Origin: Gaiellaceae bacterium | GTDB taxonomy: Bacteria; Actinomycetota; Thermoleophilia; Gaiellales; Gaiellaceae | Reading direction: 5' to 3' | DNA length: 64,000 nt | Assembly: GCA_965223695.1 (NCBI GenBank) | Contig: CBDCXJ010000011.1 | Location: 6,824-70,823 of the forward strand | Shown: positions 1-64,000 of the stretch, piece after piece | How positions within the stretch are numbered: position 1 is the stretch's first letter | How the letters are laid out: each line of letters opens with the position of its first letter | Translations under genes and position numbers: made by a program | Notes under the pieces: generated by a model | The model's input: the letters and a program-made list of their open reading frames with translations, nothing else | Told to the model about the DNA's origin: nothing | Database searches by the model: none

Positions 1-2
1 TC

Positions 3-224
3 TGCGAGTCGGGCGACTTCATCGCGAGAGGACGCGAGGGGCCGCTCCCCGAGCAAGGCGACCTCGTCGCCGTCGGCTTCGCGGGCGCCTACGCCCGCGT
101 CATGGCCTCGCAGTACAACGCGCGGCCGACGGTGCCCGAGGTACTCGTCGAGCAAGGCGACTGGCGTGTCGTGCGCGACCGCGGTGTGATCGACGATCTA
201 CTAGACGGCGAACGGGCGAGCTAG
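3..224 (+). CDS. C-terminal fragment of an Orn/DAP/Arg decarboxylase family protein, likely diaminopimelate decarboxylase; the 5' end lies outside the window
   Basis: Own translation gives CESGDFIARG...VAVGFAGAYARVMASQYNARP...VIDDLLDGERAS*. The CESGD and AGAY/YNxRP motifs are typical of the C-terminus of PLP fold-III decarboxylases. It is not in the ORF track because it has no start inside the window. Confidence 0.55.
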   Translation, partial: CESGDFIARGREGPLPEQGDLVAVGFAGAYARVMASQYNARPTVPEVLVEQGDWRVVRDRGVIDDLLDGERAS

Positions 225-922
225 CTGTCGTCAGTGCGGCCGCGCAGGAAGATGTGGTGGTACGTGAGCGCTGCGAGCACGCCGCCAATCGCGGGTGCGA
301 CGTAGTAGATCCAACCGTCGCTCCACGTCCAGGACAGAAGCTGCGGCCCGAACGCACGCTGCGGGTTCATCGCGGCGCCCGTGAGTGGCCCGCCGACGAG
401 GATGTCGACGGCGATCGTGAGCCCGATCGCGAAGCCGCCAACGAGCTTGAACGCGCCCTTGGGATCGACGGCCGTGGCGAAGACGACGAAGACGAGGAAG
501 AACGTCATGATGATCTCGAGCACGAAGCCCTCGCCGACGTTCGTATTCGGACCCAGCGCTGGTGCGCCGAGGTTGAGGCCGTCCGCCAGGCGGTCATCGA
601 AGACGACGCGCAAGCACGCCGCCGCTGCCGCGCCGGCAGAGAACTGCGCGATCCAGTACGCAATCGCCGTACCGCCGCTGATCCGCCGCGTGACAAGCAC
701 ACCGAGCGTCACGGCCGGGTTGAAGTGGGCACCCGAGACGTGGCCGAGTGCCGTCACGAAGATGCCGAGCACGAGCCCGTGGGCGATCGCGATCGCAAGC
801 AAGTCGACGGGGTCGCCGCCGAGGATGCCGCCGACCGTGACGACCGAACCACCGCCGATGAACGTGAGCGCAAACGAGCCGATGAACTCGGCGATCGATC
901 GCTGCTTGGTCGTGTACTCCAT
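221..922 (-). CDS. MIP family channel (aquaporin/glycerol facilitator-like)
   Basis: 233 aa, multi-TM. The first NPA box is HFNPAVTLG. The second box reads MNPQRAFGP, i.e. NPQ instead of NPA. Confidence 0.85.
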   Translation of the reverse strand: MEYTTKQRSIAEFIGSFALTFIGGGSVVTVGGILGGDPVDLLAIAIAHGLVLGIFVTALGHVSGAHFNPAVTLGVLVTRRISGGTAIAYWIAQFSAGAAAAACLRVVFDDRLADGLNLGAPALGPNTNVGEGFVLEIIMTFFLVFVVFATAVDPKGAFKLVGGFAIGLTIAVDILVGGPLTGAAMNPQRAFGPQLLSWTWSDGWIYYVAPAIGGVLAALTYHHIFLRGRTDDS

Positions 923-979
923 CGGCGGTGAAGGCCTAGCTTCGGCGACGGAGACTAACTCCCTGCCCCAGGAAGCTCA

Positions 980-997
980 ATAGGCCGTTTGGCCTAT
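980..997 (-). terminator. Hairpin downstream of trkH (ATAGGCC-N4-GGCCTAT)
   Basis: 7-bp perfect inverted repeat with a 4-nt loop, in the gap between the trkH stop and the MIP gene start. There is no clear U-tract. Confidence 0.3.
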
Positions 998-1049
998 CGA
1001 GGCACCGTGGGGAGAAGCCTGCGTTGGCGTCGCAACGCTGAGAGCGGCA

Positions 1050-2588
1050 CTAGTCGCGCCAGTAGGTGCGGGTGAGCAGTACGACCACTGGCAGGATCTC
1101 GAGCCGCCCTAGCCACATGAGCGCGATCAAGATCCCCTTCGACACGTCGCTGAACGGCGCGTACGAGCCGAGCGGGCCGGCGAAGCCAAACGCCGGGCCG
1201 ACGTTCCCCAGTGCGGCGGCCGCGGCGCCGATGGCCTCGAAGGCCTCAACGTCGATACTCCCCCGCCGGCCCTCGATCACGAGCCCGATCGAGCCGAGGG
1301 CGAGGATGACCACGTAGATGACGATGAAGCCGGCGACCGAGCGCAGCATGCGCTCGTCGACGGTGCTGCCAGAGAGCCTGATCGGGATCACGGCCTCGCG
1401 GTGCACGACCTGCTCGAGCTCGCGGCGCAGCAGCTTTCCCATCAGCAGGTGGCGGACGACCTTGATCGAGCCGCCCGTGGAGCCGGCCGAGGCGCCGATG
1501 AACATCAACGTGAGCAGCGTCAACGCGGCCAGCGAGCCCCAGGTCGTGTAGTCAGCACTCGCGAACCCCGCGGTCGTCATGATCGACGTCGCCTGGAAGA
1601 CGGCGTGGCGCACCGCCTCCTCGCCGCTCTCGAGACCGCTGCCAGCAAGCTCGGCGAAGAGCAGTGCCGACCCGATCAGCAACAGCACGAAGTAGAGCCG
1701 GATCTCCTGGTCACGCCCGACGATGCCGGGCCGGCGCTGCACGACGGCCTGGTAGAGGCGCAGGAAGTTGATGCCGGCCAGCGCGACGAAGGCGATCACC
1801 GCCCACTGCGTCGCTGCGCCGAACGCAGAGAGCGAGGCCGATGACGTCGAGAAGCCGCCGAGCGCAATGCTCGTGAACGCGTGCGCTGCGGCGTTGTAGA
1901 CGTCCATGGCCGGGTCGAGGCCCGTCCAGCCGATGATCGAGAGCACGAGTATCGCGAGCACCGTCAGCGCGACGTAGAGCACCCAGAGGCTCCGCGCGAC
2001 GTCGCGAATCGAGATCGTGACGCGCTCGAGCTCGGTCGGGCCAGCGAGCTCGTTGTGAAGCAGGTAGCGGCCGCCCACACGAAGGCGCGGCAGGATCGCG
2101 ATGGCGAGCACCAGGATTCCCATTCCCCCGATCCACTGCGTGAACTGGCGCCAGAGGGCAAACGACTTTGACAGCTCACCGAAGTCAGTGATGATCGTCG
2201 CGCCGGTTGCCGTGAAACCGGAGACCGACTCGAAGTAGGCGTCGAGCGGACGCGAGAGCGAGCCCTCGCCATCGAGGAAATACGGCAGCGCCCCGAAGGC
2301 CGGCAGCAAGAGCCAGAGCATCGCGACCACGAGAAACGCCTCGCGGATGCCGACCCGATCGCCGCCACGCGTGACGCTCTGCAGAACGAGACCCGCCCCG
2401 AGGGTGATGAAGCCGCTGACGAGGAAGGGCCAGTACGGGTCACCGACACCGATCGCCAGAAACAGCGGCATGAGGAAGGCGATCGAGAGGTACTTGACGA
2501 GCGTCCCGACGAGGTTGAGCGAGCCGAGGACGTCGACCCCGAGCCGGGGCGGGGCGATCGCCAGGCCCCTGGGCGTCCGTGGGCGCAT
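1050..2588 (-). CDS. trkH: Trk-type K+ uptake membrane subunit TrkH
   Basis: 512 aa polytopic protein with repeated selectivity-filter-like GFTATGATI and MTTAGFAS segments. It lies directly downstream of trkA. Confidence 0.9.
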   Translation of the reverse strand: MRPRTPRGLAIAPPRLGVDVLGSLNLVGTLVKYLSIAFLMPLFLAIGVGDPYWPFLVSGFITLGAGLVLQSVTRGGDRVGIREAFLVVAMLWLLLPAFGALPYFLDGEGSLSRPLDAYFESVSGFTATGATIITDFGELSKSFALWRQFTQWIGGMGILVLAIAILPRLRVGGRYLLHNELAGPTELERVTISIRDVARSLWVLYVALTVLAILVLSIIGWTGLDPAMDVYNAAAHAFTSIALGGFSTSSASLSAFGAATQWAVIAFVALAGINFLRLYQAVVQRRPGIVGRDQEIRLYFVLLLIGSALLFAELAGSGLESGEEAVRHAVFQATSIMTTAGFASADYTTWGSLAALTLLTLMFIGASAGSTGGSIKVVRHLLMGKLLRRELEQVVHREAVIPIRLSGSTVDERMLRSVAGFIVIYVVILALGSIGLVIEGRRGSIDVEAFEAIGAAAAALGNVGPAFGFAGPLGSYAPFSDVSKGILIALMWLGRLEILPVVVLLTRTYWRD

Positions 2589-2632
2589 CGGCTAGATGAT
2601 CAAGGCCGCGCCGGCCGGTGCGTCGGCCATCG

Positions 2633-3964
2633 CTAGAGCGCCTGCTCGACGGTGGCGACGCGGTCGGACTCGGTGAAGATGATCGCGCGGTCGCCCGGCA
2701 GCAGCATGTCACCACCGTGCGGGAAGATCGCCGCCCCGTCGCGGACGATCGCGCCGATCAGCGAATCGCTCATCGGCAGATCGCGGAAGGCCTTGCCGAC
2801 GAAGTCGCTGTCGTCGCGGACGGTGATGTCGAGCACCTCGTAGCGGTCGCCCTCGAGCATCGCGAGCTGGCGAATGCGCGGGTCGTGGGCGAAGCGAACG
2901 ATCTCCTCGGCGGTGACCGAGCGCGGGTTGATGGCGACGTCGATGCCGGCCGACTCGAGCACGCGCGTCGCGCCCGTGTTGTCAGCGACCGCAATCGTGA
3001 ACGTGACCCCGTGCAACCGGGCCATCGTCGCCGCGTAGAGGTTCTTCGCGTCGTCGTTCATCGCGAAGACGGCAGCGCGGGCCCGACCGATGCGCTCTCG
3101 CTCCATGAAGTCGGCGTCGATCCCGGTCGCGTGGAAGACCCGCACGTCGGGCAGCAGCTCAGCGACATGGCTGGCGCGGTCGTAGTTGCCTTCGACGACG
3201 CGCACGCGCACCTCCTGCTCGAGGAGGGTCTGCGCGATGGCGAGCCCGACGCGACCGGCGCCGTAGACGACGACATCGTCGACGTTGTCGCTCGAGCCAT
3301 CCGCCGCAAAGATCCGGCTCCATTGCTTTGCGGCATCGGGCGAGCCGATGACGACGATCCGGTCGCCGGGCGCGATCGCGTCCTCGCCCCGCGGCACCGT
3401 CAGCGTGTCGCCGCGGATGATTCCGGCGACCTTGCTGTCCTCCGGTATTCGCGCTGCGCGAAACGGCACACCGACGATTCCTCGTGTCGAGACTTCCTCC
3501 GGCACGTCGAACTCGACGATCTGGACGAGACCATCGGCGAAGACATCGGTCTGCCGCGCCGCCGGGACACCGATCAAGCGCGAGACCGCGTACGCCGTCT
3601 CGATCTCGGACGAGACCATGAAGTCGACGTCGATCTGACGCTCCTGCCAGGCCTCGAGATACTCGACGTTGGCGACCCGAACGATGGTGCGGGCCTGCGA
3701 CAGGTGGCGGCCGAACATCGAGGCGATGATGTTGATCTCGTCACGCGAGGTTCCCGCGATCACGAGGTCCGCGTCGGCGATACCGGCCGCTTGCAGGACG
3801 CGCCGGCTCGCTCCGTTGCCCTCGACGGTAGAGATATCGAGCCTGAACGAGAGCTCGCTTAGGCTGGCGCCATCGATATCGACGACGGTCAGGTCGTGCT
3901 CGTCGTAGAGGGCCTCGGCGATCGTGGCGCCGACCTGTCCCGCACCGATGACGAGGATCTTCAT
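2633..3964 (-). CDS. trkA: Trk system NAD-binding subunit TrkA (two RCK modules)
   Basis: 443 aa. N-terminus MKILVIGAGQVGATIAEAL, plus a second Rossmann motif VVVYGAGRVGLAIAQ. Confidence 0.9.
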   Translation of the reverse strand: MKILVIGAGQVGATIAEALYDEHDLTVVDIDGASLSELSFRLDISTVEGNGASRRVLQAAGIADADLVIAGTSRDEINIIASMFGRHLSQARTIVRVANVEYLEAWQERQIDVDFMVSSEIETAYAVSRLIGVPAARQTDVFADGLVQIVEFDVPEEVSTRGIVGVPFRAARIPEDSKVAGIIRGDTLTVPRGEDAIAPGDRIVVIGSPDAAKQWSRIFAADGSSDNVDDVVVYGAGRVGLAIAQTLLEQEVRVRVVEGNYDRASHVAELLPDVRVFHATGIDADFMERERIGRARAAVFAMNDDAKNLYAATMARLHGVTFTIAVADNTGATRVLESAGIDVAINPRSVTAEEIVRFAHDPRIRQLAMLEGDRYEVLDITVRDDSDFVGKAFRDLPMSDSLIGAIVRDGAAIFPHGGDMLLPGDRAIIFTESDRVATVEQAL

Positions 3965-4023
3965 GGCCTACAAGTCTTTCACAGCGATATCCATGTTCCC
4001 GAAGTCGCTGACCCTATAGTCGG

Positions 4024-4500
4024 GTGGTGGCGGAAGAACCTGAACTGCGCGACGCAATGCGCCGGTTTCCGGCCGGTGTGGCGGTACTGACGGTCGCGCT
4101 CGAGCGCCAGCCGCTAGGTCTCACGGTCGGCTCTGTCTCGTCACTCTCGCTCGATCCTCCGCTCGTGTCCGTGGCGGTCTCACGGCAGGCGGCGATGCAC
4201 GAGCTACTCGCCGACGCCGGCTCGTTCGCACTCAGCCTGCTGGCCGGCGACCAGGAGGGGCTCGCGCAGCATTTCGCGCGCGGAGTGCCTCCGATTGCGA
4301 TGTGGGAGGGAATCGACCTGCACCGTGAGCAGGGGCCGCCGCTACTGGACGGGGCGCGCGCGTGGATCGACTGCGCGCTCGTCGACGAGATTGCGCTCGG
4401 CGATCACTCGCTGTTCGTCGGCGGCGTGACGGCGGTCGAGCTCGGCCGCACGTCGGGCGGCGGGCTCGCCTACGTCGAGCAGGAGTACGTGGTTGTCTGA
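4024..4500 (+). CDS. Flavin reductase-like (FMN-binding split-barrel) protein
   Basis: 158 aa. The pattern MRRFPAGVAVLTV...GLTVGSVSSLSLDPPLVSV...GDHSLFVG is typical of HpaC/NtaB-type flavin reductase domains. Confidence 0.8.
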   Translation: MVAEEPELRDAMRRFPAGVAVLTVALERQPLGLTVGSVSSLSLDPPLVSVAVSRQAAMHELLADAGSFALSLLAGDQEGLAQHFARGVPPIAMWEGIDLHREQGPPLLDGARAWIDCALVDEIALGDHSLFVGGVTAVELGRTSGGGLAYVEQEYVVV

Positions 4501-5176
4501 ACCAGCCGGCGGGCCAGTACATGAGATCGAGGCCGTCATCTTCGACATGGACGGCGTCCTGATCGACTCGGAGCAGCTCTGGGACGAGGCCCGTGAGCGG
4601 TTGACTGCCGAGCGCGGCGGCCGCTGGCACGGGGGCGCACAGCGAGCGATGATGGGCATGAGCTCGACGGAGTGGTCGCAGTACATGCACGACGAGCTCG
4701 GCGTGGCCGATTCGCCGGAGGCGATCAGCACCGAGGTCGTGCGTCGGCTCGAGGAGCTCTATCGACGCCAGCTGCCGATCGTGGACGGTGCGGTCGCGGC
4801 AGTAGAAGGGGTGGCCGAGCGCTGGCCGCTCGCAGTCGCGTCGTCGTCGAACCGGCCGTTGATCGACCTCGTGCTCGAGCTGAGCGGCCTCGCGCCGAGA
4901 TTCGCCGCCACCGTGTCATCCGAGGAGGTCGCGCGTGGGAAGCCCGAGCCCGACGTGTACCTGGCCGCCGCCGCGGCACTCGGGATCGGACCGTCGGCGT
5001 GCGTGGCGATCGAGGACTCCTCGAACGGCTTGCGCGCCGCCGCCCGTGCCAGCATGCGCGCTGTCGCTATTCCCAACCATGCGTTTCCGCCGGCGGCAGA
5101 CGCACTCGACGGCGCCGCCGTGGTGCTAGCGTCGATCGGTGAGCTGACGCCCGCGCTGGTCGAGTCGCTGGGCTAG
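4493..5176 (+). CDS. HAD-superfamily hydrolase (beta-phosphoglucomutase-like subfamily)
   Basis: 227 aa. HAD motif I is VIFDMDGVLIDSE; the later motifs are ASSS...GKPEPD...EDSSNG. It overlaps the upstream gene by 8 nt. Confidence 0.8.
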   Translation: MSEPAGGPVHEIEAVIFDMDGVLIDSEQLWDEARERLTAERGGRWHGGAQRAMMGMSSTEWSQYMHDELGVADSPEAISTEVVRRLEELYRRQLPIVDGAVAAVEGVAERWPLAVASSSNRPLIDLVLELSGLAPRFAATVSSEEVARGKPEPDVYLAAAAALGIGPSACVAIEDSSNGLRAAARASMRAVAIPNHAFPPAADALDGAAVVLASIGELTPALVESLG

Positions 5177-6402
5177 TCGCTTCGGCCGAACAGAACGCAG
5201 CCGTTGTGGCCGCCGAGACCCATGGCGTTCGAGAGCGCGACGTCGAGCTCGACCTCGCGTGCCGTGTTGGGCACGTAGTCGAGGTCGCAGTCGGGGTCGG
5301 GCATCGCGTAATTGATCGTCGGCGGGAGCACGCCGTGGTGAATGGCGAGCGCGCAGACGATCGCCTCGACCGCGCCCGCGGCGCCGAACATGTGACCGGT
5401 CATCGACTTGGTCGATGAGACGGCCAGGTCGTCGGCGTGGTCGCCGAAGACCTCGCGGATTGCCTTCGTTTCGGCGACGTCACCGAGCGGAGTCGATGTG
5501 CCGTGCGCGTTGATGTAACCGACGCGCTCACGCTGGACGCCCGAGCTCTCGAGCGCGAGTCGCATCATCAGTGCGACTCCATCGCCCCCAGGCTCGGGAG
5601 CGGCCATGTGGTACGCGTCATTCGAGCTGCCCGCGCCGAGCACCTCGGCGAAGATCGTCGCGCCGCGCGCCCTGGCGGCGTCGAGCTCTTCGAGCATGAC
5701 GATGCCCGCGCCTTCGGCCATGACGAAGCCGGCGCGCGTGAGGTCGAATGGCCGGCTCGCCTTCGTAGGATCGGTCGCCTCCTCGGCGAGACCGCGCATC
5801 GCGCAGAAGCCGGCAAGGATCACCGGATGGATGCACGACTCGGTTCCCCCGGCGAGCATCACGTCGGCGTCGCCGCGCTTGATGATGTTGACCGCCTCGC
5901 TGATCGCGTGCGACCCCGTCGCGCACGCCGAGACCACCGCATAGTTGGGCCCGGTCATGCCGAGCGAGATCGCGAGCTGCCCGCTCGCCGAGTCGACGAG
6001 CATGTTGGGCAAGAACCACGGCGAGACCCGCGAGGGCCCGCGCTCGTTGAGCACCTCGGTCTGTTCCATCAGATCGTGGAAGCCACCGACGCACGATCCG
6101 AGCACGACACCGGCTCGCTCGGGCGCGTAGCCCTCGAGCCCGATCTCGCCGAGCGCCTCGGCGGCGGCCTTGCGGGCGAAGAGGATGAAGCGGTCGAAGC
6201 GCTTGGCTTCCTTCGCCGGGATCAGATCGCCGATATCGAAGTCCTCGACGGCGCCGGCGATCTGAACGGGATACTCGCTGGCGTCGAAGGTCTTGATGAA
6301 GTCCACGCCGCTGCGGCCCTCGAGGAGCCCATGCCACGTCTCAGCCATCGATTGACCGAGCGGCGTCACGGCGCCAACGCCTGTTACAACGACCTTGCGC
6401 AC
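5173..6402 (-). CDS. fabF: Beta-ketoacyl-ACP synthase II
   Basis: KAS fold with VRKVVVTGVGAVTPLG, active-site ACATG, HGTSTPLGD and GHNG motifs. I prefer the GTG start at 6402; the track's longest ORF starts at 6429. Confidence 0.9.
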   Translation of the reverse strand: MRKVVVTGVGAVTPLGQSMAETWHGLLEGRSGVDFIKTFDASEYPVQIAGAVEDFDIGDLIPAKEAKRFDRFILFARKAAAEALGEIGLEGYAPERAGVVLGSCVGGFHDLMEQTEVLNERGPSRVSPWFLPNMLVDSASGQLAISLGMTGPNYAVVSACATGSHAISEAVNIIKRGDADVMLAGGTESCIHPVILAGFCAMRGLAEEATDPTKASRPFDLTRAGFVMAEGAGIVMLEELDAARARGATIFAEVLGAGSSNDAYHMAAPEPGGDGVALMMRLALESSGVQRERVGYINAHGTSTPLGDVAETKAIREVFGDHADDLAVSSTKSMTGHMFGAAGAVEAIVCALAIHHGVLPPTINYAMPDPDCDLDYVPNTAREVELDVALSNAMGLGGHNGCVLFGRSD

Positions 6403-6446
6403 AGTCAGTAAATTAGACGGGCGACACACGCCCGAAGTTGCGATCG

Positions 6447-6452
6447 TACAAT
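6447..6452 (+). promoter_or_regulatory. Possible -10 element (TACAAT) placed so that the groES-like mRNA would be leaderless
   Basis: TACAAT lies 8 nt upstream of the ATG at 6461, in an AT-richer divergent intergenic region. There is no SD sequence and no convincing -35. Confidence 0.2.
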
Positions 6453-6460
6453 CTTATTCA

Positions 6461-6751
6461 ATGGAAGACACCACAATCATGCCTAGGCTCACGCTCGACC
6501 CGCTCGACGACTACGTGGTCGTGGAGCCGGTCGACGAAGAGGCCGAGACTCGAGCAGGGCTAATCATTCCCGCCAGCGCCGAGGCGTCGTCGCGCTCCGG
6601 AATCGTCACCGCAGTGGCGCCCGACGCCCACGGCGTCGAGCCCGGCGACAAGGTGCTTTTCCCCGCCAATGCTGGCTACGAGGTACGTCTGGCCGGGGTC
6701 GTAATGCGGGTGATCAGGCGTCGCGAGCTGATCGCGCGGATCCAGGACTGA
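6461..6751 (+). CDS. Co-chaperonin GroES (Cpn10) family protein, stand-alone
   Basis: LTLDPLDDYVVVEPVDEEAETRAGLIIPASAE...GIVTAVAP...EPGDKVLFPANAGYEV matches the GroES mobile-loop and beta-barrel pattern. No groEL follows. The start at the ATG 6461 is an alternative to the track start at 6395. Confidence 0.7.
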   Translation: MEDTTIMPRLTLDPLDDYVVVEPVDEEAETRAGLIIPASAEASSRSGIVTAVAPDAHGVEPGDKVLFPANAGYEVRLAGVVMRVIRRRELIARIQD

Positions 6752-7044
6752 CCGGTCTCACCGGCCGGCCGCTAGGCGCCGCCGGACGGCCGTGCGAGCG
6801 CGCGCGACACTCCTGCGACGGAACAGGGGAGCCCAAGATCCCCCTCCGGGGTGATGCCCAGAATCGCCAGATCACCGATGTTGTGTTTGCCGGCTTCTCT
6901 CCTCCCACACTCCACCGGCACCGACGAGGCCCGTCAGCTGTGAATCGTTTCCAGCTCGGCGGGCTCCGTCACGTTCTGGGGCCGTTTCTTGGCCCGAGAA
7001 CCCAGTCTTAACGCGCTTCGACCGGTTGTTACCATTCAGCGCAC

Positions 7045-7135
7045 GGAGAAGTGGCCGAGTGGCTGAAGGCGGCGCCCTGCTAAGGCGTTAGGTGGGGGAC
7101 TCCCTGCCTCGAGGGTTCGAATCCCTCCTTCTCCG
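7045..7135 (+). tRNA. tRNA-Ser (anticodon GCU), class II with a long variable arm
   Basis: Manual cloverleaf: acceptor GGAGAAG/CTTCTCC, anticodon loop CTGCTAA, T-arm GAGGG-TTCGAAT-CCCTC, discriminator G, no encoded CCA. Confidence 0.9.
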
Positions 7136-7177
7136 CTCACTCCCGAGCCGTAACCGCGCGGCCCGGGCGTGCAATCA

Positions 7178-7266
7178 GGAGGGGTGGCAGAGCGGTCGAA
7201 TGCGGCGGTCTCGAAAACCGTTAGGGGCGGTTTCGTCCCTCGAGAGTTCGAATCTCTCCTCCTCCG
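7178..7266 (+). tRNA. tRNA-Ser (anticodon CGA), class II
   Basis: Acceptor GGAGGGG/CTCCTCC (one G-U pair), anticodon loop CTCGAAA, T-arm GAGAG-TTCGAAT-CTCTC, long variable arm. Confidence 0.9.
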
Positions 7267-7279
7267 TGGTATATGGCGT

Positions 7280-7302
7280 TATCTCCCGCCTGGCGGGGGA
7301 TA
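7280..7302 (+). terminator. Strong hairpin right after the tRNA-Ser pair
   Basis: TATCTCCCGC-CTG-GCGGGGGATA forms a 10-bp stem (one G-U) with a 3-nt loop, 14 nt after the tRNA 3' end. It is followed by GCGCTGTGTTCGGGTTG, which is T-containing but not a clean U-tract. Confidence 0.4.
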
Positions 7303-7370
7303 GCGCTGTGTTCGGGTTGTCGGTGACGCGGTGGCGGTGAAACCGCTGGAGGCCGCCTGAGACCGCTGGA

Positions 7371-7481
7371 GTCCTCGGCGAGGTAGACGACATCTATCCG
7401 GCCTCGACCGAGCAACCGCTCGATCCGATACCCAGCAAGCTCGGATCCAATACGCGGGTCATCCGACACCGACTCGGTCAT
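7371..7481 (-). pseudogene. Remnant of the 5' end of a PknB-type Ser/Thr protein kinase gene
   Basis: MTESVSDDPRIGSELAGYRIERLLGRGRIDVVYLAED resembles the kinase N-terminus and Gly-rich loop (LGRGGMGVVYLAED) with the loop corrupted. After about 37 codons the frame becomes Pro/Arg nonsense and runs into the tRNA. Confidence 0.4.
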
Positions 7482-7636
7482 GGCGAGAGCGTACGAGCCC
7501 GCCTGTGCTTACGCGACGTGCCGGGTTGATACCGCCCCTGGCCAGATCGCCGGAACAGCGCGAGCGCGGTACGCGCCCGAGTGACGAAAAGTTCTAGTTC
7601 GCCGACCCCGGCGGTTCGTCCGAGTAGCTTCCAGCT

Positions 7637-7828
7637 ATGCGCTGGCCGAAGCGGCAGATGAGAGCGGAGCTTCAGTGGATGGATAGCGCAGACGTTCTCG
7701 ACCGTCAAACCTGGGTGCCCGAGACCGAGGACTTCGCGATCCAGATCGCCTGGGGCAAGGACTGGAACGAGATCGCGGGCAAGCTCAGCAGGCTCGGCCA
7801 CTGGGGACATGAGGATTACGACGCGTGA
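7637..7828 (+). CDS. Small hypothetical protein (63 aa, Trp- and acid-rich)
   Basis: Strong G/C third-position bias. Its TGA stop overlaps the GTG start of the downstream LLM gene (GTGA). Confidence 0.45.
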   Translation: MRWPKRQMRAELQWMDSADVLDRQTWVPETEDFAIQIAWGKDWNEIAGKLSRLGHWGHEDYDA

Positions 7829-8721
7829 CCTCGATGCTGAAGATCCGCGTTGCTGTCGCGTATGCGGACGCGCCCGCCGAGCGCGAGGGGTTCGTCGAGT
7901 TCGTCGACGGTCTCGAACAGCGCCGCTTCGACACCGTCTGGCTCTCGGACACGCCGCTGACGCCGGCGCTCGAGCCGCTAGCTGCGCTAGCGCTGGCCGC
8001 CGGGCGCACCGCCAGGCTCAAGCTCGGCACCAATGTGGTCGTGCCGGGTCACAACCCGCTCCTGCTCGCCAGATCGCTCGCCCACCTCGACCGCCTGTCG
8101 AGCGGACGGCTTCTGCTCGCATTCATGCCCGGCCTCGGGTTGGCAGCGGAGCGCGCTGCGCTGGGAGTCACCGGGGTCGATCGGCTGGGCCACATCGCAC
8201 GAACCATCGAGCTCTGTCGATCGTGGTGGTCCGGGGACGCAGTCAGCACGCAGATCGCGGGCTTCACGTACGACGCAATCACCATTGACCCGCCGCCTGT
8301 TCAGGATCCGCTGGAGATCTGGCTTGGCGGGAACGGGCCGAAGAGCCTGGAGCTCACGGGCACGCATGCCGACGGTTGGCTTGGCGCGCGCGTCTCGCCG
8401 GCTCAAGCCGGAGCGAACCGGCTCACGATCGAGGCGGCTGCCGCAGAGAGCGGACGGGCGATCGACGAAGACCACTTCGGCGTCAGCATCCCGTACAGCC
8501 GTACCGCGGTAGACGACGCCACGATCGCCGAGGTCATGGAGCGAACGGACGCGGCTCGCGCTGAGGTTTTTCCTTTCGGCGCGGGCGAGCTGCGTGAGCT
8601 CCTTCGCCGCCATATCGACGCGGGGATCACCAAGTTCGTGCTGCGGCCCATGTCGCTCGACGACGGCTGGGATGTCGAGCTCGACTTCCTCGCCGAGCAC
8701 GCCCTCGTGGTGCAGAACTAG
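7825..8721 (+). CDS. LLM-class (luciferase-like) flavin/F420-dependent oxidoreductase
   Basis: 298 aa. FVEFVDGLEQRRFDTVWLSD...LKLGTNVVVPGHNPLLLA...WLGGNGPKSLELTG is typical of the LLM family. Confidence 0.85.
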   Translation: MTSMLKIRVAVAYADAPAEREGFVEFVDGLEQRRFDTVWLSDTPLTPALEPLAALALAAGRTARLKLGTNVVVPGHNPLLLARSLAHLDRLSSGRLLLAFMPGLGLAAERAALGVTGVDRLGHIARTIELCRSWWSGDAVSTQIAGFTYDAITIDPPPVQDPLEIWLGGNGPKSLELTGTHADGWLGARVSPAQAGANRLTIEAAAAESGRAIDEDHFGVSIPYSRTAVDDATIAEVMERTDAARAEVFPFGAGELRELLRRHIDAGITKFVLRPMSLDDGWDVELDFLAEHALVVQN

Positions 8722-9644
8722 CCCGCCCAGCGCTTCTGGGCCAGATCGTGCACGATCGCCTCGGCGCAGGCCGAGCCCTCGCTCGCGGCCGCAACCACCC
8801 CGGTGAACCCGTTCTTGCTGTCGCCAATCACGTAGAGGCCGGGCACACGCGAGCGCCCGTCGCTCTCGACATCGAGGACTTCCATTCCCCAGTCATTCGT
8901 GGTGAGCGTGACGCCAAGCGCTTGCGCGAAGTCCGTGTTGGGAACGGACGGGTCATCCCAGACGAAGCCAGCTTCGCGCTCGACCCGATCGCCACCGCTC
9001 AGCTCGACGGCCTGCAGGGCGCCCTCCTCCGAGATCAGACTCGCAATGCGCGCACTCACCACGTCGACGCAATTGCGCTCGAGGCCGCTCAAAACGGCCG
9101 CGTCGAGCGACGCTCCGTTCGTGAACACGACGATGTCCTTTGACCAGACGCGGATCACGGGGACAAACATCTCGACGCCGTCTCCGCCGAAAATCGCGAG
9201 CCGCTCGTCACGATGCTCGTAGCCGTCGCAGAACGGGCACGGGAACACGCTCCGGCCGTAGACGTCCTCGACGCCTGGCAGGTTGAGTCGGTCGAGCTCG
9301 TCGCGGTAGCCGGTCGCGATGATCAGTCGCTCCGTCGCGAGCGAGGAGCCATCGTCGAGCTCCACGCCAAACCCGCCCTCGGTTGCCTTCACCGCGGTGG
9401 CAGTTCCGACGACATAGCGAACGGTGTCATACGTGGCGAGCTGCCCCTTCGCGATCTCGAGGAGCTCGAGCGGGTGAGTGCCGTCTCTCGTCAAGAAGCC
9501 ATGCGACGCGCCCGTAACGGCGTTGCGCGGCGTCTCCGCGTTGACGACGACCGCGTCGAGCCGGGCACGGCCGGCGACGAGCGCTGCGCTCATTCCCGCT
9601 GGGCCACCGCCCAGTGTGGCCAGCTCAACGATGACGAGAGACAC
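8718..9644 (-). CDS. NAD(P)/FAD-dependent oxidoreductase (thioredoxin-reductase-like)
   Basis: GTG start giving VSLVIVELATLGGGPAGMSAAL (dinucleotide-binding GGGPAG). Also CPFCDGYE and the C-terminal GLYVIGD motif. The 437-aa track ORF has an implausible Ser/Arg-rich N-terminal extension that overlaps the citE-like gene. Confidence 0.8.
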   Translation of the reverse strand: MSLVIVELATLGGGPAGMSAALVAGRARLDAVVVNAETPRNAVTGASHGFLTRDGTHPLELLEIAKGQLATYDTVRYVVGTATAVKATEGGFGVELDDGSSLATERLIIATGYRDELDRLNLPGVEDVYGRSVFPCPFCDGYEHRDERLAIFGGDGVEMFVPVIRVWSKDIVVFTNGASLDAAVLSGLERNCVDVVSARIASLISEEGALQAVELSGGDRVEREAGFVWDDPSVPNTDFAQALGVTLTTNDWGMEVLDVESDGRSRVPGLYVIGDSKNGFTGVVAAASEGSACAEAIVHDLAQKRWAG

Positions 9645-9687
9645 TAGTTTGCGGGGGTCGGCAACGCGAGCCGAGCGGAGACGAACG

Positions 9688-10554
9688 ATGCAAGAAGACT
9701 CCGCCATCAGGTCCCGCCGCAGCTTCATCTTCTCGCCTGGTCTCCAGCCGGAGATGTTCCCGAAGGCCCTCGCCTCGGGCGCCGACATCGTCTGCGTCGA
9801 GCTCGAGGACGGCATTGCGCCCAAGGACAAGGACGAGGCGCGCCGGCGTGCGCTGGCCCTGTTCGCCGAGCCGCAGGCCGACGACGGCGTCGAGCGCATC
9901 GTCCGCATCAACTGCGTGCGTGAGGCCTTCGGGCTAGCCGACGTGCAGGCGGTGCTGGCGACGGATACGCCGCCGCCCGGACTGATGCTGCCCAAGGTGC
10001 GCACACCCGACGAGATCGTCTGGCTCGACAACCTTCTGAGCGAGCGCGGCCACGAGACGCGGCTTCACATCATCATCGAGACCAATGCCGCCCTCGAGGC
10101 TGCCCACGAGATCGCACGGGCCAGCCCGCGGATCGCCGCGCTCTTCTTTGGCGGCGTCGACATGTCAGCCGAGCTTCGCTGCAAGAACGCGTGGGAGCCC
10201 CTGCTCTATGCGCGCTCGCGGGTCGTGCACGCAGCGGCGAGCGTGGGCGTCGACGCGATCGACGTTCCCTTTCTCGATCTCGAGGATCTCGACGGCATGG
10301 TGCGCCAGGCAGAGCTCGCGCGCGACCTCGGCTTCTCGGGGAAGGGCGCTATTCACCCGAAGCAGATCGATGCGCTGAACGCCGTGTTCACGCCCGATGA
10401 GGCAGCCGTCGCGCACGCTCGCAGGGTGATCGCGACATTCGACGAGGCTGACACGGGCCTCGTCGTCATCGACGGGAAGCTGATCGAGAAGCCGGTTCTG
10501 CGCGAGATGCACCGGATCGTCGCGATCGCGGCTCGAGTTGCGGCCAGGGCGTAG
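9688..10554 (+). CDS. HpcH/HpaI aldolase / citrate lyase beta-subunit-like (CitE-like acyl-CoA lyase)
   Basis: The internal ATG gives MQEDSAIRSRRSFIFSPGLQPEMFPKALASGADIVCVELEDGIAPKDK, the typical CitE N-terminal signature. Confidence 0.85.
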   Translation: MQEDSAIRSRRSFIFSPGLQPEMFPKALASGADIVCVELEDGIAPKDKDEARRRALALFAEPQADDGVERIVRINCVREAFGLADVQAVLATDTPPPGLMLPKVRTPDEIVWLDNLLSERGHETRLHIIIETNAALEAAHEIARASPRIAALFFGGVDMSAELRCKNAWEPLLYARSRVVHAAASVGVDAIDVPFLDLEDLDGMVRQAELARDLGFSGKGAIHPKQIDALNAVFTPDEAAVAHARRVIATFDEADTGLVVIDGKLIEKPVLREMHRIVAIAARVAARA

Positions 10555-10593
10555 GCGACGTCTCGTGGTTGCGGCGAGCGCGAGCGCCGCGAG

Positions 10594-11112
10594 TCAGTTG
10601 CTGCGACCGGCTAGTACGTGATTGATCAAGCCACCCGCGGCGATGATGTCGCGCATGAAGGCAGGAATCGGTGAGGCCGCAAGCGCGTCGCCACTGCGCC
10701 CGTTCTCGATCTGACCTCGCTCGAGGTCGACCCGGAGCACATCACCGTTCTCGATCTCGTCGACTGCCTCCGACTCGAGCAGGGGCAGCCCGCGGTTGAA
10801 CGCGTTCCGGTAGAAGATCGGGCCAAACGTGCGGGCAATCACGCACGAGATGCCGAGACCGAGCATCGCGAGGGGGGCGTGCTCTCGCGAGCTGCCGTAG
10901 CCGAAGTTGAGACCTCCGACGACGATGTCGCCGGGCTGAATCCGCTCGGCGAGTGTCTCGTCGAGCCCAGCGAAGCAGTGCGGCGCGAGCTCGGCCGCAT
11001 CGGTCGTGTTGAGGTAGCGCGTCGGGATGATCACATCGGTGTTCACGTGGTCGCCGAGGCACCACGCCGCGCCGCTGAGCACATGCGCCGGCTTCGCCTC
11101 TGCCGTGCTCAC
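10594..11112 (-). CDS. Aconitase-family dehydratase small subunit (LeuD/HacB-like)
   Basis: The GTG start overlaps the large-subunit stop (GTGA) and follows GGAGGA. Motifs include DHVNTDVIIP, GLNFGYGSSREHAP and the swivel-domain pattern. Confidence 0.85.
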   Translation of the reverse strand: MSTAEAKPAHVLSGAAWCLGDHVNTDVIIPTRYLNTTDAAELAPHCFAGLDETLAERIQPGDIVVGGLNFGYGSSREHAPLAMLGLGISCVIARTFGPIFYRNAFNRGLPLLESEAVDEIENGDVLRVDLERGQIENGRSGDALAASPIPAFMRDIIAAGGLINHVLAGRSN

Positions 11113-12368
11113 AGGTCCTCCGGCGAGCCAAGGTGGCCAAGGACTGCTGTCGCGGCCGCGATCCACGGGTTGACGAGATAGACCTCGGCCTTCGTCGAGC
11201 CCTGGCGGCCGACGAAGTTGCGGTTCGACGTCGAGACGCTGCGCATCCCGTCGCCAAGCACGCCCATGTGGGCGCCGATGCACGGCCCGCAGGTCGGGGT
11301 CGAGAAGACACCGCCAGCGTCGACCACCGTCTCGGCGATCCCCTCGCGCAGGCACTGCTTGTAGATCTCGGTCGTGCTGGGAATGACGATGAGGCGCACG
11401 CCTTTGGCGACCTCTTTCCCCTCGAGGATCTCGGCGGCGGCGCGCATGTCGCTGAGCCAGCCGTTGGTGCACGAGCCGATGTAGACCTGATCGACCGGCT
11501 CCCGCGGCGCCTGAGACAGCGGCTTCGTGTTGCTGGGCAGGTGCGGCAGCGCCACGATCGGCTCGAGCTCGCCTGCCGCGATCTCGTGCACCTCGGCGTA
11601 GCTCGCGTCGGCGTCGCCGTAGACCGGCTCGAACGGCCGCTGCGCACGGGGCGCGACGTAGTCGAGGGTCTGCTCGTCAGGCTCGATGATCCCGTTCACC
11701 GCGCCGGCCTCGACGGCCATGTTTGGCAGAGCGAGGCGTTCCTCGACGGGAAGTCCGTGAAGCGCCTCGCCGGCGAACTCCATCGTACGCCCCTGGGCGC
11801 CGTCGACCCCGAAGCGGCCGATCGTCTCGAGCATCAGGTCTTTCCCTGTGACCCAGGGCCGCAGGCTGCCGGTGAACTCGTAGCGAATCGTCTCGGGGAC
11901 GCGCAGCCAGGTGCGGCCCGTGATCATGATCGCTGCGATGTCGGTGCTGCCCATCCCTGTCGCGAATGCCCCGACGCCGCCTCCCGTGCAGGCGTGTGAG
12001 TTGCCGCCGGCCAGGAGCTCGCCGGGCAGTACGAGGCCGTGCTCGATCGCGAGCGCGTTGTGAATTCCGACGTTGCCGCCCTCGTAGAAGCGCTCGATGC
12101 CAAGCCTTCCGGCGTCCTCCCTTAGCTTCGCGACCGTGTTGGCGATCGCGATGTCCTTGCTCGGCGTCGAGACCATCGCCGCGACGAAGATGCGCTCGGT
12201 GTCGAAGATGGCGTCGACGCTGTTCTCCTCGAGGATGCGGAACGTGATCGGCCCGCCCAGATCGTCGGCATAGGTCTGATCGACGCGGACGGAGACCGTC
12301 TCGCCAGGGCGAACCTCGTCGGCATCGGCGTGGGCGGCGAGGATCTTCTCGCTGAGCGTCATTCCCAT
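11109..12368 (-). CDS. Aconitase-family dehydratase large subunit (short LeuC/HacA-like form, 419 aa)
   Basis: GNSHACTGG, IGSCTNG and CGPCIG supply the Fe-S cluster Cys ligands. Confidence 0.85.
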   Translation of the reverse strand: MGMTLSEKILAAHADADEVRPGETVSVRVDQTYADDLGGPITFRILEENSVDAIFDTERIFVAAMVSTPSKDIAIANTVAKLREDAGRLGIERFYEGGNVGIHNALAIEHGLVLPGELLAGGNSHACTGGGVGAFATGMGSTDIAAIMITGRTWLRVPETIRYEFTGSLRPWVTGKDLMLETIGRFGVDGAQGRTMEFAGEALHGLPVEERLALPNMAVEAGAVNGIIEPDEQTLDYVAPRAQRPFEPVYGDADASYAEVHEIAAGELEPIVALPHLPSNTKPLSQAPREPVDQVYIGSCTNGWLSDMRAAAEILEGKEVAKGVRLIVIPSTTEIYKQCLREGIAETVVDAGGVFSTPTCGPCIGAHMGVLGDGMRSVSTSNRNFVGRQGSTKAEVYLVNPWIAAATAVLGHLGSPEDL

Positions 12369-12392
12369 GGGCTGCCATCTAGGCTAGCCCGC

Positions 12393-12800
12393 GTGCATGT
12401 GACGCGCGGCGCGGAGCGGATCCTGCAGCAGGGGGGAACCGTCACCGTGCTCCACGCGAGCCCCGCGGACGGCGCGACCCAGCTCACGGTCCTCGAGCAG
12501 ACGCACCAACCGGGCGCCACGACGCCAACGCACCAGCACCACGGCTCGGAGGAGACGATCACCGTGATCGACGGTCGCGGCGAGTTCTGGGCAGGCGAGC
12601 AGACCGTCGAGCTCACGACCGGCGAGACGATTGTGATCCCGCCGCATACCTGGCATGGCTTTCGCAACGTGGGCGAGCACCCACTCCGCATCATCGCCTC
12701 GATCGCGGGAGGCAAGCCGCTGGTCGAGTACGAGGCCGATCCGGGAACCGCTATCGAGGTCGGATCAGCCGAGTGGCGCTCGCACTGGAGCGCCGACTAG
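12393..12800 (+). CDS. Cupin domain protein
   Basis: [48 protein letters not shown] matches the two cupin motifs. The GTG start at 12393 or 12399 is preferred over the track start at 12330. Confidence 0.75.
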
Positions 12801-13192
12801 CAGACGCGCTCGACGCCCGGGAAGCCATCGAACGCGGCGTCGAACGACATGATCTGCTCGATCCTGTGCCGCTCCATCACGGCGACATGGATCGCGTCTC
12901 GCGCCGAGAGCCCGTAGTTACCCAGGACGACGTCCTTCGCGCGCTCCGCGTCGAGGTGGTCGATCGGGTGGACGAATTCGACGACGCCCAGGACAGCGTC
13001 AAAGGCCGGCTGAATCGCGTCCGGCCGCGCGATCGCCACGTAGCGGTGGAGGATCTCCTGGAGCACCTCAGCGTCGGTAACGAGCGGCTCGCGCGCGGCG
13101 ATCGCCGACTCGAGCAGACGCTGCGCATCGATCTTGTGCGGATGAGCCGCGCCGACCAGGTACATCGGCACGTTCGAGTCGATCAGGATCAG
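12797..13192 (-). CDS. vapC: PIN-domain toxin VapC (proposed CTG start overlapping the vapB stop)
   Basis: PIN pattern (L)[19 protein letters not shown] ... DAIHVAVM. The first conserved Asp lies upstream of the first canonical start at 13171, so the CDS is extended to the CTG at 13192. Confidence 0.75.
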
Positions 13193-13443
13193 CTCGGGCT
13201 CCCGGCGTAGCCAGATTCGATCTGCCCCAGCATGTCGTCAATATCCGCGGTTGGGTAAGCGTTCCTGGCCGCGGCGCGTACCACGGCAAGCCGCTTGTCA
13301 GGGTCTTCGACGACGATGCCGTCCCGGGCCTGGCGAAGCGACTGACGAACCCACGCCGAGACGGTCAGCCCACTCGCCTTCGCGGTCTTGCGGATCTCAC
13401 GAAGCTCGGCATCGTCGAGAACGACCTGAAGGCGCTTACTCAT
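13189..13443 (-). CDS. vapB: Ribbon-helix-helix antitoxin (VapB-like)
   Basis: 84 aa. [36 protein letters not shown] is a typical RHH N-terminus. It sits immediately upstream of, and overlaps, the PIN gene. Confidence 0.7.
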
Positions 13444-13478
13444 AGGATGAGTGTAGCCGCAGTATGTGCTCAGTATCC

Positions 13479-14162
13479 CTACCAGGGGTGTTCTGTGCCG
13501 TCCCAGCGGAAGAAGCGGCCGGTATCGTCGATCGTGAGGCCCGAGGTCAGCTCGTAGATGGCACTCGCGGCCTCCTCTCCGCCGAGCGCGGCCGACGGCC
13601 CGCCCATGTCCGTGCGCACCCAGCCGGGGTGAACCACGATGACGGTGATGCCGCGTTCCCGCAGGAGACCGGCGGTTCGCACCGAGAGTACGTTGAGAGC
13701 CGCCTTCGACGCGCTGTAGCCGATGTCGTAGGCGTCGTGATCGGTCGCGTACCACATCGAGCCCTGCTGGCTGGTGATGTTGACGACCTTTGCGCCGTCC
13801 GCTTCTTCGAGACGTGGGAGCAGCTCGCGCGTCAGGATCATCGGGCCGGCCGCGTTGACGCGTGTCTGCTCGACGAAGTGCTCGGCCGAGAGCTCGAACG
13901 GGCCGCGGTCGTCCATGCCGGCCCCCAGCGTGCGCGCATCGATCGCCGCGCTGTTGATCAGCACATCGACGGGTCGCTCGACCGCGGCGGCGAACGTCTC
14001 GATCGATCGGGTGTCGGCCATGTCGAGAGGCGGGTAATCGGTCGAGCCGCAGCGCGAGGCCGTGCGAGACGTGGCGAGAACGTCGGCGCCCGCAGCCTCG
14101 AAGACGTCGACGAGCGAGGCGCCGAGGCCGCGCATCGCGCCGGTGATCACCACATGGATCAT
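13479..14162 (-). CDS. SDR-family short-chain dehydrogenase/reductase
   Basis: VVITGAMRGLGASL (TGxxxGxG) and the YSASKAAL catalytic motif. Confidence 0.85.
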   Translation of the reverse strand: MIHVVITGAMRGLGASLVDVFEAAGADVLATSRTASRCGSTDYPPLDMADTRSIETFAAAVERPVDVLINSAAIDARTLGAGMDDRGPFELSAEHFVEQTRVNAAGPMILTRELLPRLEEADGAKVVNITSQQGSMWYATDHDAYDIGYSASKAALNVLSVRTAGLLRERGITVIVVHPGWVRTDMGGPSAALGGEEAASAIYELTSGLTIDDTGRFFRWDGTEHPW

Positions 14163-15301
14163 GCGTCGAGCTGCAGGGCCGAGCGGTCGAGCTCGGCAAC
14201 GCTCGGGCGCCCGACCAGAGCGAGAGCGCGATCGATCTCCTCAAAGAGCAAGCGCAACACGTCCTCGACTCCGTCTGCCCCACCGCACGCGGCACCCCAC
14301 AGCCAGGGTCGGCCGACCATGCACGCGCGGGCGCCGAGGGCAAGTGCCTTGACGACGTCGCTGCCGCGCCGAACGCCGCCGTCGAGGAGGACCTCGGCGC
14401 GATCGCCGACCGCATCGACGACCTCGGGCAGCGCGCCCAGCGAGGTCACACACCCGTCGAGCTGCCGCCCGCCGTGGTTCGAGACGATGATCGCGTCGGC
14501 ACCGGCATCGACCGCCCGCCGGGCATCCTCGGCGGTCAGGATTCCTTTTACGAGCAGCGGGCCTGACCATCGGGCGCGTAGCTCTTCGAGATCGGCGAGG
14601 GTGGCACCGGCATGGGCGAGCGTCTGCCGGACCCACTTGGCATGCGCAACGGCCTTTTTCGGGCTCGTCTGGCTCGCACCCTTGAAGTTGGCGAACGTCA
14701 TCGGCGGGAACTGGTCGCGGAGCCAGCGGGGCCGACGCAGCATGTCGAAAGCCGTACGTGCTCGAAGCTTCGGCGGAACCGTCAACCCGTTGCGAACGTC
14801 GCGCTCGCGCACGCTCAGGACGGGAACATCGACGGTGACCACAAGTGCGTGGTAGCCGGCTGCCTCGGCCCGCTCGACGAGCTCAACGTTCGCTGCGGGA
14901 TCGCGAACGAGGTAGAGCTGAAACCACAGCGGCCCGCTGGCGACGGCAGCCACCTCTTCGATGGTGTGCGACGCCATCGTCGAAAGCGTGAAGATCGTGT
15001 TGCGCCGCCCCGCTCCGATGGCGCCAGCGAGATCGCCGCCGCCGCCCGCGATACGCGCAAGCCCGGTCGGCGACAACAGCACCGGCGTGTCGACGCCCTG
15101 CCCGACTACGGTGACGTTCTGGCGCCTCTCCTCCACGTTGATCAGCTGGCGCGGGCGGATCTCGAGCCGCTCGAAGGCCAGTCGATTCTCGCGCAGGGTC
15201 ACCTCGTCCTCGGCGCCCCCATCGATGAAGTCGAAGGCGACGCGTGGCAACCTGCGCTTCGCGCGGCTGCGAGCTTCATCGACGTTCAGGAGCGCACGCA
15301 C
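14159..15301 (-). CDS. FMN-dependent alpha-hydroxy-acid dehydrogenase/oxidase (LldD/glycolate oxidase family)
   Basis: 380 aa. FDFIDGGAEDEVTLRENRLAFERL plus SNHGGRQLD and GRPWLWG. It overlaps the SDR start by 4 nt. Confidence 0.85.
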   Translation of the reverse strand: MRALLNVDEARSRAKRRLPRVAFDFIDGGAEDEVTLRENRLAFERLEIRPRQLINVEERRQNVTVVGQGVDTPVLLSPTGLARIAGGGGDLAGAIGAGRRNTIFTLSTMASHTIEEVAAVASGPLWFQLYLVRDPAANVELVERAEAAGYHALVVTVDVPVLSVRERDVRNGLTVPPKLRARTAFDMLRRPRWLRDQFPPMTFANFKGASQTSPKKAVAHAKWVRQTLAHAGATLADLEELRARWSGPLLVKGILTAEDARRAVDAGADAIIVSNHGGRQLDGCVTSLGALPEVVDAVGDRAEVLLDGGVRRGSDVVKALALGARACMVGRPWLWGAACGGADGVEDVLRLLFEEIDRALALVGRPSVAELDRSALQLDA

Positions 15302-15522
15302 GGCGGACAGCGTACGCGGCGCGGCGCCTACCTCGACGCGACTCCGTGCAAGAGAAAAGGCACCAGGCGATCGCCCGTGGCGGCTGCGTCAAGTCGACCC
15401 GCGGCCAGGATCTGACTCGTCGCCGACTGGCTGATCGCGCCGAGGAGTGCATGGGCGACGGCGCGATTCCAGTGACCGGAGTCGCGCGCTGAACGACGAG
15501 CGCGCGACTCGGGTCGGGCCGT

Positions 15523-15738
15523 CTACGAGAGGATTTGAACCGCGAGGTTCGGGGTGCAACCCTGACGCAGCAGCTGCTCGGCGACGTGGAGATCGACGTC
15601 AACTCGCTCGGCGAGATACAGAGCCGTCGTCTCGTCGTAGCCGGCTTGGAGCAGCTGCTCGCGTCGCCAGGCGGTGACACGCTCGGCCTCGGTCTCGGTG
15701 AGGACTGCTTCGTTGAGTTCGGCAGTGGCCATGGTCAC
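15523..15738 (-). CDS. Small hypothetical protein (71 aa)
   Basis: Strong SD (GGAGGTG) 4 nt before the ATG. It has a predicted helical repeat LLQAGYDETTALYLAERVDVDLHVAEQLLRQGCTPNLAVQIL. No family recognised. Confidence 0.5.
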   Translation of the reverse strand: MTMATAELNEAVLTETEAERVTAWRREQLLQAGYDETTALYLAERVDVDLHVAEQLLRQGCTPNLAVQILS

Positions 15739-15884
15739 CTCCGTTTGTTGTATCCATTAGACCGATCCACGGATTGACCGCAGGGAGCGCAGCGCTAGGA
15801 AGTGCGACGGTTGCGTTAAGGCGTCTTAACCACTGCCGGCGAACAGGCTGGCCCCGACGGCGCGGGCAACGACGAGGCCGGGAG

Positions 15885-18800
15885 CTAGCTCTGCCGGCGA
15901 CGGCGACCACGGGCGCCGATGAGGAAGCCGACGGCGAACACGGCAATGACGGCGGCCGCGATCGTCGCGAGCTGGATCGAAGTGCCTACGCCCTTGCTCG
16001 TCTGAGTCTGTCCAGCTGCCTCAGCGCCCTCTGCCTCAGCCTGTGCGGGTGCGACTCCAGCGGCCTCCGATGACTCGCTCTCGCCGGTCTCCCCGTCCGA
16101 GCCGGCGCCTGCTGACGCACCCGCGACGTCTGACGAATCGCCGGCTGTAGCACCGTCAGAGGCGTCGCTCGACTCGCCGCTGGAGGCAGCCTCGTCACTG
16201 TCGCCCTCTCCCTCCACGGAGGAGCCAGAGGCACCGGCGCCGAGCACGCTCTCGAATGGATTGGGAGCCGGCGGTGAGGGCTGCTCGGCAGGCTCGGTCG
16301 GCTCAGCAGGGGCCGGAGCCGGCGCTGGCGGCGTTGCCGGGGACGATTCGACCGGCTCGGCGGCCGGAGTCTGCGGTTGACCCTTGGTCGGCTTCTTTGG
16401 CGCGGGCGTCTTCGGCTTGGGCTTGCGCGTCGTCGTCTCGGGTGGGTCGGCGGGCGCGGGCGGCGGGGCCGCGGCCGGAGCGGGTTCCGCCGGTGCCGGC
16501 GGTGGTGCCGGCGGGGCGGGCTCGATGGGGCCTTCTGAGGGCGTCGAGAGGCCGAGGATCGAGAAGGTCGCGGTTCCCTGTGAGTCACCGCCGGCCCCGT
16601 CCGAGACGGTGTAGGACACGTGGGCCTCGCCCAAGAATCCGTCGGGCGGCGTGTAGGTGATCGTCACGCCGTCGCTGACTTCGACCTCGCCGCCAGTCTC
16701 CGGCGGATCGACCGACACGATGGCGAGTAGATCGCCGTCCGGGTCGCTGTCGTTCGCCGTTACATCGATGCTGAGCGGCTCGTCGGACTTTGCTTCGAGG
16801 AAGTCATTCGTCACGACCGGGGGCCGGTTGCGCCTGATCCGAATCGTCAACTCGAGCGGAGTTCCCTCGCTGAGCCGACCGCTCGCCGCTTGCCCCCGCC
16901 GGCCATCGGTGGCCCGCACGCGCACGTTGCCGGGAAGGATGTGCAGGGCAACGCGGCCAGCATCGTCTGTCGTACCGACCTTCAGCCAGTCACGGCCCGG
17001 AACGGCGAGCTCGACGGTCGTGCCAGCCAGCGCCTCACCGTCTCGGTCGACGACCAGCACGGTCGCGTCCGAGAGCTTGAACTCGACTGTGCCTCCGGCC
17101 GCGCCGATGCTCGCACGTTGACGCACGTTGCGTCCGAGATGCTGCACGCGCGCAAGGACGCGGCCGGGGAACGTCTGGGTCACGACGTCGCCGCTCTCGC
17201 CTGCCGGGACGCGAGTCCAGCCGCTTCCCCTCACGTGGAGCTCGAAGACAGCGTCGGTCACAGGTTCGCCTGCGCTGTTCGAGACCTTGAACGACACGGG
17301 AACGAGCTTGAAGACGATCGGAGCTCCGTCTGCTGCGACCGTTCCACGGACGATGCCGCTCGCACCGCTGTAGGTGGCGCGCGCCGTCAGGCGTCCTGGG
17401 AACATGTCCGCCGTCACTTCGCCGCCGGCGCCGGTCGTACCAAGTTGCATCCAGCCCTTGCCGGGGAAGACACCGTCGATCGCTACGCCGCTCAACCCTG
17501 TGCCTGCAGTATCGAGCGCGCGGAAGGTGGCGCGCACGAGCTGGAAGTCGACGGCTGCTCCGCCGGGCTTGATCGCGGCGCGCTTGAGCTGCAGCCGGCC
17601 GGCGTGGTTGGCACGCACGGTCACCCGACCCGGGAACGTCTCTGTCGCCACCTGGCCGTTCTCGTCCGTCGTTCCGATCGCCGTCCAGCCCTTTCCGGCG
17701 AGAACCATCTCGATGGCATCGCCCGCGACAGGATTCCCGTCGGCGTCGAGCACGCGGAACCTCGCGCGCACGAGGCGGAACTCGGCGGTTCCTCCCGTTG
17801 CGGCCACATTCGCACGCAGGTTTCGCCAGACGCCGTTGTGCTGGGCGCGCAACCAGATTCGACCAGGGAAGGCCTCGGTCTTGACCTCGCCGCTCGCGTC
17901 GGACGTCCCGGCTGGGGTCCAGCCCGTACCAGGGACGAGGAGCTGAACAGGATCGCCGGCGATCGCGTTGCCATCGGCGTCGAGCACGCGGACGGTCAGC
18001 GGAGCGAGCCTGAACTCGATGTCGCCGCCAGTTGCCGCGATCCGCGCGCGAAGCGCGCGCCACGTCCCGAGAATCTGTGCTCTGACGAGCAGCCGGCCAG
18101 GGGCGGCCTGGTGGGCGACCCGTCCCTCGGCGTCGGTCGTGCCGATAGCCACCCAGCCACCACGGCCCGCGTGTGCTTGCACGGGAATGCCGGAAAGGGC
18201 TGCGCCCGCCTGATCGAGCACGCGAATCGGCGCCTCGACGAGCTTGAACTCAACCGTGGCCCCGCTCGCCGTGACGTTGGCGCGCGCGGTGCGCCACTGG
18301 CCACCGACCTGAGCACGTACCCAGTGCGTTCCGGGCAGGAGGGTGGTCGCGACGGAGCCGTCGCTCGCGGTAGATCCGACCGGCTGCCAGCCCTTGCCAC
18401 GCTCGAGCACCTGAACCTGCGCGCCTTCCACGCCGGCCCCGGAGACGTCGAGCACGACGACGCGGAGCTCTCCCAGCGTGAACGAGACGGTCGCGTCTTC
18501 CTCGACCTCCTGTACGACGTCGCTCGTTCGGCCCTTGTAGGTGGCGCGGAAGCGGTAGTTGCCGGGCTCGAGCTCAACGCTGGCGAGGCCCTCAGCGCTG
18601 GTCGAGCCAATAGAAGTCGTCGTTCCGCCGGCGATCGCGACGATCGCGACGGCAGCCACGGGCGTGCCTGCCGAGGAGCGCGCCTCGACCGTGATCATTG
18701 GAGTCGTGGCTTCTTCGGCCTCCTCTTCTGCGGCGGCGAGGCCGGGCGGCTGCGCTGACTCGCCCTCGGCCGACTCGGCGGGTGCCGGGGGTGCCCCGGG

Positions 18801-21122
18801 TGGCGGCGGCTCGGCAGGTGCGGGCGGCTCACTGCTCGGCTGCTCGGCCGGCTGCGGTGGCGCCGGGGTAGCCGGCACGGGCGGCTGAGGCGTCGGCTCG
18901 GCCGGACCGGGCGCGGCCGGAGCATCGGCGGGCGCTGGCGGCGGCGACGCTGGCGCAGGCGGCTCGGCCGGAGCCGGCTCGCTGGGCGTCGGCGGATCAG
19001 CCGGGGGCGGTGCGGCCGGCGGAGGCGGAGGTGGCGCTTCGGGCTGTGCGGGCGGTGGCGGCGGCGAGCCTTCGCCAGGCGGAGGCGGCGCGGGCGTGAC
19101 CGCGTTGCTGTCGTCAGCGCCGTACGCAGCGGCCGGGAACGCGGCGAAGACCATGATGGTTGCGAAGCTCGTCGCGAGCCTGACGACGCCACGTGCGCCG
19201 CGCGATCCGACGGCTTCGCTCGAGCGCGGGGCCGCAGGAGCCGCGCTCTCGACGGCGGGCACGTCCTGATCGAGCCCGCGGGCGAGCCGCGTCGGACGTG
19301 TGACCCAGTAGTAGATGCCGAGCGCATCGGGACGCTCGGCGTCGACATCGGTGATCTCGACGCCGAGCGACGCCTTGCCGGCGTTCGTCGCGACGTGGCG
19401 GAGGATCCCGCACACGGTTGCGGTTTCGAGGGTGCCGTCGAGTCGTGGCAGCTCGACCTTGACGGCAAGCGTGCTGCCGCGCTCGAGAGTGTCGGCCAGC
19501 TCGAGGGATGCCTCGAGGCCGAGGCCTCGGGGGGTGAGATCGACCACACGGATGGTCGTGGTCCCGATCTGTGCGTCGAGGCTGACGCCGTGGCGATGGT
19601 CGCGCGTCAGCCCGCGCCGCGTCGCGATCAACTGGAGGACGTCCATCATCGGCGCTAGCACGAAGAGACCGAGAAGTAGCACGACGTAGACCTCGCGCCC
19701 CTCGAATGCGGGCAGGATGTCACCCGTCCACTCGCCGACACCGCGAACGATCAAAAGCCCGTCGAGCAGGAGCGTGAACCCGGTCAGAAGCGCGAGGCGC
19801 CCGAGCGCGCGCAGTCCGCGCTCGTCGAGATCGGGCCGCCGCCGCGGCTTCGTCGGCAGGAGCGGCGTGATTGCGCGAATCGCGGCGCTGCAGTAGGACT
19901 CCATCGAGCGGATGCTGTGGCGCGTGCGGTCGCCGAGGGCGAGCGTGCCGCGGCCGAGCGCGAGGCCCGCGAGAACAGCGAGCACGTGCGCCGGCAGCCA
20001 GATTGCCGCCATCTCGGCAAACGACGCGCAGATCGGCAGCTGACCACTGGCGAGAGTGCCGGCGAGCACGGTGAGCAGAACCAGCCGGTGCAGGCCCGAG
20101 AAGTAGCGCGTGAGTGCCCCGAGATAGAGGAAGCGCGACACCAGCGGCAGGCCGCGCGCGACGAGCGGGTTGTCGCTCGTCGCAAAGACGCGGAGGTTCG
20201 CGAAGGCGCGGCGATGCCCGCGGTTGAGGTAGGTATCGAGGGTGTCTGGCCGGACGGCCTGCACGAGGGGCTCGGCGTGGAAGCGCACCTTGTAGCCGGC
20301 GGCCCTGAGCCTGATCGTCGTCCGCACCGCCTGGCTCGCGCCGCTCAGCGGATCGTCGATGTCGACCGAGGCGAGCGCGCTCTTGCGCACGATCGACGCC
20401 GAGCCACCCCAGGGAGCGTGTCCGTGTGCACCGAGCGAGGGCCCGATGACCTCGTTGAAGAAGTCCTCTTCGCTGCGCCCGTTGACCATGTAAGTGAAGG
20501 CGCTCGGGTTCGCGAGGCCGGTGCGGCACTGAACCGCCGCCACGTCGAAGACGCTGAAGTGGCCAACCGTGGCCTCGAAGACGTCGGCGAGCGGGACCTG
20601 CCCGCCCTGGAGGACCAGAACGAGCTCGCCGCTCGCGACGTCGAGGCCGGCCTGAAGCGTGTCGTCGGTCACGGCGTAGTCGGCGCCGTGGCTCTTGGCG
20701 AGGGCGGCGACGTCGTCGCGATACTCCGGATCGGTGACGAGGACGGTTGGCGAGCCGACGATCTCGCGGGCCGCGATCACCGTTCGCTCGAGGGCGGCGA
20801 GCGGAGCGTTGGCGCCGAGTACCAGCACGCTGGTGTCGAAGACCGGCCTTCTGATCGGCCTGGAGAACCTGGGCACCGACCACGACTGCGCGGCGAGCGA
20901 CAGCAGCTGGAAGAAGCCCCAAAGCTCGGCGGCGATCAGCGGGACGGCCAGCCACTTCGGCGCCCCGCCTAGAGTGAATGCGAGACGCCACGTGAGGTAG
21001 CCGGCGCCGACCAGGAGCGCCAGCGAGACGATCAGCTTGATGCGTCGCTCGGTGCGCGTGAGCAGGCCAAGGCCAGCGCGCACCGAGGTGAAGCGTCGTA
21101 CCGCCGAATGTCCCTTGCTCAT
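15885..21122 (-). CDS. Giant membrane protein: degenerate GT2/cellulose-synthase-like domain + PilZ + TM + Pro-rich linker + 8 beta-sandwich repeats + cadherin-like domain + acidic tail + C-terminal TM anchor
   Basis: 1745 aa from the ATG at 21122 (the track ORF starts at 21182). The start was chosen by alignment with the paralog N-terminus (MSKGHSAVRRFTSVRAG versus MSHGRE...RRLTSVRAG). The BcsA-like backbone is WGGSASIVRK...AGYKVRFH. The PilZ motifs are RRGLTR and DLTPRG. See findings. Confidence 0.85.
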   Translation of the reverse strand: MSKGHSAVRRFTSVRAGLGLLTRTERRIKLIVSLALLVGAGYLTWRLAFTLGGAPKWLAVPLIAAELWGFFQLLSLAAQSWSVPRFSRPIRRPVFDTSVLVLGANAPLAALERTVIAAREIVGSPTVLVTDPEYRDDVAALAKSHGADYAVTDDTLQAGLDVASGELVLVLQGGQVPLADVFEATVGHFSVFDVAAVQCRTGLANPSAFTYMVNGRSEEDFFNEVIGPSLGAHGHAPWGGSASIVRKSALASVDIDDPLSGASQAVRTTIRLRAAGYKVRFHAEPLVQAVRPDTLDTYLNRGHRRAFANLRVFATSDNPLVARGLPLVSRFLYLGALTRYFSGLHRLVLLTVLAGTLASGQLPICASFAEMAAIWLPAHVLAVLAGLALGRGTLALGDRTRHSIRSMESYCSAAIRAITPLLPTKPRRRPDLDERGLRALGRLALLTGFTLLLDGLLIVRGVGEWTGDILPAFEGREVYVVLLLGLFVLAPMMDVLQLIATRRGLTRDHRHGVSLDAQIGTTTIRVVDLTPRGLGLEASLELADTLERGSTLAVKVELPRLDGTLETATVCGILRHVATNAGKASLGVEITDVDAERPDALGIYYWVTRPTRLARGLDQDVPAVESAAPAAPRSSEAVGSRGARGVVRLATSFATIMVFAAFPAAAYGADDSNAVTPAPPPPGEGSPPPPPAQPEAPPPPPPAAPPPADPPTPSEPAPAEPPAPASPPPAPADAPAAPGPAEPTPQPPVPATPAPPQPAEQPSSEPPAPAEPPPPGAPPAPAESAEGESAQPPGLAAAEEEAEEATTPMITVEARSSAGTPVAAVAIVAIAGGTTTSIGSTSAEGLASVELEPGNYRFRATYKGRTSDVVQEVEEDATVSFTLGELRVVVLDVSGAGVEGAQVQVLERGKGWQPVGSTASDGSVATTLLPGTHWVRAQVGGQWRTARANVTASGATVEFKLVEAPIRVLDQAGAALSGIPVQAHAGRGGWVAIGTTDAEGRVAHQAAPGRLLVRAQILGTWRALRARIAATGGDIEFRLAPLTVRVLDADGNAIAGDPVQLLVPGTGWTPAGTSDASGEVKTEAFPGRIWLRAQHNGVWRNLRANVAATGGTAEFRLVRARFRVLDADGNPVAGDAIEMVLAGKGWTAIGTTDENGQVATETFPGRVTVRANHAGRLQLKRAAIKPGGAAVDFQLVRATFRALDTAGTGLSGVAIDGVFPGKGWMQLGTTGAGGEVTADMFPGRLTARATYSGASGIVRGTVAADGAPIVFKLVPVSFKVSNSAGEPVTDAVFELHVRGSGWTRVPAGESGDVVTQTFPGRVLARVQHLGRNVRQRASIGAAGGTVEFKLSDATVLVVDRDGEALAGTTVELAVPGRDWLKVGTTDDAGRVALHILPGNVRVRATDGRRGQAASGRLSEGTPLELTIRIRRNRPPVVTNDFLEAKSDEPLSIDVTANDSDPDGDLLAIVSVDPPETGGEVEVSDGVTITYTPPDGFLGEAHVSYTVSDGAGGDSQGTATFSILGLSTPSEGPIEPAPPAPPPAPAEPAPAAAPPPAPADPPETTTRKPKPKTPAPKKPTKGQPQTPAAEPVESSPATPPAPAPAPAEPTEPAEQPSPPAPNPFESVLGAGASGSSVEGEGDSDEAASSGESSDASDGATAGDSSDVAGASAGAGSDGETGESESSEAAGVAPAQAEAEGAEAAGQTQTSKGVGTSIQLATIAAAVIAVFAVGFLIGARGRRRRQS
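16830..18701 (-). repeat. Eight tandem, diverged ~234-bp (77-79 aa) coding repeats (carboxypeptidase-regulatory-like / Ig-like beta-sandwich pattern)
   Basis: Unit consensus: xxVRVLDADGxxxAGxxVxLxxPGxGWxxxGTTDxxGxVxTxxFPGRxxVRAxxxGxxxxxRAxVAAxGGTxEFxLV. Unit boundaries are 16830, 17067, 17298, 17532, 17766, 18000, 18234 and 18468. Confidence 0.8.
18702..19118 (-). repeat. Proline-rich low-complexity linker coding region (about 139 aa of P/A/E)
   Basis: Translation APPPPGEGSPPPPPAQPEAPPPPPPAAPPPADPP..., seen on the plus strand as runs of GGC/GGN. A second P-rich/acidic block lies at about 15975-16553. Confidence 0.75.
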
Positions 21123-21268
21123 GTGATGGAGTCCTGGATCGGTATGGACAAAGGCTGACCGACCCGGGCAGGGCGACAGCACCCGGGTGAGTCGTCTGCG
21201 TACCTCGGTTCTTGAGGGCGGGCGTCACCCGATCGAGGCCGGCGGTGCCCTGGAACCGGCGTCCGCGG

Positions 21269-23296
21269 CTAGAAGCCGGCCGACGGGAATGCTGCCGCGA
21301 CCATGACGACGGCGAACGTCGTCGCAACCCGAAGCGTGCCCCGTGCCCGGCCCGAGCCGACGGGCTCACGCGAGCCCGGTGCGGCTACCGTGGCGTCTCC
21401 CGGCACTACGGCCGCTTCGTCGAGACCGCGTGAGACCCGCGTGGGACGCGTCACCCAGTAGTAGATGCCGAGCGCGTCTGGCTGCTCGGGATCGGTCTCG
21501 GTGACCTCGACGCCCAGCGCCGAGCTCTCCTCGCCAGCCGAGACGTGACGGACGAGGCCCTTGAGCCGCGCGGTCATCGAGCTTCCGTCGAGCTGCGGCA
21601 GGTCGACATCGACGGCGAGTGCGTTCCCTCGCGGCAGCTGCGTCGCAAGCTGCGGGGCAAGCTCGATCCCGAGCCCGCGCGGGGTCACGTCGACCACCCG
21701 GGCCTCGGCGGCTCCGACGCGCGCTGCGAGGTTGGTCGGATGGCGGAAGCGTCGGCTCTCCTTGCGTCTCGAGACGAGCAGCTGGAGCACGTCGGTGATG
21801 GGAGCAAGCGCCAGCACACCGACGATCAACACGGCGTAGACCTCACGGCCGTCGAAGCCAGGAAGAACGTCGCTTCCCCAGGCCGTGGCGCCTCGCATGA
21901 TCAGTAGGACATCGAGGGCTAGTGCCACAGCGGTGAGCAGGGCAAGGCGCCCGAGCGCGCGTAGCCCCCGCCCGTTGCCGAGCGCGCGACGTCGAGGCCG
22001 GGTCGGCAGCACCGGGGTCAGGGCTCGGAGCGCGGCGCCGCAATAAGCCTCCATCGAGCGCAGACTGTGGCGCGTTCGATCGCCCAGGGCGAGCGTGCCC
22101 CGGCCGAGCGCGAGGCCAGCGAGCCCGCCGAGGATATGGGCCGGCAGCCAGAGCACGGCCAGCTCGCTCAGCGACGCGCTGAGAGGCAGCTGGCCGCTCG
22201 CGAGTGTTCCCGCCAGAACGGCGAGGAGGACGAAGCGGTGCAGACCAGAGAAGTAGCGCGAGATAGCACACAGGAAGACGAGGCGCGAGCGCAGCGGCAG
22301 CCGCCTGGCGATCAGTGGGTTCTCGGCCGTTGCGAGAACGCGAAGGTTGGCGAAAGCACGGCGGTGGCCGCGGTTGAGGTACCCGTCGAGCGTGTCGGGC
22401 CGAACGGCCTGCACGAGCGGCTCAGGGTGGAAGCGCACCTTGTAGCCGGCCGCCCTGAGCCTGATCGTTGTCCGCACCGCCTGGCTCGCGCCCCCGAGCG
22501 GTTTCGCAAGCTCGATCGACGCCAGGGCATCGCTTCGAACAACCGAGGCCGATCCGCCCCACGGCGTGTCTCCGCTGGCTCCGAGCGCGGGGCCGAGCAC
22601 CTCATTGAAGAGCGCCTCTTCGCTTCGGCCGTTGACGACGTAGGTCAGCGCATCAGTGTTGGCGAGGCCCGTGCGACACTGCACGACGGCCACGTCCGGC
22701 GCGGCGAAGTACCCCAGAGTCGAGTCGAAGACGTCGGCGAGCGGAACCTGTCCCCCCTGAAGAACGAGGACGAACTCGCCGCCCGCGGCGCGAAGTCCGG
22801 CCTCGAGCGTGTCGTAGGTGACCGCGTAGAGCGCCTTGTGCCGTGCGACGAGGCTCGCAACGTCGGTGCGATTCGCCGGATCCGTGACGACGACCGGCCG
22901 GTCTCCGGCGATCTGCTGAGCGGCCATGACCGAACGCTCGATGGCGGCCGGCGAGGCGTTTGCGCCGAGCACGAGCACCGAGGTGTCGGGTTCCTCGTCG
23001 CTTGCGAGCTCGCGCTCGGAGGGCACGGACCAGGCCTGGAACGCCAGCGCTGTGAGCTGGAGGAAGCCCCAGATCTCGGCACCGATCAACGGGAAAGCAA
23101 GCCAGCGGACCACTCCGTCGAGCGTCGCGCCCACCCGCCACGTCAGGTAGACGACGCCCAGGAGCAGCGCCAGGCCCACAATGCCGTGGATCCGGCGCTC
23201 ACTCGAGCACAGGAGTCTTACACCGGCACGTACCGACGTGAGTCGTCGAGCGTCAATCCATCCATGGGCCACTTCTGTCTCCCGTCCGTGGGACAC
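21269..23296 (-). CDS. Degenerate GT2/cellulose-synthase-like membrane protein with a C-terminal PilZ domain (short paralog)
   Basis: 675 aa, collinear with the first ~690 aa of the giant protein and clearly similar by eye. It has the same replaced catalytic motifs (VLVLQGGQVP, GASQAVRT, NRGHRRAFANLRV). The PilZ motifs are RRKESR and DVTPRG. It ends right after the last TM (AFPSAGF*). Confidence 0.85.
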   Translation of the reverse strand: MSHGRETEVAHGWIDARRLTSVRAGVRLLCSSERRIHGIVGLALLLGVVYLTWRVGATLDGVVRWLAFPLIGAEIWGFLQLTALAFQAWSVPSERELASDEEPDTSVLVLGANASPAAIERSVMAAQQIAGDRPVVVTDPANRTDVASLVARHKALYAVTYDTLEAGLRAAGGEFVLVLQGGQVPLADVFDSTLGYFAAPDVAVVQCRTGLANTDALTYVVNGRSEEALFNEVLGPALGASGDTPWGGSASVVRSDALASIELAKPLGGASQAVRTTIRLRAAGYKVRFHPEPLVQAVRPDTLDGYLNRGHRRAFANLRVLATAENPLIARRLPLRSRLVFLCAISRYFSGLHRFVLLAVLAGTLASGQLPLSASLSELAVLWLPAHILGGLAGLALGRGTLALGDRTRHSLRSMEAYCGAALRALTPVLPTRPRRRALGNGRGLRALGRLALLTAVALALDVLLIMRGATAWGSDVLPGFDGREVYAVLIVGVLALAPITDVLQLLVSRRKESRRFRHPTNLAARVGAAEARVVDVTPRGLGIELAPQLATQLPRGNALAVDVDLPQLDGSSMTARLKGLVRHVSAGEESSALGVEVTETDPEQPDALGIYYWVTRPTRVSRGLDEAAVVPGDATVAAPGSREPVGSGRARGTLRVATTFAVVMVAAAFPSAGF

Positions 23297-23376
23297 AGCG
23301 GCCGACGCAGTCAGCGTCGCTCCGCAGCCCCGGTATCGGCAACCACTCGCGATTCTTGAGGCTCGCGCGCGGCGGA

Positions 23377-24513
23377 TCAGCGACCAAGCGCGCCGCGGTA
23401 GTACGCCCAGGCGGCGGTCACACGTGCGAGCCGATCGAGCTCGTCGTCGAGGAAGCGCTCGCGGTGGCGTGCGTCACCGATGGCGACCGCGGTGAAGTAC
23501 AGGGCACCGAACGCGCCAAGGATCCCGGCAACGCGAAAGTGGGCCTCGGTGAGGACGGCTTCGCGGTCGGCAATGACCGCCGAGACCAGGAGGTTCGGGT
23601 CGTCACCGACCCAGCGCATCGCCAGCTCACGATCGACAACGAGAAATGCGAAGATCAGGAAGAACAACCCGACTGCGAGTGCGACGGCGATGACGCGAAG
23701 CGCCAGGCTGAAGAGCAGTGCCAGGTCGATGTTGAGCCGCTCGATCCGTCCGAGCGCGGGCGTCGACGGGACCACCCCGCGTTCGACGAGAACGCGCGCG
23801 GGTGTGTTGCGAGCCCGCTCCTCGAGCTCCTCTCCCGGCTCGAAGTCGTGCACCCCCCTTCGCTCCCGCGAGAGCCCGTAGACGAGGATCAGCACGACGA
23901 GGATCGCGAACGCGATCACCACGCCGCCGTATCGCCAACCGCTCAACCCACCGAACGCCTGCCACGTCTCCATCGAGAGCGCAAGGAACAGGAGCACGGC
24001 CATGACGGGCGGCATCGCGCGGATCGCGATCGCGCCACTGTCGGCCAGCGTCGACGCGATCTGACGCGTCTGGTGCACCAGGAGCGACAGGACACCGAAG
24101 CTCATCAAGAAATACAGGGCGATCGCGATGCCGATCGTCGCGATTGCCAGGCCGATCACGGTATTCGCGCTCTCACCGAGCGCCGCAGCTGCGATCGGCG
24201 GAGCGACGACCAGCGCGAGGACCTCGGTGAACGTGATGCGCCGCGAGCGAGCTAGCAGCGGGCGGTCGCGCAGGAAGTTGAGCAGCGCGTAGACGCTCAC
24301 GGCGACGGCGAGCGCCGCGAGCACGGCAAGGATTCGAAGCCACCATGACCACTCGGGGCGCAGGGCGATTCCCAGGCCCACGATGAACAGGGCATAGAGA
24401 CCGGGACGCATGCGCGTGAGCGTGTCGGTACGCGCGTCGTAGCCGGCATTCAGATGCGGCAGCCCGTTGTGGAGGAAGTAGCGCTCGATCCGGGCTCGCT
24501 CGAGCGGCTCCAT
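23377..24513 (-). CDS. Polytopic integral membrane protein, function unknown
   Basis: 378 aa with several hydrophobic helices. It is the only long ORF with coding-like composition here. Its start abuts the DUF1015 stop. Confidence 0.6.
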   Translation of the reverse strand: MEPLERARIERYFLHNGLPHLNAGYDARTDTLTRMRPGLYALFIVGLGIALRPEWSWWLRILAVLAALAVAVSVYALLNFLRDRPLLARSRRITFTEVLALVVAPPIAAAALGESANTVIGLAIATIGIAIALYFLMSFGVLSLLVHQTRQIASTLADSGAIAIRAMPPVMAVLLFLALSMETWQAFGGLSGWRYGGVVIAFAILVVLILVYGLSRERRGVHDFEPGEELEERARNTPARVLVERGVVPSTPALGRIERLNIDLALLFSLALRVIAVALAVGLFFLIFAFLVVDRELAMRWVGDDPNLLVSAVIADREAVLTEAHFRVAGILGAFGALYFTAVAIGDARHRERFLDDELDRLARVTAAWAYYRGALGR

Positions 24514-25779
24514 CTACAGGAGTCTGACGACGAGGCCGGAGCGCAACTTCGGCGCGAAGTACGTCGACTTTGGCGGCATGATCTCGCCGCGATCGGAGAC
24601 GTCCATGAGCTCGTCGACCGACGTCGGGTGGAGCGCGAAGCTGACCGCCGATGGCCCCCGGCAGAGCCGATCCAACGCGGCCGGTCCATCGGGTCCGGGC
24701 AGAAACTCGAGCCGTGGATCGGTTCGCGGGTCGTCGATGCCGAGCACCGGGCGGAGCAGGTGGTCGTGCAACACGCTCACGTCGAGCCCAGCGACGCCGG
24801 GCTGCGAGAGCAGGGCGCCGGGCACACGCACGGTGAACCAGGCCTCGCCGAGGCACATCAGGAACTCTCCGGCGGCTGCCGGGCGGGCCGGGTCTGGGAG
24901 CTCGGAGACCTCGAAGCGATCGCGGACGGCGGCCAGGACGTCACGGGGACCGCACGCAGCAGCGGCCGCGTTCACCGTGACGGAGCGGTCGTAGGGGTGG
25001 ATCGCAAGCTGGTCAGAGGAGAACAAGACCGAGACGATGTGGGCGTAGGGCTCGGCGCCGGTATGCGCCGGGTTCTCGCCCGCCCGAAGCTGCGCGAAGC
25101 GGGCCGCGGCAGCCGCCCGATGATGGCCGTCGGCGACATAGAGCGCGTCGAGTGCGCCCAGCGCCTCGCTGGTCGCATCGACGAGCTCGCTCCCGGCGAC
25201 CACCCAGACCGTCATACGCAGGCCGTCGTCGGCCTCGATGTCGATCGTCGGCGTGGTGCTAGCGCCTTCGGCGATGACGCGCTCGACCGCCTCGGACGGC
25301 CGGTGAATGAGAAAAACGGGAAGGAAGCTCGCTCGTACCGCGCTCATGTACTCGAGCAGCCGGTCCTCCTGATCCTGCCGGGTCGACTCGTGAACCTTGA
25401 CGCGGCCGCTCGTGTAAGCCTCGAGCGCGACGTCGGCGATGACCCCGGTCTGGGAGTGACCATCGCGTGCGAGCCGGCAGACGAGGAAGATCGGCGGTGC
25501 GTGGAAGTTGTACGTGTCGCCGTCGAGAAGCGCCCGAAGGCGCGCCGCCGTCTGCGCCATGAGCTCGCGCCGCGCGGCATCGTCGCGTCGCGGCGCGTCG
25601 ACCTCTGAGCGGACGACGTTGAGGAAGCCGAGGGGGCCTCCGACAGCCGATTCGCTCGACTCCTCGAGCGTCGGGTCGGAGTACTGCGGCGCGACAACAT
25701 CGTCGGCGACCTCGGGTCGGGGAAGGTAGACGCCCACGGGCTGGACTGCCGGACCCAGCTGACCGTTTGGCTGGCTCAC
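24514..25779 (-). CDS. DUF1015 family protein
   Basis: 421 aa. VADGHHRAAAA and the C-terminal MPPKSTYFAPKLRSGLVV are characteristic of DUF1015. Confidence 0.8.
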   Translation of the reverse strand: MSQPNGQLGPAVQPVGVYLPRPEVADDVVAPQYSDPTLEESSESAVGGPLGFLNVVRSEVDAPRRDDAARRELMAQTAARLRALLDGDTYNFHAPPIFLVCRLARDGHSQTGVIADVALEAYTSGRVKVHESTRQDQEDRLLEYMSAVRASFLPVFLIHRPSEAVERVIAEGASTTPTIDIEADDGLRMTVWVVAGSELVDATSEALGALDALYVADGHHRAAAAARFAQLRAGENPAHTGAEPYAHIVSVLFSSDQLAIHPYDRSVTVNAAAAACGPRDVLAAVRDRFEVSELPDPARPAAAGEFLMCLGEAWFTVRVPGALLSQPGVAGLDVSVLHDHLLRPVLGIDDPRTDPRLEFLPGPDGPAALDRLCRGPSAVSFALHPTSVDELMDVSDRGEIMPPKSTYFAPKLRSGLVVRLL

Positions 25780-26852
25780 GTGTGCTCGGCCTCGAAGTCG
25801 GCCATGAGCCCCGCGAGCGCCTCGACGCCCTCGAGGGGCATCGCGTTGTACAGCGACGCTCGCACACCGCCGACGCTGCGGTGGCCCCTGAGACCCTTCA
25901 GGCCGGCGGCGGCGCAGGCCTCGAGGAATCGCGTCGTCAGCTCGTCGGTCGCGAGCCAGAAGACGACGTTCATCAGAGAGCGGCTCGCGGCCTCGACGGG
26001 GCTAGTGAACACGCCGTCGCTGCGCTCGATCGCTTCGTAGACGAGGGCCGCCCGCTCGCGCGCGGCTGCCTCCATCGCTACCAGGCCACCCTGGCTCTCG
26101 ACCCAGCGCAACATCTTCCCGATGAGCCAGATCGAGAACATCGGCGGCGTGTTGTAGAGCGAGTTCCCGTCACTGTGAACCTCGTATCGCAGGTACGCGC
26201 CGAGCTCGCTGTTGAGCGATGCAAGCGCGTCGCGGCGCACGAACACGATCGTTGCGCCGGCCGGGCCGAGGTTCTTCTGCGCGCCGCCGTAGACGAGATC
26301 GAACAGCTGCCAGGGAATAGCCCGGCTGCCGATGTCCGAGGACATGTCGGCAACGAGCGGCACGCCAAGATCAGGCCATTCGCACATCTGAACACCGTGG
26401 ATCGTCTCGTTCGACGTGACGTGCAGGTAGCGCGTCTCGCTCCCGAGCTCGAGCTCGTCCGCGGCGGGCATGCGCGCGTAGCCGCACGCTCTTCCATCCC
26501 AGGCCGCGTACGCCTCGCCGTGGGCGACCGCGTCGGCGAAGGCCTTTGCAGCCCAGGCGCCTGAAAGCACGTACGCACCATTCTGGCCCTCGCCGAGAAA
26601 GTTCATCGGGAGCATCGAGAACTGCAGGGTCGCGCCGCCCTGGAGAAACAGGATCGCGAAGTCATCAGGCACGCCGAACACGCGGCGCGCCAGATCGATC
26701 GCCTGATCGTGAACCGCCGAGTACTCGGCGCCGCGGTGGCTCATCTCGATCAGCGACATCCCGGTGCCGTCGTGGTCGATCAGCCCATCGCGCGCCTCCT
26801 CGAGAATCGCCCTGGGCAGCGTTGAAGGACCGGCCGAGAAGTTGAAGACCAT
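25776..26852 (-). CDS. serC: Phosphoserine aminotransferase
   Basis: 358 aa. MVFNFSAGPSTLPRAILEEA..., GGAQKNLGPAG (PLP-Lys region), LRGHRSVGGVRASLYNAMP. Confidence 0.9.
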   Translation of the reverse strand: MVFNFSAGPSTLPRAILEEARDGLIDHDGTGMSLIEMSHRGAEYSAVHDQAIDLARRVFGVPDDFAILFLQGGATLQFSMLPMNFLGEGQNGAYVLSGAWAAKAFADAVAHGEAYAAWDGRACGYARMPAADELELGSETRYLHVTSNETIHGVQMCEWPDLGVPLVADMSSDIGSRAIPWQLFDLVYGGAQKNLGPAGATIVFVRRDALASLNSELGAYLRYEVHSDGNSLYNTPPMFSIWLIGKMLRWVESQGGLVAMEAAARERAALVYEAIERSDGVFTSPVEAASRSLMNVVFWLATDELTTRFLEACAAAGLKGLRGHRSVGGVRASLYNAMPLEGVEALAGLMADFEAEHT

Positions 26853-26899
26853 CGCGGGCTACAGGGTATGGGTAGCCGCTGCGCGGCTACCCGGCGCGT

Positions 26900-28105
26900 C
26901 TAGCCACGGCGTTGCTCGAGCGAGATTCCGATGATCGCGTCGAGCTCCTCGAGCTCTGCCTTCAGCGAGCTGCTCACCTCGCCGCTGATCTGGATCGTCG
27001 CGGCGGCCGCGCGCCCGCCCGAGAAGATGCGGTTCTCCATCTGCTCGACGTTGATCCCGGCGCTCCGAAGGGCGAGAAGCACGCCCGCGAGCACGCCGAC
27101 CTGGTTGTTGTGGCGAACAACAAGCGTCGAGGAGCCCCGCAGCGGGTCAAGGTTGACCGAGTTGCGCACCTCACCCGCCTCGAACGCGCGCAGAATGCGC
27201 ACGACCTCGTCGGCGATCGCCCGCTGCGCCTGTTCGGTCGAGGCACCGATGTGATGCGTCCCATACACGCGCGGGTGCCGTGCGAATTCGGAGTCGAAGT
27301 GCCCGTGCGAGCTGTCCGGCTCCTCGGCGTAGACGTCGACACCCACGCGCAGCTCCTTCTCGTCGATGGTGGCGAGGAGGGCCTGCTCGTCGACGATGTC
27401 GCCACGCGAGGTGTTGAGGATGATCGTGCCAGGACGGACGTGCGCGAGCAGCTCTGCGTCGACGAGGTGCCGGGTCTCGGCAAGCGCAGGCACGTGGAAC
27501 GAGACGGCGTCGCATGCTGCGACGAGCGTCGCAAGATCCGCGTGATAGGTAACGGCCAACGCTTCGAGGCGGGCGCGGGCACCCTCGCTGCGTCCTGGCC
27601 TATGGATCGCGTGTACTGCCATGCCAAAAGCGTCAACGCGCTCGGCAAGCTCGAGCCCAACCGCGCCGAGGCCGACGATGCCGACCCGTCTGCCGCGCAG
27701 GCCGGTGGCCTTCTGGTAGCGCGCCTTGTCCCAGCGCCCTTCGCGCAAATCGGAGACGTTGTCGGGAATGTTGCGGTCGATCGCGACCAGCAGCCCGAAC
27801 GCCAGCTCGGCGACCGCGATCGCGTTCTTGCCCGGGACGTTGCAGACGTAGACGCCGCGCGTGGACGCTGCGCCAACGTCGATGGTGTTCGTGCCGGCTC
27901 CCGCGCGAACCACGAGTCGAAGACCGGGCGCCTCGAGCGCCTCGCGCCTCACGGGCGTGCTGCGTACGACGAGCACGTCGAAGCCCGCGAGCGCACCAGC
28001 GAGCTCGTTCGAGCCAAGCTCGGGTCGCAGCTCGCAGTAGCAGCCGCGATCGCGCAGCTGCTCGAGCTGCGCGTCGGGGAAGCGATCGGCGAAGAGCACC
28101 CTCAT
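26900..28105 (-). CDS. serA: D-3-phosphoglycerate dehydrogenase-like 2-hydroxyacid dehydrogenase with a C-terminal ACT domain
   Basis: 401 aa. GIVGLGAVG NAD motif, the RGDIVDE/HIGAST catalytic region, and an ACT-like tail (LVVRHNNQVGVLAGVLLALRSAGINV). It lies next to serC. Confidence 0.8.
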   Translation of the reverse strand: MRVLFADRFPDAQLEQLRDRGCYCELRPELGSNELAGALAGFDVLVVRSTPVRREALEAPGLRLVVRAGAGTNTIDVGAASTRGVYVCNVPGKNAIAVAELAFGLLVAIDRNIPDNVSDLREGRWDKARYQKATGLRGRRVGIVGLGAVGLELAERVDAFGMAVHAIHRPGRSEGARARLEALAVTYHADLATLVAACDAVSFHVPALAETRHLVDAELLAHVRPGTIILNTSRGDIVDEQALLATIDEKELRVGVDVYAEEPDSSHGHFDSEFARHPRVYGTHHIGASTEQAQRAIADEVVRILRAFEAGEVRNSVNLDPLRGSSTLVVRHNNQVGVLAGVLLALRSAGINVEQMENRIFSGGRAAAATIQISGEVSSSLKAELEELDAIIGISLEQRRG

Positions 28106-28138
28106 GGTCTGGCCACCGCCGTTGTCGCTCGGCGGGAG

Positions 28139-29068
28139 CTAGCCGGAAGCGTAGGAGCGATAGGTGTCGGCGAGCCCTTCGGCCAGATCGAACCCCGGCT
28201 GCCAGCCGAGTCGGGCCTGCGCGGCCGAGGAGTCGAGCGCGCTGCGACGTAGCTCCCCGGGCCTGAGCGGCGCGAACCCCGGCTCGAGCTCGGTGCCGGC
28301 CGCGGCCTGGAGGTGCCCGAGCAGCGCGAGAACGTCGGTCTCGATGCCCGTTCCCACGTTGAAGACACCCGCCTCGGCGGCCTCGAGGCCGCCGACGAAC
28401 GCACGGGCGACGTCGCCGACGTGGATGTAGTCGCGCGTCTGTGTGCCGTCCCCATAGACGGTCGGCACCTCGGCCAGTCGCAACAGCTCTGAGAAGATCG
28501 CGACCACGCCGGCCTCTCCGTGTGCGTTCTGGCGGGGCCCGTAGACGTTGCCGAGCCGGAGGATGACGTGCGCAACCCCGTAGAGGCGCGCCCAGGTGGC
28601 GACGTAGGCCTCACCGGCCAGCTTCGACGCACCGTAGGGCGAAAGAGGCTCCGGCGCGAACGACTCGCTCGTCGGCGTTGGCGCGCCGTCGCCGTAGAGG
28701 GCGCCCCCGGTCGAGGCAAAGACGACGCGTGCCCCGTGGGCACGGGCGGTCTCGAGCACGTTGAGGGTGCCCAGGACGTTGACGGCCATGTCGAAACCCG
28801 GGTCGCGCACCGATGCCGTCACGCTGGCCTGCGCCGCCAGGTGGCAGACGCCAGTGGGCTCGAACGCGCCGACGGCCTCTCCGACGGCACCGGCGTCGCG
28901 AATGTCGACGCGGGCGAGCGTCGCGCGCTCGTTGACGTTTCCCTCGCTACCGCTCGAGAGGTCGTCGACAACGAGGGCCTCGGCGCCAGCGTCGATCAGC
29001 GCGTCGACGACGTGGGAGCCGATGAAGCCCGCGCCCCCAGTCACGAGTATGCGCTGTCCGCTCGCCAC
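28139..29068 (-). CDS. NAD-dependent epimerase/dehydratase (UDP-glucose 4-epimerase-like)
   Basis: ILVTGGAGFIGSHVVDAL and the YGASK catalytic motif. Confidence 0.85.
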   Translation of the reverse strand: MASGQRILVTGGAGFIGSHVVDALIDAGAEALVVDDLSSGSEGNVNERATLARVDIRDAGAVGEAVGAFEPTGVCHLAAQASVTASVRDPGFDMAVNVLGTLNVLETARAHGARVVFASTGGALYGDGAPTPTSESFAPEPLSPYGASKLAGEAYVATWARLYGVAHVILRLGNVYGPRQNAHGEAGVVAIFSELLRLAEVPTVYGDGTQTRDYIHVGDVARAFVGGLEAAEAGVFNVGTGIETDVLALLGHLQAAAGTELEPGFAPLRPGELRRSALDSSAAQARLGWQPGFDLAEGLADTYRSYASG

Positions 29069-29078
29069 CGGCCGTGGC

Positions 29079-29759
29079 TCAGGCGACGACGGTGAAGTTG
29101 ACGTGCATGCCCGAGGCGTAGTGACCCGGGATGTTGCAGGCGAGAGCGTAGCTGCCAGGCTCGAGCTCGACGGTCAGAGATCCAGCGTCGCCGGCCGGGA
29201 CCGTCGCGCGGACGTTGGCTCCGCCACCCGCCTGCGGCGCCGCTGCGTCGTCTTCGATGGCGGCGCCGTCAGCATCGGTCGGGAGCTCTGCCGAGTCCAG
29301 CTCGGTCTCGATGACGAGCAGCTCGTGCTCGAGCAATCCGGAGTTGTCGATCTTGAAGGTCACCCTGCCCGTTTTTACCTTGCGCCGGGCAGGCGTCAGG
29401 GCGAACTCGCTCGGCGCGCCGAGCGTCACCGACACCTTCCGCTTCTTCTTGACTTGCTTCGAGCTCACGACCTGCTCTGCTTTCTCCTTCATGTCCTTCT
29501 TTGCCTTCTTCGCCTTCTTCTTGACGTTGTCGGCCGCGTCGCTAACCAGATCCGAGGCGGCATCGCTCAGGGCGTCGCCGGCCGATGACGCGATCTCTGT
29601 GGCCGCGTCTTCGAGGGCCCCTTTCGCCGCATCGGCCACAGCGTCCTGGGCGGTCTCCGGTGCGGCATCAGGGTCGAGGGTATCGCCGCCACATGCGGTG
29701 ACGCCCAGCGCGACTGACGCCGCCAGCGCCGCGACCAGGAAAAGCAATCGGCCTATCAC
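29079..29759 (-). CDS. Cupredoxin (type-1 copper) lipoprotein with a lysine-rich linker
   Basis: Signal peptide plus lipobox (LGVTAC). C-terminal copper site HELLV...ACNIPGHYASGMH. Internal KKKAKKAKKDMKEKAE...KKKRK stretch. Confidence 0.75.
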   Translation of the reverse strand: MIGRLLFLVAALAASVALGVTACGGDTLDPDAAPETAQDAVADAAKGALEDAATEIASSAGDALSDAASDLVSDAADNVKKKAKKAKKDMKEKAEQVVSSKQVKKKRKVSVTLGAPSEFALTPARRKVKTGRVTFKIDNSGLLEHELLVIETELDSAELPTDADGAAIEDDAAAPQAGGGANVRATVPAGDAGSLTVELEPGSYALACNIPGHYASGMHVNFTVVA

Positions 29760-29777
29760 CTAGATACAGATCGGCGC

Positions 29778-30593
29778 TCACGGGTCACTACCTGAGCGCT
29801 CGAGCCCGTAGGCCTCCCACGAGTCGCCGCCGGCGTCGTATATCGCCTGGATCTCGCGGATCCGCTCGAGCGTCGCCTCGGACATCGTCGAGTTGAAGAT
29901 GTAGCCCTCGAGGCGCAGGCCGTTCTCGTAGTCGACGTCCCAGGCCTGCAGGATCCCGCGCTTGCAGGCCTGCAACGCCCTGCGCGGGCGCGTGGCGATC
30001 AGAGCGGCCCACTCAACGGTCTGCTCGCGCAGCCTCTGATCGTCGAAGACCTTGTTGACGAGCCCGACGCGCTCGAGCTCGGCCGCGGTGTGTGGCTCGG
30101 CTGCCAGGAAGATCTCGAGCGCCTTCGACTGGCCGACGAGACGCGAAAGTCGCACCGTTCCGCCGCCGCCGGGGATCACACCCAGCGCGCTCTCGATCTG
30201 TGCGTACGTGGCCGAGCGCCCGGCCGTGCGCAGGTTGCAGGCCCACGAGATCTCAGCGCCGCCGCCCCACGCCTGCGCGTGGTTGCACGAGATCGAGATC
30301 AGCGGCCCGCGCTCGAGCTCCTGCGTGAGCTGGCGCCATAGCAGCGGGTCGCCGGTCATCTTCTCGGGCGCGGTGTACGCGGCGAGCACATCGGGGAGCC
30401 AGGCATGCGCCATGAAATATCCCGGCACGTCAGAGGCCAGGACGAGCACGCTGGCGCCGCCGCGTTTCACCTCGTCGATGCCATCCATCAGCGCCTGCAA
30501 GAGCTCGTAGGAGCCGAAGTTCTTGGGCGGATTGTCGATCAGGAGCAGACCGACGCCATCCCGTGGGAATGAGACGTGTGCGTGTGCAGTCAT
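29778..30593 (-). CDS. Enoyl-CoA hydratase/isomerase (crotonase) family protein
   Basis: 271 aa. The crotonase fold pattern includes VLVLASDVPGYFMAHA and AQAWGGGAEISWACNLR. Confidence 0.85.
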   Translation of the reverse strand: MTAHAHVSFPRDGVGLLLIDNPPKNFGSYELLQALMDGIDEVKRGGASVLVLASDVPGYFMAHAWLPDVLAAYTAPEKMTGDPLLWRQLTQELERGPLISISCNHAQAWGGGAEISWACNLRTAGRSATYAQIESALGVIPGGGGTVRLSRLVGQSKALEIFLAAEPHTAAELERVGLVNKVFDDQRLREQTVEWAALIATRPRRALQACKRGILQAWDVDYENGLRLEGYIFNSTMSEATLERIREIQAIYDAGGDSWEAYGLERSGSDP

Positions 30594-30618
30594 GGCGGTA
30601 ATCTAGGCCTCCTTCGGA

Positions 30619-32238
30619 ATGCACACGGCGTACTCTGATCCCCGCATCCCACCGCGCGATCGCGTCGTGCTCCGCTACCTGCTCGAGCGCCACGCCGAGG
30701 AGCGCGGCGATCAGTGCTTCGTCAAGTTCGTCGACGGAAGCGAGTGGACCTACCGGGAGGTGCTCGAGCGCGCGAAGGGCCACGCGGCGGGCTTCCGCAA
30801 GCTCGGCGTCGAGCAGGGCGACCACGTGCTCTCGTTCCTGCCGAGCTCACCCGAGGCGATCACGGTCTGGTACGGGCTCAACTACCTGGGCGCGGTCTAC
30901 ATCCCGGCCAACCCGGCCTACAAGGGCAACCTGCTCGCGCACGTGATCAACAACTCCGACGCACGCGTCGTGGTCACCCATCGTGAGCTGGTCGAGCGCT
31001 TCGGAGAGGTCGAGCTCGCGAAGCTCGAGGACATCGTGCACGTGCAGGGCGAGGGTCCCGACGTGCAAGGTCTGCGCAAGCACGACGGGGCGATCTTCAC
31101 CGACACGCCCGTCGACGAGGCCGACCTCGCCGTCGCACGCCCGATCGAGCCCTGGGATACGCAGGGCGTGTGGTACACGTCAGGCACGACCGGCCCGTCG
31201 AAGGGCGCGCTCTCGTCCTACATGCACGCGTACGAGATGTTCGGCCCGGAGACGTGGCCGTTCGTCACCGCGGAGGATCGCTACATGATCAACTTGCCGC
31301 TCTACCACCTGGGCGGCACCGGGCTGTTCAACTCGATGCTGCATCGCGGCGGCTCGTGCGCCTTCCTTGAGCGCTACCAGACGGGTCCCTTCTGGCAGCA
31401 GGTGCGCGACACCGAGTCGACGATGGTGTTCCTGCTCGGCGCGATGGCGGCGTTCCTCGAGGCGCAACCACCCTCGCCTGAGGACAAGAACCACCCCATG
31501 CGGCTCATGTTCATGGTCCCGATCGTCGACGACGTGCCGGCTTTCGCCGAGCGCTTCGGCGTCGAAGTGCGGACGATCTACAACATGACCGAGATCTGCA
31601 CGCCGATCATCTCGGGCCCGACGCCCGCGTTGCCGGGCACCTGTGGACGCCTGAGAGAAGGCTGCGACGTACGACTAATCGACGAGAACGATCTCGAGGT
31701 GCCAGTCGGCGAGGTAGGTGAGTTCGCCGTGCGCTGTGACACTCCGTGGGGCATGCACCACGGCTACCTAAACATGCCCGAGGCGACGGCCGCGTCCTGG
31801 CGAAACGGCTGGTTCCACACCGGGGACGCCGGCCGTATCGACGAGCACGGCAACTACTACTTCGTCGACCGGATCAAGGACGCGATCCGCCGGCGCGGCG
31901 AGTTCGTCTCCTCACTCGAGCTCGAGATCGAGCTTTGCGCCCACGCCGACGTGGCCGCCGCCGCCGTGGTCGCTACGAAGAGCGAGTACGCCGAGGACGA
32001 GATCCTGGCCTACCTCCAGCCCGCCGATGGCAAGGACATCGACTTCGTCGAGGTGATCGAGTTCCTGAAGCCGCGCGTCGCCTACTTCGCGATCCCGCGC
32101 TACTTCCAGGCGGTCGAGAGCTTCCCGCTGACTCCTACCGAGAAGATCCGCAAGGTCGAGTTGCGGGACTGGGGCAAGACCGACGAGACCTGGGATCGCG
32201 AGGAGCACGGCATCGTGATCAAGTCGGAAAGAATCTAG
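30619..32238 (+). CDS. AMP-dependent synthetase/ligase (acyl-CoA synthetase family)
   Basis: 539 aa. AMP-binding motif WYTSGTTGPSKGA, plus GWFHTGD and DRIKDAIRRRGE. Confidence 0.85.
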   Translation: MHTAYSDPRIPPRDRVVLRYLLERHAEERGDQCFVKFVDGSEWTYREVLERAKGHAAGFRKLGVEQGDHVLSFLPSSPEAITVWYGLNYLGAVYIPANPAYKGNLLAHVINNSDARVVVTHRELVERFGEVELAKLEDIVHVQGEGPDVQGLRKHDGAIFTDTPVDEADLAVARPIEPWDTQGVWYTSGTTGPSKGALSSYMHAYEMFGPETWPFVTAEDRYMINLPLYHLGGTGLFNSMLHRGGSCAFLERYQTGPFWQQVRDTESTMVFLLGAMAAFLEAQPPSPEDKNHPMRLMFMVPIVDDVPAFAERFGVEVRTIYNMTEICTPIISGPTPALPGTCGRLREGCDVRLIDENDLEVPVGEVGEFAVRCDTPWGMHHGYLNMPEATAASWRNGWFHTGDAGRIDEHGNYYFVDRIKDAIRRRGEFVSSLELEIELCAHADVAAAAVVATKSEYAEDEILAYLQPADGKDIDFVEVIEFLKPRVAYFAIPRYFQAVESFPLTPTEKIRKVELRDWGKTDETWDREEHGIVIKSERI

Positions 32239-32253
32239 TCCCACGGGGCGCCC

Positions 32254-32279
32254 GGAGTTTCGCGCGTGCGCGAAACTCC
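32254..32279. terminator. Perfect 12-bp inverted repeat between convergent genes (likely bidirectional terminator)
   Basis: GGAGTTTCGCGC-GT-GCGCGAAACTCC, 16 nt after the ligase stop. Confidence 0.5.
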
Positions 32280-32282
32280 CAA

Positions 32283-32300
32283 GGAACTCGGTCGAGTTCC
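32283..32300. terminator. Second hairpin between the same convergent genes
   Basis: GGAACTC-GGTC-GAGTTCC (7-bp stem), ending 1 nt before the stop codon (32302-32304) of the minus-strand gene. Confidence 0.35.
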
Positions 32301-32301
32301 C

Positions 32302-32973
32302 CTACTCGACGCCACGTGGCGGGCCGCCGGCCGCGGAGATGTCGAGGACGTCAACGACCTCCTGACGGGTGGCGCCGAGTGCGAGGGCGTTCTCGATGTG
32401 GAACCTCATGCCCGGCAGGTAGCGGTGCGACGGCATCGCGTCGATCGACGTGTAGATGAGTTCCTTGCTCTTGGCCGGGAGCGGGCCCGTCTTCCATGGG
32501 ATGGCCAGGTAGTCGACCACCGCGCGGAACGCCGGCTCCGAGAGACGGAGCAGCGAGTCGAGGAAGCCGGGCAGCTGGGCGTCGAGCCGTTGCCAGTATT
32601 CGTCGGCGAGGAGCTTGTCGCGGTAGGCGGCGGCCTCGTCGGTGAGCTCGGGGAGCGACCCCGAGCGACCCTTCACGACGTCGCTCAGGACTAGCGGCGC
32701 CTCGTGCAATCCGTGGATCCCGATCCCCGAGGCGAGCAGCATGGACTCCGTCAGCTCCTCGAGCGCGGCGCCGGCGTCCAGGGCGGCGCCCGCATGCCGG
32801 GCTATGCCGTCACGGTCGAGCGTCGAGGGGGCTGCGGCGACCGCGAAGCCCACCAGCGCGGCCGTCTTCTCGTCGAGGCCCGGGCCGTCGGGCGCGTCCT
32901 CGATCAGCGTCAGCGCGACCTCACGTGCGCGGGCGACATCGGGCCCTACGTCCTGCTGCGGCTCAACTGCCAT
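32302..32973 (-). CDS. Carboxymuconolactone decarboxylase (AhpD-like) family protein
   Basis: 223 aa. SKELIYTSIDAMPSHRYLPGMRFHIENALALGATRQEVVDVL resembles the CMD-domain helix pattern. The assignment is tentative. Confidence 0.55.
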   Translation of the reverse strand: MAVEPQQDVGPDVARAREVALTLIEDAPDGPGLDEKTAALVGFAVAAAPSTLDRDGIARHAGAALDAGAALEELTESMLLASGIGIHGLHEAPLVLSDVVKGRSGSLPELTDEAAAYRDKLLADEYWQRLDAQLPGFLDSLLRLSEPAFRAVVDYLAIPWKTGPLPAKSKELIYTSIDAMPSHRYLPGMRFHIENALALGATRQEVVDVLDISAAGGPPRGVE

Positions 32974-33736
32974 CGAACTCGGGTGGTCGCTTCTCGAGGA
33001 ACGCCTTCATGCCTTCCTTCTGGTCGTTGCTCGAGAACAGGAGCGCAAACTCCTGCAGCGTGTAGGCCATCCCGCGCTCCATGTCCATCTCGGCTCCGAC
33101 GTTGACGGCACGCTTGACTGCGCCGAGGACGAGCGGACTGCGCGAGGCGAGCGTCGTGGCCAGCTCGCCTGCGGCGGTCTCGAGCTCGTCGCGCGGCACG
33201 ACCTTGTTGACGAGGCCAAGTCGATGCGCCTCGGCGGCGTCGATCATGTCGCCCGTCATGAGCAGCTCCTTGGCGGCCGCGCGTCCGATCCAGCGCGGTA
33301 GCCGAATGCAGGCGCCGGCGCCGGGTATCACGCCGACTCGAGCCTCGACCAGACCGAGCACGGCGTCATCGGCGGCGACGATGAGATCGCACGCGAGCAG
33401 CAACTCGCTTCCGCCCGCGATCGCATGCCCGTGAACGGCGGCGACGACCGGTTCGTCCATCGACTCGATCGTCGAGAAGACGCGCATCCACGTGTCGAGC
33501 AGGAACTGACGCACCTCGAGCGGAGCGCCGTCCTGGAGCTCCGACAGGTCAGCTCCAGTGCTGAACGCACGCCCGTTCGCCGCGATGACGACGACACGTG
33601 TTTCGGGCCGCGAGCGCGCCGCCTCGAGCGCGTCGAGCAGCGCGACCAGAAGCTCTCGGTTGAACGCGTTCAGCTTGTCGGTCCGGTTCAACCGAAGCGT
33701 CGTGACGGCATCGTCGTGGGTGGTCTCGACCAGCAT
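32963..33736 (-). CDS. Enoyl-CoA hydratase/isomerase family protein
   Basis: The internal ATG gives MLVETTHDDAVTTLRLNRTDKLNAFN..., followed by VVIAANGRAFSTGADL and AVHGHAIAGGSELLLACD. The longer track ORF overlaps the divergent neighbour. Confidence 0.85.
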   Translation of the reverse strand: MLVETTHDDAVTTLRLNRTDKLNAFNRELLVALLDALEAARSRPETRVVVIAANGRAFSTGADLSELQDGAPLEVRQFLLDTWMRVFSTIESMDEPVVAAVHGHAIAGGSELLLACDLIVAADDAVLGLVEARVGVIPGAGACIRLPRWIGRAAAKELLMTGDMIDAAEAHRLGLVNKVVPRDELETAAGELATTLASRSPLVLGAVKRAVNVGAEMDMERGMAYTLQEFALLFSSNDQKEGMKAFLEKRPPEFDGS

Positions 33737-33827
33737 CTGAGGTGCCGACGTTCGCGGCTTGGCGCCGCCGGCACGGGCGATCATAGGCCGACTAGGCTGT
33801 CGCCGCGAAGCTCCCGGGAGGCGCCCG

Positions 33828-34283
33828 ATGACGCTGTACGAGACCCTGAAGTTCCTCCACATCGTCGCTGCCGCGATCGCGCTCGGCGGCGGGTTGATTC
33901 TCTCGCTCTACCTCCTGAGCGCGGTCCTGAGCCGTGACGGAACCCGGCTTCACTCGGCCAGCTCCGTCAACGCCTGGGCCGGCGTGCGCATCTTCGGGCC
34001 CTCCTATGCGCTCGTTCTGGCGTTCGGAATCTGGACGACGCTCGAGGGTGGCTGGGACTTCGGCGACACCTGGATCGCGATCGGCATCGTCGTCCTGGCG
34101 ATCGCGTTCGTGCTCGGGCCAACGGCGCACATGCGCAACGGGCTTGCGATGGAGAAAGCGATCGCCGATTCAGGACCGTCGTCACCGGCGGCGATGGCGA
34201 TCGGGCGGCGTGAGTGCGTCGTTCAGCTGTTCGAGCTGGCGCTGGTCATCTTGGCCGTCTGGGCGATGACGGCCAAGCCCTAA
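33828..34283 (+). CDS. Small membrane protein (DUF2269-like)
   Basis: 151 aa with 4 hydrophobic helices, MTLYETLKFLHIVAAAIALGGG... Start chosen at the ATG 33828. Confidence 0.55.
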   Translation: MTLYETLKFLHIVAAAIALGGGLILSLYLLSAVLSRDGTRLHSASSVNAWAGVRIFGPSYALVLAFGIWTTLEGGWDFGDTWIAIGIVVLAIAFVLGPTAHMRNGLAMEKAIADSGPSSPAAMAIGRRECVVQLFELALVILAVWAMTAKP

Positions 34284-34327
34284 GACAGACGCTCGCTCGT
34301 TCGGATACGCCCTCTGCGAGCGGCTTC

Positions 34328-35443
34328 TTAGGGCACCAGTGCCACGTGAATGGCCGGCTCGTCGGTGCGCCCGGCGAGCGTCGCGATCGCTCGCTCTGCG
34401 TCCTCGAGCGGGAACGAGTGCGTGTGAAGCTTCTCGAGCGGGTAGCGGCGCTGCTCGATCAGCTCGCAGGCGCGGTGGAAATCGCCGAGGGGCATGCTGA
34501 GGACGCCGCGCAGGCTCAGCTCCTTGTAGGCGATGTCGTCCGGGGCGAGCCGGGCCTCGACGCCTGCGCCCTTGAGGCCGGCGAGCACGATGCGCCCATG
34601 TCGGGCGCACATCGCCACCGCCTGCCGAAGAGCGTCTGTGAAGAAGGGTGTCGTGTCGACGACAACGCTTGCGCCGCCGTCGGTGAGCTCGCGGATCTCG
34701 TCAGTTGGGTCGACGTCGTCGACGACGATCGTGTGATCGGCGCCGAGCTCGCGCGCCAGGGCTAGCTTGTGCGCGTCCGACGCCAGCCCGGTGACGATCA
34801 CCTGTGAGGCGCCGGCGTCGCGGGCGGCGACCAGCGAGCAGAGCCCTCGCTGGCCGGGACCCATGATGACCACCTGGTCGCCTGGCCCGGTCGCGGGCAC
34901 CGTGGCGCCCCACGAGAGCCCGGCCGCCAGCGGGTTGAACATGACGGCGAGCTCGGCGGGCAGCGATGCGTCGACCTGGCGCACGAGCGAGAGCGGGTGC
35001 AGGTACATGTACTCGGCGAACGCACCCCAGAGGCCGGGCGCTGTGTCGACTCGCGTGAACCCGTAGGTGCCGCCGCGCGTGGGACACCCCGATGGCTCGA
35101 ACCGCGCGCACGCCTCGCAGCGCCCGCATCCGTAGGAGGAGCGAACGGCGACCCGATCGCCGACGGCGACGCCCCAGCGCTCGGCGGCTCGACGGCCGAT
35201 TGCCGCGATTCGGCCGAGGGGCTCGTGACCCGGAATCGACGGCATCGGCGCGTAGTAGTCGTTTGACTGCACCTGCCCGTCGAACTGCTCGTAGTCGGTA
35301 CCGCAGAGTCCGCAGATCTCGACCTCGAGCAACGCGTCGTCTGCGCCGATCGCTGGGAGCGGCAGGTCCTCGGGCGTTAATGCGCCCGGCTCGCGAAGGA
35401 CCATGGCCCGGGCGAGCGTCGGCAGCTCGCCGGACGGTGTCAT
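34328..35443 (-). CDS. Zinc-dependent alcohol dehydrogenase (MDR) family
   Basis: EICGLCGTDYEQ, GHEPLGRI, the structural-Zn motif CGRCEAC, and GPGQRGL. Confidence 0.85.
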   Translation of the reverse strand: MTPSGELPTLARAMVLREPGALTPEDLPLPAIGADDALLEVEICGLCGTDYEQFDGQVQSNDYYAPMPSIPGHEPLGRIAAIGRRAAERWGVAVGDRVAVRSSYGCGRCEACARFEPSGCPTRGGTYGFTRVDTAPGLWGAFAEYMYLHPLSLVRQVDASLPAELAVMFNPLAAGLSWGATVPATGPGDQVVIMGPGQRGLCSLVAARDAGASQVIVTGLASDAHKLALARELGADHTIVVDDVDPTDEIRELTDGGASVVVDTTPFFTDALRQAVAMCARHGRIVLAGLKGAGVEARLAPDDIAYKELSLRGVLSMPLGDFHRACELIEQRRYPLEKLHTHSFPLEDAERAIATLAGRTDEPAIHVALVP

Positions 35444-35462
35444 CTCGCGCTGTGGGCGGCGC

Positions 35463-37880
<2,418 letters not shown>

Positions 37881-37884
<4 letters not shown>

Positions 37885-38252
37885 TCTGAGCTCTCGGACG
37901 CCTCCGCGGCCGGCAGCGGCACGACCGTCACCTCGCCGTGGCGGAACGTCCGCTTGCCGGTTCGGGTGATCCGAAAGAGCGCGCCGCAGTGCGGGTCGGG
38001 GCAGGCGACGTCCATGTCGGTCGTCATCCAGTCGTTGTCCGCCGTCTCCCGCTGCTTGGCGGGCAGGATAGGCAGCAGCGCCGCAAGCGAGTAGAGCGGG
38101 AACGTCTGCTCGGGCGGAAGGGAGAGGTTCTCGCCCGAGAGCTCGAAGTAGTCACCGGCGGCGTGGTTACAGACCATCGGCCGGTCGGTCGCCACGACCT
38201 CGACCCGAAGGTCGTAGAGCGTGAACGAGTCGTCGTGCGCTGGCTCGCTCAT
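37881..38252 (-). CDS. TIGR04076-like small Cys-containing protein
   Basis: 123 aa. FTLYDLRVEVV...CNHAAGDYFELSGENL...PILPAKQRE...DWMTTD...CPDPHCGALFRITRTG matches my memory of TIGR04076. It overlaps the AKR start by 4 nt. Confidence 0.55.
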
Positions 38253-38259
38253 GTGGCTG

Positions 38260-39195
38260 CTACGCGGTCTTGCCAGCGAGCATCGTCCGCTCCTTCACGC
38301 GCACGATCGCAGAGACGGTGGTATTGACCGGCGCCTCGAGACCGAGCTCCTGCGCGACACGCGGGATCGAGCCGTTGATCACGTCGATCTCACCTCGCCG
38401 ACCGGCGAGGTAGTCGAGCAGCATCGACGGACGCGCATCAGGGATCTTCTCGCCGAACTCGACCACGTAGCGCACGGGATCGTCGAAGGTGAACGCAACT
38501 CCCCTGGCGCGGCCGATCTCGTAGGCCTCGGCAGCACAGCTCGTGGCGAGCTCGCGCCCGCTCTCGCGCGCAAGCAGCTCGCCGATCGTCAGCTCCAGAA
38601 TGGTGCAGCTGCCGCTGTAGGCAACGTTGCAGACGAGCTTCTCCCAGACGAGCTGGGCGACGTCGTCGTAGGTCTGGACGCGGAAGCCCGCCTCGCGCCA
38701 GACGTCGGCGACGCGCTCGACGCGCTCGCTCACCGGACCCTCGCGCTCGCCCAGGCGGACGAGCTCCATGCCCTCGTGGCGGGCGTGACCTGGACCCTGG
38801 ATCGACGCGCCGAACCCGCCGACGACGCCGACGATCACGGCCTCTTCGCCGAGCACGGCGGCCGCCGTATCGGGTCCGCCCAGCCCGTTCTGGATCGAGA
38901 GGACGGTCGTCGCATCCCCCACGAGCGAGCGCGCGGCGGTGGCGGCCGCCTCGACATCCATCGCCTTGGTCGCGACGATCACCAGCTCGCAGACCCCGGC
39001 GTCGGCAGCGTCCGTCGTGGCCGACACCGCTACGGTCCGATCGCCGCTCGCGCCCTCGACCCTGAGCCCGTGCTCCGAGATCGCGTCGACGTGCTCCTTC
39101 CAGGCGTCGATCGCCCAGACCTCGTTGCCCGAGTCAGCCAGCAGTCCGGCGTAGACCGAACCCATCGCGCCGGTGCCCACGATTGCGATTTTCAC
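38260..39195 (-). CDS. 2-dehydropantoate 2-reductase (ketopantoate reductase, PanE/ApbA family)
   Basis: MKIAIVGTGAMGSVYAGLLA plus the C-terminal SMLLDYLAGRRGEID pattern. Confidence 0.8.
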   Translation of the reverse strand: MKIAIVGTGAMGSVYAGLLADSGNEVWAIDAWKEHVDAISEHGLRVEGASGDRTVAVSATTDAADAGVCELVIVATKAMDVEAAATAARSLVGDATTVLSIQNGLGGPDTAAAVLGEEAVIVGVVGGFGASIQGPGHARHEGMELVRLGEREGPVSERVERVADVWREAGFRVQTYDDVAQLVWEKLVCNVAYSGSCTILELTIGELLARESGRELATSCAAEAYEIGRARGVAFTFDDPVRYVVEFGEKIPDARPSMLLDYLAGRRGEIDVINGSIPRVAQELGLEAPVNTTVSAIVRVKERTMLAGKTA

Positions 39196-39264
39196 GCGCC
39201 CTCCGATCGCTGGATGTCGCCGAAAGCGCGTCTATCGTGCCATGACACGATCGAGGAGGCTGAC

Positions 39265-39846
39265 ATGGCCGATCATCCGATCAACGTCGTCGCAACTGAC
39301 GACCTGAGGCGAAGCAGGCTCACCGTCTTCTTCCGCTACCTGCTCGTGATCCCGCATCAGATCTGGTTGGCGCTCTGGGGCTTCGCAGCCATGTTCGCTC
39401 ACCTGATCAACTGGTTCGCAACGCTGATCATGGGCCGCTCGCCCGAGGGACTACACAACTTCCTCGCCGGCTACACGCGCTACTCGGTCCACGTGAGCGC
39501 CTACGGGAACCTGCTCGCCAACCCGTTTCCGGGCTTCTCATCGAACGACCCCTACCCGGTGACAGCAGAGATCGCGCCGCCCGAGAAGCAGAACCGACTG
39601 ATCACGTTCTTCCGCTCGCTGCTCGGGATCCCAGCCTTCTTCCTCGCCTTCATCCTGCAGATCCCGCTTGCCCTGATCGCGCTTGTCGGCTGGTTCGCCT
39701 GCCTGATTATGGGGCGCATGCCCGCGAGCTTCGAGCGGCTGGGTCTCTATTGCGTTCAGTACAACGTGCGTACGAATGCCTACAGCATGCTGCTCACCGA
39801 GCGCTACCCCCGCCTCGGGCACGCGCAGGGCACCGCCGAGCTATAG
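39265..39846 (+). CDS. DUF4389-like membrane protein
   Basis: GAGGAGG SD 5 nt before the ATG. RRSRLTVFFRYLLVIPHQIWL is repeated as NRLITFFRSLLGIPAFFL. The track ORF 38221-39846 is mostly antisense to panE. Confidence 0.6.
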   Translation: MADHPINVVATDDLRRSRLTVFFRYLLVIPHQIWLALWGFAAMFAHLINWFATLIMGRSPEGLHNFLAGYTRYSVHVSAYGNLLANPFPGFSSNDPYPVTAEIAPPEKQNRLITFFRSLLGIPAFFLAFILQIPLALIALVGWFACLIMGRMPASFERLGLYCVQYNVRTNAYSMLLTERYPRLGHAQGTAEL

Positions 39847-39904
39847 CCGGCCCGGCGACCCGCGCCCTGGGCGACCCGGAGCGTGTGCAACGATAGGGGC
39901 GCCT

Positions 39905-39995
39905 GGAGAGGTGTCCGAGTTGGCCTAAGGAGCGCGACTGGAAATCGCGTACTCGGGTTACACCCGAGTCGTGGGTTCGAATCCCACCCTCTCCG
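39905..39995 (+). tRNA. tRNA-Ser (anticodon GGA), class II
   Basis: Acceptor GGAGAGG/CCTCTCC, anticodon loop CTGGAAA, T-arm GTGGG-TTCGAAT-CCCAC, long variable arm. Confidence 0.9.
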
Positions 39996-39998
39996 TTT

Positions 39999-40559
39999 CT
40001 ATCCGGACGTCGCTGAGACGACGTAGGCGGCGACGTCGTCGATCTCGGCCGGGCTGAGCTGGCCCGCGAAGGCGGGCATCGAGCCGGCTCCGTTCGTCAC
40101 CCGATCGACCGATAGCTCGAGCGACGGCATCGACTCGTCGAGGTTGGGGCCGATCGCCCCGGTGGCGCCCGCGGCGGCGAGCGCGTGACACGAGCCGCAG
40201 CTCGCGCTCACGAACACGCCTTCGCCGGCGGCCGGATCGCCCGGGCCAGCGCCGGGCGAGCCCTCGGCGGGTGGCGGCCCCTCGGCGGGCGGGCCGTCGC
40301 CCGGAGGCGGCGCCTCGCCTTCCGCAGGTTCGCCCTCGCCCTCTCCGGTCGCGGCCTCGGCGTGGTGTTCTTCGGCACCGTAGACCTCGATCGCGGCCAG
40401 CGTTCCACCCACGAGCACCATGCAGATGATCCCGAACGTGACGAGGTTGCGCCTCCCCGGAAATCCCGGGTCGCGCTTGGGAATCATGACCGACACCACC
40501 AGGCTGAACACGACCAGCACGGCGGTGACGACCGAGATGATGATTTCGCCGTTCGACAA
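39999..40559 (-). CDS. Membrane-anchored class-I c-type cytochrome
   Basis: N-terminal TM, a G/P/E-rich linker, the heme motif CGSCH, and a distal GSMPAF Met ligand region. Its stop is 3 nt from the tRNA 3' end. Confidence 0.8.
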   Translation of the reverse strand: MSNGEIIISVVTAVLVVFSLVVSVMIPKRDPGFPGRRNLVTFGIICMVLVGGTLAAIEVYGAEEHHAEAATGEGEGEPAEGEAPPPGDGPPAEGPPPAEGSPGAGPGDPAAGEGVFVSASCGSCHALAAAGATGAIGPNLDESMPSLELSVDRVTNGAGSMPAFAGQLSPAEIDDVAAYVVSATSG

Positions 40560-40585
40560 GGGCGAGCAGTACGATAGCTACCGCG

Positions 40586-41524
40586 GTGGGCCGCGTCCGT
40601 ACGTATTCGATAGCGGCCGCGGCGATACTCATCGCGCTCGTATTGGCCGCGGTCCGCGTCGCCGAGAACCCGGGGTCACTGTCGGGTTGGCAGGCGTTCG
40701 CGCTCGGGATCGTGCAGGGGTTCACCGAGCTTCTCCCGATCTCCTCGTCGGGCCATCTGATCCTCGTTCCCTGGCTCGCCGAGTGGCACTTCCTCGAGCA
40801 GAACGACGCCTTCAATCAGACCTTCGACGTTGCGCTTCACCTGGGCACCGCGGTCGCCGTCGTCATGTACTTCTGGGTGGACGTCGCACGGATCACGACA
40901 GCGTGGGTCGTCACGATGCGGACGCGAGAGGTCAAGACCACGGACGAGCGCGTCGCCTGGTTCGTGGTGATCGCGACCGTGCCCGCGCTGGTCGTCGGCG
41001 GGCTCTTCGGTGAGGACATCTCGGCCGACCTGGGCGAGCCCTGGCAGATCGCGATCCTCCTCGCCGTCTTCGGCGTCGTTCTCTTCCTTGCCGATCGGAT
41101 GCCGGCGCGGCGCACGTTCGACGACCTGACGCTCAAGACCTCGATCGTGGTTGGGCTCGTCCAGTGCCTTGCGCTGATGCCCGGCGTCTCTCGCTCGGGA
41201 ATCACGATCTCGGCGGGGCGCGCGCTGCGCCTCGACCGCGACGCGGCCGCCCGCTTCTCGTTCCTGCTCCTGATCCCGGTCTCGATCGCGGCGGTCGTCT
41301 ACACGGCGGTTCGCGATATCGGTTTCGGCACGCTCCCTGACGGCTGGGTCGGGCCCTTTCTCGTCGGAACCGTCGCCTCGTTTGGCGCAGGGTTGCTCGC
41401 GATCGACGCGCTGCTCGGCGTCGTGCGCCGCCATAGCTTCACCGGCTTCGTCGTCTACCGGCAGATCATCGCGCTCGTAATCCTGCTCCTGATCGCCACC
41501 GGGGCGCGCTCCGCAACCTTCTAG
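40586..41524 (+). CDS. uppP: Undecaprenyl-diphosphate phosphatase
   Basis: GIVQGFTELLPISSSGHLIL and PGVSRSGITISAG motifs. The N-terminal ~35 aa extension makes the exact start uncertain. Confidence 0.85.
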   Translation: MGRVRTYSIAAAAILIALVLAAVRVAENPGSLSGWQAFALGIVQGFTELLPISSSGHLILVPWLAEWHFLEQNDAFNQTFDVALHLGTAVAVVMYFWVDVARITTAWVVTMRTREVKTTDERVAWFVVIATVPALVVGGLFGEDISADLGEPWQIAILLAVFGVVLFLADRMPARRTFDDLTLKTSIVVGLVQCLALMPGVSRSGITISAGRALRLDRDAAARFSFLLLIPVSIAAVVYTAVRDIGFGTLPDGWVGPFLVGTVASFGAGLLAIDALLGVVRRHSFTGFVVYRQIIALVILLLIATGARSATF

Positions 41525-41590
41525 GAGGCGCGTGCCGCGCGTGCCGCGCGAGCCGCCTAGCATCACGGCGCCGCTACCGAGGGAGACACC

Positions 41591-42199
41591 ATGGCCTGGA
41601 AGCTCGAGGGCGACTACTTCGAGAACTGCTCCTGCGACATTCTCTGTCCCTGCATCACCTCGCATATGCAGGTTCCGGCGGACACGGAGCGCTGTCTCGT
41701 TCCGCTTGTCTGTCGCGTCGATGACGGGCACCTCGACGACCTGCGACTCGACGGCCTCTGCTTCATCATGGTGGTCGACTCCCCCGCGGTCATGGCCGAC
41801 GGAGGCTGGCGCCTGGCGCTCTACATCGACGAGCGATCGACGGGCGAGCAGCAGGACGCTCTGGGGAAGATTCTCTCGGGCGATCTTGGCGGCGTGCCCG
41901 GCGTGCTTGCACCGCTGATTGGCGAGGTTCTCGGCACGAAGCTCGTTCCCATCGTCTACGAGGCCGACGGGCACCGGCGCCGCGTCGAGGTGCCCGGGAT
42001 CATGGAGTTCGAGGTCGAGGGGATCGTGTCGCCCGAGACGGGCGAGGTGATGGAGATCACGAACACGGTCCATCCGATGGGCGTCGATCTGCCGATCACG
42101 CAGAGCACGAAGGGCGTCTACAACGACTCCGACTACGACTTCGCATTCGACAACACGGGCAAGAATGGCCACTACCGCAGTTTCAGCTGGTCCGGCTAG
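41591..42199 (+). CDS. DUF1326 family protein
   Basis: MAWKLEGDYFENCSCDILCPCITSHM is the characteristic Cys-rich N-terminus. Confidence 0.7.
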   Translation: MAWKLEGDYFENCSCDILCPCITSHMQVPADTERCLVPLVCRVDDGHLDDLRLDGLCFIMVVDSPAVMADGGWRLALYIDERSTGEQQDALGKILSGDLGGVPGVLAPLIGEVLGTKLVPIVYEADGHRRRVEVPGIMEFEVEGIVSPETGEVMEITNTVHPMGVDLPITQSTKGVYNDSDYDFAFDNTGKNGHYRSFSWSG

Positions 42200-43004
42200 T
42201 CCGCACCGCCCGGCGAGACCCGGCCCGCATCTCCTCGCCAGCGCCGCGCTGATCGCCGCGCTGCTGTGCGCAGCGGCCGTGTGTTGGCTGCTCAACGTGC
42301 GCATGTGGGTCGACATGGGCAACGGGCCGGGCACGATGGGCTTCGCGCTGGCTGGCTTCATCGGGTTCTGGACCACGATGATGGCGGCGATGATGCTGCC
42401 CTCGGCTACGCCGACGGCGGCGCTGTACCTGCGCACCGTCCGCGCACGCGCGCATGGCGCTGTGCGGCTGGTGCGCACTGCCGCGCTCGTCTGCGGGTAC
42501 CTGACCGTCTGGGCCGCGAGCGGCATCGGCGCCTACTACGCGGCCTGGGGAGCGTCACGCCTCGCCGTGAACGAGCCGACGATCGCTCGCTGGGCGGCGG
42601 CGGGCGCGCTGGTCGTCATCGGGGCCTACCAACTCTCGCCGCTCAAGGACCGCTGCCTGGCGCACTGCCGATCGCCGCTCGGCTTCCTGCTGCACGTGGG
42701 AAACTTCCGCGGCCCGGCGCGTGACTTCAAGACCGGCGCCTACCACGGAGCCTTCTGCCTCGGCTGTTGCTGGAGCCTGATGGCGATCTTCATCGTCGTC
42801 GGCGTCATGAATCTGGCCTGGATGGCCGTGCTCGCAGCCGTGATCGCGCTCGAGAAGCTGTGGCGCTACGGCCCGGAGCTCAGCCGCGCGGTCGGCATCG
42901 CGCTCGTCGCGCTCGCGTTCTTCGTGCCCTGGAACCCCTCGCTCGTCCCGGGCATGTACGTCGACCCTGCCAACCCTACGATGATGCGGATGGACGCCGG
43001 CTAG
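42165..43004 (+). CDS. DUF2182 family membrane protein (predicted metal-binding)
   Basis: Polytopic. FWTTMMAAMMLPSATP and CLGCCWSLMAI motifs. It forms the usual pair with DUF1326. The start is uncertain (42165 to about 42303). Confidence 0.65.
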   Translation: MATTAVSAGPASPHRPARPGPHLLASAALIAALLCAAAVCWLLNVRMWVDMGNGPGTMGFALAGFIGFWTTMMAAMMLPSATPTAALYLRTVRARAHGAVRLVRTAALVCGYLTVWAASGIGAYYAAWGASRLAVNEPTIARWAAAGALVVIGAYQLSPLKDRCLAHCRSPLGFLLHVGNFRGPARDFKTGAYHGAFCLGCCWSLMAIFIVVGVMNLAWMAVLAAVIALEKLWRYGPELSRAVGIALVALAFFVPWNPSLVPGMYVDPANPTMMRMDAG

Positions 43005-43378
43005 CCGGCGCGCGCCGGCAGCTCGGCGATCAGCCGCTCGCGGCGCTCCCGCAACCGCTGCTGCACGTCGGGCGCGACGTCGTCGGGTGTCCAGTCGAAC
43101 TCGCGGCTGAAAGCGATCTCGATCTCGGCGACGTCGGGCATCGCCTCGAGGCGATGCCGAATCTCGCGCTCGAAGTGCACGCCGTACAGGCAGCCCGGGC
43201 CTGTAAGGCGGAGGCGCACGAGCACGTCGCGCGCGGCGCTGGTCCGGCCGCCGCCAGCCGCTTCCGTCAGCTCGACTCCGCACAGAAGCCCCATGTCGAC
43301 GAGCCCGGCGGGCACGCCCTGGGCGACCGAGCACGGATCGGGCACGTCGTTGACGGCGCCGCGAACCCGCTCGAGCAT
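43001..43378 (-). CDS. DUF59 (MIP18/SufT-like) metal-sulfur cluster assembly domain protein
   Basis: 125 aa from the internal ATG. VNDVPDPC...LVDMGLL...LRLTGPGC...DWTPDD pattern. Confidence 0.6.
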   Translation of the reverse strand: MLERVRGAVNDVPDPCSVAQGVPAGLVDMGLLCGVELTEAAGGGRTSAARDVLVRLRLTGPGCLYGVHFEREIRHRLEAMPDVAEIEIAFSREFDWTPDDVAPDVQQRLRERRERLIAELPARAG

Positions 43379-43386
43379 CGCCTCGC

Positions 43387-44508
43387 TCACGCGGCCGCTC
43401 CGGCCGATACGCGCCCGCGCTGCTCGCGCCATGGCCCGGTGGGCGCGGCGACGTACGCACGGCGTCTCTCGGCCCAGTCGTCGTCCGACACCGCCGCCTT
43501 CACAGCATCGACGTCGAGGTTGTGGAGCCGCGCCATGTTCCCGCCGAACATCTTGGCCTTCGCCTCGTCGGTGAGTGGCGGGTAGCCGTAGCCCTCCTGG
43601 AGTTCTTCCGGCATGTCGAGGCTGGCGAACGCCTCGACGAGCGGCTGGGGGTGACCGAGCGGGCACCCGGTTCCCCACATGATCCGATCGTCGCCGCCGT
43701 AGCGCATCAGCGTGCCGAGCACGTGCGCGAAACGTGTCGGCTGGCGCACTGCGAAGTTGGCGACAGCCTCGAGGTTCGCCCAGATGTTCCCGTGCGTCAT
43801 CAGCTGCAGCCCACATTCCTCGAGGAAGGCCCAGCCGGAGTGGACGACCTCGAACGTCAGGTCTGGGAAGGCGAGCGCGGCCGAGTTGATGTCGTCGACC
43901 CGGTCCTTGTCGAGCGGCCCCGGGCCGACCGGCCAGGCCTTGTGAATGGCCATCACGTTGACGCCGAGCTCGCGGCCCTTCTCGAAGAACGGGAACGCCG
44001 CCTCCGGGTCGTCGTAGAAGACCGTCATGGCGCGGTTTTTGTCGTGGTCGATCATCCCGTTCGAGGGGTAGAACTTGAAGCCGTTGACGGGCGCCTCTTC
44101 GACGAGCCGCTCCATGGTCTCGAGCTCGCCGAGACCCTTGAGCGGGTCGACGGGCGCGTACAGCAGAACCCGGTCCGGGTAGAGCTTCTTGAGCTCGGCG
44201 CCGATCTCCCAGGGCGAGGAGCCGCGCTTGAAGAAGGCTGCGATCTCGACGCCGTGGTAGACCATGAGGTCGACGTCCGACTCCTCGAAGTAGACGCTGG
44301 CGAGCTCCTCAGCGCTCCAGCCGGAAGCCCATTCCTCGTGGCTGAGCAGGTAGCCGGGCTCGCGCGACTCGAGCGGGCCGTGTCCCAGGTCGTAGACGAA
44401 CTGCGCGAGCGACCCGTAGACCTCGGGCGGACAGTCGTCGAGGCGGTTCGACTCGGTGAAGTCGAAGGCATGCGCGACGGCGTCGATGATCAGGTTTCCA
44501 TTCCACAT
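43387..44508 (-). CDS. Amidohydrolase-2-type metal-dependent hydrolase (TIM barrel)
   Basis: 373 aa. IIDAVAHAF start, then VMAIHKAW, and HSGWAFLEE...IMWGTGCP, which resembles PF04909-type proteins. Confidence 0.65.
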   Translation of the reverse strand: MWNGNLIIDAVAHAFDFTESNRLDDCPPEVYGSLAQFVYDLGHGPLESREPGYLLSHEEWASGWSAEELASVYFEESDVDLMVYHGVEIAAFFKRGSSPWEIGAELKKLYPDRVLLYAPVDPLKGLGELETMERLVEEAPVNGFKFYPSNGMIDHDKNRAMTVFYDDPEAAFPFFEKGRELGVNVMAIHKAWPVGPGPLDKDRVDDINSAALAFPDLTFEVVHSGWAFLEECGLQLMTHGNIWANLEAVANFAVRQPTRFAHVLGTLMRYGGDDRIMWGTGCPLGHPQPLVEAFASLDMPEELQEGYGYPPLTDEAKAKMFGGNMARLHNLDVDAVKAAVSDDDWAERRRAYVAAPTGPWREQRGRVSAGAAA

Positions 44509-44577
44509 TTCTCTGAGCCTCCTCAGGCGCAGCGGTGCGGCCGCCGCGCTGGTTCGCCAGACGCGTCGGCCGCCCGT

Positions 44578-45612
44578 CTAGCCGACATTGATGCAGATCT
44601 TTCCGAATGCGCCCTCGTCGCGGAGCTTGAGCAGGGCGTCGAGCGCGTCCTCGAAGGCGTACTCGCTGTCGACGACGGGCCGGATCTGGGCTGCGTCCAT
44701 CGCCCGGTACATCGACTCGTAGCTCTCGCGCGGGGCAGCCGAGATGCCCTGCATGCGCACGTTCTTGAGCAGGGCGACGAGAACGCTCAGCTCGTACATG
44801 TAGCCGGGAGGCTCTGGTGCTTCGAGGTTCAGCTGGCTCATGTAGCCGATCAGGCTGATCAGGCCACCGGCCCGAAGCGCCTCGGCGGAGCGCCCGAGAT
44901 CGCCCGCGTTCTCGATCACGTGGTCGACGCCGACGCCGCCGGTCAGCTCGAGGACGGCGGCGCCCCACTCGGGCTCGCTCGTGTAGTTGACGCCCGCCAT
45001 GGCGCCGAGCTCGATCGCACGAGCGATCTTCTCGTCTGAGCTCGAGGTGACGATCACCTGCGCTCCGGTCGCCGTGGCGAACTGCAGCGCAGCCATCGAG
45101 ACGCCGCCGGTGCCCTCGGCGAGAACGATGTCGCCGGCTTTCATATCTCCCAGAACCACGAGCGACTGCCACGCCGTTGCGGCGGCAACGGTCGCCGCGG
45201 CAGCCTCGACGTCGCTGAGGTAGTCAGGGATCGGGACGACGCCTTCGGCCTCGAGCACGCAGTACTCCTGGAGCATGCCGTCGTAGTGCCCGCCGATGTG
45301 GCTCCAGAACCGCTCGAGCGTCCGCTCACCCGAGACCCAGGCCTGGCAGAAGGCGCCGACGACGCGCTGGCCGAGCTCGACCCGCGTCACGCCCTCACCG
45401 ACCGCGACGATCTCGCCCACTCCGTCGGAGACGGGCACGATCGGGAGGCGCTGGTTCGGGTCGTACTTGTTGTAGATCACCTGCAGGTCGCGCGAGTTGA
45501 GCGCCGCTGCCTTGACGCGCAGCTTGACCTGGCCGGGGCCGGGTTCCGGCTCAGGTCGATCGACGAGCTTCAGGTTGTCGATTCCGAACTTGGCTAGCTC
45601 CCACGCTCTCAT
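44578..45612 (-). CDS. NADPH:quinone oxidoreductase-like MDR protein
   Basis: 344 aa from the internal ATG. MRAWELAKFG...PGPGQVKLRVKAAALNSRDL...PVSDGVGEIVAVG...AEGTGGVS. Confidence 0.85.
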   Translation of the reverse strand: MRAWELAKFGIDNLKLVDRPEPEPGPGQVKLRVKAAALNSRDLQVIYNKYDPNQRLPIVPVSDGVGEIVAVGEGVTRVELGQRVVGAFCQAWVSGERTLERFWSHIGGHYDGMLQEYCVLEAEGVVPIPDYLSDVEAAAATVAAATAWQSLVVLGDMKAGDIVLAEGTGGVSMAALQFATATGAQVIVTSSSDEKIARAIELGAMAGVNYTSEPEWGAAVLELTGGVGVDHVIENAGDLGRSAEALRAGGLISLIGYMSQLNLEAPEPPGYMYELSVLVALLKNVRMQGISAAPRESYESMYRAMDAAQIRPVVDSEYAFEDALDALLKLRDEGAFGKICINVG

Positions 45613-47000
45613 GGCGTTGCTCCTTCCCGTGCTGCGCGGGCCAGCTGAAAGCGATAGACCGCGGCCGTTTCCAACGCGTTTAGCGCAAGCATCATCCCAC
45701 CTGCGGCCGCGGCAAAGGGAAGCGGATCGATATCGACTAGGGCGAGCACAATGAGCAGGGCCGCGAGCAAGAGGCGCGCGGGGATGAACCAGCGTCCGAG
45801 CCGCGTGAGGCGGAAGCCGAGGTTCGCGAGGTTGATCACGGTCATGCCGATCCAGAACGACGCTGCGCCACCTGCGAAAATCGCCGTTCCAGGCACGCCG
45901 CCGGCGTGCCCAACGGCCACCTCGGCTTCGTCGGCGGCATGCTCCGCCGCGCCCGCCGCGGCCGTCTCGATCATGAGCTCGGTGCCGACTCCCAGCGCAG
46001 CGATGCCGGCGAAGATCGCGAAGTGGGCGTAGCCCCAGACGAACGCCGCGTTGAGGCCGGACGTCAGCGCGTCGCGCCCGGAGCGGTCGAAGTACGTCCA
46101 CCAGATCGAGACAGCGGCGAGGAACGCGAGCGAGGCGGTGAGCATCGCCGTGGCGTCCCAGCCGACGTCGGATATGCCGATCGAGACCGCGAGGACGGAC
46201 TCGCCGAGCACGATGATCGTGAACAGGCCGTAGCGCTCCTGGATGTGATCGAGGTGGAAGAGGTCGGTCGCGGGAAGGAGCCGCTCGCCCTCCGGCATCG
46301 CGACGCCGTAGGCGGCGCGGGCGCGGTCAGCGTGGTGCTCCTCGACGTGCCAGTCCTGCTCACTCCCGAAGGCGCGCAGACCGATATACGGGCCGAATAT
46401 CTGCAGCACCAGGCCCGCGGCCCAGAGCGAGTAGCGCGCGGCACCGTCCACACCGAGCGAGACCACCCACGGAACGAGGCCGATCGAACCGACGACCAGC
46501 TGGCGGTTCAGGAAGCTCGCGATGCGATCGTGCGTGTGCCCATCGGGGTGCGCGGGCACATGCCGGCGCGCGCGCACCCACAAGGAGATAACGAGGAGCT
46601 GCAGGACGATGTAGGCCAGGGCGAAGGCGAAGGCACGACCGTCGGCCGCAGCCTCGACAGAGCTCGCGAGCCAGACGACGGCCAGCATTCCCCCGAACAC
46701 GGTGACCCGGTAGGGAACGTCGTCGTTGTCGAACGTGTTGGCAAACCACGTGAAGCCGATCCAGCTCCACCAGAGCGGTATGAACAGCCCGATGAAGATC
46801 GCCGCCCCCTCCCAGGTGGGGTCGCCGTGAAACGCTCGAGCAAGAGCGGCGATCGCAACGACGAAGCACAGGTCGAAGAACAGCTCGAGCCAGGTGGCCT
46901 GGCGATGCCCTTCGGGGTCGATCCGCGCGATCAGCGGCCGGAGTGGATGGCGGATCGTCGGCGCGGTCTGTCCGGCGGCTGATGACACGGGAGCATTCAA
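45609..47000 (-). CDS. LtrA (low temperature requirement A) family membrane protein
   Basis: 463 aa polytopic. ATWLELFFDLCFVVAI signature. Its stop overlaps the MDR gene start (4 nt). Confidence 0.75.
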   Translation of the reverse strand: MNAPVSSAAGQTAPTIRHPLRPLIARIDPEGHRQATWLELFFDLCFVVAIAALARAFHGDPTWEGAAIFIGLFIPLWWSWIGFTWFANTFDNDDVPYRVTVFGGMLAVVWLASSVEAAADGRAFAFALAYIVLQLLVISLWVRARRHVPAHPDGHTHDRIASFLNRQLVVGSIGLVPWVVSLGVDGAARYSLWAAGLVLQIFGPYIGLRAFGSEQDWHVEEHHADRARAAYGVAMPEGERLLPATDLFHLDHIQERYGLFTIIVLGESVLAVSIGISDVGWDATAMLTASLAFLAAVSIWWTYFDRSGRDALTSGLNAAFVWGYAHFAIFAGIAALGVGTELMIETAAAGAAEHAADEAEVAVGHAGGVPGTAIFAGGAASFWIGMTVINLANLGFRLTRLGRWFIPARLLLAALLIVLALVDIDPLPFAAAAGGMMLALNALETAAVYRFQLARAAREGATP

Positions 47001-47097
47001 CCATTCCGGTCCCGGTTACGCGCTGCACTCAGCTCGCTTGCCTCGTTCTGCCCGACTAGTGTGCGCCCGCGATGGCTAGCGAGCGGAGGGATGGCGA

Positions 47098-50000
47098 ATG
47101 AAGCGGATCGGCGTCGATGTCGGAGGAACGTTCACCGACCTGATCCTCGTCGACGAGGAAGCAGGCGCCATCCACGTCGACAAGGTCCCGTCGACGTCCG
47201 ATGACCCGGCGCGCGGCACGGTCGCGGGCGTCGAAGCGCTGTGCAAGACGAACGGCCTGACGCTCGCCGACATCGACGCGATCCTCCATGGCACGACGGT
47301 CGCGACGAACATCGTGCTCGAGCGGGCCGGCGCCTCGGTCGGGCTGATCACGACCGAGGGGATGCGCGACATTCTCCACATCGCGCGCCACAAGCGCCCG
47401 TACAACTTCTCGCTGCACTGCGAGCTGCCGTGGCAGAGCCATCCGCTTGTGAAGCGCCGGCATCGGCTGACCGTCGCCGAAAGGATCACGACGCCGAACG
47501 GCGAGGCGCTCGTCAAGCTCGACGACGACGAGGTTCGCGAGCGGGTCCGCGAGCTGAGAGCGGCGGGGGTCGACGCGGTCGCCGTCTGCCTGCTGCACTC
47601 CTACCTGAACCCCGAGCACGAGAAGCGGATCGCCGCGATCCTCGAGGAGGAGTTCCCCGAGGCGTACCGCTCGGTCTCGCACGAGGTTCTTCCCCTCTAT
47701 CGCGAGTACGAGCGCTTCTCGACGGTCTGTCTCAACGCCTCGATCGGCCCGCGTGTCTCCGAGTACATCGGTCGTATGGCGACCGCGCTCGGCGACGCAG
47801 GCTTCGCGCACGACCTGCAGCTGATGCAGTCGAGTGGCGGAACGGTCGGCTCGGAGGCGGCGAGATCACGGCCTGTGTCGTTGCTGATGTCCGGGCCCGT
47901 GGCCGGGCTGATCGGAGGCATCTGGGCCGGGCGGATGGCGGGCTACGAGAACGTGATCACGCTCGACATGGGCGGCACCTCGGCCGACATCGGCGTCGCC
48001 CCCGGCGGCGAGCTGCGCATGCGTCACCTCGTCGACACGACGGTTGGCGGATACCACGCGATGGTGCCCATGGTCGACGTCGACACGATCGGCGCGGGTG
48101 GTGGCTCGATCGCCTACGTCGACCGCGGCGGTGTGTTTCGCGTTGGGCCACAGAGCGCGGGCGCTGATCCTGGCCCGGCCTGCTACGGGCGCGGCGGCGA
48201 TGACCCGACTTCTACCGACGCCCAACTCGCGCTCGGTCGACTGTCAGAGAGCGGTCTGCTCGGTGGCCAGATGCCGCTCGACAGGGCCAAGGCCGAGGCG
48301 GCTCTTGCCAGCGTCGCGGAGCCGCTCGGGGTGAGCACCACCGAGGCGGCGCTGGGCCTTCTCCAGGTGCAGAAGTTCGGCATGACCCAGTCGATCGAGC
48401 TCAACTCGGTCCGTCGGGGATACGACCCGCGCGAGTTCACGCTGGTCGCGGCCGGCGGCGCCGGCCCGCTCTTCGCCTGCGATATCGCGCTCGAGCTCGA
48501 CATCTCGCGGGTGCTGGTGCCCCCTCACCCGGGGATCACATCGGCAACGGGCTTGCTCGCGACCGACGTGCTGCACGAGCTGGTCGCAACGGTCATGGAG
48601 CGGCTCGACAGACTCGACGCGGCCGGGCTGAGCGGCACGTTCTCCGAGCTCGAGGCGCGGGCCGGCGAGGCGCTCACGCGAGACGGCTATACCGGCGATC
48701 GCGCGATAGTCACGCGCCTGGCCGACTGCCGCTATGTGGGGCAGGGCTACGAGGTGCGCTGCGAGGTGCCTTCTGGAGTCATCGACGACGCCTGGGTCGA
48801 GGCGACCGAGCAGTCGTTCCACGAGGCACACGAGCGGGAGTACGGGCAGCGCTTCGACTCGCGCATTCAGATCGTGAACGTTCGCGTGACCGGCGTCGGG
48901 CTCGTGCCCGAGCTCGACTGGCCGGAGGCCCCGCCGGCCGAAGGAGCACCCGAGTCGACGCGCGTGCACGACGTCGTGTTCGAGGTCGACGGCGAGCCTG
49001 CCGCGCTCGCCACGCCCTTCTTCGACAGAGGCGACCTCCAGGCCGGCCACGCGCTCGCGGGCCCGGCCATCATCGAGCAGTACGACTCGACGACGGTCGT
49101 CCCGCCGGGGCTCGAAGCGACGATCGACCGCCACGGCAACATCGTGATCGACTGCACACGTGCAAGCTCACGCGACGAAGGTGAGCACGGCGTAGGCCTC
49201 GCGACGCCGGTTCTTATGCGCGTCATCGGCGGCGCCTTCTCGTCGATCGCCATGGAGATGTCGTCGATCCTCTTCCGCATGTCGTACAGCTCGATCATCC
49301 GCGAGTCAGAGGATCTCGGCGCCGGCATCTTCGACCGCGACGGCAACGAGCTGGCCGAGTCCGACTCGACGCCGATGTTCATGGGCGCGATGCCGAAGAT
49401 CGTCAAGGGCGTCGTCAACGAGCTAGGCGACGACATCCACGACGGCGACGTGATCGCCCACAACCACCCCTACAAGGGCGCGACGCACTCACCCGACATC
49501 GGCATCGTCGTCCCGATCTTCTGGGAAGAGGAGCTGGTGGCGTTCTCGGGCGCCTCGGCGCACCTGCTCGACATCGGCGGCGCCTACCCGGGGATGGCGA
49601 TCGACCTGGTCGACATGTGGGCCGAGGGCCAGATCTGGGATGCGCTGAAGCTGAGCTCGAAGGGTGTGCGCCAGGAGAGCACCTGGCGCTCGATGCTGAC
49701 GAACGTGCGCACCCCGACCCACAACAAGGGCGACATCGAGGCGATGATCGCCGCGTGCGAGCGCGGGAAGGCACGCTTCCTCGAGCTGGTTCGCCGCTAC
49801 GGCAAGGACCAGGTGCTCGGTGCCGCCAACGACTGGCTCGCCTACTCGGAGCAGATGTTGCGCCAGGAGATCGCCAAGATCCCCGACGGCACCTACGACG
49901 TGCCGATGGGCTGGATGGACGACGACGGCAAGAACTACGGCACACGCCTTCCCGTCAAGATCAAGGTGTTGATCGACGGCAGCACGCTGACGATCGACAC

Positions 50001-50943
50001 GACCGGCTCGAGCTCAGAGACCGAGACGGCGTTCAACTCGCCCTACGTCGGCGCCGTCACCAGCGCCGCGACGTACATCGCGCGGACGATCTTCCTCGAC
50101 GAGGCCACGTACGACGTGTTCGTGCCCCAGAACGAGGGGATGCTCACCCCGGTCGAGGTGATCGCGCCCGAGGGCTCGATCTTCAACCCGCGTTTTCCGC
50201 GAGCAACCAAGGCGCGCTTCTGCCAGATCCAGCGCATGGCCGACTTCACGCTCCGTGCCCTGGCGCCGGTCATTCCGGAGAAGATCACGGCGGGCAACTC
50301 GGCCGCGACGACCTTCTTCTCGTACTCCGGCTTCGACCCCGAGGACGACGAGTACTGGGTCTACCTCGAGGTGAACGAGGGATCGCACGGCGGACGCCAG
50401 GGGGCCGACGGCTGGGACACGGTCGACTGTCTCGTTGCCAACACGCGCAACAACCCGATCGAGGAGCTCGAGTGGCGCTTCCCGATGAGAACTGAGCGCT
50501 ACGAGGTGCGCGACGATCTCGCCGCGCCCGGGCGCTGGCGTGGGGGCATCGGCACGGTGCGCGTGAACCGCTTCCTCGTCGACACGATCATCGCCAGCGA
50601 GGGCGAGCGCTTCTTCGGGGATCCACCGTGGGGCATCTTCGGCGGGCACGAGGGCAAGCTCGCCTCGACACGCAAGAACCCCGACACGCCCGACGAGGAG
50701 AATTGGCCCTCGAAGTTCACGAACTACCGGATGGCGGCCGGCGATGCGGTCGAGATCATCGTGCCCAGCTCCGGAGGCTACGGCGATCCGCTCGAGCGGC
50801 CCCCGCAGCAGGTGCTCGAAGACGTGCTCGATGGCTTCCACAGCCTCGAGCAGGCGCGTGAGGACTACGGCGTGGTCATCGACGCGGCGTCTATGAGCGT
50901 GGACGACGCGGCGACCGAAGCGCTGCGCGGCGATAAGAGCTAA
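47098..50943 (+). CDS. Fused hydantoinase/oxoprolinase (HyuA-like N-terminal half + HyuB-like C-terminal half)
   Basis: 1281 aa. MKRIGVDVGGTFTDLILVDE (HyuA), then IFDRDGNELAESDSTPMFMG...HNHPYKGATHSPD (HyuB). GGAGGG SD upstream. Confidence 0.9.
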   Translation: MKRIGVDVGGTFTDLILVDEEAGAIHVDKVPSTSDDPARGTVAGVEALCKTNGLTLADIDAILHGTTVATNIVLERAGASVGLITTEGMRDILHIARHKRPYNFSLHCELPWQSHPLVKRRHRLTVAERITTPNGEALVKLDDDEVRERVRELRAAGVDAVAVCLLHSYLNPEHEKRIAAILEEEFPEAYRSVSHEVLPLYREYERFSTVCLNASIGPRVSEYIGRMATALGDAGFAHDLQLMQSSGGTVGSEAARSRPVSLLMSGPVAGLIGGIWAGRMAGYENVITLDMGGTSADIGVAPGGELRMRHLVDTTVGGYHAMVPMVDVDTIGAGGGSIAYVDRGGVFRVGPQSAGADPGPACYGRGGDDPTSTDAQLALGRLSESGLLGGQMPLDRAKAEAALASVAEPLGVSTTEAALGLLQVQKFGMTQSIELNSVRRGYDPREFTLVAAGGAGPLFACDIALELDISRVLVPPHPGITSATGLLATDVLHELVATVMERLDRLDAAGLSGTFSELEARAGEALTRDGYTGDRAIVTRLADCRYVGQGYEVRCEVPSGVIDDAWVEATEQSFHEAHEREYGQRFDSRIQIVNVRVTGVGLVPELDWPEAPPAEGAPESTRVHDVVFEVDGEPAALATPFFDRGDLQAGHALAGPAIIEQYDSTTVVPPGLEATIDRHGNIVIDCTRASSRDEGEHGVGLATPVLMRVIGGAFSSIAMEMSSILFRMSYSSIIRESEDLGAGIFDRDGNELAESDSTPMFMGAMPKIVKGVVNELGDDIHDGDVIAHNHPYKGATHSPDIGIVVPIFWEEELVAFSGASAHLLDIGGAYPGMAIDLVDMWAEGQIWDALKLSSKGVRQESTWRSMLTNVRTPTHNKGDIEAMIAACERGKARFLELVRRYGKDQVLGAANDWLAYSEQMLRQEIAKIPDGTYDVPMGWMDDDGKNYGTRLPVKIKVLIDGSTLTIDTTGSSSETETAFNSPYVGAVTSAATYIARTIFLDEATYDVFVPQNEGMLTPVEVIAPEGSIFNPRFPRATKARFCQIQRMADFTLRALAPVIPEKITAGNSAATTFFSYSGFDPEDDEYWVYLEVNEGSHGGRQGADGWDTVDCLVANTRNNPIEELEWRFPMRTERYEVRDDLAAPGRWRGGIGTVRVNRFLVDTIIASEGERFFGDPPWGIFGGHEGKLASTRKNPDTPDEENWPSKFTNYRMAAGDAVEIIVPSSGGYGDPLERPPQQVLEDVLDGFHSLEQAREDYGVVIDAASMSVDDAATEALRGDKS

Positions 50944-51066
50944 CGGTCGCGTCCGCGACGGTCCGGACGTCCGGCCAACCGGTCCCCAAGATGGTTGATT
51001 CCGCGATTTTGTGGCGGCGGACTAAATCGTCATCGCGCGGCGTTTGAATCTGCCGAGGAGGTCAGC

Positions 51067-51678
51067 ATGTCTACGAAGATCGCCGTTATCTACTACAGCG
51101 CTACGGGGAGCGTGCATCGCCTCGCGGAGGCCGTCGCCGAGGGAGCCGCTTCGACCGGAGCCGATGTTCGGCTGCGCAAGGTCGCCGAGCTCGCACCGCC
51201 AGAAGCGATTGCCCAGAACCCGGCGTGGCAGGCGCACCACGACGCGACCAAGGATGCCGTCGAGACCGCAGTGCTAGGCGACCTCGCATGGGCGGACGGT
51301 TACGCGTTCGGCACGCCGACGCGCTTTGGCAATCCGGCTGCGCAACTCAAGCAGTTCCTGGATTCGGCTGGCGGGCTCTGGTTCGAGGGAAAGCTGACCG
51401 ACACGGCTGTCACGAGCTTCACCTCGGCGATGAACCGGCACGGCGGTCAGGAGACGACGCTGCTGGCGCTCAACAACGTCTTCTACCACTGGGGCTGCAT
51501 CATCGTCCCGCCCGGCTACACGGATGACAGCATCTACGCAGCGGGTGGCAACCCCTATGGGACAGCCTGGCCGAGTGGACAGAGCGGAGCGCCGCCCGAC
51601 GAAGCCCACCTCGCGGCCGCGCGCCATCAGGGCCGTAGACTCGCCGAGAAGACGGCCCTGCTCCGTCCCAGCGGCTGA
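51067..51678 (+). CDS. wrbA: NAD(P)H:quinone oxidoreductase, WrbA type (flavodoxin-like)
   Basis: GAGGAGG SD. MSTKIAVIYYSATGSVHRLAEAV...FGTPTRFGN...SAMNRHGGQETT. Confidence 0.85.
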   Translation: MSTKIAVIYYSATGSVHRLAEAVAEGAASTGADVRLRKVAELAPPEAIAQNPAWQAHHDATKDAVETAVLGDLAWADGYAFGTPTRFGNPAAQLKQFLDSAGGLWFEGKLTDTAVTSFTSAMNRHGGQETTLLALNNVFYHWGCIIVPPGYTDDSIYAAGGNPYGTAWPSGQSGAPPDEAHLAAARHQGRRLAEKTALLRPSG

Positions 51679-51701
51679 GGCACAGGCAGAAGGGAAGGCA
51701 C

Positions 51702-52604
51702 ATGTCGATCCGACCCGTCAAGGAATCCCGCACGGCCACGCCGACCATGGAAGGAGCGGGAGTCAAGCTGCACCGGGCCTTCGGGTTCGGCAAGACGGAC
51801 GAGTTCGATCCGTTCCTCCTCCTCGATGACTTCCGAAACGACGACCCCGACGACTATCTCGCCGGGTTCCCCTGGCACCCGCATCGCGGCATCGAGACCG
51901 TGACCTATGTGCTGTCGGGAACCGTGGAGCACGGCGACAGCCTCGGCAACCGCGGCGCGCTCGGGGCGGGCGACGTGCAGTGGATGACCGCCGGCCGCGG
52001 GATCCTCCACCAGGAGATGCCGCGCGGCGACCCGCGTGGGCGCATGCATGGGTTCCAGCTCTGGGCGAACCTGCCCGCGTCGAAGAAGGTGACCGCGCCG
52101 CGCTACCAGGACGTCGTGGCCGACGCGATCCCGGAGCTCGTCGACGACGACGGCACCCAGGTGCGCGTCGTCTGCGGCGAGTTCTGGGGAGCGCGGGGCC
52201 CTGTAGAGGGAATCGCGGCCGACCCGAGCTACCTCGACATCTCGGTTCCCGCCGGTCAGCGCAAGACGATCCCTGTCGAGCTCGGCCGGCACGCGTTCGC
52301 CTACGTCTTCGATGGCGAGGGCAGCTTCCGGGCCGCGTCCGACCCGCGCGCAGTGCAGACCGACCTCGTCGGCTCAGGCCTGCCCGAGACCCCCTCCTCG
52401 GTCGGGAACCGCTCGCTCGTCCTGTTCGACGCCGGCGACGAGATCACGGTGCAGGCTGGCGAGGCTGGGATCAGGTTCCTGCTCGTCTCGGGTCAGCCGT
52501 TGCGCGAGCCCGTTGCTTGGTACGGCCCGATCGTGATGAACACCAACGAGGAGATCCGGCAGGCGCAGGTCGACCTCGCCGACGGGACGTTCATCGAGCA
52601 GTAG
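51702..52604 (+). CDS. Pirin family protein
   Basis: GFPWHPHRGIETVTYVLSGTVEHGDSLGN...MHGFQLWANLP. Confidence 0.9.
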   Translation: MSIRPVKESRTATPTMEGAGVKLHRAFGFGKTDEFDPFLLLDDFRNDDPDDYLAGFPWHPHRGIETVTYVLSGTVEHGDSLGNRGALGAGDVQWMTAGRGILHQEMPRGDPRGRMHGFQLWANLPASKKVTAPRYQDVVADAIPELVDDDGTQVRVVCGEFWGARGPVEGIAADPSYLDISVPAGQRKTIPVELGRHAFAYVFDGEGSFRAASDPRAVQTDLVGSGLPETPSSVGNRSLVLFDAGDEITVQAGEAGIRFLLVSGQPLREPVAWYGPIVMNTNEEIRQAQVDLADGTFIEQ

Positions 52605-52948
52605 CTAGCAGTCCGCGAGCGCATCGAGCGCGCGGCAGATCTCACGCCTCGATCTGATCGCTCCGAGCCGCTCGACAAGAGGTGACTCACAGCGCGGCGA
52701 GCATGCCGAGCCGAACTCGACGAGTGTGCAACCAACTGCGCGAGTCCGAGTCGAGTTCGTCACGCAGCTGACACGCTGGCGGTTGGGGGTGGTATCGCGC
52801 CGCGAACCTCGGCACAATGTCGGCCGACACCGTGTAGACGTCACGCCCCTGCTTCGCGCGGCCGAGCGCGAGAGCGAGGCGCGGCGCCTACGAGTCCGTA
52901 GCTCACCGGCCCGTGCTGCCGATGCACGAGCCGGAAAAAGGGGGCCAG

Positions 52949-53465
52949 ATGGCCAAGGCGACGCTGATCGTGGCGCTCCTCACGACCGCCGTGCTGCTGG
53001 GCAGCGCCGAGGCGCGCGCCCACGAGTCGGCGCGCGCGCCGATCATCCACCAGATCGATCACCTGCGCGGGAAGACGAACGCGATTCGGAGGACACTCGC
53101 CCGGCGCCCGCTGGCGACGGACTTCGCCTATCGCAAGAACAAGAGTGCGACGTTCAGGCTCGAGGCTCTCGAGCAATGGACGGCGGCTCTAAGCACGCGT
53201 CATGCGCCCGCACCCGCGAAGCGTCTGGGCGCGGCTCGCACGCTGCGAGTCGAACGGCGACTGGAGCTACAACGGCCCCGCAATCTACGACGGCGGCCTC
53301 CAATTCCATCCGCAAACGTGGGAATCACACCGCCCCGAGAGCTATCCGCAACAGGCCTGGGAGGCAACGCCGGCCGAGCAGATCCGTGTCGCGCGACTGG
53401 TGCTACGAGCGCAGGGGTGAGGTGCCTGGCCGCATTGCGCACGAAAGCTCGGCCTGCGGTTCTAG
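52949..53465 (+). pseudogene. Decayed secreted Rpf-like (transglycosylase-like domain) protein: one frameshift plus TGA at a conserved Trp
   Basis: A signal peptide (MAKATLIVALLTTAVLLGSAEARA) is in one frame. The catalytic domain (WARLARCESNGDWSYNGPAIYDGGLQFHPQTWE...AEQIRVARLVLRAQG) is in another. TGA at 53418-53420 interrupts the QG-W-GAWPHC tail. Confidence 0.65.
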
Positions 53466-53480
53466 AGGCCTCAAGCCTCT
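53464..53480. terminator. Hairpin between convergent genes
   Basis: AGAGGC-CTCAA-GCCTCT, a 6-bp stem. Confidence 0.3.
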
Positions 53481-53486
53481 CGATCG

Positions 53487-54416
53487 TTAGCGACGTGCCG
53501 CCCCGCGAAGCGCGCGCTTGACCGCGACCTCGGCGCGCAATCCCGCCCTGGGCGTGTGCCGCACGACCGAGTACGGAGTTGGTGCGCCCCCGAAGGCCCG
53601 GAAGAAACGCTCGACGCTTCGGATCATCGACCCTTCGAAGTCGAACGCGAGGCCGCGCTCGGCCGCGAGCTCGATCGCGCTCCAGACGAGCAGCGACGTC
53701 GCTCCGCTGGAGCGGAGCTCTGGATCGCTCGCGCCGACGAGGTAGTAGAGAGCGGCGTCGTCCCAGACGAAGTAGCCGACCGCGTGGGCGTCGCCATCGG
53801 CGCCGCGGGCGACGAGCACGCGCCGGGCGTCGCGGGCCTCGGCCGGTGCGTCGACGGCTTCGATCGTCTGCCAGGTGCGGCCAGCCCCTTGCAGCTCGAA
53901 CAGGTCGTAGCGATTCCCCTCGACGACGGTGACTCCCTGCTTGCGCGCCTTGCGGATGTCGCCGCGAATGTTCGTCCTCAGCCCGGCCTCGATCGCCTCG
54001 AGATCAGAGAGATCGTCGAGGCGCCACGTGTAGCGCGTCGTCTGCCTGAACCCATGCCACGAGAGAGGCGCCCAGTAGGCGAAGCTCGGGTGACAACGGG
54101 CCTCGAGATGGGCGTAAGGGCCGAGCGAGTCGAGCAGAAGCTCGAGGCTCTCCTCGGCGGTCGTCCAGCGCCGCTTCCCAGCCTCGGGCGCGGGCAAGAT
54201 CGGGCCGAGGAACGGCGTGACCGGGGCGCCGAGGTGCAAGACGCCCCAGCGGTTCCGCTGGGCGATCGTCGGCCACGCGGCCCGCAGCTCGCCCTCCTCG
54301 ACCAGGTGCGGGTGCCACTGCTCGGGTGCGACGGCATCGAGCCACCAGGTCGTCGAGAAGATCGAGCCCTGCGGCGAGGCCTGCACGAGCTCGTCGTAGC
54401 GCTCGCGGGCCGTCAT
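53487..54416 (-). CDS. GNAT/FemAB-like acyltransferase domain protein
   Basis: 309 aa from the internal ATG, which overlaps the upstream stop (ATGA). MTARERYDELV...FSTTWWLDAV...YLVGASDPELRSSGATSLLVWSAIELAAERGLAFDFEGS resembles BioF2-like/FemAB-type acetyltransferases. Confidence 0.6.
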   Translation of the reverse strand: MTARERYDELVQASPQGSIFSTTWWLDAVAPEQWHPHLVEEGELRAAWPTIAQRNRWGVLHLGAPVTPFLGPILPAPEAGKRRWTTAEESLELLLDSLGPYAHLEARCHPSFAYWAPLSWHGFRQTTRYTWRLDDLSDLEAIEAGLRTNIRGDIRKARKQGVTVVEGNRYDLFELQGAGRTWQTIEAVDAPAEARDARRVLVARGADGDAHAVGYFVWDDAALYYLVGASDPELRSSGATSLLVWSAIELAAERGLAFDFEGSMIRSVERFFRAFGGAPTPYSVVRHTPRAGLRAEVAVKRALRGAARR

Positions 54417-55405
54417 CCGGCGATCCTCGACCGGTCGCTCGGGGCGGGCGCGGCGATCTGTCGCGCCTCGAGACACGCACTCAGCTGCGTCTCGAGCTCG
54501 TCGGGAAGCGCCGCGCCTGGCGGGCGAGCGAACTCGGTGGGGACGTTTGCGCGCACGGCGAGGGAAATGCCGGCGTCCTGGGCGAACGCGGCGACGCCGT
54601 CCAATGTCGTGCCGACGTCCGCAACCAGGCTCTCGTAGCCGACGTCGGCGAATCGATCGGGGCCGATCTGCTCGCGCGCCCCGTCGATGGTCGCGTGGAT
54701 CGCCTCGATCTGGCCGATGGCTTGCTCTGCCGGTGTGCCGGTCGCTAGGCGCTCCCAGCCCGGCGGCTCGGCCGACCACCACGACTGCACCTCACCGTTC
54801 GCGCGCTGGCGCGCGGCGAGAATCGAGCGGGCGTGCTCGGTCAGGTCGCGAGTGATGACCACGAAGCGGGCCTCGGGCAGGGCCGCTGCGATCGGCTCGA
54901 CGCGGAGCGCGTTGAGCAGGTTCTTGAAGACGATGGGGCGGCGTCCGGCACCGCCGAGCGCCCGAAGCGCCGCGCGGAGACGCCGGAGATCTTGGGGTCG
55001 GGCATCGGCGAGCGGCACGTGCTGCGGTGACTTGCGAAAGAACCGGTACCAGAACGGCCCGCACTCGCTCGGGCCCCACGGGCCGCGGGTCAGGCCGTGC
55101 GCCGAGCTGTATTCGGCGGGGGGCGAGGCTTTCCGTCCTCCGAAGCGCTCGACGAGCGAGGGCGCCCCGAAGAAGGCACAGTGGCGGTTTGCGAGATACG
55201 TGACGTCGAAGCGCCGAACGATGAGCTGGTAGAGCAGGGTGCTACCGGAGCGCGGTGCGCCGACGATGAACAACGGTGCGTACTCGAGCGACCGCTCCGA
55301 GCCGTCGGCACCGGTCAGCTCGATCCGCTGCAGCACCGACCGATTCAACACGCGGCGCGCGCGCCCCCTTAGCGCCCGCCGGAGTGCGGCGACTCGAGCG
55401 CTCAT
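54413..55405 (-). CDS. Sulfotransferase family protein
   Basis: 5'-PSB-like P-loop LFIVGAPRSGSTLLYQL and a 3'-PB-like VVITRDLTEHARS. Start at the ATG 55405 (alternative 55438). Confidence 0.7.
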   Translation of the reverse strand: MSARVAALRRALRGRARRVLNRSVLQRIELTGADGSERSLEYAPLFIVGAPRSGSTLLYQLIVRRFDVTYLANRHCAFFGAPSLVERFGGRKASPPAEYSSAHGLTRGPWGPSECGPFWYRFFRKSPQHVPLADARPQDLRRLRAALRALGGAGRRPIVFKNLLNALRVEPIAAALPEARFVVITRDLTEHARSILAARQRANGEVQSWWSAEPPGWERLATGTPAEQAIGQIEAIHATIDGAREQIGPDRFADVGYESLVADVGTTLDGVAAFAQDAGISLAVRANVPTEFARPPGAALPDELETQLSACLEARQIAAPAPSDRSRIAG

Positions 55406-55505
55406 CGCCTCGGACGTTAGCAGCGACACGCAGGACATCAGCGTGGCGCCGCAGCAGAACCCTGAGCCTCGGCCCGGCGCTGCGGCGCGACTAGAATTGC
55501 CCGCT

Positions 55506-56642
55506 GTGTCGGAGCGTCCGCTATGCCTGCTCGGGGTCGCTGACCTGCGCTCGCTGAACGTGATTCGCTGGGGCCGACGGCTCGTCGAGCTCGGGCACGA
55601 GGTGCACATCGTCGGCAACCGCTGGAACCCTCGCGCCGAGGAGCGCGAGGGCCTCGAGCACTACGACGTCACGACGCTCGAGGCGCTGACCCGCGTGCCC
55701 GGCATACGGCGGGCCAGGTTCGGACCGGCGATCGCGGCGCTCGCTGCTCGCCTCGACATCGATCTCGTGCACGGGCACTACATGCTTCCGTACGGCTACT
55801 GGGCAGCGCAGGCCGGCCGACATCCGTTCGTGTTGAGCCCATGGAGCCGCGACGTCTTCATCGACGCGCACGAGAACAAGCAAGGGCGCAGGCGCGCGCT
55901 CGCGGCCATTCGCGCCGCCGACTACTTCGTTGTGAACTCGAAGGCGTGCGGCGACGCTTCGGTCGAGCTGGGCGCCGATCCGCGGCGGATGCAGGAGATC
56001 ATCTGGTACGCCGAGACCGAGCGGTTCGGGCCCGACAAGCGTGACAACGGCTTCCGGGCAGCGCGGGGCTGGTCCGACGACGCGCTGATCGTCCTTTCGC
56101 TACGCAACTTTCGGCCGTACACCTACGTGGACGTGCTGGTCGAGGCGTTTGCGCGTGTCGCACCAGATTTTCCCAACGCTCGGCTGCTTCTCTGCGCGCG
56201 CGGCGGGCCAGAGCGACCGCGCCTGGAGCGCCTGATCGAAGAGCTCGGGATCGCCGAGCGCGTTCGCATCGAGCGCGCCGAGGTCGAGGACCTTCCCACG
56301 TACGTCGCGTCCGCCGATATGGCGGTCACGATCGCTGACTCCGATTCGACCCCCGCGTCGCTCACCGAGGCGATGGCGTCGCGCTTGCCGGTCGTCGCTG
56401 CGCCGACGTGGTCGATCGACGAGTGGCTCGAGGACGGCGACGGCGCCGAGATTGTCCCCGTCAAGGACGTCGACGCGACCGCCGCCGCCATCGCCAAGCT
56501 CCTCGCCGACCAGGGGCTGCGGCAGCGCTATGGCGAGCGCAACGAGCGCGTCGCCCGCGAGAAGCTGCCGAAGCCCGGGCCGCTGCTCGAGGCGCTGTAC
56601 CGCGACCTGATCGCAGAGCACGCGGCCAAGCGCGCCGCGTGA
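55506..56642 (+). CDS. Glycosyltransferase, GT-B fold (GT4-like)
   Basis: GTG/TTG start at 55506 or 55497. N-domain LCLLGVADLRSLNVIRWGRRLVELGHEVHIV. C-domain ADSDSTPASLTEAMASRLPVVA carries an E-x7-E-like motif. Confidence 0.8.
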   Translation: MSERPLCLLGVADLRSLNVIRWGRRLVELGHEVHIVGNRWNPRAEEREGLEHYDVTTLEALTRVPGIRRARFGPAIAALAARLDIDLVHGHYMLPYGYWAAQAGRHPFVLSPWSRDVFIDAHENKQGRRRALAAIRAADYFVVNSKACGDASVELGADPRRMQEIIWYAETERFGPDKRDNGFRAARGWSDDALIVLSLRNFRPYTYVDVLVEAFARVAPDFPNARLLLCARGGPERPRLERLIEELGIAERVRIERAEVEDLPTYVASADMAVTIADSDSTPASLTEAMASRLPVVAAPTWSIDEWLEDGDGAEIVPVKDVDATAAAIAKLLADQGLRQRYGERNERVAREKLPKPGPLLEALYRDLIAEHAAKRAA

Positions 56643-56670
56643 GGCCCGGCGCCCGAAGACAGGCGCGCCG

Positions 56671-58323
56671 ATGAGAACGCTCGTCCTCGGGCTCGACGGC
56701 GGCGACTACGAGCTGATCAGCTCGCTCGTGCGGCAGGGCCGTATGCCGACCTTCAGCCGACTTGCGCGTGAGGGCACGTTCGGCCCGCTCGAGTCGACCA
56801 TTCCCGCGGTGACGCCGACAGCCTGGTCGTCGTTCCTCACCGGCCTGAACCCAGCAGGCCACGGGATCTTCAACTTCGCGAGCAACCCGAACCGCGACAC
56901 GCAGCGAGTCGAGAGCGCCGCAAGCCGCTCCGGTGTGCCGCTCTGGCGCCACCTCGGTCGAGCCGACCTGCGCTCGGCGTTCATCAGCATCCCGTTCACC
57001 TTCCCGCCAGAGGACATTGCCGGCATCGTGGTCACGGGCTACGGCGGGCCGGACGAGCCGGCCGTGACGCCGCCTCGGGTTCGTGAACGCGTGCGGGCCG
57101 CGCATCCCGGCTACCTCACGGCTCATCACCCGATGGCCGAGCGCTGGTGGGAGGACTTCGACGGCTACGCGCGCAAGCTGCTGAGGCATGTAGAGGAGAC
57201 GGCCGACATCTGCCGGATCGCGCTCGATCTGGAGCCGGATCTGTCGCTCCTGTGTGTCAACTTCATGAGTGCCGACCACGCGGGCCACCTCGGCTACCAC
57301 CGGCTCGACGAGAACCACCCCGCCCACGACCCGGCGTTCGCAGGCGACGAGCTGATCCAGGTCTACGAGGCTGTCGATCGGGCCTGCGGCGATCTCATCG
57401 ACGAGGCCGAGCAGCGCTTCGACGAGCCCGTCAACGCGATCATGCTCTCAGACCACGGCATGAAGCCGATCTACTGGACGTTCCACGCGAACCACTGGCT
57501 CGCCGAGAACGGTCACCTGCAGTACCGTCGACGCTCGCTTCAGCGCCTCAAGGGCTCGCGGCTCGATTACGTCTCGAAGGTCGACCAGCGACTCGCGCGA
57601 ACGACGCGTTGGTACAACGGCCTGCTCGACACCGTGCCCGGACTGCCCCGTCCGCGCGACGACCGGGTGTTCGCCGATGTCGACTTCGCGACGACGCGCG
57701 CGTACTGCTTTGCGACCGGCGGGCAGATCTTCCTCGGTGAGACGTCGGGCGCCCGCGACGACCCGCGCTACGCCGAGCGCCTGGCCGAGGAGCTGGGCTC
57801 GATCCCGCACCCCGAGACGGGCGAGTCGGTGTTCGACGTGCGCCGGCGCGACGAGATCTACCACGGACCACACATCGACAAGGCTCCCGACCTCGTGATC
57901 CTTCCGCGCGACGAGCGCGTTCACGTCGAGTCGTCGCGCCGCAGCTGGCCGGCCGCGCTCGAGCTGCATGACCATCTCGACCCCGAGAACTTCTACGGCT
58001 ACTCAGGGCACCATGGGCAGACGGGCGTCTTCGCGGGCGCCGGCCCCGGCATTCGCATGGCCGACTTCCCCGAAGGTGCCTCGATCGAGCAGCTACCCGC
58101 AACCCTCCTCGCGCTCGCCGGCCTCGCTGGGCCCGGAATGGACGGCGAGGCGCTGCACGGAATTCTCGAGCCGGCGGACTCGACCGAGTCGACCGCATCG
58201 GCCAGGGCGCAGGAGGCAGCGCTCGAGGCAGCTGATCCGGCCGCTGCCACCGGCGAGCATGCCTACAGCGCCGAGGAGGAAGCGCAGATCGTCGAGCGGC
58301 TAAGGGACCTAGGTTACGAGTAG
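56671..58323 (+). CDS. Alkaline-phosphatase-superfamily protein (type I phosphodiesterase/nucleotide pyrophosphatase-like)
   Basis: 550 aa. LVLGLDGGDYELI...STIPAVTPTAWSSFLTGLNPAGHGIF (metal and nucleophile Thr region) and MLSDHGM. Confidence 0.8.
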   Translation: MRTLVLGLDGGDYELISSLVRQGRMPTFSRLAREGTFGPLESTIPAVTPTAWSSFLTGLNPAGHGIFNFASNPNRDTQRVESAASRSGVPLWRHLGRADLRSAFISIPFTFPPEDIAGIVVTGYGGPDEPAVTPPRVRERVRAAHPGYLTAHHPMAERWWEDFDGYARKLLRHVEETADICRIALDLEPDLSLLCVNFMSADHAGHLGYHRLDENHPAHDPAFAGDELIQVYEAVDRACGDLIDEAEQRFDEPVNAIMLSDHGMKPIYWTFHANHWLAENGHLQYRRRSLQRLKGSRLDYVSKVDQRLARTTRWYNGLLDTVPGLPRPRDDRVFADVDFATTRAYCFATGGQIFLGETSGARDDPRYAERLAEELGSIPHPETGESVFDVRRRDEIYHGPHIDKAPDLVILPRDERVHVESSRRSWPAALELHDHLDPENFYGYSGHHGQTGVFAGAGPGIRMADFPEGASIEQLPATLLALAGLAGPGMDGEALHGILEPADSTESTASARAQEAALEAADPAAATGEHAYSAEEEAQIVERLRDLGYE

Positions 58324-58326
58324 CCG

Positions 58327-58986
58327 CTAACCCGGTTGTTTGACCTTGCGGATGTACGGGAGCGGTGACTCCCAGCCGTCCGGGTACTTCGCCTTGGCGT
58401 CCTCGTCGGAAATGGCGGGCAGGATGATCACGTCGTCGCCGTCCTGCCAGTTGGCGGGCGTGGCGACCTGCTCGGCCGCGGTCAGCTGGATCGAGTCGAG
58501 CAGCCGGAGGATCTCGGGGAAGCTGCGACCGGTGCTCATCGGGTAGGTCATCGTCGCGCGGATCTTCTTGTCCGGGCCGATCAGGAAGACAGAGCGAGCG
58601 GTCGCATTGTCCATCGGTGTACGACCCTCGGCGGTCGCACCGGAATCGGCCGGCAGCATGTCGTACTGCTTGACCACAGTGAGGGTCGGGTCTCCCACGA
58701 GCGGGTAGTTGACCGCGTTGCCGGTCGCCTTCTCGATGTCCTTCGACCACTTCTCGTGATCCGAGACGGCGTCGACGCTGATCCCGAGAATCTTGGTGTT
58801 GCGCTTGTCGAACTCGCCCTTCAGGCCCGCCACCGCGCCGAGCTCGGTCGTGCAGACAGGCGTGAAATCCTTCGGATGGGAGAAGAGGATGGCCCAGCCG
58901 TCGCCGATCCACTCGTGGAAGTCGATCGGCCCCTCGGTCGTCTCGGCCTGAAAGTTCGGCGCCTCGTCGTTGATCCTCAGTGTCAT
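58327..58986 (-). CDS. 1-Cys peroxiredoxin (Prx6-like)
   Basis: MTLRINDEAPNFQAETTEG...WAILFSHPKDFTPVCTTELG. Start at the internal ATG. Confidence 0.9.
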   Translation of the reverse strand: MTLRINDEAPNFQAETTEGPIDFHEWIGDGWAILFSHPKDFTPVCTTELGAVAGLKGEFDKRNTKILGISVDAVSDHEKWSKDIEKATGNAVNYPLVGDPTLTVVKQYDMLPADSGATAEGRTPMDNATARSVFLIGPDKKIRATMTYPMSTGRSFPEILRLLDSIQLTAAEQVATPANWQDGDDVIILPAISDEDAKAKYPDGWESPLPYIRKVKQPG

Positions 58987-59034
58987 GCGAGCCTCCCCAG
59001 GCTGAGTTGGTGACATGCTGTCGCCCTCACTATC

Positions 59035-59475
59035 CTAACTAAAGTGACGCTGCGCCAGCCAGGCGTGCACCTGCCGCAGCGCCGCCGTAACGCTCTGCGG
59101 TATCTCGTCGCGCGTGAACACGCAGAGTCCTGCTAGCTCGGGTGGCTCGAGCGTGAATGGGCCATCATGCGCCAGCGTGTGGACACCGCAGAGCTCCGTC
59201 TCGCCCTCGCCGCGGACGCGGCAGGTGCCGACAAACGACGGTGCGGCTTCGATCCCGAGCTCTTCTCGCAGCTCTCGGGTCGCCGCCTCTGTGTACGTCT
59301 CGCCCGCCTGCACGTGGCCAGCGCAGGCCGAGTCCCAGAGCCCGGCGCCGGTGTCCTTCTCGAACCCCCGCCGCTGCAGCAGGATCCCGCCCGCCGTCTC
59401 GACGACCACGTGCGTGGAGCGGTGCACGAGCGTCGGGTCGGCGTGGCACTCGGCGCGCGTCGCCTCACGCACCAC
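59035..59475 (-). CDS. NUDIX hydrolase
   Basis: Nudix box GHVQAGETYTEAATRELREELGI. Confidence 0.85.
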   Translation of the reverse strand: MVREATRAECHADPTLVHRSTHVVVETAGGILLQRRGFEKDTGAGLWDSACAGHVQAGETYTEAATRELREELGIEAAPSFVGTCRVRGEGETELCGVHTLAHDGPFTLEPPELAGLCVFTRDEIPQSVTAALRQVHAWLAQRHFS

Positions 59476-59522
59476 TCGATCCTTCTCGTCAACGACGACG
59501 AGCAGCTCGGACGGGTCGTCGC

Positions 59523-59819
59523 TCAGTCGGGCTCCCAGGTGACGTAGCTACCACGCTCGCGCGACTCGACCCGCGGCAGGCAGACATCGCGGATGTAGTG
59601 CCTCCAGTGCTCGGTCTCGGCATGCTGGTCGAGTGCGGCCTGATCGACGTACTGCTCGTAGAAGTAGAAGATCTGCGGGTCGTCGGAATGCCTGTGCGCC
59701 TGCAGCAGTAGGCAGCCCGGCTCCTCGCGCGCGAGCGGGAGCAGCGCCGCAAGTGCCTCGACCACGGCCGCTTCTTCGCCCTCCTTGACGCGCCATCTCG
59801 AGCTGATCACAACGGCCAT
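59523..59819 (-). CDS. Antibiotic biosynthesis monooxygenase (ABM) domain protein
   Basis: 98 aa. The ferredoxin-like pattern ends in ...FYFYEQYVDQAALDQHAETEHWRHY. Confidence 0.8.
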   Translation of the reverse strand: MAVVISSRWRVKEGEEAAVVEALAALLPLAREEPGCLLLQAHRHSDDPQIFYFYEQYVDQAALDQHAETEHWRHYIRDVCLPRVESRERGSYVTWEPD

Positions 59820-59831
59820 CTCAGCTTCCTC

Positions 59832-61460
59832 TCACGCCGTTTCGCCGACCTCGGCGAGGCCTCGCTCGTCTACCTCGAGCTCGCGCATCTTGTACTTCTG
59901 GATCTTGCCGGTCACGGTCATCGGGAAGTCCTCGACGAAGCGAACATAGCGGGGCACTTTGAAGCGGGCGATTCCCTCGCGGCAGAAGCCAACGATCTCC
60001 TCCTCCGTCGCGGTCGCGCCCTCCTTGAGGATGACCCAGGCGCACACCTCCTCGCCGAGGCGCTCGTCGGGCACGCCGATCACCTGCACGTCCTCGATCG
60101 CCTCGTGCGTATAGAGGTATTCCTCGACCTCGCGTGGGAAGATCTTCTCGCCGCCGCGGCTGATCATGTCCTTCGAGCGGCCAACGATGTTGACGTAGCC
60201 CTCGTCGTCCATCGTCGCCAGGTCGCCGGTGTGCATCCAGTTCGCGTCGTCGATGGCTGCAGCGGTCGATTCCGCATCGTTCCAGTAGCCGAGCATTACG
60301 GAGTAGCCGCGAGTGAACAGCTCGCCGCTCTGACCCCGATGCACGGTCGCACCGCTCTCGGGGTCGACGATCTTGACCTCGATGTGCGGGTGCACGGTTC
60401 CTACCGTCGTGACCTGCTTCTCGAGCTCGGCGTCGCGCCGCGTCTGCGTCGAGACGGGCGACGTCTCAGTCATGCCGTAGCAGATGGTCACTTCCTCCAT
60501 GTGCATGTCGGACTGGACGCGCCGCATGACTTCGATCGGGCACGGTGAGCCGGCCATCACACCGGTCCGCAGGCAGGTCAGGTCGAACGACGCGAACTCG
60601 GGGTTGTTGAGCTCGGCGATGAACATCGTCGGCACGCCGTAGAGCGACGTGCAGCGCTCGGCCTCGACGGCCTCGAGGACCGCGCGCCCGTCGAACACCT
60701 CCGAGGGAACAACGAGCGTCGCTCCGTGCGTCACGATCGCCAGCGTGCCGATCACCATGCCGAAGCAGTGGTAGAAGGGCACCGGTACGCAGACGCGATC
60801 GGCGGCCGTGTAGCCGAGCACCTCACCGATGAACAGCCCGTTGTTGAGGATGTTGTGGTGAGACAGCGTCGCGCCCTTGGGGAAGCCCGTGGTGCCCGAG
60901 GTGTACTGGATGTTGATCGGCTCGTCGAACTGGATCTCTGCCTCACGCCCGCGCAACGCATCGGGCGCGACGGAGTCGGCCCGGGCGAGGAACGACTCCC
61001 AGTCGCTGTCGAGATGGACGCGCTCGAGTCCCGGCTCGACGTCGGCCGAGGCGATGACCTCGCGGTAGTCGACTTTCTTGAAGCCGGGCGCCATCACGAG
61101 CAATGACGTCCCCGATTGGCGAAGCGCGTACGCGAGCTCGTGCGAGCGGTACGACGGGTTGACGTTGACGAGGATCGCGCCGATCTTGGCAGTCGCGAAC
61201 TGCAGGACCACCCACTCGGCGTTGTTCGGCGACCAGATCCCGACGCGGTCGCCGCGCGCCACACCCGCAGCCAGCAGTGCCCGCGCGCATCGCTCGACGC
61301 GCTCGTCCAGCTCGGCGTAGCTCCAGCGGATCTGCTGGTGGCACGAGACCAGCGCGTCGTCGGCGCCGTGGGCGGCGACCGCCTCGTCCCACATCTGCCC
61401 GATCGTCTGGCCGCGAAGGGGCAGCTCTGACGTCCCATGCGCGTACGACAGCTCGGACAT
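59832..61460 (-). CDS. AMP-binding acyl-CoA synthetase (fatty-acid-CoA ligase-like)
   Basis: 542 aa from the internal [27 protein letters not shown]-like [32 protein letters not shown]. Confidence 0.9.
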
Positions 61461-61533
61461 CGCGCGGATTACGGTAGCGAGGCGCCTCGGCTGCGGCGGA
61501 AGGAGTAGACGCCCGCCCGCCGAAGAGCCGCGT

Positions 61534-62553
61534 GTGCAAGACGAGCCGTCGACCGTCGAGCCCGAGCCCGCACGCGAAGAGCAGGCGCGGCCGCGCAGGC
61601 GACGCAGCGTGGCCCTGCTTGAGCTCCTCGCGAACAGCGCAAGCGCCGTCCAGCGCCAGGGAATCGCGCCGTTCGCGCTGGCGCTCGTCATTCTCGCGCC
61701 CACCGCGCTCGTTGCAATCGCGATCGAGTCGTGGTTCTCGGTGCCCGGGTCGCTTCTGCTCGTGGGTCTCTTGATGCCCGCCTTCGCGCTCTACCTGGCC
61801 GCGGTCACGCCGATGCTTGTCGACGGCGAGGCCAGCGCCAGGAACCGCTCGCTCGCATCGACGATCGATCACGCAGACGCGTCGCTCCCCGCGCTGATGA
61901 TTGGCGGCGCCGTCGTCGGTGTTGCGGTCGCCGCCGCGCTCGAGCTGCGACTTCTGCCCGGTTTCCTGATTCTCGGACTGCTTGCGCTGACGGCACCGGC
62001 CGCGTTGCGCGAGCAACTCGGCCCGATCGCCTCTCTCGGACGCGGTCTCGGGCTCACCCAGGGCAACGCGATCGCCTTTGCCGTGCTCGGTGCGATCATC
62101 GGCGCCGCTGCGCTCGGTATCTACGCGGTGCTCGCGTTCGTGCTCGGCCCGCTCCCCGGATTCCTCGGCGAGCTCCTCGCCGTCGCGGTCGCAGCGACAC
62201 TGGCTGCGCCTGTCGCGGCACATGTGTTCGTGACGGCCTTCGACCGCCGCGCCGACGGTCGCCGGCTCGCGCTTCGTGCGGCCCACGGCGCACCAGCGCG
62301 CAACGCCGGCGCACTGGGCCGTGGCGCGCTGCAGCGCACGCTTGGCTCACTCGGCCAGACGCGCAGCCGCGCAGCTCAGCGCGTCTCGTTCACCTCGAGG
62401 ACCAACCCCGAGGCCTCGCCGCTGCGCTACTCGGCCGATGCGGCCTCGCAAACGGTCCGGGTCGCGGCCGCACGCCGGGACCCCATGGCCGCGCCCGCAT
62501 GGGCGCAGACCGTGGAAGAAGCCACGGTCGAAGAGCTGCACTCGGCTGTCTGA
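61534..62553 (+). CDS. Hypothetical polytopic membrane protein
   Basis: 339 aa with several Ala/Leu-rich helices and a hydrophilic C-terminal third. No family recognised. Confidence 0.5.
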
Positions 62554-62613
62554 CAGCGCTGCGCCGCGACGGCGTCGAGCCGTCTCAGCGCCAGCAGCCG
62601 CCCTGTCTGTGTG

Positions 62614-63105
62614 CTACGCGGCGTCGAGCAGTGCCTGCGGATCTGGCAAGTCGCTGATTGCCGGTGCCACCCACGCGTACTTCACGGTTCCGTCGGTGTC
62701 GACGAGGAACGCGCCGCGCGTGTTGAGCGGCTTGTAGTCGGCGACCATCTCGTGGAGGTCGCCGCCTTCAGCCGTATAGGTACCGAAGGCCTTCGCTGCC
62801 TCCCAGTTGTAGTCGGAGAGCAGCCCGTAGTCGATACTGAGCTTCTCGGCGAACGCCTGATGGGCGAACGGGGTGTCGCTCGAGACGCCGAAGAGCTGGA
62901 CGCCCTTGCTCTTGAACTCGTCTGCCTTTGCCCCAAACTGGGACAGCTGGAGCTCTCAGCCCCCTTCGGGCGAGCCCGTGAAGTCGAAGACGTAGAAGTG
63001 GAGAGCGGTCGGCCCCTCGGCGAACAGCTCCGAACTGGAAACCGCATCGCCCGGGCCGCGAATGATGCGGAACTCGGGAACCTTGTCGCCTACGTTCAGA
63101 GCCAT
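62614..63105 (-). CDS. AhpE/Bcp-like peroxiredoxin with an in-frame TGA in the active-site loop (candidate selenoprotein; alternatively a nonsense-mutated pseudogene)
   Basis: Own translation, 163 codons: MALNVGDKVPEFRIIRG...LHFYVFDFTGSPEGG[TGA 62956-62958]ELQLSQFGAKADEFKSKGVQLFGVSSDTPFAHQAF...NTRGAFLVDTDGTVKYAWV...*. SD AAGGTGG lies upstream. There are no Cys codons. Coding bias continues on both sides of the TGA. Confidence 0.6.
62914..62955 (-). promoter_or_regulatory. Candidate bacterial SECIS hairpin
   Basis: The mRNA after the UGA reads GAGCUC-CAGC-UGUCCC-AGUUU-GGGGCA-AAGGCAGAC-GAGUUC. The outer 6-bp helix is GAGCUC/GAGUUC and the inner 6-bp helix is UGUCCC/GGGGCA. The apical loop AGUUU starts 17 nt after the UGA. 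Confidence 0.4.
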
Positions 63106-63230
63106 CGAGCTACCACCTTCGAGAGGACGTCGTTGGGATGGCGCGCAGCTTAGCGACCATGGCGTGTAGCGCGGCGGCAGGGCAACTTCACTAGCAACCG
63201 CTCCGCATTCCGTCGTAGTCTGGCGCCAGC

Positions 63231-64000
63231 ATGAGTCGAATCGACTGGGACCGCGTTCACGAGGGACTCGAGCGAGCCCGGCATCGCATTCTCTGGCGAC
63301 CCTATGGAGCGCCCGACATCATCAACCTCGAAGGCTCGAGCTTCCTCGAGGGCAGTATCCAGACACCGTGGCCGATCCCCGATCGGCTGATCGTCTCGGT
63401 CGCGATCACCGGTGCCTTCTTCCGTAAGGACGCGAACCCGAACCAGCCGATCACGCCAGAGGAGATCCTCGCCGACGCCCGGGCCTGCGCCGCCGCCGGC
63501 GCGAGCACGTTGCACATCCATGTTCGCGACGACAACGGCTACAACACGCTCTCGCTCGAGCGCTTCCAGCGGGTCGTCGAGCCGCTGCGCGAGGAGTTCC
63601 CCGAGATCGCGGTTGACGGCTGCCTCGTGCCGGTGCTCGACGGTGAGTGGGAAGAGATGACCCGCGTTCTCGATGCCGATGTCTTCGACGCGACGCCGAT
63701 CAACACCACGACGACGCACATGGGCGACACGCTCTTCTCGATCCCGATCCCGCTCATCCTCGAGAAGACGCGGCTGATCATCGAGTCTGGAGCCAAGCCG
63801 ATCATCGCCGTCTACACCGACGGCGACGTCACGACCGCGTCGCGATATCTCATCCGCAGCGGCCTCGTCGAGACGCCGGCGTACTGGATCATCCTGCCCG
63901 CGCTCCCGGGCTGCAGCCCGATGGAGAGCCCGCGCCAGATGGTGGAAGGGCTTCTGCGCATGACGACTTGCATCTACGAGACCGACCCCGACGCGACCGT
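63231..64000 (+). CDS. 3-keto-5-aminohexanoate cleavage enzyme family (BKACE/DUF849), 3' end outside the window
   Basis: Own translation: MSRIDWDRV...DRLIVSVAITGAFFRKDANPNQPITPEEILADARACAAAGASTLHIHVRDDNGYN... is typical of BKACE. It is not in the ORF track because it has no stop inside the window. Confidence 0.75.
   Translation, partial: MSRIDWDRVHEGLERARHRILWRPYGAPDIINLEGSSFLEGSIQTPWPIPDRLIVSVAITGAFFRKDANPNQPITPEEILADARACAAAGASTLHIHVRDDNGYNTLSLERFQRVVEPLREEFPEIAVDGCLVPVLDGEWEEMTRVLDADVFDATPINTTTTHMGDTLFSIPIPLILEKTRLIIESGAKPIIAVYTDGDVTTASRYLIRSGLVETPAYWIILPALPGCSPMESPRQMVEGLLRMTTCIYETDPDAT

What the first reader, a model, noticed from the sequence alone, without database searches (positions are those of the whole stretch)
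15885..23296. Tandem cellulose-synthase-like (BcsA-fold) paralogs: PilZ c-di-GMP motifs intact, all GT2 catalytic motifs replaced
Two adjacent minus-strand genes (21269-23296 and 15885-21122) share a collinear ~680-aa core: 2 N-terminal TMs, a GT2-like cytosolic domain, a TM bundle, a PilZ domain and a final TM. The scaffold aligns with BcsA (WGGSASIVRK versus FFCGSCAILRR; AGYKVRFH versus LGWSTAYL), but the catalytic signatures are gone in both copies.
- **DxD.** ILIFDCDHVP is replaced by VLVLQGGQVP (20601-20609).
- **TED.** VTEDAHT is replaced by ASQAVRT (20328-20336).
- **QxxRW.** GQRVRWARG is replaced by NRGHRRAFA (20208-20225).
- **PilZ.** The c-di-GMP motifs are canonical in both: RRGLTR (19602-19619) plus DLTPRG (19524-19541) in one, and RRKESR plus DVTPRG in the other.
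This pattern, a dead enzyme core with a live second-messenger receptor kept in two diverged copies, suggests a c-di-GMP sensing or scaffolding role rather than polysaccharide synthesis. I do not recall such a pair being characterised.
Basis: partly seen in the sequence, partly recalled or inferred. Interest (0 to 1): 0.85.

Follow-up and report, generated by a model that had tools for sequence, protein, structure and literature searches.

The report
Dead cellulose-synthase-like membrane proteins with PilZ
Two neighbouring genes encode membrane proteins that keep the whole shape of bacterial cellulose synthase but have lost every residue needed to make sugar chains; they belong to a large, unnamed actinobacterial family that probably links the signal molecule c-di-GMP to cell-surface adhesin-like domains.

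Summary
The sequence observation holds. Two adjacent minus-strand genes (21269-23296, 675 aa; 15885-21122, 1745 aa) share a 64%-identical core. That core has the BcsA fold (AF2 pTM 0.81; Foldseek 4p00_A E=5e-28).

Three things change the picture:
- **Not a one-off.** The pair belongs to a clade of at least 115 50%-identity clusters from Acidimicrobiia and Thermoleophilia MAGs. All members lack the catalytic motifs. No acidic residue in the GT domain is conserved at 80% or more.
- **New parts.** The dead clade gained a seventh, signal-peptide-like TM helix. It usually also carries an extracellular passenger of beta-sandwich adhesin-type repeats, with a C-terminal anchor or an LPXTG signal. Active relatives have none of it.
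- **PilZ less intact than claimed.** The homologous RxxxR (BcsA R580/R584) is 95-99% conserved in the clade. In this four-member subclade its first Arg is Ser or Thr.

Most likely these are non-catalytic receptors or scaffolds that couple the cytoplasm to a surface protein. c-di-GMP binding is likely for the family and uncertain here. I found no published description.

The parts
15885..21122 (-). Long paralog (1745 aa). It has the dead BcsA-like core, TM7, an extracellular passenger and a C-terminal TM anchor.
   Evidence: ORF and translation. Pfam hits to GT2, CarboxypepD_reg, Big_9 and Cadherin_5. Hydropathy profile.
20247..20849 (-). GT2-like (GT-A) domain of the long paralog. QGGQ replaces DxD(H) at 20598-20609, SQA replaces TED at 20328-20336, and RGHRR replaces QxxRW at 20208-20222.
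19623..20240 (-). Interface helices and TM3-TM6 of the long paralog. This includes the clade-specific GDRTR motif at 19920-19934.
19272..19619 (-). PilZ-like domain of the long paralog. RRGLTR lies at 19602-19619, with T at the BcsA-R580 position. DLTPRG lies at 19524-19541.
   Evidence: (17.1 bits, below the Pfam threshold).
19131..19187 (-). TM7 of the long paralog. It is signal-peptide-like (RGARGVVRLATSFATIMVFAAFPAAAYG/ADD).
18708..19121 (-). Pro/Ala-rich extracellular linker.
   Evidence: 38% Pro.
16896..18695 (-). Eight tandem repeats of about 78 aa, of the CarboxypepD_reg/Big-like beta-sandwich type (residues 810-1409).
16557..16850 (-). Cadherin-like / Big_9 domain.
   Evidence: PF17963 E=2e-19.
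15978..16550 (-). Second Pro-rich stretch followed by an acidic Ser/Gly/Ala-rich low-complexity stalk.
15888..15971 (-). C-terminal TM anchor (LATIAAAVIAVFAVGFLIG) plus an RGRRRRQS tail. There is no LPXTG motif.
21269..23296 (-). Short paralog (675 aa; the database start at 23272 gives 667 aa). It has the same core and ends right after TM7.
22397..22999 (-). GT2-like domain of the short paralog, with QGGQ at 22748-22759, SQA at 22478-22486 and RGHRR at 22358-22372.
21422..21769 (-). PilZ domain of the short paralog. RRKESR lies at 21752-21769, with S at the BcsA-R580 position. DVTPRG lies at 21674-21691.
   Evidence: (27.8 bits).
21293..21352 (-). TM7 of the short paralog. The protein ends a few residues later.
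23377..24513 (-). Upstream multi-TM protein of 378 aa with no known family. It is syntenic and 78% identical next to the orthologue in L005. Whether it is a partner is unproven.

Best explanation
Both genes encode non-catalytic descendants of an actinobacterial BcsA-type synthase (GT2 domain, TM bundle, PilZ). They belong to a large unnamed clade that lost glycosyl transfer. That clade gained a seventh, signal-peptide-like TM helix. It usually also gained an extracellular passenger built of adhesin-type beta-sandwich repeats, ending in a membrane anchor or an LPXTG sorting signal.

**Proposed mechanism (inferred, not shown).** The dead GT domain, the interface helices and the TM bundle survive as a conformational transducer. 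In the family, c-di-GMP binding at the PilZ linker changes how PilZ packs against the GT-like domain, as it does in BcsA. This change is passed through the membrane to TM7 and the surface passenger. It would alter the display, retention, processing or clustering of that passenger. This is inside-out signalling comparable in logic to LapD.

**In this window.** The long paralog is the complete device. The short paralog is a passenger-less copy that sits at the ancestral locus. It may act alone as a membrane receptor or scaffold, or it may pair with the long one.

**Caveat for this subclade.** The Arg equivalent to BcsA R580 is Ser or Thr here. c-di-GMP binding may therefore be weakened, re-registered onto R511/R515, or lost.

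**What is shown and what is inferred.**
- Shown: fold, loss of catalytic residues, purifying selection, family-wide PilZ conservation, passenger architecture, and operon linkage to GGDEF-EAL in a sister clade.
- Inferred: ligand binding, transmembrane coupling, the adhesin role, and short-long pairing.
For: **Fold.** The AF2 model has pTM 0.81. Its top PDB matches are BcsA over the full length. The family profile hits R. sphaeroides BcsA at E=1e-36 across GT, TM and PilZ.

**Catalytic loss.**
- DxD, TED and QxxRW are replaced in both genes.
- Of 156 family sequences, 128 have none of the three motifs and 20 have all three.
- The second Asp of DxD is Gly in 97% of the dead clade. No acidic residue in the GT domain is conserved at 80% or more.

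**Retained function.** dN/dS is 0.13-0.31 for the GT-like domain. A clade-specific GDxxR motif is 89-96% conserved.

**Receptor.** R514 is Arg in 109 of 115 members, R518 in 114 of 115, and D536/G541 are 96-99% conserved. Pfam finds PilZ in 32 of 38 long members.

**Passenger.**
- 66 of 97 members have more than 250 aa after PilZ.
- Among the 38 long members scanned, Pfam finds CarboxypepD_reg in 14, SdrD_B in 14, SpaA in 3 and Big_1 in 3.
- 36 of 70 have a C-terminal hydrophobic segment followed by an Arg-rich tail. True LPXTG signals occur in P0084, P0122 and P0117.
- TM7 and the passenger are absent from canonical and intermediate relatives.

**Link to c-di-GMP and the cell surface.** In two unrelated contigs of the sister clade (L001, L007) the gene heads an operon with overlapping stop and start codons. 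The operon also encodes a GGDEF-EAL protein and TasA/camelysin-like proteins.

**No synthase partner nearby.** No BcsB or active GT2 gene lies near any of the three clades examined.
Against: - In the window's subclade the first Arg of the homologous RxxxR is Ser or Thr. The two orthologues (P0002, P0003) have no RxxxR in any register.
- The long paralog's PilZ falls below the Pfam threshold.
- PilZ is the fastest-evolving domain between the paralogs, with dN/dS of 0.4-0.57.
- The 64-kb window contains no GGDEF motif and no c-di-GMP riboswitch. The neighbouring genes are metabolic.
- There is no direct evidence for transmembrane coupling, for adhesion, or for cleavage at TM7. The AxA test after TM7 is weak in Ala-rich proteins.
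- dS is saturated (about 1), so the dN/dS values are rough.
Confidence: 0.5

Rival explanations
1. The proteins are pure structural anchors or scaffolds. In this subclade the PilZ domain no longer binds c-di-GMP. They act constitutively as a membrane platform for the surface passenger (long paralog) or for unknown partners (short paralog), with no second-messenger input.
For: S/T replaces the BcsA-R580-equivalent Arg in all four subclade members, and the orthologues lack any RxxxR. The long paralog's PilZ is below the Pfam threshold. dN/dS is higher in PilZ than in the GT-like domain. No c-di-GMP enzymes are found in the window.
Against: DxTxxG, G543 and R518 are all retained. Both window proteins carry a fresh RRxxxR pattern and five Arg within nine residues of a flexible linker. 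The PilZ domain is still under purifying selection (0.16 between short and P0002).
Confidence: 0.2
2. The proteins are non-catalytic subunits of a polysaccharide synthesis and export complex. The dead BcsA-like protein pairs with an active GT2 encoded elsewhere. It supplies the c-di-GMP receptor, and the passenger acts as a BcsB-like guide. This would resemble Alg44 with Alg8, or BcsB fused to BcsA in AcsAB.
For: The long paralog has the topology of a BcsA-BcsB fusion: a core, an extracellular domain and a C-terminal TM anchor. This comparison rests on established knowledge of AcsAB. CarboxypepD_reg-type domains have a carbohydrate-binding-like fold. Canonical active relatives exist in Actinomycetota.
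Against: No active GT2 or BcsB-like gene lies beside family members in any of the three clades examined. In BcsA the polymer enters the channel directly from its own active site, so a separate enzyme feeding a dead channel has no precedent. LPXTG-bearing passengers look like surface proteins, not polysaccharide guides.
Confidence: 0.15
3. The proteins are still active glycosyltransferases that use unconventional residues and make an unknown polymer.
For: The GT-A fold and the first Asp of the DDG motif are retained (D139; 92 of 133 in the clade). Many clade members keep the first Asp of DxD, as DAGD.
Against: In the window proteins DxD is QGGQ, TED is SQA and QxxRW is RGHRR, and the FxVTxK gating loop is gone. 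No acidic residue in the GT domain reaches 80% conservation across 115 members. The equivalog HMM scores 75-82 bits against a cut-off of 699.
Confidence: 0.05
4. The genes are decaying relics with no function.
For: The catalytic motifs are lost and the PilZ motif is eroding.
Against: Both ORFs are intact, at 675 and 1745 codons, with coding GC3. dN/dS is 0.18-0.29 overall. The clade has more than 115 clusters with its own conserved motifs.
Confidence: 0.03

Closest known systems
BcsA, bacterial cellulose synthase catalytic subunit (PDB 4HG6/4P00; E. coli 9B8V)
   Same: The overall architecture and fold are the same: N-terminal TM helices, a cytosolic GT-A domain, interface helices, a TM bundle and a C-terminal PilZ. 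The evidence is Foldseek E=5e-28 with TMq 0.67-0.72 and a profile E=1e-36. The PilZ motifs align to R580xxxR584 and D609xSxxG.
   Different: - DxD, TED, QxxRW and FxVTxK are all lost.
- There are only two N-terminal TM helices.
- There is an extra TM7 after PilZ and, in the long paralog, an extracellular passenger.
- No BcsB gene is present.
- The equivalog HMM score is far below its cut-off.
Canonical actinobacterial BcsA-like GT2-PilZ proteins (e.g. P0124 cluster, Microcella sp. WP_448941336.1; Nanopelagicales MHB0927308.1)
   Same: These are the closest active-looking relatives in the same HMM search, with the same core length and PilZ.
   Different: They keep DDG, DADH, xED and QRxRW, and they lack TM7 and any passenger. 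Intermediates such as P0071 (Acidimicrobiales), P0075 and P0106 have lost only some of the motifs.
AcsAB of Komagataeibacter (natural BcsA-BcsB fusion)
   Same: The topology is the same: a synthase core followed by an extracytoplasmic domain that ends in a single C-terminal TM anchor. This comparison rests on established knowledge and was not tested here.
   Different: AcsAB is catalytically active. Its periplasmic part is BcsB (carbohydrate-binding and flavodoxin-like domains), not CarboxypepD_reg or cadherin-like repeats.
LapD (degenerate GGDEF-EAL inside-out c-di-GMP receptor controlling the LapA adhesin)
   Same: The logic is the same. A dead enzyme domain is reused as a c-di-GMP-responsive transmembrane switch that governs a surface adhesin. 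This is a functional analogy only.
   Different: There is no homology. LapD acts through a periplasmic domain that captures the LapG protease. Here the adhesin-like part is on the same polypeptide.
Alg44 (PilZ-containing non-catalytic co-polymerase of alginate synthase Alg8)
   Same: It is a non-catalytic membrane protein whose cytoplasmic PilZ confers c-di-GMP control and which has an extracytoplasmic domain.
   Different: Alg44 has no GT-like domain and works with an adjacent active GT2. No such partner is seen here.

Membership tests
BcsA / UDP-forming cellulose synthase catalytic subunit (TIGR03030, NF008558) | Whole-chain fold: GT-A domain, TM channel and PilZ | tested here: met
   AF2 model with pTM 0.81. 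Foldseek hits 4p00_A at E=4.9e-28 and 9b8v_E at TMq 0.72.
BcsA / UDP-forming cellulose synthase catalytic subunit (TIGR03030, NF008558) | Equivalog HMM score at or above the curated cut-off | tested here: not met
   TIGR03030 scores 82.2 and 75.5 bits against a cut-off of 699.1. NF008558 scores 51.5 and 36 bits against 992.
BcsA / UDP-forming cellulose synthase catalytic subunit (TIGR03030, NF008558) | Catalytic D,D,D,QxxRW signature (DDG, DxD, TED, QxxRW) | tested here: not met
   Only the first Asp of DDG is kept. DxD is QGG, TED is SQA and QRxRW is RGHRR in both genes.
BcsA / UDP-forming cellulose synthase catalytic subunit (TIGR03030, NF008558) | FxVTxK gating loop | tested here: not met
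   The region aligned to BcsA RFAVTAKD shows no conservation. A different, clade-specific GDxxR motif lies nearby.
BcsA / UDP-forming cellulose synthase catalytic subunit (TIGR03030, NF008558) | Adjacent bcsB or other bcs genes | tested here: not met
   The neighbours within about 10 kb are metabolic genes plus one unknown membrane protein.
BcsA / UDP-forming cellulose synthase catalytic subunit (TIGR03030, NF008558) | Polymerises UDP-glucose | not testable with these tools
   This needs an in vitro assay.
PilZ c-di-GMP receptor domain (PF07238) | Pfam model at or above the gathering score | tested here: inconclusive
   The short paralog scores 23.4 bits (whole protein) and 27.8 bits (domain alone) against a threshold of 22.5. 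The long paralog scores 17.1 bits, below the threshold.
PilZ c-di-GMP receptor domain (PF07238) | RxxxR in the position homologous to BcsA R580/R584 | tested here: not met
   Column 514 is S (short) or T (long) against Arg in 109 of 115 members. R518 is kept. An RRxxxR pattern sits three residues upstream in both proteins and is absent in orthologues P0002 and P0003.
PilZ c-di-GMP receptor domain (PF07238) | [D/N]hSxxG motif | tested here: met
   The motifs are DVTPRG and DLTPRG, with Thr in place of Ser. This matches 66 of 99 clade members.
PilZ c-di-GMP receptor domain (PF07238) | Binds c-di-GMP | not testable with these tools
   This needs DRaCALA, ITC or MST.
Unnamed clade defined here: dead BcsA-like core + PilZ + TM7 (+ passenger) | Gly at the second Asp of DxD, no TED or QxxRW, and a GDxxR motif | tested here: met
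   Both genes have QGGQ and GDRTR. They branch inside the dead clade on the NJ tree.
Unnamed clade defined here: dead BcsA-like core + PilZ + TM7 (+ passenger) | Signal-peptide-like TM7 after PilZ, followed by a beta-sandwich passenger | tested here: met
   TM7 is present in both genes. The passenger is present only in the long paralog. The short form is the minority architecture (16 of 97).
Sortase-anchored (LPXTG) surface proteins | LPXTG, a hydrophobic segment and a basic tail at the C-terminus | tested here: not met
   The long paralog has the hydrophobic segment and an RGRRRRQS tail but no LPXTG or LAxTG. Some family members do have a true signal (P0084, P0122, P0117).

The most novel reading that the evidence does not exclude
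A whole family of 'dead cellulose synthases' has been repurposed in Acidimicrobiia and Thermoleophilia. Each is made as one polypeptide with its own surface adhesin and acts as a PilZ-type, c-di-GMP-gated inside-out transducer. The BcsA regulatory switch (the PilZ linker against the GT domain) now drives display, release or wall-anchoring of a protein instead of glucan synthesis. The window's subclade would be a further step, in which the ligand site itself is being remodelled.
Probability: 0.3. Interest if true: 0.8.

Novelty: new variant of a known kind. Interest (0 to 1): 0.62.

Why it matters
PilZ-type c-di-GMP effectors are essentially uncharacterised in Actinomycetota. The known effectors there are transcription factors and RsiG (PMC7005675). 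Degenerate GGDEF, EAL and HD-GYP domains are classic c-di-GMP receptors. I found no report of a degenerate processive glycosyltransferase kept as part of a receptor.

If the model is right, the BcsA allosteric machinery can be uncoupled from catalysis and reused for protein-based surface control. It would also give a direct, testable handle on biofilm and aggregation control in abundant but uncultured soil and freshwater actinobacteria.

There is also a practical point for annotation. These proteins are currently named 'glycosyltransferase family 2 protein', 'cellulose synthase' or 'hypothetical protein'. They should not be counted as polysaccharide synthases.

Tried and rejected
- **Word-indexed homologue searches** returned only six proteins even when queried with a 20-sequence profile. 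The apparent rarity was an artefact of the word filter. The exhaustive HMM search found 3,710 relatives.
- **Genome-collection scan.** The first attempt with A2 failed because the alignment had no conserved stretch. The second, with A3, gave one locus, L007. I therefore could not place the window's organism directly. Its taxonomy is inferred from the named nearest relatives.
- **Window context.** The neighbours are metabolic. There is no GGDEF motif in 64 kb, no riboswitch or other Rfam hit near the genes, and no informative promoter or terminator.
- **DAGD-clade context (36 metagenome loci).** The synteny is strongly conserved but with housekeeping genes: FKBP, His_Phos_1, ThiS, an MshA-like GT4 and YbjN. 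I read this as lineage synteny, not functional linkage. The nearby RsiG is noted but not relied on.
- **BcsA E371-R580 salt bridge.** I considered whether it is conserved, using D301 as the equivalent. D or E occupies that column in only 65% of the dead clade and H or L in canonical relatives, so I dropped the idea.
- **Upstream gene in L006.** I tested whether it is related to the window's 378-aa protein. It is not.
- **AxA after TM7.** It is present in 53 of 70 long members, but these proteins are Ala-rich. I treat it as suggestive only.

Full report
**1. The observation.** Two minus-strand ORFs occupy 21269-23296 (675 codons) and 15885-21122 (1745 codons from the ATG; the ORF is open to 21182). 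Both have coding-type codon bias, with GC3 of 0.81-0.82 against GC2 of 0.53-0.57. Their first 680 or so residues are collinear and 64% identical. Pfam GT2 models (PF13632, PF13641) pass their thresholds in both proteins. PilZ passes in the short one.

**2. Is it really a BcsA scaffold with dead catalytic motifs?** Four independent lines say yes.
- phmmer against PDB sequences hits E. coli BcsA (E=1e-6). It aligns FDCDHVP to LQGGQVP, TED to SQA, and QRIRW to RGHRR.
- A 20-sequence family profile hits R. sphaeroides BcsA (5ej1, 4hg6, 4p00) at E=1e-36. The alignment spans GT, TM and PilZ and gives the same equivalences. It also aligns the PilZ motifs to R580xxxR584 and D609xSxxG.
- An AF2 model of the short paralog (mean pLDDT 81.6, pTM 0.81) has BcsA structures as its best whole-chain matches: 4p00_A at E=4.9e-28 and TMq 0.67, and 9b8v_E at TMq 0.72.
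- The curated cellulose-synthase equivalog models score only 75-82 bits against a cut-off of 699.

The FxVTxK gating-loop motif is also not conserved. Across 115 relatives, no acidic residue in the GT-like domain is conserved at 80% or more. No substitute catalytic base or metal ligand is therefore evident.

**3. It is a family, not a curiosity.**
- The word-indexed protein search suggested only six relatives. An exhaustive profile search of 1.84 billion representatives found 3,710 hits, 684 of them below 1e-30.
- I extracted the motif columns from the best 150 plus the window proteins. Of these, 128 have none of DxD, ED or QxxRW, 20 have all three (DDGRR, DADHVP, FWCGSA, xED, QRxRWARG), and 8 are intermediate.
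- On a neighbour-joining tree the canonical proteins form one group, with partly decayed lineages beside them (P0080, P0071, P0075, P0106, P0121 and others). The fully dead proteins form the large remainder.
- The window proteins sit in a small QGGQ subclade with P0002 (74% identity) and P0003 (65%). The sister group is P0015/P0057.
- Source names place dead members in Thermoleophilia (P0015, MEZ5098902.1) and in Acidimicrobiia, Acidimicrobiales and Acidimicrobiaceae. Canonical relatives come from Microcella and Nanopelagicales.
- The source names are generic: 'glycosyltransferase family 2 protein', 'PilZ domain-containing protein', 'hypothetical protein'.
- Six full-text literature searches and two targeted reads found no description of a degenerate GT2-PilZ family.

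**4. The dead domain is maintained.**
- Nei-Gojobori dN/dS is 0.13-0.31 for the GT-like domain and 0.13-0.18 for the following interface/TM3-4 segment. It is 0.16-0.57 for PilZ, among the two paralogs and two orthologues. dS is about 1 and saturated, so these values are approximate.
- The dead clade has its own signature. Gly replaces the second Asp of DxD in 97% of members. A GDxxR motif on the cytosolic interface region is 96/89/96% conserved, against 21/-/37% in canonical relatives.

**5.
- Hydropathy and the model give the topology TM1-2, GT-like domain, TM3-4, interface region, TM5-6, PilZ, then a seventh TM helix. TM7 puts the C-terminus outside the cell.
- The short paralog stops there.
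- The long paralog continues with the following parts, in order:
  - a Pro/Ala-rich linker;
  - eight tandem 78-aa CarboxypepD_reg/Big-type repeats (residues 810-1409);
  - a cadherin-like/Big_9 domain;
  - a second Pro-rich and acidic stalk;
  - a final TM helix with an RGRRRRQS tail.
- This is the rule for the family. Of 97 dead members, 66 have more than 250 residues after PilZ.
- In 38 long members Pfam finds PilZ in 32, CarboxypepD_reg in 14, SdrD_B in 14, SpaA in 3 and Big_1 in 3.
- TM7 looks like a signal peptide, with a basic n-region, a hydrophobic core and small residues after it.
- Of 70 long members, 36 end in a hydrophobic segment plus an Arg-rich tail. At least three carry textbook LPXTG sorting signals: P0084 LPVTG, P0122 LPRTG and P0117 LPETG.
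- Canonical and intermediate relatives have neither TM7 nor an extension. Loss of catalysis and gain of a surface passenger therefore go together.

**6. The PilZ caveat.**
- In the family the Arg pair homologous to BcsA R580/R584 falls in short-paralog columns 514 and 518. It is almost invariant: 109 of 115 and 114 of 115. The same holds for D536 and G541.
- The only four sequences with Ser or Thr at column 514 are the QGGQ subclade: short S, long T, P0002 T and P0003 S.
P0002 (RRHATHRFR) and P0003 (RRAVSGDFR) have no RxxxR in any register.
- The long paralog's PilZ alone scores 17.1 bits, below the gathering score of 22.5. The short paralog's scores 27.8 bits.
- c-di-GMP binding is therefore well supported for the family. 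For these two proteins it is an open question. The linker is flexible and Arg-rich, so a re-registered site is possible.

**7. Context.**
- The window neighbourhood is uninformative. It holds an FMN-dependent dehydrogenase, an SDR, a PIN-domain gene, aconitase, DUF1015, an aminotransferase, a dehydrogenase and an epimerase.
- The one exception is an unknown 378-aa multi-TM protein directly upstream. It is 78% identical and syntenic next to the orthologue in L005.
- L005 has only the short gene between that protein and the FMN dehydrogenase. The short paralog is therefore the ancestral resident of the locus, and the long gene is an addition here or a loss there. The tree suggests the split between short and long is older than the split between short and P0002.
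- In the sister clade (31-35% identity), two unrelated contigs (L001 at GC 0.66, L007 at GC 0.60) share an operon with overlapping stop and start codons. Its genes are a dead-GT/PilZ/CarboxypepD_reg protein, a protein of about 185 aa, a GGDEF-EAL protein of about 990 aa, and two proteins of about 200 aa of which one is TasA/camelysin-like (PF12389). This ties the family to c-di-GMP turnover and to secreted matrix-type proteins.
- In the largest (DAGD) clade the gene sits in conserved housekeeping synteny, which indicates a stable chromosomal gene but not a specific function.
- No BcsB or active GT2 gene accompanies any of these.

**8. Interpretation.** The best-supported reading is a non-catalytic, BcsA-derived membrane receptor or scaffold. 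Its GT-like domain and TM bundle are kept as a structural and conformational module. Its output is a covalently attached surface protein.
- For the family I infer c-di-GMP-driven inside-out signalling. It would be analogous in logic to LapD and homologous in hardware to the BcsA PilZ switch.
- For this window I rate 'non-catalytic' at about 0.85, 'binds c-di-GMP' at about 0.5, and 'controls or anchors an adhesin-like passenger (long paralog)' at about 0.4-0.5.
- The rivals are a constitutive anchor without ligand control, a silent subunit of a synthase complex, a cryptic active enzyme, and a decaying relic. They are listed with their tests.

**9. Verdict.** The sequence observation is accurate. 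The 'live receptor' half is solid for the family but weakened for these two genes. The finding is better described as a new, widespread, uncharacterised variant of the BcsA family in which catalysis was exchanged for a surface passenger. It is a new variant of a known kind and of moderate to high interest.

Noticed in passing
window 23377-24513 (-): A 378-aa multi-TM protein with no Pfam or NCBIfam match lies directly upstream of the short paralog. It is 78% identical and syntenic in L005, which is more conserved than the pseudo-synthase itself. It may be a partner, or the adjacency may only reflect synteny.
   Followed up: partly
L001 10001-17391 and L007 7860-15847: The sister clade has a conserved operon with overlapping stop and start codons. 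It encodes a dead-GT/PilZ/CarboxypepD_reg protein, a protein of about 185 aa of unknown function, a GGDEF-EAL protein of about 990 aa, and two proteins of about 200 aa, one of them TasA/camelysin-like (PF12389). In L001 a 1179-aa DUF2341/LamG protein follows.
   Followed up: partly
L001 5868-9869 (+): A 1333-aa protein has an N-terminal HD/HD_5 (HD-GYP-type) domain fused to cadherin-like, Big_9 and FG-GAP repeats. This is another c-di-GMP-type module joined to adhesin-like domains, and it sits just upstream of the family member.
   Followed up: no
L003 7790-8287 and about 17 other DAGD-clade loci: A homologue of RsiG, the c-di-GMP-binding anti-sigma factor (PF22802), lies three to four genes downstream of the family member, within conserved housekeeping synteny. 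This may be coincidental.
   Followed up: no
P0007, P0009, L007 7860-11147: Some family members carry two PilZ domains in tandem after the dead core.
   Followed up: no
P0004 (Logan assembly): This protein is identical to the long paralog for about 590 residues and then diverges into Arg/Pro-rich sequence. It looks like a frameshifted assembly of the same gene from another dataset.
   Followed up: no
window 15302-15884: About 580 bp between the long gene's stop codon and the FMN-dependent dehydrogenase gene has no ORF with coding-type codon bias. L005 has no such gap. It may be a scar of the long gene's insertion.
   Followed up: no
window 12797-13171 (-): A PIN-domain (VapC-like) gene sits among the metabolic genes. 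I did not look for a partner antitoxin.
   Followed up: no
window 7045-7135, 7178-7266, 39905-39995 (+): There are three tRNA genes, each with a match about 90 nt long (long variable arm type). Two are adjacent.
   Followed up: no
window 47080-50943 (+): A single 1287-aa ORF fuses hydantoinase/oxoprolinase A and B domains.
   Followed up: no

What the first reader, a model, noticed from the sequence alone, without database searches (positions are those of the whole stretch)
15885..19190. The longer paralog carries a large extracytoplasmic adhesin-like extension after its last TM helix, a PilZ-to-surface fusion
The short paralog stops right after its last hydrophobic helix (...AAAFPSAGF*). The long one reads through the equivalent helix (...AAFPAAAYG, 19119-19190) into the following modules:
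- a 139-aa Pro-rich stalk;
- eight beta-sandwich repeats;
- a cadherin-like/RTX-adhesin Ig-like module (TNDFLEAKSDEPLSIDVTANDSDPDGDLLAIVSV...ITYTPPDGFLGEAHVSYTVSDGAGG, about 16554-16829);
- another Pro/Lys-rich segment and a Ser/Gly/Asp/Glu-rich acidic tract;
- a C-terminal TM with an RGRRRRQS tail.
By the positive-inside rule, the region between the two TMs should be outside the cell. One polypeptide would then link a cytoplasmic c-di-GMP receptor to a ~1100-aa surface-exposed adhesin-like array anchored at both ends. The architecture suggests inside-out control of a surface structure. It may have arisen by stop-codon loss or gene fusion after the tandem duplication.
Basis: partly seen in the sequence, partly recalled or inferred. 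Interest (0 to 1): 0.75.

Follow-up and report, generated by a model that had tools for sequence, protein, structure and literature searches.

The report
Dead cellulose-synthase fused to surface stalk
This is one real 1,745-residue gene in which a catalytically dead, cellulose-synthase-like membrane protein with a PilZ domain continues into a long cell-surface stalk anchored at both ends, and it belongs to a sizeable but unstudied family in uncultured Actinobacteria rather than being a one-off fusion.

Summary
ORF 15885..21122(-) is uninterrupted, coding-like throughout, and present in two independent assemblies.

Three parts of the interpretation need correcting.
1. The cytoplasmic part is not just a PilZ protein. 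It is a whole BcsA-type synthase module (GT2, TM bundle, PilZ) that has lost DxD, TED, QxxRW and the gating-loop motif. Both paralogs are pseudo-synthases.
2. The architecture is not unique. Among the 155 best-scoring relatives analysed, 88 equally dead proteins have an aligned PilZ. Of these, 64 carry a >150-aa extension and 31 end in a TM. None of 24 catalytically intact relatives has an extension. The window's repeats are homologous to those extensions, so the long form is ancestral and the short paralog is a truncation.
3. c-di-GMP binding is doubtful here. The second Arg of RxxxR is 96% conserved in the family but is Thr in this protein, and Pfam PilZ does not score.

The topology (signal-peptide-like TM, ectodomain, tail anchor) copies a BcsA-BcsB fusion without BcsB homology. 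I found no publication on the family, and function is inferred only.

The parts
15885..21122 (-). Whole long gene (1745 aa from ATG 21122; the open frame extends to GTG 21182)
   Evidence: The ORF is uninterrupted. GC3 is 0.70-0.92 in frame. The identical protein P0167 and the one-residue variant P0001 occur in independent assemblies. An AGGA lies 9 nt before ATG 21122.
20082..21035 (-). N-terminal TM1-TM2 and cytoplasmic GT2 (GT-A) domain with degenerate catalytic motifs (1765-aa numbering ~50-366)
   Evidence: Pfam Glyco_trans_2_3 scores E 8.7e-10 and TIGR03030 CelA E 2e-23, far below its cutoff. In the alignment to BcsA 4HG6/5EJ1, DAD is replaced by QGG, TED by SQA, QRGRW by RGHRR and FFCGS by PWGGS.
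19632..20084 (-). Four-helix TM region after the GT domain (aa ~367-516). It includes the clade-specific GDxxRxxxR loop that replaces the FxVTxK gating loop
   Evidence: Hydropathy analysis places the helices. The alignment to live relatives shows FKVTPK replaced by LPTKPR. The G-D-x-x-R-x-x-x-R signature is 79-95% conserved in 81 dead-clade sequences and absent in live ones.
19188..19631 (-). PilZ-like beta-barrel region (aa ~518-665) with RRGLTR and DLTPRG
   Evidence: The region aligns with family members whose PilZ scores E 1e-6 to 1e-13. AF2 predicts a beta-barrel with pLDDT ~80. Foldseek matches BcsA over more than 700 columns and MotI PilZ at E 7e-4. Pfam PilZ itself is not significant for this protein, and the canonical second Arg is Thr.
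19131..19187 (-). Post-PilZ TM helix 7 (aa 666-684). It is signal-peptide-like: RGARGVVR, then a hydrophobic core, then AAYG|ADD
   Evidence: Hydropathy analysis. The same element, usually with an AxA motif, is present in about 30 relatives. It is conserved in the short paralog, which ends right after it.
18705..19121 (-). Pro-rich acidic linker 1 (aa 688-826)
   Evidence: Composition is P 41%, A 24%, E 12%. The surrounding 685-826 segment has 0 Lys/Arg and a net charge of -20.
16824..18704 (-). Eight ~78-aa transthyretin-like (CarboxypepD_reg-type) beta-sandwich repeats (aa 827-1453)
   Evidence: Pfam CarboxypepD_reg scores E 2.4e-30. The repeats align with each other. The AF2 model of repeats 4-5 has pLDDT 94. 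Foldseek matches TIE, SlaB, pilins, SdrD B and carboxypeptidase regulatory domains. The repeats are homologous to the extensions of family members.
16557..16829 (-). Single Big_9 / cadherin-like domain carrying an NDSDPDGD motif (aa 1452-1542)
   Evidence: Pfam Big_9 scores E 2.3e-19, Cadherin_5 7.8e-15 and Cadherin_4 2.2e-11. NCBIfam tandem-95 repeat scores E 1.8e-12 but stays below its cutoff.
15972..16547 (-). Pro/Lys-rich linker 2 (aa 1546-1650) followed by the Ala/Ser/Gly/Glu/Asp-rich tract (aa 1651-1737)
   Evidence: Composition and charge analysis.
15888..15971 (-). C-terminal tail-anchor TM (aa 1738-1756) plus the RGRRRRQS cytoplasmic tail. There is no LPXTG motif
   Evidence: Hydropathy is 2.56. 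The same TM plus basic tail closes 31 family members.
21269..23272 (-). Short tandem paralog (667 aa, 64% identical to the long N-terminal module). It is the same dead GT2 + PilZ + TM7 and stops right after TM7
   Evidence: dN/dS against its ortholog P0010 is 0.18.
19328..19367 (-). 40 nt that are missing in the Logan assembly of the same strain (a frameshifting deletion allele or an assembly artefact)

Best explanation
The long ORF is a genuine single gene. It belongs to an undescribed family found in Acidimicrobiia and Thermoleophilia MAGs.

**Architecture**
- A BcsA-derived module made of 2 TM helices, a GT-A domain, 4 TM helices and a PilZ domain. It has lost every catalytic signature of processive GT2 synthases.
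- A signal-peptide-like seventh TM helix follows.
- Next comes an extracytoplasmic stalk of transthyretin-like beta-sandwich repeats. In this protein it also carries one Ca-binding-type cadherin-like domain and has Pro-rich linkers at both ends.
- A tail-anchor TM with a basic cytoplasmic tail closes the protein.
- Topologically this is a BcsA-BcsB fusion in which the synthase is a pseudoenzyme and the BcsB part is replaced by a stalk.

**Proposed mechanism (inferred, not shown)**
- The dead synthase/PilZ module acts as a cytoplasmic sensor or scaffold.
- Both ends of the ectodomain enter the same TM assembly: TM7 at one end, and the tail anchor packing against the bundle as BcsB's anchor does on BcsA.
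- The state of the cytoplasmic module therefore sets the display, conformation or clustering of a wall-spanning surface array used for adhesion, aggregation or matrix attachment.
- In the family at large the input is most likely c-di-GMP. In this subfamily the binding motif is partly degenerate, so the input may be weakened or lost.

**Evolution**
- The long form is ancestral. The short tandem paralog is a truncated derivative that kept only TM7.
For: **Shown: the gene and its modules**
- The gene is intact and coding-like in two assemblies.
- It has BcsA-like sequence and fold.
- DxD, TED, QxxRW, FFCGS and FxVTxK are all replaced, and the replacements are identical in all four subfamily members.
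- dN/dS is 0.18-0.30, which indicates purifying selection on the dead module.
- The repeats are a confident all-beta fold of the stalk type.

**Shown: the family**
- A profile search gave 2049 hits, of which the 155 best-scoring were analysed; 97 of these lack all three catalytic motifs.
- Of 88 such dead proteins with an aligned PilZ, 64 have a >150-aa extension and 31 end in a TM within the last 60 aa. None of 24 catalytically intact relatives with PilZ has an extension.
- A signal-like TM after PilZ and a TM + Arg-rich C-terminus recur across relatives.
- The window's repeats match family extensions at the same position, with 25-32% identity over 370-520 aa and E 1e-24 to 1e-33.
- The window subfamily nests inside the long, dead clade.
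- PilZ motifs are highly conserved in the family: R 96-98%, D 96%, G 96%.
- GGDEF-EAL or GGDEF genes lie next to two relatives.

**Shown: topology**
- The charge distribution fits the proposed topology.

**Precedent**
- BcsA-BcsB single-chain fusions and tail-anchored BcsB are described in PMC8892547.
Against: - No experiment exists for any family member, and all members come from MAGs.
- In this protein Pfam PilZ is not significant, and the canonical second Arg of RxxxR is Thr.
- The close relatives P0008 and P0010 lack even the shifted motif.
- I found no c-di-GMP enzymes or exopolysaccharide operon among the window genes scanned.
- The N-terminal AF2 model is of low confidence (pLDDT 57.5).
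- TM7 may be cleaved by signal peptidase, which would uncouple the two halves.
- One assembly of the same strain carries a frameshifting 40-nt deletion. This could mean relaxed selection.
Confidence: 0.55

Rival explanations
1. It is a non-catalytic subunit of a polysaccharide secretion machine. The dead synthase keeps a membrane channel or co-polymerase role, comparable to BcsB, Alg44 or PgaD. It pairs with an active synthase encoded elsewhere, possibly via heteromers with its tandem paralog. The beta-sandwich ectodomain binds and guides the glycan through the thick monoderm wall.
For: - The module has a BcsA-like fold, and its topology mimics a BcsA-BcsB fusion.
- CarboxypepD_reg/transthyretin-like domains occur in carbohydrate-active proteins (e.g. 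4ilv).
- Tandem pairs of family genes recur (window; L004; L008).
- Sugar-nucleotide and GT genes lie near relatives, and an epimerase lies at window 28139-29068.
Against: - QxxRW and the gating loop, which line and operate the BcsA channel entrance, are lost along with the catalytic residues.
- No BcsB domain is detected.
- No active processive GT2 lies beside the pair in the window.
- Both tandem copies in the window are dead.
Confidence: 0.2
2. It is a fusion for co-insertion only. TM7 is a true signal peptide that is cleaved at AYG|ADD. This releases an independent tail-anchored surface or wall protein (S-layer-like or adhesin) whose function is not controlled by the cytoplasmic module. 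The short paralog shows that the N-terminal module works alone.
For: - TM7 has n-, h- and c-regions with small residues at -3 and -1, and AxA motifs follow the equivalent helix in most relatives.
- I recall that fused BcsAB (AcsAB) polypeptides in Komagataeibacter are reported to be processed. I did not check this here.
- Short forms consisting of the module plus TM7 alone persist under purifying selection.
Against: - The association between dead module and extension is strict: 64 of 88 versus 0 of 24. That argues for a functional link rather than an accidental fusion.
- A 139-aa Pro-rich linker directly after TM7 makes sense as a second wall-spanning tether but not as a free N-terminus.
- AxA motifs are frequent by chance in Ala-rich, high-GC proteins.
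Confidence: 0.15
3. The long ORF is a decaying or artefactual gene. Either it is an assembly chimera joining two genes, or it is a pseudogene on its way out, as hinted by the frameshifted allele.
For: - The Logan contig of the same strain has a 40-nt deletion. It breaks the PilZ domain and splits the gene into 795 + 937 aa.
- The relative L003 lacks the long copy altogether, and its short ortholog is followed directly by FMN_dh.
- Both the catalytic site and the PilZ motif are degenerate.
Against: - The intact ORF is present in two other assemblies.
- The junction DNA is identical in all of them.
- GC3 is high in frame throughout the 5.2 kb.
- The architecture is that of dozens of relatives, so a chimera is excluded.
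- The deletion lies 140 nt upstream of the junction, and the resulting second ORF has no export signal.
Confidence: 0.07

Closest known systems
BcsA-BcsB cellulose synthase, including single-chain BcsAB (AcsAB) fusions
   Same: - The N-terminal module aligns in sequence and predicted fold to BcsA, covering the GT-A domain, the TM bundle and the C-terminal PilZ.
- The C-terminal part has BcsB's topology: an export helix, an extracytoplasmic beta-rich domain and a C-terminal tail-anchor TM.
- Fusion of the two into one chain has precedent (PMC8892547).
   Different: - All catalytic and gating motifs are lost.
- The ectodomain has no BcsB (PF03170) similarity. It is made of transthyretin-like repeats plus a cadherin-like domain.
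- There are only 2 TM helices before the GT domain.
- No bcs accessory genes are nearby.
- The host is probably a monoderm actinobacterium.
Alg44 (alginate co-polymerase)
   Same: It has a cytoplasmic PilZ, a single TM helix and an extracytoplasmic domain in one chain. It is a non-catalytic partner in a synthase-dependent system (PMC8892547).
   Different: - In Alg44 the PilZ is N-terminal and free-standing, not embedded in a dead synthase.
- Its periplasmic part is described as resembling another protein class rather than a repeat stalk. I recall this as membrane-fusion-protein-like.
- It has no second anchor.
LapD/LapG/LapA inside-out c-di-GMP signalling (from my own knowledge, not tested here)
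   Same: The concept is shared. A degenerate enzyme domain serves as a cytoplasmic receptor whose state is relayed across the membrane to control a large repeat adhesin on the surface.
   Different: - There is no sequence or fold relationship. LapD uses degenerate GGDEF-EAL and a periplasmic domain that sequesters a protease.
- In that system the adhesin is a separate T1SS substrate. Here the receptor and the surface array are one polypeptide.
Gram-positive stalk-repeat surface proteins (Cna-B / SdrD B repeats, pilin shafts) and the archaeal S-layer stalk SlaB
   Same: The repeats have the same prealbumin/transthyretin-like beta-sandwich fold in tandem (Foldseek E 1e-5 to 1e-4). Pro-rich wall-spanning segments sit next to a membrane anchor.
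   Different: - There is no LPXTG or sortase signal.
- The export signal is internal rather than N-terminal.
- The protein is anchored at both ends and fused to a multi-pass cytoplasmic module.
Bacterial cadherin-like / Big_9 'tandem-95' repeat adhesins
   Same: One domain (aa 1452-1542) matches Big_9, Cadherin_5 and Cadherin_4 and carries a DxDxDG-type acidic motif.
   Different: - There is a single copy instead of long arrays.
- The NCBIfam tandem-95 score (47 bits) is below the cutoff (90).
- No RTX or T1SS features were seen.

Membership tests
Processive GT2 synthase of the BcsA/cellulose synthase type (functional enzyme) | GT-A domain embedded between TM helices, with overall BcsA fold | tested here: met
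   - Pfam Glyco_trans_2_3 scores E 8.7e-10 and TIGR03030 scores E 2e-23.
- phmmer to BcsA 4HG6/5EJ1 gives E 2e-12.
- Foldseek of the AF2 model gives BcsA 4p00_A at E 2e-20 and TMq 0.49. The model is of low confidence (pLDDT 57.5).
Processive GT2 synthase of the BcsA/cellulose synthase type (functional enzyme) | Catalytic motifs: DxD, TED (catalytic base), QxxRW, plus FFCGS and the FxVTxK gating loop | tested here: not met
   - DAD is replaced by QGG, TED by SQA, QRGRW by RGHRR, FFCGS by PWGGS and FKVTPK by LPTKPR, in alignments to BcsA and to live relatives.
- The curated NCBIfam cutoffs are missed by a wide margin: 82 against 699 bits.
PilZ-domain c-di-GMP receptor | PilZ beta-barrel fold / Pfam PF07238 at the gathering score | tested here: inconclusive
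   - Pfam PilZ is not reported for the long protein at E<=0.1. The short paralog scores 23.4 bits against a cutoff of 22.5.
- The region is homologous to family members with PilZ at E 1e-6 to 1e-13.
- AF2 predicts a barrel with pLDDT ~80, and Foldseek hits MotI PilZ at E 7e-4.
PilZ-domain c-di-GMP receptor | RxxxR motif 20-30 residues upstream of [D/N]hSxxG | tested here: inconclusive
   - The canonical second Arg (profile position 506, 96% conserved in 81 family sequences) is Thr.
- A one-residue-shifted R503-x-x-x-R507 exists 20 aa before DLTPRG.
- Thr replaces Ser in the second motif. T or S at that position is common in this family.
PilZ-domain c-di-GMP receptor | Binds c-di-GMP | not testable with these tools
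   This needs ITC, DRaCALA or a similar assay on the purified cytoplasmic region.
BcsB / BcsAB fusion | BcsB domain (PF03170: carbohydrate-binding and flavodoxin-like domains) | tested here: not met
   There is no BcsB hit in Pfam at E<=0.1 and no PDB sequence hit for the ectodomain. The fold of the repeats is transthyretin-like.
BcsB / BcsAB fusion | Exported domain followed by a C-terminal tail-anchor TM, encoded with or next to a BcsA-like protein | tested here: met
   TM7, the ectodomain and TM8 with its RGRRRRQS tail are in the same chain as the BcsA-like module. The precedent is in PMC8892547.
LPXTG (sortase-anchored) surface adhesins | C-terminal LPXTG/LAXTG motif before the hydrophobic segment and basic tail | tested here: not met
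   The C-terminus reads ...SKGVGTSIQLATIAAAVIAVFAVGFLIGARGRRRRQS and contains no LPXTG or LAXTG. None is present in the 31 relatives with a C-terminal TM either.
Bacterial cadherin-like / tandem-95 repeat adhesins | Big_9/Cadherin-like domains in tandem arrays | tested here: inconclusive
   One domain passes the Pfam cutoffs (Big_9 70.5 bits against 23.6; Cadherin_5 54.9 against 26.5). It is a single copy, and the NCBIfam tandem-95 model is below its cutoff.
Proposed new family: dead BcsA-like GT2 + PilZ + signal-like TM + transthyretin-repeat ectodomain + tail anchor (Acidimicrobiia/Thermoleophilia) | Loss of DxD, TED and QxxRW together with the clade signature G-D-x-x-R-x-x-x-R after TM4 and D-V before the PilZ linker | tested here: met
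   The long protein has G397, D398, R401, R405, D494 and V495 (P0001 numbering). These positions are 75-95% conserved in 81 dead-clade sequences and are not conserved in 28 live ones.
Proposed new family: dead BcsA-like GT2 + PilZ + signal-like TM + transthyretin-repeat ectodomain + tail anchor (Acidimicrobiia/Thermoleophilia) | Post-PilZ export helix, an extension homologous to that of other members, and a terminal TM with a basic tail | tested here: met
   - One search shows the junction and C-terminal sequences of 31 members.
- One search shows repeat homology at E 1e-24 to 1e-33 at the same position.
- One search gives the counts: 64 of 88 dead members have an extension against 0 of 24 live ones.

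The most novel reading that the evidence does not exclude
The family is a new class of one-chain inside-out signalling device in monoderm Actinobacteria. A cellulose synthase has been converted into a pure receptor: the dead GT pocket plus PilZ sense c-di-GMP or a sugar nucleotide. The former glycan-channel TM bundle then transmits that state to a wall-spanning protein arch tethered at both ends. In this way second-messenger level would directly switch cell-surface adhesion or matrix attachment, with no polysaccharide, protease or secretion system involved.
Probability: 0.25. Interest if true: 0.85.

Novelty: new variant of a known kind. Interest (0 to 1): 0.62.

Why it matters
- c-di-GMP effectors in Actinobacteria are few, and PilZ proteins there are barely studied.
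- A BcsA scaffold that has shed catalysis while keeping its membrane bundle and PilZ would be a clear case of an enzyme turning into a receptor or scaffold. Its consistent pairing with a tail-anchored surface stalk adds to this: 64 of 88 dead relatives have an extension against 0 of 24 live ones.
- It would also be a compact model for how cytoplasmic signals reach the surface of a thick-walled cell.
- It gives annotators a concrete rule. These proteins are now labelled glycosyltransferase, carboxypeptidase regulatory-like protein or even protocatechuate dioxygenase. None of these labels describes them.
- For this locus, the tandem short/long pair is a natural experiment on what the ectodomain adds.

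Tried and rejected
**Searches that were uninformative or found nothing**
- Searching the full 1765-aa protein in the word-indexed database was swamped by cadherin-like and low-complexity hits. It returned only the self-match plus unrelated adhesins.
- The repeat region alone gave two weak hits.
- Scans of GTDB genome contigs and JGI metagenome contigs with the subfamily alignment found no relative. The close subfamily is known only from a few ENA/Logan/NCBI assemblies.
- A look-up of P0001's contig failed.
- A PDB sequence search of the ectodomain found nothing.
- An Rfam scan found only tRNAs and no c-di-GMP riboswitch.
- Tandem-repeat DNA analysis shows that the 78-aa repeats are old, not recent duplications.
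- Literature searches for a described dead GT2-PilZ family found nothing.

**Ideas rejected**
- Assembly chimera at 19100-19200: the junction is identical in independent assemblies and the architecture is family-wide.
- Sortase substrate: there is no LPXTG.
- BcsB homology of the ectodomain: there is none.
- Origin by stop-codon loss after duplication: the extension is homologous to those of outgroup members.
- P0016 (578 aa, Thermoleophilia) as evidence for an ancestral short form. It is frameshifted inside PilZ, and a second damaged copy lies 2.8 kb downstream, so it is unreliable.
- The upstream 378-aa membrane protein as a conserved partner. It is syntenic in L003 (78% identity) but absent next to P0008.


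Full report

Yes. The minus-strand frame is open from 21182 to 15885. The probable start is ATG 21122, which has an AGGA 9 nt upstream. Gene callers in public assemblies made the same choice, giving 1745 aa.

Third-position GC stays at 0.70-0.92 in this frame over the whole 5.2 kb, including the stretch 19100-19200. Nothing suggests two genes read together.

In the numbering of the 1765-codon frame, hydropathy finds TM helices at about 50-68, 78-96, 367-385, 391-416, 461-482, 495-516, 666-684 and 1738-1756.
- a 139-aa linker (688-826) with 41% Pro;
- eight ~78-aa repeats (827-1453; Pfam CarboxypepD_reg, E 2.4e-30);
- one Big_9/Cadherin_5 domain (1452-1542, window 16557-16829; E 2e-19 and 8e-15);
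- a Pro/Lys-rich segment (1546-1650);
- an Ala/Ser/Gly/Glu/Asp tract (1651-1735);
- a final TM followed by RGRRRRQS.

The short paralog (21269..23272, 667 aa) ends ...AAAFPSAGF* right after the helix equivalent to 666-684.

Lys+Arg counts support an N-in/C-in topology with residues 685-1737 outside. The count is 8 in the 29-aa N-terminus, 10 in loop 417-460 and 5 of 9 in the C-tail. It is 0 in loop 483-494 and 0 in the 142 residues of linker 1.

**2. Continuity and the assembly question**

The exact protein is recorded on a 90.8-kb contig (NCBI and ENA). A variant with one substitution is on a 1.25-Mb ENA contig.

A Logan contig from run ERR13605531 is 100% identical to the window over 13 kb except for one gap. 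It lacks 40 nt at about 19328-19367, inside the PilZ domain and about 140 nt upstream of the junction helix.

That deletion shifts the frame, so the gene caller produced a 795-aa and a 937-aa product. The second product starts at MITVEARS... and has no export signal. This is therefore a broken allele or an assembly error, not a functional two-gene arrangement.

The junction DNA itself is identical in all versions. I could not inspect reads.

**3. What the N-terminal two fifths really are**

It is more than that.

Pfam finds a GT2 domain. NCBIfam's cellulose-synthase models align over residues 49-404 but fall far below their cutoffs (82 against 699 bits). phmmer finds the solved BcsA structures at E 2e-12.

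An AlphaFold model is of low overall confidence (pLDDT 57.5), though the PilZ barrel is at about 80. Foldseek places it on BcsA (4p00_A, E 2e-20, TM-score 0.49 over more than 700 columns) and on the PilZ protein MotI.

The alignments show that every signature of a processive GT2 synthase is gone:
- VFDADHVP has become VLQGGQVP;
- ITEDAET has become ASQAVRT;
- QQRGRWA has become NRGHRRA;
- FFCGS has become PWGGS;
- the gating-loop FKVTPK of a live relative has become LPTKPR.

The same replacements are invariant in the long paralog, the short paralog and two relatives at 64-66% identity. dN/dS between these sequences is 0.18-0.30, although dS is near saturation.

Both tandem genes are therefore conserved pseudo-synthases, not decaying enzymes.

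**4. The architecture is a family trait**

A profile of the four close sequences, searched against 1.84 billion representative proteins, gave 2049 hits, of which 245 were below E 1e-30. I aligned the best 155 to the profile and read the motif columns.
- 97 lack DxD, TED and QxxRW altogether, and 45 keep all three.
- Of the 88 dead proteins with an aligned PilZ, 64 continue for more than 150 residues. Many run to 1400-2600 aa in total.
- 31 of those have a TM helix within their last 60 residues. Others are cut by contig ends.
- Of the 24 live proteins with an aligned PilZ, none has an extension.

In about 30 complete members the helix after PilZ looks like a signal peptide: basic residues, a hydrophobic core, and often AxA. 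The chain ends with a TM plus an Arg-rich tail and no LPXTG.

Pfam finds CarboxypepD_reg repeats in the extensions of several members (P0027, P0029, P0032, P0070).

The window's repeat region matches the extensions of P0047, P0033, P0055, P0027, P0034, P0051 and P0030 at the same position. Identity is 25-32% over 370-520 residues, with E 1e-24 to 1e-33. I judge this to be about as diverged as the N-terminal modules, though I did not compute their identities.

In a neighbour-joining tree of the N-terminal module, the window subfamily sits inside the dead, long clade. It lies next to three 1800-2077-aa Acidimicrobiia proteins.

The simplest reading is that the long architecture is ancestral and the short forms lost the extension. 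The short forms are the window's short paralog with its ortholog P0010, and P0008. They keep a now purposeless export helix as their last element.

A relative (L003) has only the short gene, followed directly by the FMN-dependent dehydrogenase that follows the long gene in the window. The long copy was therefore lost or never present there. No relative shows a clean split into a PilZ gene plus an adhesin gene.

The source names are 'hypothetical protein', 'PilZ domain-containing protein', 'carboxypeptidase regulatory-like domain-containing protein' or 'protocatechuate 3,4-dioxygenase beta subunit'. All come from Acidimicrobiia, Acidimicrobiales or Thermoleophilia MAGs. Full-text searches found no paper on such proteins.

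**5. The ectodomain**

An AlphaFold model of repeats 4-5 is confident (pLDDT 94) and all-beta.

Foldseek matches the Bacillus anthracis TIE protein, the Sulfolobus S-layer stalk SlaB, Gram-positive pilins, SdrD B domains and the regulatory domain of carboxypeptidases (E 6e-6 to 1e-3). This is the transthyretin/prealbumin-like sandwich used as a stalk module in surface proteins.

The repeats are 35-50% identical to each other and leave no DNA-level tandem signal, so they are old.

The single cadherin-like domain carries an NDSDPDGD motif of the kind that binds calcium in such domains. That attribution is from my own knowledge.

There is no BcsB domain and no PDB sequence match.

Both ends of the globular array are flanked by long Pro-rich, Lys/Arg-poor linkers. 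I infer that each could span a monoderm wall, so the array would form an arch tethered at both ends unless TM7 is cleaved.

**6. Is it a c-di-GMP receptor?**

For the family, probably.
- The PilZ motif columns are among the most conserved: R502 80%, R506 96%, R510 98%, D528 96%, G533 96%.
- Pfam PilZ is significant in relatives.
- P0017 sits in an apparent operon with a GGDEF-EAL protein, and P0027 lies near a GGDEF response regulator.

For this protein it is open.
- Pfam PilZ does not reach E 0.1.
- Position 506 is Thr. It is Ser or Thr in the short paralog, P0008 and P0010.
- The two window paralogs have an Arg one position later, so a shifted RxxxR lies 20 residues before DLTPRG. P0008 and P0010 do not have it.
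- I found no GGDEF, EAL or HD-GYP gene among the window genes scanned.

**7. Mechanism**

*Shown:* a dead BcsA scaffold with a PilZ-fold domain, an export helix, a stalk-type ectodomain and a tail anchor, conserved together.

*Inferred:* the cytoplasmic module is a sensor or scaffold. Both ends of the ectodomain are held in or at its TM bundle, the tail anchor by analogy with BcsB on BcsA (PMC8892547). Its state would then govern display or clustering of the surface array. I put 0.55 on this overall picture, 0.9 on the architecture and family assignment, and about 0.35-0.4 on c-di-GMP binding by this particular protein.

*Rivals:*
- a non-catalytic subunit of a polysaccharide exporter (0.2);
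- a cleaved, functionally independent tail-anchored surface protein (0.15);
- a decaying or artefactual gene (0.07).

**8. Comparison and novelty**

It works like a BcsA-BcsB fusion in topology, like Alg44 in linking PilZ to an extracytoplasmic domain, and conceptually like LapD in using a degenerate enzyme as a transmembrane relay.

It is not a member of the functional synthases, because the motifs fail. It is not BcsB, because the domain is absent. It is not a sortase substrate, because there is no LPXTG.

It is best filed as a member of an undescribed family, which makes it a new variant of a known kind.

Its c-di-GMP link is weaker in this protein than in its relatives.

Noticed in passing
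window 19328-19367 (minus-strand gene); L002 6916-6917: The Logan assembly of run ERR13605531 is 100% identical to the window over 13 kb but lacks these 40 nt, with only 2 nt of microhomology at the junction. This frameshifts the long gene inside PilZ. It is either a deletion allele in the population or an assembly artefact.
   Followed up: partly
window 21269-23272 (-) and 15885-21122 (-): Both tandem paralogs, not only the long one, have lost DxD, TED and QxxRW. The substituted residues (QGG, SQA, GHRRA) are invariant across the four-member subfamily, and dN/dS is 0.18-0.30.
   Followed up: yes
L004 1688-13712 (Acidimicrobiia MAG GCA_046331155.1); L008 7914-14490 (Thermoleophilia MAG GCA_041393535.1): Family genes recur as neighbouring pairs elsewhere. 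L004 has a 2077-aa and a 1903-aa member side by side, both long. L008 has two copies 2.8 kb apart, both apparently frameshifted. Pairing may be functional (heteromers?).
   Followed up: partly
L007 4088-14979 (ENA ERZ23486758): The family member P0017 is followed, with overlapping or adjacent starts, by a 206-aa unknown protein, a 988-aa GGDEF-EAL protein, a 203-aa unknown protein, a Peptidase_M73 (TasA/camelysin-like) protein and a >1179-aa DUF2341/Laminin_G protein. This looks like a c-di-GMP plus matrix/surface operon.
   Followed up: no
window 23377-24513 (-): A 378-aa multi-TM protein with no Pfam hit lies directly upstream of the short paralog. It is syntenic and 78% identical in relative L003, but it is absent next to P0008 in L001/L009.
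   Followed up: partly
profile positions 397-405 and 494-495 (P0001 numbering); window ~19908-19934 and ~19638-19643: A clade-specific signature G-D-x-x-R-x-x-x-R sits after TM4, where BcsA has IF3 and the gating loop. A D-V pair sits at the end of TM6. Both are 75-95% conserved in 81 dead-clade proteins and not conserved in 28 live ones. They may mark a new functional site.
   Followed up: partly
L003 384-2711 versus window 24514-26852: In L003 the class-V aminotransferase (SerC-like) and DUF1015 are called as one 775-aa protein, whereas in the window they are two genes overlapping by 4 nt. L003 also has the FMN-dependent dehydrogenase split into 185 + 183 aa. L003 is a 2x-coverage contig, so these may be indel errors.
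   Followed up: no
window 12797-13171 (-) and ~13189-13450 (-): A PIN-domain (VapC-like) toxin gene has a short upstream ORF whose product ([19 protein letters not shown]...) resembles a ribbon-helix-helix antitoxin. It was called NikA-like in L002.
   Followed up: no
window 15302-15884: A 583-bp stretch without a convincing gene lies between the stop of the long gene and the FMN-dependent dehydrogenase. One gene caller placed a 69-aa ORF there (L002 10513-10722). One weak terminator-like hairpin lies at 15364-15377 (-).
   Followed up: no
relatives P0118, P0126 (JGI): Family members are auto-annotated as 'protocatechuate 3,4-dioxygenase beta subunit'. I presume this is because the transthyretin-like repeats resemble the dioxygenase fold (compare Foldseek hits 4ilv and 1dlm). 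It is a systematic misannotation.
   Followed up: partly

What the first reader, a model, noticed from the sequence alone, without database searches (positions are those of the whole stretch)
62614..63105. Hidden peroxiredoxin gene with one in-frame TGA in the active-site loop and no Cys: candidate 1-Sec (selenocysteine) AhpE-like peroxiredoxin
The ~680-bp stretch between the membrane-protein gene and the BKACE gene has no credible ORF in the track.
- **Reading frame.** The minus strand reads as a continuous 163-codon frame if the TGA at 62956-62958 is decoded. It runs from the ATG at 63105, preceded by AAGGTGG, to the TAG at 62614.
- **Fold.** The product is clearly a thioredoxin-fold peroxiredoxin of the AhpE/Bcp type: MALNVGDKVPEF..., FYVFDFTG..., VQLFGVSSD, and the conserved Arg in NTRGAFLVD.
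- **Position of the TGA.** It falls in the loop just after FTG and before ELxxL, where peroxiredoxins carry the peroxidatic Cys.
- **No Cys.** The translated protein has no Cys codon anywhere, so without Sec it would have no redox residue.
- **Coding bias.** G/C third-position bias is equally strong on both sides of the TGA, which argues against an old pseudogene.
- **Caveats.** The Thr-to-U spacing is 7 residues, not the canonical TxxC. No selA/selB/selC/selD gene lies in this window.
Basis: partly seen in the sequence, partly recalled or inferred. Interest (0 to 1): 0.85.

Follow-up and report, generated by a model that had tools for sequence, protein, structure and literature searches.

The report
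Hidden selenocysteine peroxiredoxin gene, Actinomycetota
An apparently empty 680-bp gap holds a real peroxiredoxin-type antioxidant gene whose catalytic residue is written as the stop codon TGA, almost certainly read as selenocysteine. It belongs to a small, uncatalogued branch of an already known kind of selenoprotein.

Summary
The minus strand from 63105 to 62614 is one 163-codon frame with a single TGA (62956-62958), no Cys codon, and one AhpC/TSA domain spanning the TGA (E=5e-24).

The TGA is neither an error nor a recent mutation:
- It sits at the same column in 16 lineages from independent metagenomes and Actinomycetota MAGs, some only about 45% identical.
- A second assembly reproduces it exactly.
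- Both halves are under purifying selection (dN/dS 0.06 upstream, about 0.2 downstream).

Relatives carry Cys at that column, which is the peroxidatic position at the start of helix alpha-2. A hairpin with GUU in its loop follows the UGA after 10-11 nt and is kept through different stem sequences. TGA is an ordinary stop elsewhere in the window.

Best reading: a Sec-containing, Cys-free BCP/PrxQ-like peroxidase.

It differs from catalogued Sec-Prx families. The active-site loop is extended (T-x6-U, not TxxU). No NCBIfam model reaches its cut-off. Every Sec form lacks the resolving Cys that every extended-loop Cys form keeps.

Not shown: selA, selB, selC or selD, which are absent from the window and flanks; the rest of the genome was unavailable. 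Sec-Prx have been known since 2001, so interest is moderate.

The parts
62614..63105 (-). Complete gene for a 163-residue BCP/PrxQ-like peroxiredoxin with U at position 50. ATG at 63105-63103, TAG stop at 62616-62614.
   Evidence: Translation. Pfam AhpC-TSA E=5e-24 across residues 5-143. Orthologs with the same architecture in 16 lineages. dN/dS 0.06 upstream and 0.19-0.21 downstream of the TGA.
62956..62958 (-). In-frame TGA (codon 50), read as selenocysteine. It occupies the peroxidatic (Cp) position.
   Evidence: Same column is TGA in all 16 Sec-type lineages and TGC/TGT in 8 Cys-type loci. It aligns with the Cp Cys of A. pernix BCP (2cx3) and S. tokodaii PrxQ (2ywn). In the AlphaFold model of homolog P0004 the column is the first residue of helix 49-58.
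62929..62945 (-). Core of the SECIS-like hairpin: 7-bp stem (nt 14-20 paired with nt 24-30, counted from the U of UGA) and apical loop G-U-U (62938-62936). The stem starts 10-11 nt after the UGA.
   Evidence: RNAalifold consensus of 7 pairs, 4 of them with changes on both sides. Different stem sequences at the same place in L007, L024, L011, L025 and L027. More stable than synonymous recodings in Sec-type but not Cys-type genes.
62914..62955 (-). Possible extended lower stems of the hairpin (nt 4-9 with 40-45, and nt 12-14 with 33-35).
   Evidence: MFE fold of the window sequence. 79-81% of cells paired across 12 sequences, but no pair with changes on both sides. Weak support.
63113..63119 (-). 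Shine-Dalgarno-like AAGGTGG, 7 nt upstream of the ATG.
   Evidence: Read directly from the sequence. No experimental support.
62716..62718 (-). Codon for Arg130 (motif NTRGAFLVD), the conserved active-site Arg of peroxiredoxins.
   Evidence: Invariant in alignment A1 (T129, R130, F133, L134).
62977..62979 (-). Codon for Thr43 (motif FDFTGS), the probable counterpart of the peroxiredoxin active-site Thr. It lies 7 residues before U instead of 3.
   Evidence: The FDFTG / FAFTG motif is conserved in Sec and Cys forms. The loop between it and U is modelled with low confidence (pLDDT <50 at residues 43-46 of P0004).

Best explanation
**What it is.** The gap between the membrane-protein gene and the BKACE gene holds an intact, expressed-type gene for a 163-residue thioredoxin-fold peroxidase of the BCP/PrxQ branch of the AhpC/TSA superfamily. 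Its peroxidatic residue (position 50) is encoded by UGA and is inserted as selenocysteine.

**How the codon is read.** A SelB-type factor is recruited by a short hairpin that starts 10-11 nt after the UGA and carries G-U-U in its apical loop (inferred from the sequence comparisons).

**How the enzyme works (inferred).**
- The selenolate attacks a peroxide to give a selenenic acid.
- There is no resolving Cys, and in most members no Cys at all. The selenenic acid must therefore be reduced directly by an external thiol partner such as thioredoxin, or a mycoredoxin/low-molecular-weight-thiol system. This is a '1-Sec' cycle.
- The Cys-containing relatives keep a Cp-x4-Cr pair and presumably use the atypical 2-Cys cycle.

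**Shown here:** the gene, the conserved UGA, the Cys/UGA column, selection on both halves, the conserved hairpin, and the fold.

**Not shown:** actual Sec insertion, peroxidase activity, and the reductant.
For: 1. One AhpC-TSA domain spans the TGA.
2. TGA is at the identical column in the window and in L001, L002, L004, L005, L007, L010, L011, L017, L018, L019/20, L021/22, L023, L024, L025/26 and L027/28. That is 16 lineages from independent assemblies, some only about 45% identical, including three named Actinomycetota MAGs.
3. The upstream 49 codons are conserved as protein: dN/dS is 0.06, against 0.19-0.21 downstream.
4. Cys occupies the same column in L006, L008, L009, L012-L016 and P0014-P0019. 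It aligns with the peroxidatic Cys of solved BCP/PrxQ structures and lies at the start of helix alpha-2 in the model.
5. Hairpin:
   - 14 of 16 Sec-type genes have a 6-9 bp stem with a 3-6 nt loop containing GUU at nt 21-23.
   - Stem sequences differ between lineages: GUCCCA/UGGGGC, CGUCCG/CGGACG, GGCGC/GCGCC, GUGGCGC/GCGCCAC, GUCACCC/GGGUGGC.
   - Mean z against synonymous recodings is -1.6 for Sec-type genes and -0.14 for Cys-type genes.
6. TGA terminates 16 of 47 called genes in the window. These include FMN_dh and Flavin_Reduct genes whose Pfam domains run to the last residues.
7. An independent assembly is 100% identical.
8. Sec decoding is documented in Actinobacteria/Actinomycetota (PMC1794560; PMC13449736; bioRxiv 10.64898/2026.04.03.716425).
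Against: - **No Sec machinery seen.** No selA, selB, selD or tRNA-Sec was found in the 64-kb window, in 40 kb of flanks from two Sec-type MAGs, or in the annotated flanks of the other contigs. The rest of the genome could not be searched, so the machinery is unproven.
- **Hairpin evidence is moderate.**
  - In the ungapped alignment the shuffle control is not significant for most measures.
  - Raw hairpin energies do not differ between Sec-type and Cys-type genes (p=0.22).
  - L005 and L023 have weak hairpins.
  - The tests are not corrected for phylogeny.
  - No Rfam family matches.
- **Peroxidase function is an inference.** The canonical PxxxTxxC/U motif is absent (T-x6-U) and the loop is modelled with low confidence.
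Confidence: 0.85

Rival explanations
1. Pseudogene or error: the TGA is a nonsense mutation or an assembly or sequencing error in a formerly Cys-containing peroxiredoxin gene, and no full-length protein is made.
For: Gene callers split the gene into 49-aa and shorter fragments everywhere. No Sec machinery was seen in the available DNA.
Against: - The same TGA occurs at the same column in 16 lineages from independent samples and assemblers.
- A second assembly is 100% identical.
- dN/dS is 0.06 upstream and about 0.2 downstream.
- There are no other stops or frameshifts.
Confidence: 0.02
2. The UGA is decoded without selenium. Either the codon is reassigned (genetic code 4 or 25: Trp or Gly), or there is programmed read-through by a near-cognate tRNA. 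The result would be a peroxiredoxin-fold protein with a non-redox residue at position 50.
For: Two database proteins (P0004, P0024) show W at this column. Sec machinery is unverified.
Against: - The W of P0024 is a TGA in the DNA and comes from the source's gene call. P0004 comes from the same source.
- TGA ends 16 of 47 genes in the window, including genes whose Pfam domains run to the last residues. It also ends most called genes in the L005 flanks.
- The column is the catalytic Cys in relatives. A Trp or Gly there would kill the enzyme, yet the gene is under strong purifying selection.
- A conserved hairpin at SECIS distance is not needed for reassignment.
Confidence: 0.05
3. Sec is inserted, but the protein is not a peroxidase. 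The extended loop and the loss of the TxxC geometry have turned it into another kind of selenol oxidoreductase, for example a thiol-disulfide or selenosulfide exchange protein, or a detoxifying enzyme for a different oxidant.
For: - The canonical PxxxT/SxxC(U) signature is not met. Position -3 is E, A or G, and Thr is at -7.
- The loop is poorly modelled.
- No NCBIfam peroxidase equivalog reaches its cut-off.
- Other Prx-like selenoproteins are classed as thiol:disulfide oxidoreductases (PMC13188914).
Against: - The active-site Arg (NTRGAFL) and the FTG Thr are conserved.
- The closest solved structures are all peroxidases of the BCP/PrxQ type.
- Cys-type relatives have the Cp-x4-Cr spacing typical of BCP/PrxQ.
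- There is no UxxC or CxxU thioredoxin-type motif.
- The gene keeps synteny with a 1-Cys Prx gene.
Confidence: 0.12
4. Two separate products: translation stops at the UGA to give a 49-aa peptide, and the C-terminal part is made from an internal start. The two might then associate.
For: Gene callers find start codons downstream.
Against: - The called internal starts fall at different, non-homologous positions in different orthologs (MSQFG, MFGVSS, VSGGTPF, MSSDTPF). No conserved start or ribosome-binding site exists.
- In the window the first in-frame ATG after the TGA is codon 120.
- The split would cut the Prx fold at its catalytic residue and leave no redox atom.
Confidence: 0.02

Closest known systems
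Sec-containing peroxiredoxin ('Prx', TxxU motif; PrxU of Eubacterium acidaminophilum, NCBIfam NF040737; COG1225-type Prx selenoproteins of marine metagenomes)
   Same: AhpC/TSA fold, with Sec replacing the peroxidatic Cys at the start of helix alpha-2. The UGA is followed directly by a hairpin. Cys-containing homologs are widespread (PMC13188914, PMC1088965, PMC1794560).
   Different: - The defining PxxxTxxU motif is absent. Here the motif is FDFTG-S-x-E-G-G-U, with a 4-residue insertion relative to the nearest canonical relatives, which read FDFSGGC.
- The PrxU model scores 32 bits against a cut-off of 270.
- Members found so far come only from Actinomycetota MAGs and unassigned metagenome contigs.
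BCP / PrxQ atypical 2-Cys peroxiredoxins (S. solfataricus Bcp4 3hjp, A. pernix PrxQ 2cx3/4gqf, M. tuberculosis BcpB 5epf; NCBIfam NF006960)
   Same: Best sequence and structure matches: E=6e-13 by sequence, and TM 0.84 with Foldseek E=2e-15. The Cys-type members of this subfamily have the BCP-type Cp-x4-Cr pair.
   Different: - Sec replaces Cp, and there is no Cr.
- The Cp loop is longer.
- The NF006960 score is 56 against a cut-off of 140, so it is not an equivalog of E. coli BCP.
AhpE (1-Cys peroxiredoxin of Mycobacterium tuberculosis)
   Same: It is an actinobacterial peroxiredoxin with a single redox residue. It has no resolving Cys and needs an external reductant. This is a mechanistic analogy, taken from general knowledge.
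   Different: Homology is weak (E about 9e-4 to 4x0x/5id2, far behind BCP/PrxQ). AhpE has the canonical TxxC spacing and uses Cys.
Other Prx-like selenoproteins: Prx-like thiol:disulfide oxidoreductase (UxxC/UxxU), PRX_like2 cd02970 (UxxS), Prx-SUH (CxxU, NF045827)
   Same: They are thioredoxin-fold, AhpC/TSA-related proteins carrying Sec (PMC13188914).
   Different: - None of their motifs is present. The sequence after U is E-L-Q-L-S and before it is E-G-G.
- Prx-SUH scores 25 bits against a cut-off of 298.
- PF13911 (AhpC-TSA_2) scores 19 against 27.

Membership tests
AhpC/TSA superfamily (Pfam PF00578) | Match to the family profile above Pfam's gathering score | tested here: met
   85 bits against a cut-off of 26, E=5e-24, residues 5-143 matched to profile positions 1-123 of 124.
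Peroxiredoxin (catalytic definition) | Active-site signature PxxxT/SxxC(U) | tested here: not met
   The sequence is FYVFDFTGSPEGGU. Thr is at -7, Ser at -5, Pro at -4 and Glu at -3. The same extended loop occurs in all Sec and Cys members of the subfamily.
Peroxiredoxin (catalytic definition) | Conserved active-site Arg on the strand after helix alpha-4 (RxxF[IV][IV]D-like motif) | tested here: met
   R130 in NTRGAFLVD is invariant across alignment A1.
Peroxiredoxin (catalytic definition) | Peroxidatic residue in the first turn of helix alpha-2 | tested here: met
   In the AlphaFold model of homolog P0004 (pLDDT 86) the U column is residue 49, the first residue of helix 49-58. HMMER aligns it with Cp of 2cx3 and 2ywn. 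This is a proxy model, because the window protein itself could not be submitted.
Peroxiredoxin (catalytic definition) | Peroxide-reducing activity | not testable with these tools
   Needs an enzyme assay.
BCP/PrxQ thiol peroxidase (NCBIfam NF006960 equivalog) | Score above the curated cut-off | tested here: not met
   56 bits against 140. It is nevertheless the best-scoring model, and BCP/PrxQ are the best structural matches.
BCP/PrxQ thiol peroxidase | Cp-x4-Cr pair (atypical 2-Cys) | tested here: not met
   Position U+5 is Ser in the window protein and S/A/V/T/Q in all 16 Sec forms. It is Cys in all 11 extended-loop Cys forms.
Selenoprotein PrxU (NCBIfam NF040737) | Score above the curated cut-off, and the TxxU motif | tested here: not met
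   32 bits against 270. The motif is absent.
Selenoprotein Prx-SUH (NCBIfam NF045827) | Score above the curated cut-off, and the CxxU motif | tested here: not met
   25 bits against 298. The protein has no Cys.
AhpE-type 1-Cys peroxiredoxin | Closest homology to AhpE (Rv2238c) | tested here: not met
   AhpE chains 5id2 and 4x0x match at E about 9e-4 and rank 35th-36th, behind BCP/PrxQ at E=6e-13.
Bacterial selenoprotein gene | In-frame UGA conserved among orthologs, with conserved coding sequence on both sides | tested here: met
   16 lineages. dN/dS is 0.06 upstream and about 0.2 downstream.
Bacterial selenoprotein gene | Cys-containing homologs with Cys aligned to the UGA | tested here: met
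   L006, L008, L009, L012-L016 and P0014-P0019.
Bacterial selenoprotein gene | [quoted passage not shown] | tested here: inconclusive
   - For: a hairpin in 14 of 16 lineages with GUU in the loop, 17 nt between the UGA and the loop, and several different stem sequences.
- For: the excess over synonymous recodings differs between Sec-type and Cys-type genes (p=0.0035).
- Against: the column-shuffle control is weak, raw energies are equal (p=0.22), and two lineages are weak.
- bSECISearch is not available here, and Rfam has no match.
Bacterial selenoprotein gene | Genome encodes selA, selB, selC (tRNA-Sec) and selD | not testable with these tools
   None was found in the 64-kb window or in the flanks of the homologous loci.

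The most novel reading that the evidence does not exclude
This is a distinct, so far uncatalogued selenoprotein subfamily of Actinomycetota: BCP-like peroxiredoxins with an extended T-x6-U active-site loop. In it, use of Sec is strictly coupled to loss of the resolving Cys, and usually of every Cys. Sec and Cys forms have interconverted several times. The family would then be a natural experiment in which swapping S for Se switches a peroxiredoxin from an atypical 2-Cys cycle to a thiol-free '1-Sec' cycle.
Probability: 0.45. Interest if true: 0.55.

Novelty: new variant of a known kind. Interest (0 to 1): 0.45.

Why it matters
**Annotation.** The gene is invisible to standard annotation. It is called as 49-aa and 90-113-aa fragments, or mistranslated with Trp, in every public record examined. 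An antioxidant enzyme, and a marker of selenium use, is therefore missed in a group of uncultured Actinomycetota from marine, soil and sediment metagenomes.

**Biochemistry.** The family offers matched Sec and Cys forms. The Sec forms have lost the resolving Cys without exception in this sample. That makes a general question directly testable: what does selenium buy a peroxiredoxin? One possibility is that no resolving thiol is needed; another is resistance to over-oxidation.

**Limits.** It does not change the picture of how Sec is encoded, and Sec-peroxiredoxins as a class are well known.

Tried and rejected
- **Rfam.** A gathering-threshold scan of the whole window and a permissive scan of 62600-63150 found no SECIS or tRNA-Sec family, only three tRNA-Ser genes and two chance hits.
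- **Whole-region fold.** The 76 nt after the TGA fold no better than shuffles (z=-0.53). Only the local hairpin analysis was informative.
- **Covariance model.** A model of UGA plus hairpin (R1) searched over the window and 23 loci (248 kb) found only the Prx genes themselves. The model is dominated by coding sequence, missed L023, and revealed no other selenoprotein gene.
- **Second in-frame TGA in the window.** I listed 27 TGAs flanked by high-GC3 open frames. All but the Prx one are gene ends, antisense frames, or lie in other frames of called genes. The 10065/10353 candidates fall in a region occupied by an HpcH-like gene on the other strand and a LeuD-like gene.
- **Structure prediction of the window protein.** I used the homolog P0004 as a proxy.
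- **DNA for P0004.** Not obtainable. Its W is inferred to be TGA by analogy with P0024.
- **Promoter and terminator scan of 62450-63350.** No hits. This is uninformative for Actinomycetota.
- **Sec machinery.** The search of the window and of the L005 and L007 flanks found nothing. The amount of DNA is too small to count as evidence of absence.
- **Rejected readings.** AhpE family membership, pseudogene, genetic-code reassignment and a split gene are rejected for the reasons given under the rival explanations.
Full report
**1. Observation**

- The minus strand from 63105 to 62614 reads as 163 sense codons plus a TAG stop. It has one internal stop, the TGA at 62956-62958 (codon 50), and no Cys codon.
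- AAGGTGG lies 7 nt before the ATG.
- Mechanical ORF finding gives only a 49-aa and a 44-aa piece in this frame. That is why the 680-bp gap between the membrane-protein gene (61534-62553, +) and the BKACE gene (from 63231, +) looks empty.
- The frame is not a chance open run in GC-rich DNA. With U written as C, a single Pfam AhpC-TSA match covers residues 5-143, across the TGA, at E=5e-24.
- GC3 is 0.85 before and 0.88 after the TGA.

**2. The TGA is conserved, not an error**

- A search of 5.8 billion proteins returned 13 relatives. Nine of them, the closest at 69-78% identity, are ORFs of 90-113 aa that begin after the TGA column.
- I fetched their DNA and scanned one genome collection and one metagenome collection. 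TGA is at exactly the same column, with the N-terminal 49-50 codons conserved upstream, in L001, L002, L004, L005, L007, L010, L011, L017, L018, L019/L020, L021/L022, L023, L024, L025/L026 and L027/L028. With the window, that makes 16 distinct lineages, some only about 45% identical.
- A 49- or 50-aa ORF is called just upstream of the truncated Prx ORF in seven of these contigs (L002, L017-L020, L022, L024, L028).
- The three TGA-type loci from named genomes are all Actinomycetota/Actinomycetes MAGs.
- An independent assembly from run ERR13605531 (L029) is 100% identical to window 60865-64000, including the TGA.
- For moderately diverged pairs, dN/dS is 0.06 upstream and 0.19-0.21 downstream of the TGA (window-L004 and L001-L018). 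Both halves are therefore maintained as protein.

**3. The column is the catalytic Cys in relatives**

- Eight loci (L006, L008, L009, L012-L016) and six representatives (P0014-P0019) have TGC/TGT or Cys at the TGA column.
- HMMER aligns the column with the peroxidatic Cys of A. pernix BCP (2cx3) and S. tokodaii PrxQ (2ywn).
- In an AlphaFold model of homolog P0004 (same loop length; pLDDT 86, pTM 0.85) the column is the first residue of helix 49-58, the classical Cp position.
- The model's best PDB matches are BCP/PrxQ enzymes: 3hjp (TM 0.84), 4gqf, 2cx3, 5epf.
- The active-site Arg (NTRGAFL) is invariant.

**4. The 'W' homologs are an artefact**

- P0004 and P0024 show Trp at the column. The DNA of P0024 (L023) has TGA there, so the W comes from the source's gene call.
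- DNA for P0004 was not obtainable. It comes from the same source.
- These are therefore further TGA-type members, not counter-examples.

**5. TGA is an ordinary stop in this genome**

- Of 47 genes I called in the window, 16 end in TGA.
- Examples are the FMN_dh gene (14159-15301; the domain reaches residue 377 of 380), the Flavin_Reduct gene (4024-4500; the domain reaches residue 156 of 158) and the AMP-binding gene two genes away, whose stop is at 59832-59834.
- Genome-wide reassignment of TGA is therefore excluded.

**6. RNA element**

- In the window, nt 14-20 after the U of UGA pair with nt 24-30 (UGUCCCA / UGGGGCA) around a G-U-U loop (62945-62929). The stem starts 10-11 nt after the UGA.
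- RNAalifold on 12 sequences returns this 7-bp helix. Four of its pairs change on both sides.
- Other lineages keep a hairpin at the same place with different stems:
  - L007: CGUCCG/CGGACG
  - L024: CGUCCG/CGGGCG
  - L011: GGCGC/GCGCC
  - L025: GUGGCGC/GCGCCAC
  - L027: GUCACCC/GGGUGGC
- These changes alter the encoded residues (LSQFGA, VVRFGR, VAQFRA, VTQLGG) while G-U-U stays in the loop.
- Against 500 synonymous recodings of each gene, Sec-type hairpins are more stable than expected (mean z -1.6, 16 genes). Cys-type genes are not (mean z -0.14, 8 genes). Mann-Whitney p=0.0035; an earlier variant of the test gave the same picture.
- Caveats:
  - Raw energies do not differ (p=0.22).
  - In the ungapped alignment the column-shuffle control is mostly non-significant.
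  - L005 and L023 have weak hairpins.
  - The lineages are not independent.
  - Rfam has no match.
- From memory: a short hairpin about 11 nt after the UGA, with G/U in the loop, is what E. coli SelB requires and what bSECISearch looks for. [quoted passage not shown]
- I rate the hairpin as consistent with a SECIS and moderately supported.

**7. What kind of peroxiredoxin**

- No curated NCBIfam model reaches its cut-off:
  - BCP-type NF006960: 56 against 140
  - PrxU NF040737: 32 against 270
  - Prx-SUH NF045827: 25 against 298
- An exhaustive profile search of 1.84 billion representatives found only 10 at E<=1e-30 before scores fall into the generic Bcp-like background. This is a small, separate subfamily.
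- Its hallmark is an extended Cp loop: FDFTG-S-x-E-G-G-U, against FDFSGGC in the nearest canonical relatives, which is a 4-residue insertion. Some Cys forms are two residues longer still. The canonical PxxxTxxC/U signature is therefore not met, and the loop is the least confident part of the model.
- The 2026 review of prokaryotic selenoproteomes lists four AhpC/TSA-type Sec families (PMC13188914): Prx (TxxU), Prx-like (UxxC/UxxU), cd02970 (UxxS) and Prx-SUH (CxxU). None fits this motif.

**8. Sec use is coupled to loss of the resolving Cys**

- All 11 extended-loop Cys forms have Cp-x4-Cr (CEAQVC, CTKEMC, CDLQLC, CDMQMC), the BCP/PrxQ atypical 2-Cys arrangement.
- All 16 Sec forms have S, A, V, T or Q at +5, and 13 of the 16 contain no Cys at all.
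- On a rough neighbour-joining tree without support values, Sec and Cys forms are interleaved. That suggests more than one conversion.
- Inference: the Sec enzymes run a one-residue cycle (selenolate, selenenic acid, then reduction by an external thiol). This is mechanistically like 1-Cys enzymes such as AhpE, although AhpE is only a distant homolog (E about 9e-4).

**9. Context**

- Gene order is conserved with L001, L002 and L018, in whole or in part: Prx(U), a convergent membrane protein without a Pfam match, AMP-binding, ABM, NUDIX, 1-Cys Prx, phosphodiesterase, GT4.
- The upstream neighbour varies: BKACE here, amidohydrolase or EamA elsewhere.

**10. What is missing**

- No tRNA-Sec was found in the window or in L001-L009.
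- No selA, selB or selD was found in the window, in the L005 and L007 flanks, or among the called genes of the other contigs.
- This covers only a few percent of any genome.
- Sec decoding is known in the phylum:
  - Twelve selenoprotein families were recorded in Actinobacteria in 2006 (PMC1794560).
  - About 40% of mycobacterial genomes carry the machinery (PMC13449736).
  - All 84 complete Actinomarina genomes in a 2026 preprint carry it (10.64898/2026.04.03.716425).

**11. Verdict**

- The finding is real and the Sec interpretation is very probably right (0.85).
- It is a new variant of a known kind: a Sec-containing peroxiredoxin, but from an uncatalogued BCP-like subfamily with a non-canonical active-site loop and no thiol.
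- Interest is moderate (0.45). A selenoprotein specialist would want it in the catalogue and might use the matched Sec and Cys forms, but another Sec-Prx is not surprising.

Noticed in passing
whole window (47 called genes): TAG is the commonest stop codon (27 of 47; TGA 16, TAA 4) in a 68% GC actinobacterial window. UGA is reported as the most abundant stop among Actinobacteria (PMC13449736). The gene calls are heuristic, based on GC3.
   Followed up: partly
P0024 = L023:2-430; P0004 (JGI 3300067032): Public protein records translate the Sec-TGA as Trp. The L023 DNA has TGA where the deposited protein has W. Some selenoproteins are thus hidden in databases as full-length 'W' proteins rather than as truncated ORFs.
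   Followed up: yes
window 58327-59016 (-): A second peroxiredoxin gene (AhpC-TSA plus 1-cysPrx_C, Prx6-type) lies about 3.6 kb from the Sec-Prx gene. It keeps this position, after the AMP-binding and NUDIX genes (with ABM also present in the window and L002), in L001, L002 and L018. This may be a conserved oxidative-stress neighbourhood.
   Followed up: partly
L007:10001-~12500 (+): In the MAG MFD03975.bin.2.139 the Sec-type Prx frame has no stop at the usual C-terminus and stays open for several hundred more codons. This could be a lost stop, a fusion, or just a GC-rich open run. Its relative L024 ends normally.
   Followed up: no
L007:7381-9984 (+): Immediately upstream of the Sec-type Prx gene is a CysN/CysC-type fusion (GTP_EFTU plus APS_kinase) for sulfate activation. 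Any link to selenium is speculative.
   Followed up: no
P0015 (309 aa): A Cys-type member of the subfamily carries an extra N-terminal domain of about 140 residues fused to the Prx domain, which occupies residues 144-304. The extra domain was not identified.
   Followed up: no
window 15885-21182 (-): A very large ORF (1765 aa) combines a GT2 glycosyltransferase region with CarboxypepD_reg, Big_1, Big_9, MG4 and cadherin-like domains. A second GT2 protein (675 aa) lies next to it.
   Followed up: no
window 7045-7266 (+) and 39904-39996 (+): There are three tRNA-Ser genes (anticodons GCT, CGA, GGA), two of them in tandem 42 bp apart. None has a UCA anticodon.
   Followed up: yes
L003 (ENA ctg526100_2x_l): This 2x-coverage assembly of the same locus as L002 has frameshifts that split many genes, including the N-terminal part of the Prx gene. 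It is an assembly-quality artefact, not biology.
   Followed up: yes
window 8718-10554: The Pyr_redox_2 ORF called on the minus strand (8718-10031) has 137 N-terminal residues without a domain. It overlaps a 358-aa HpcH/citrate-lyase-like ORF on the plus strand (9478-10554). The minus-strand start is probably over-extended.
   Followed up: partly
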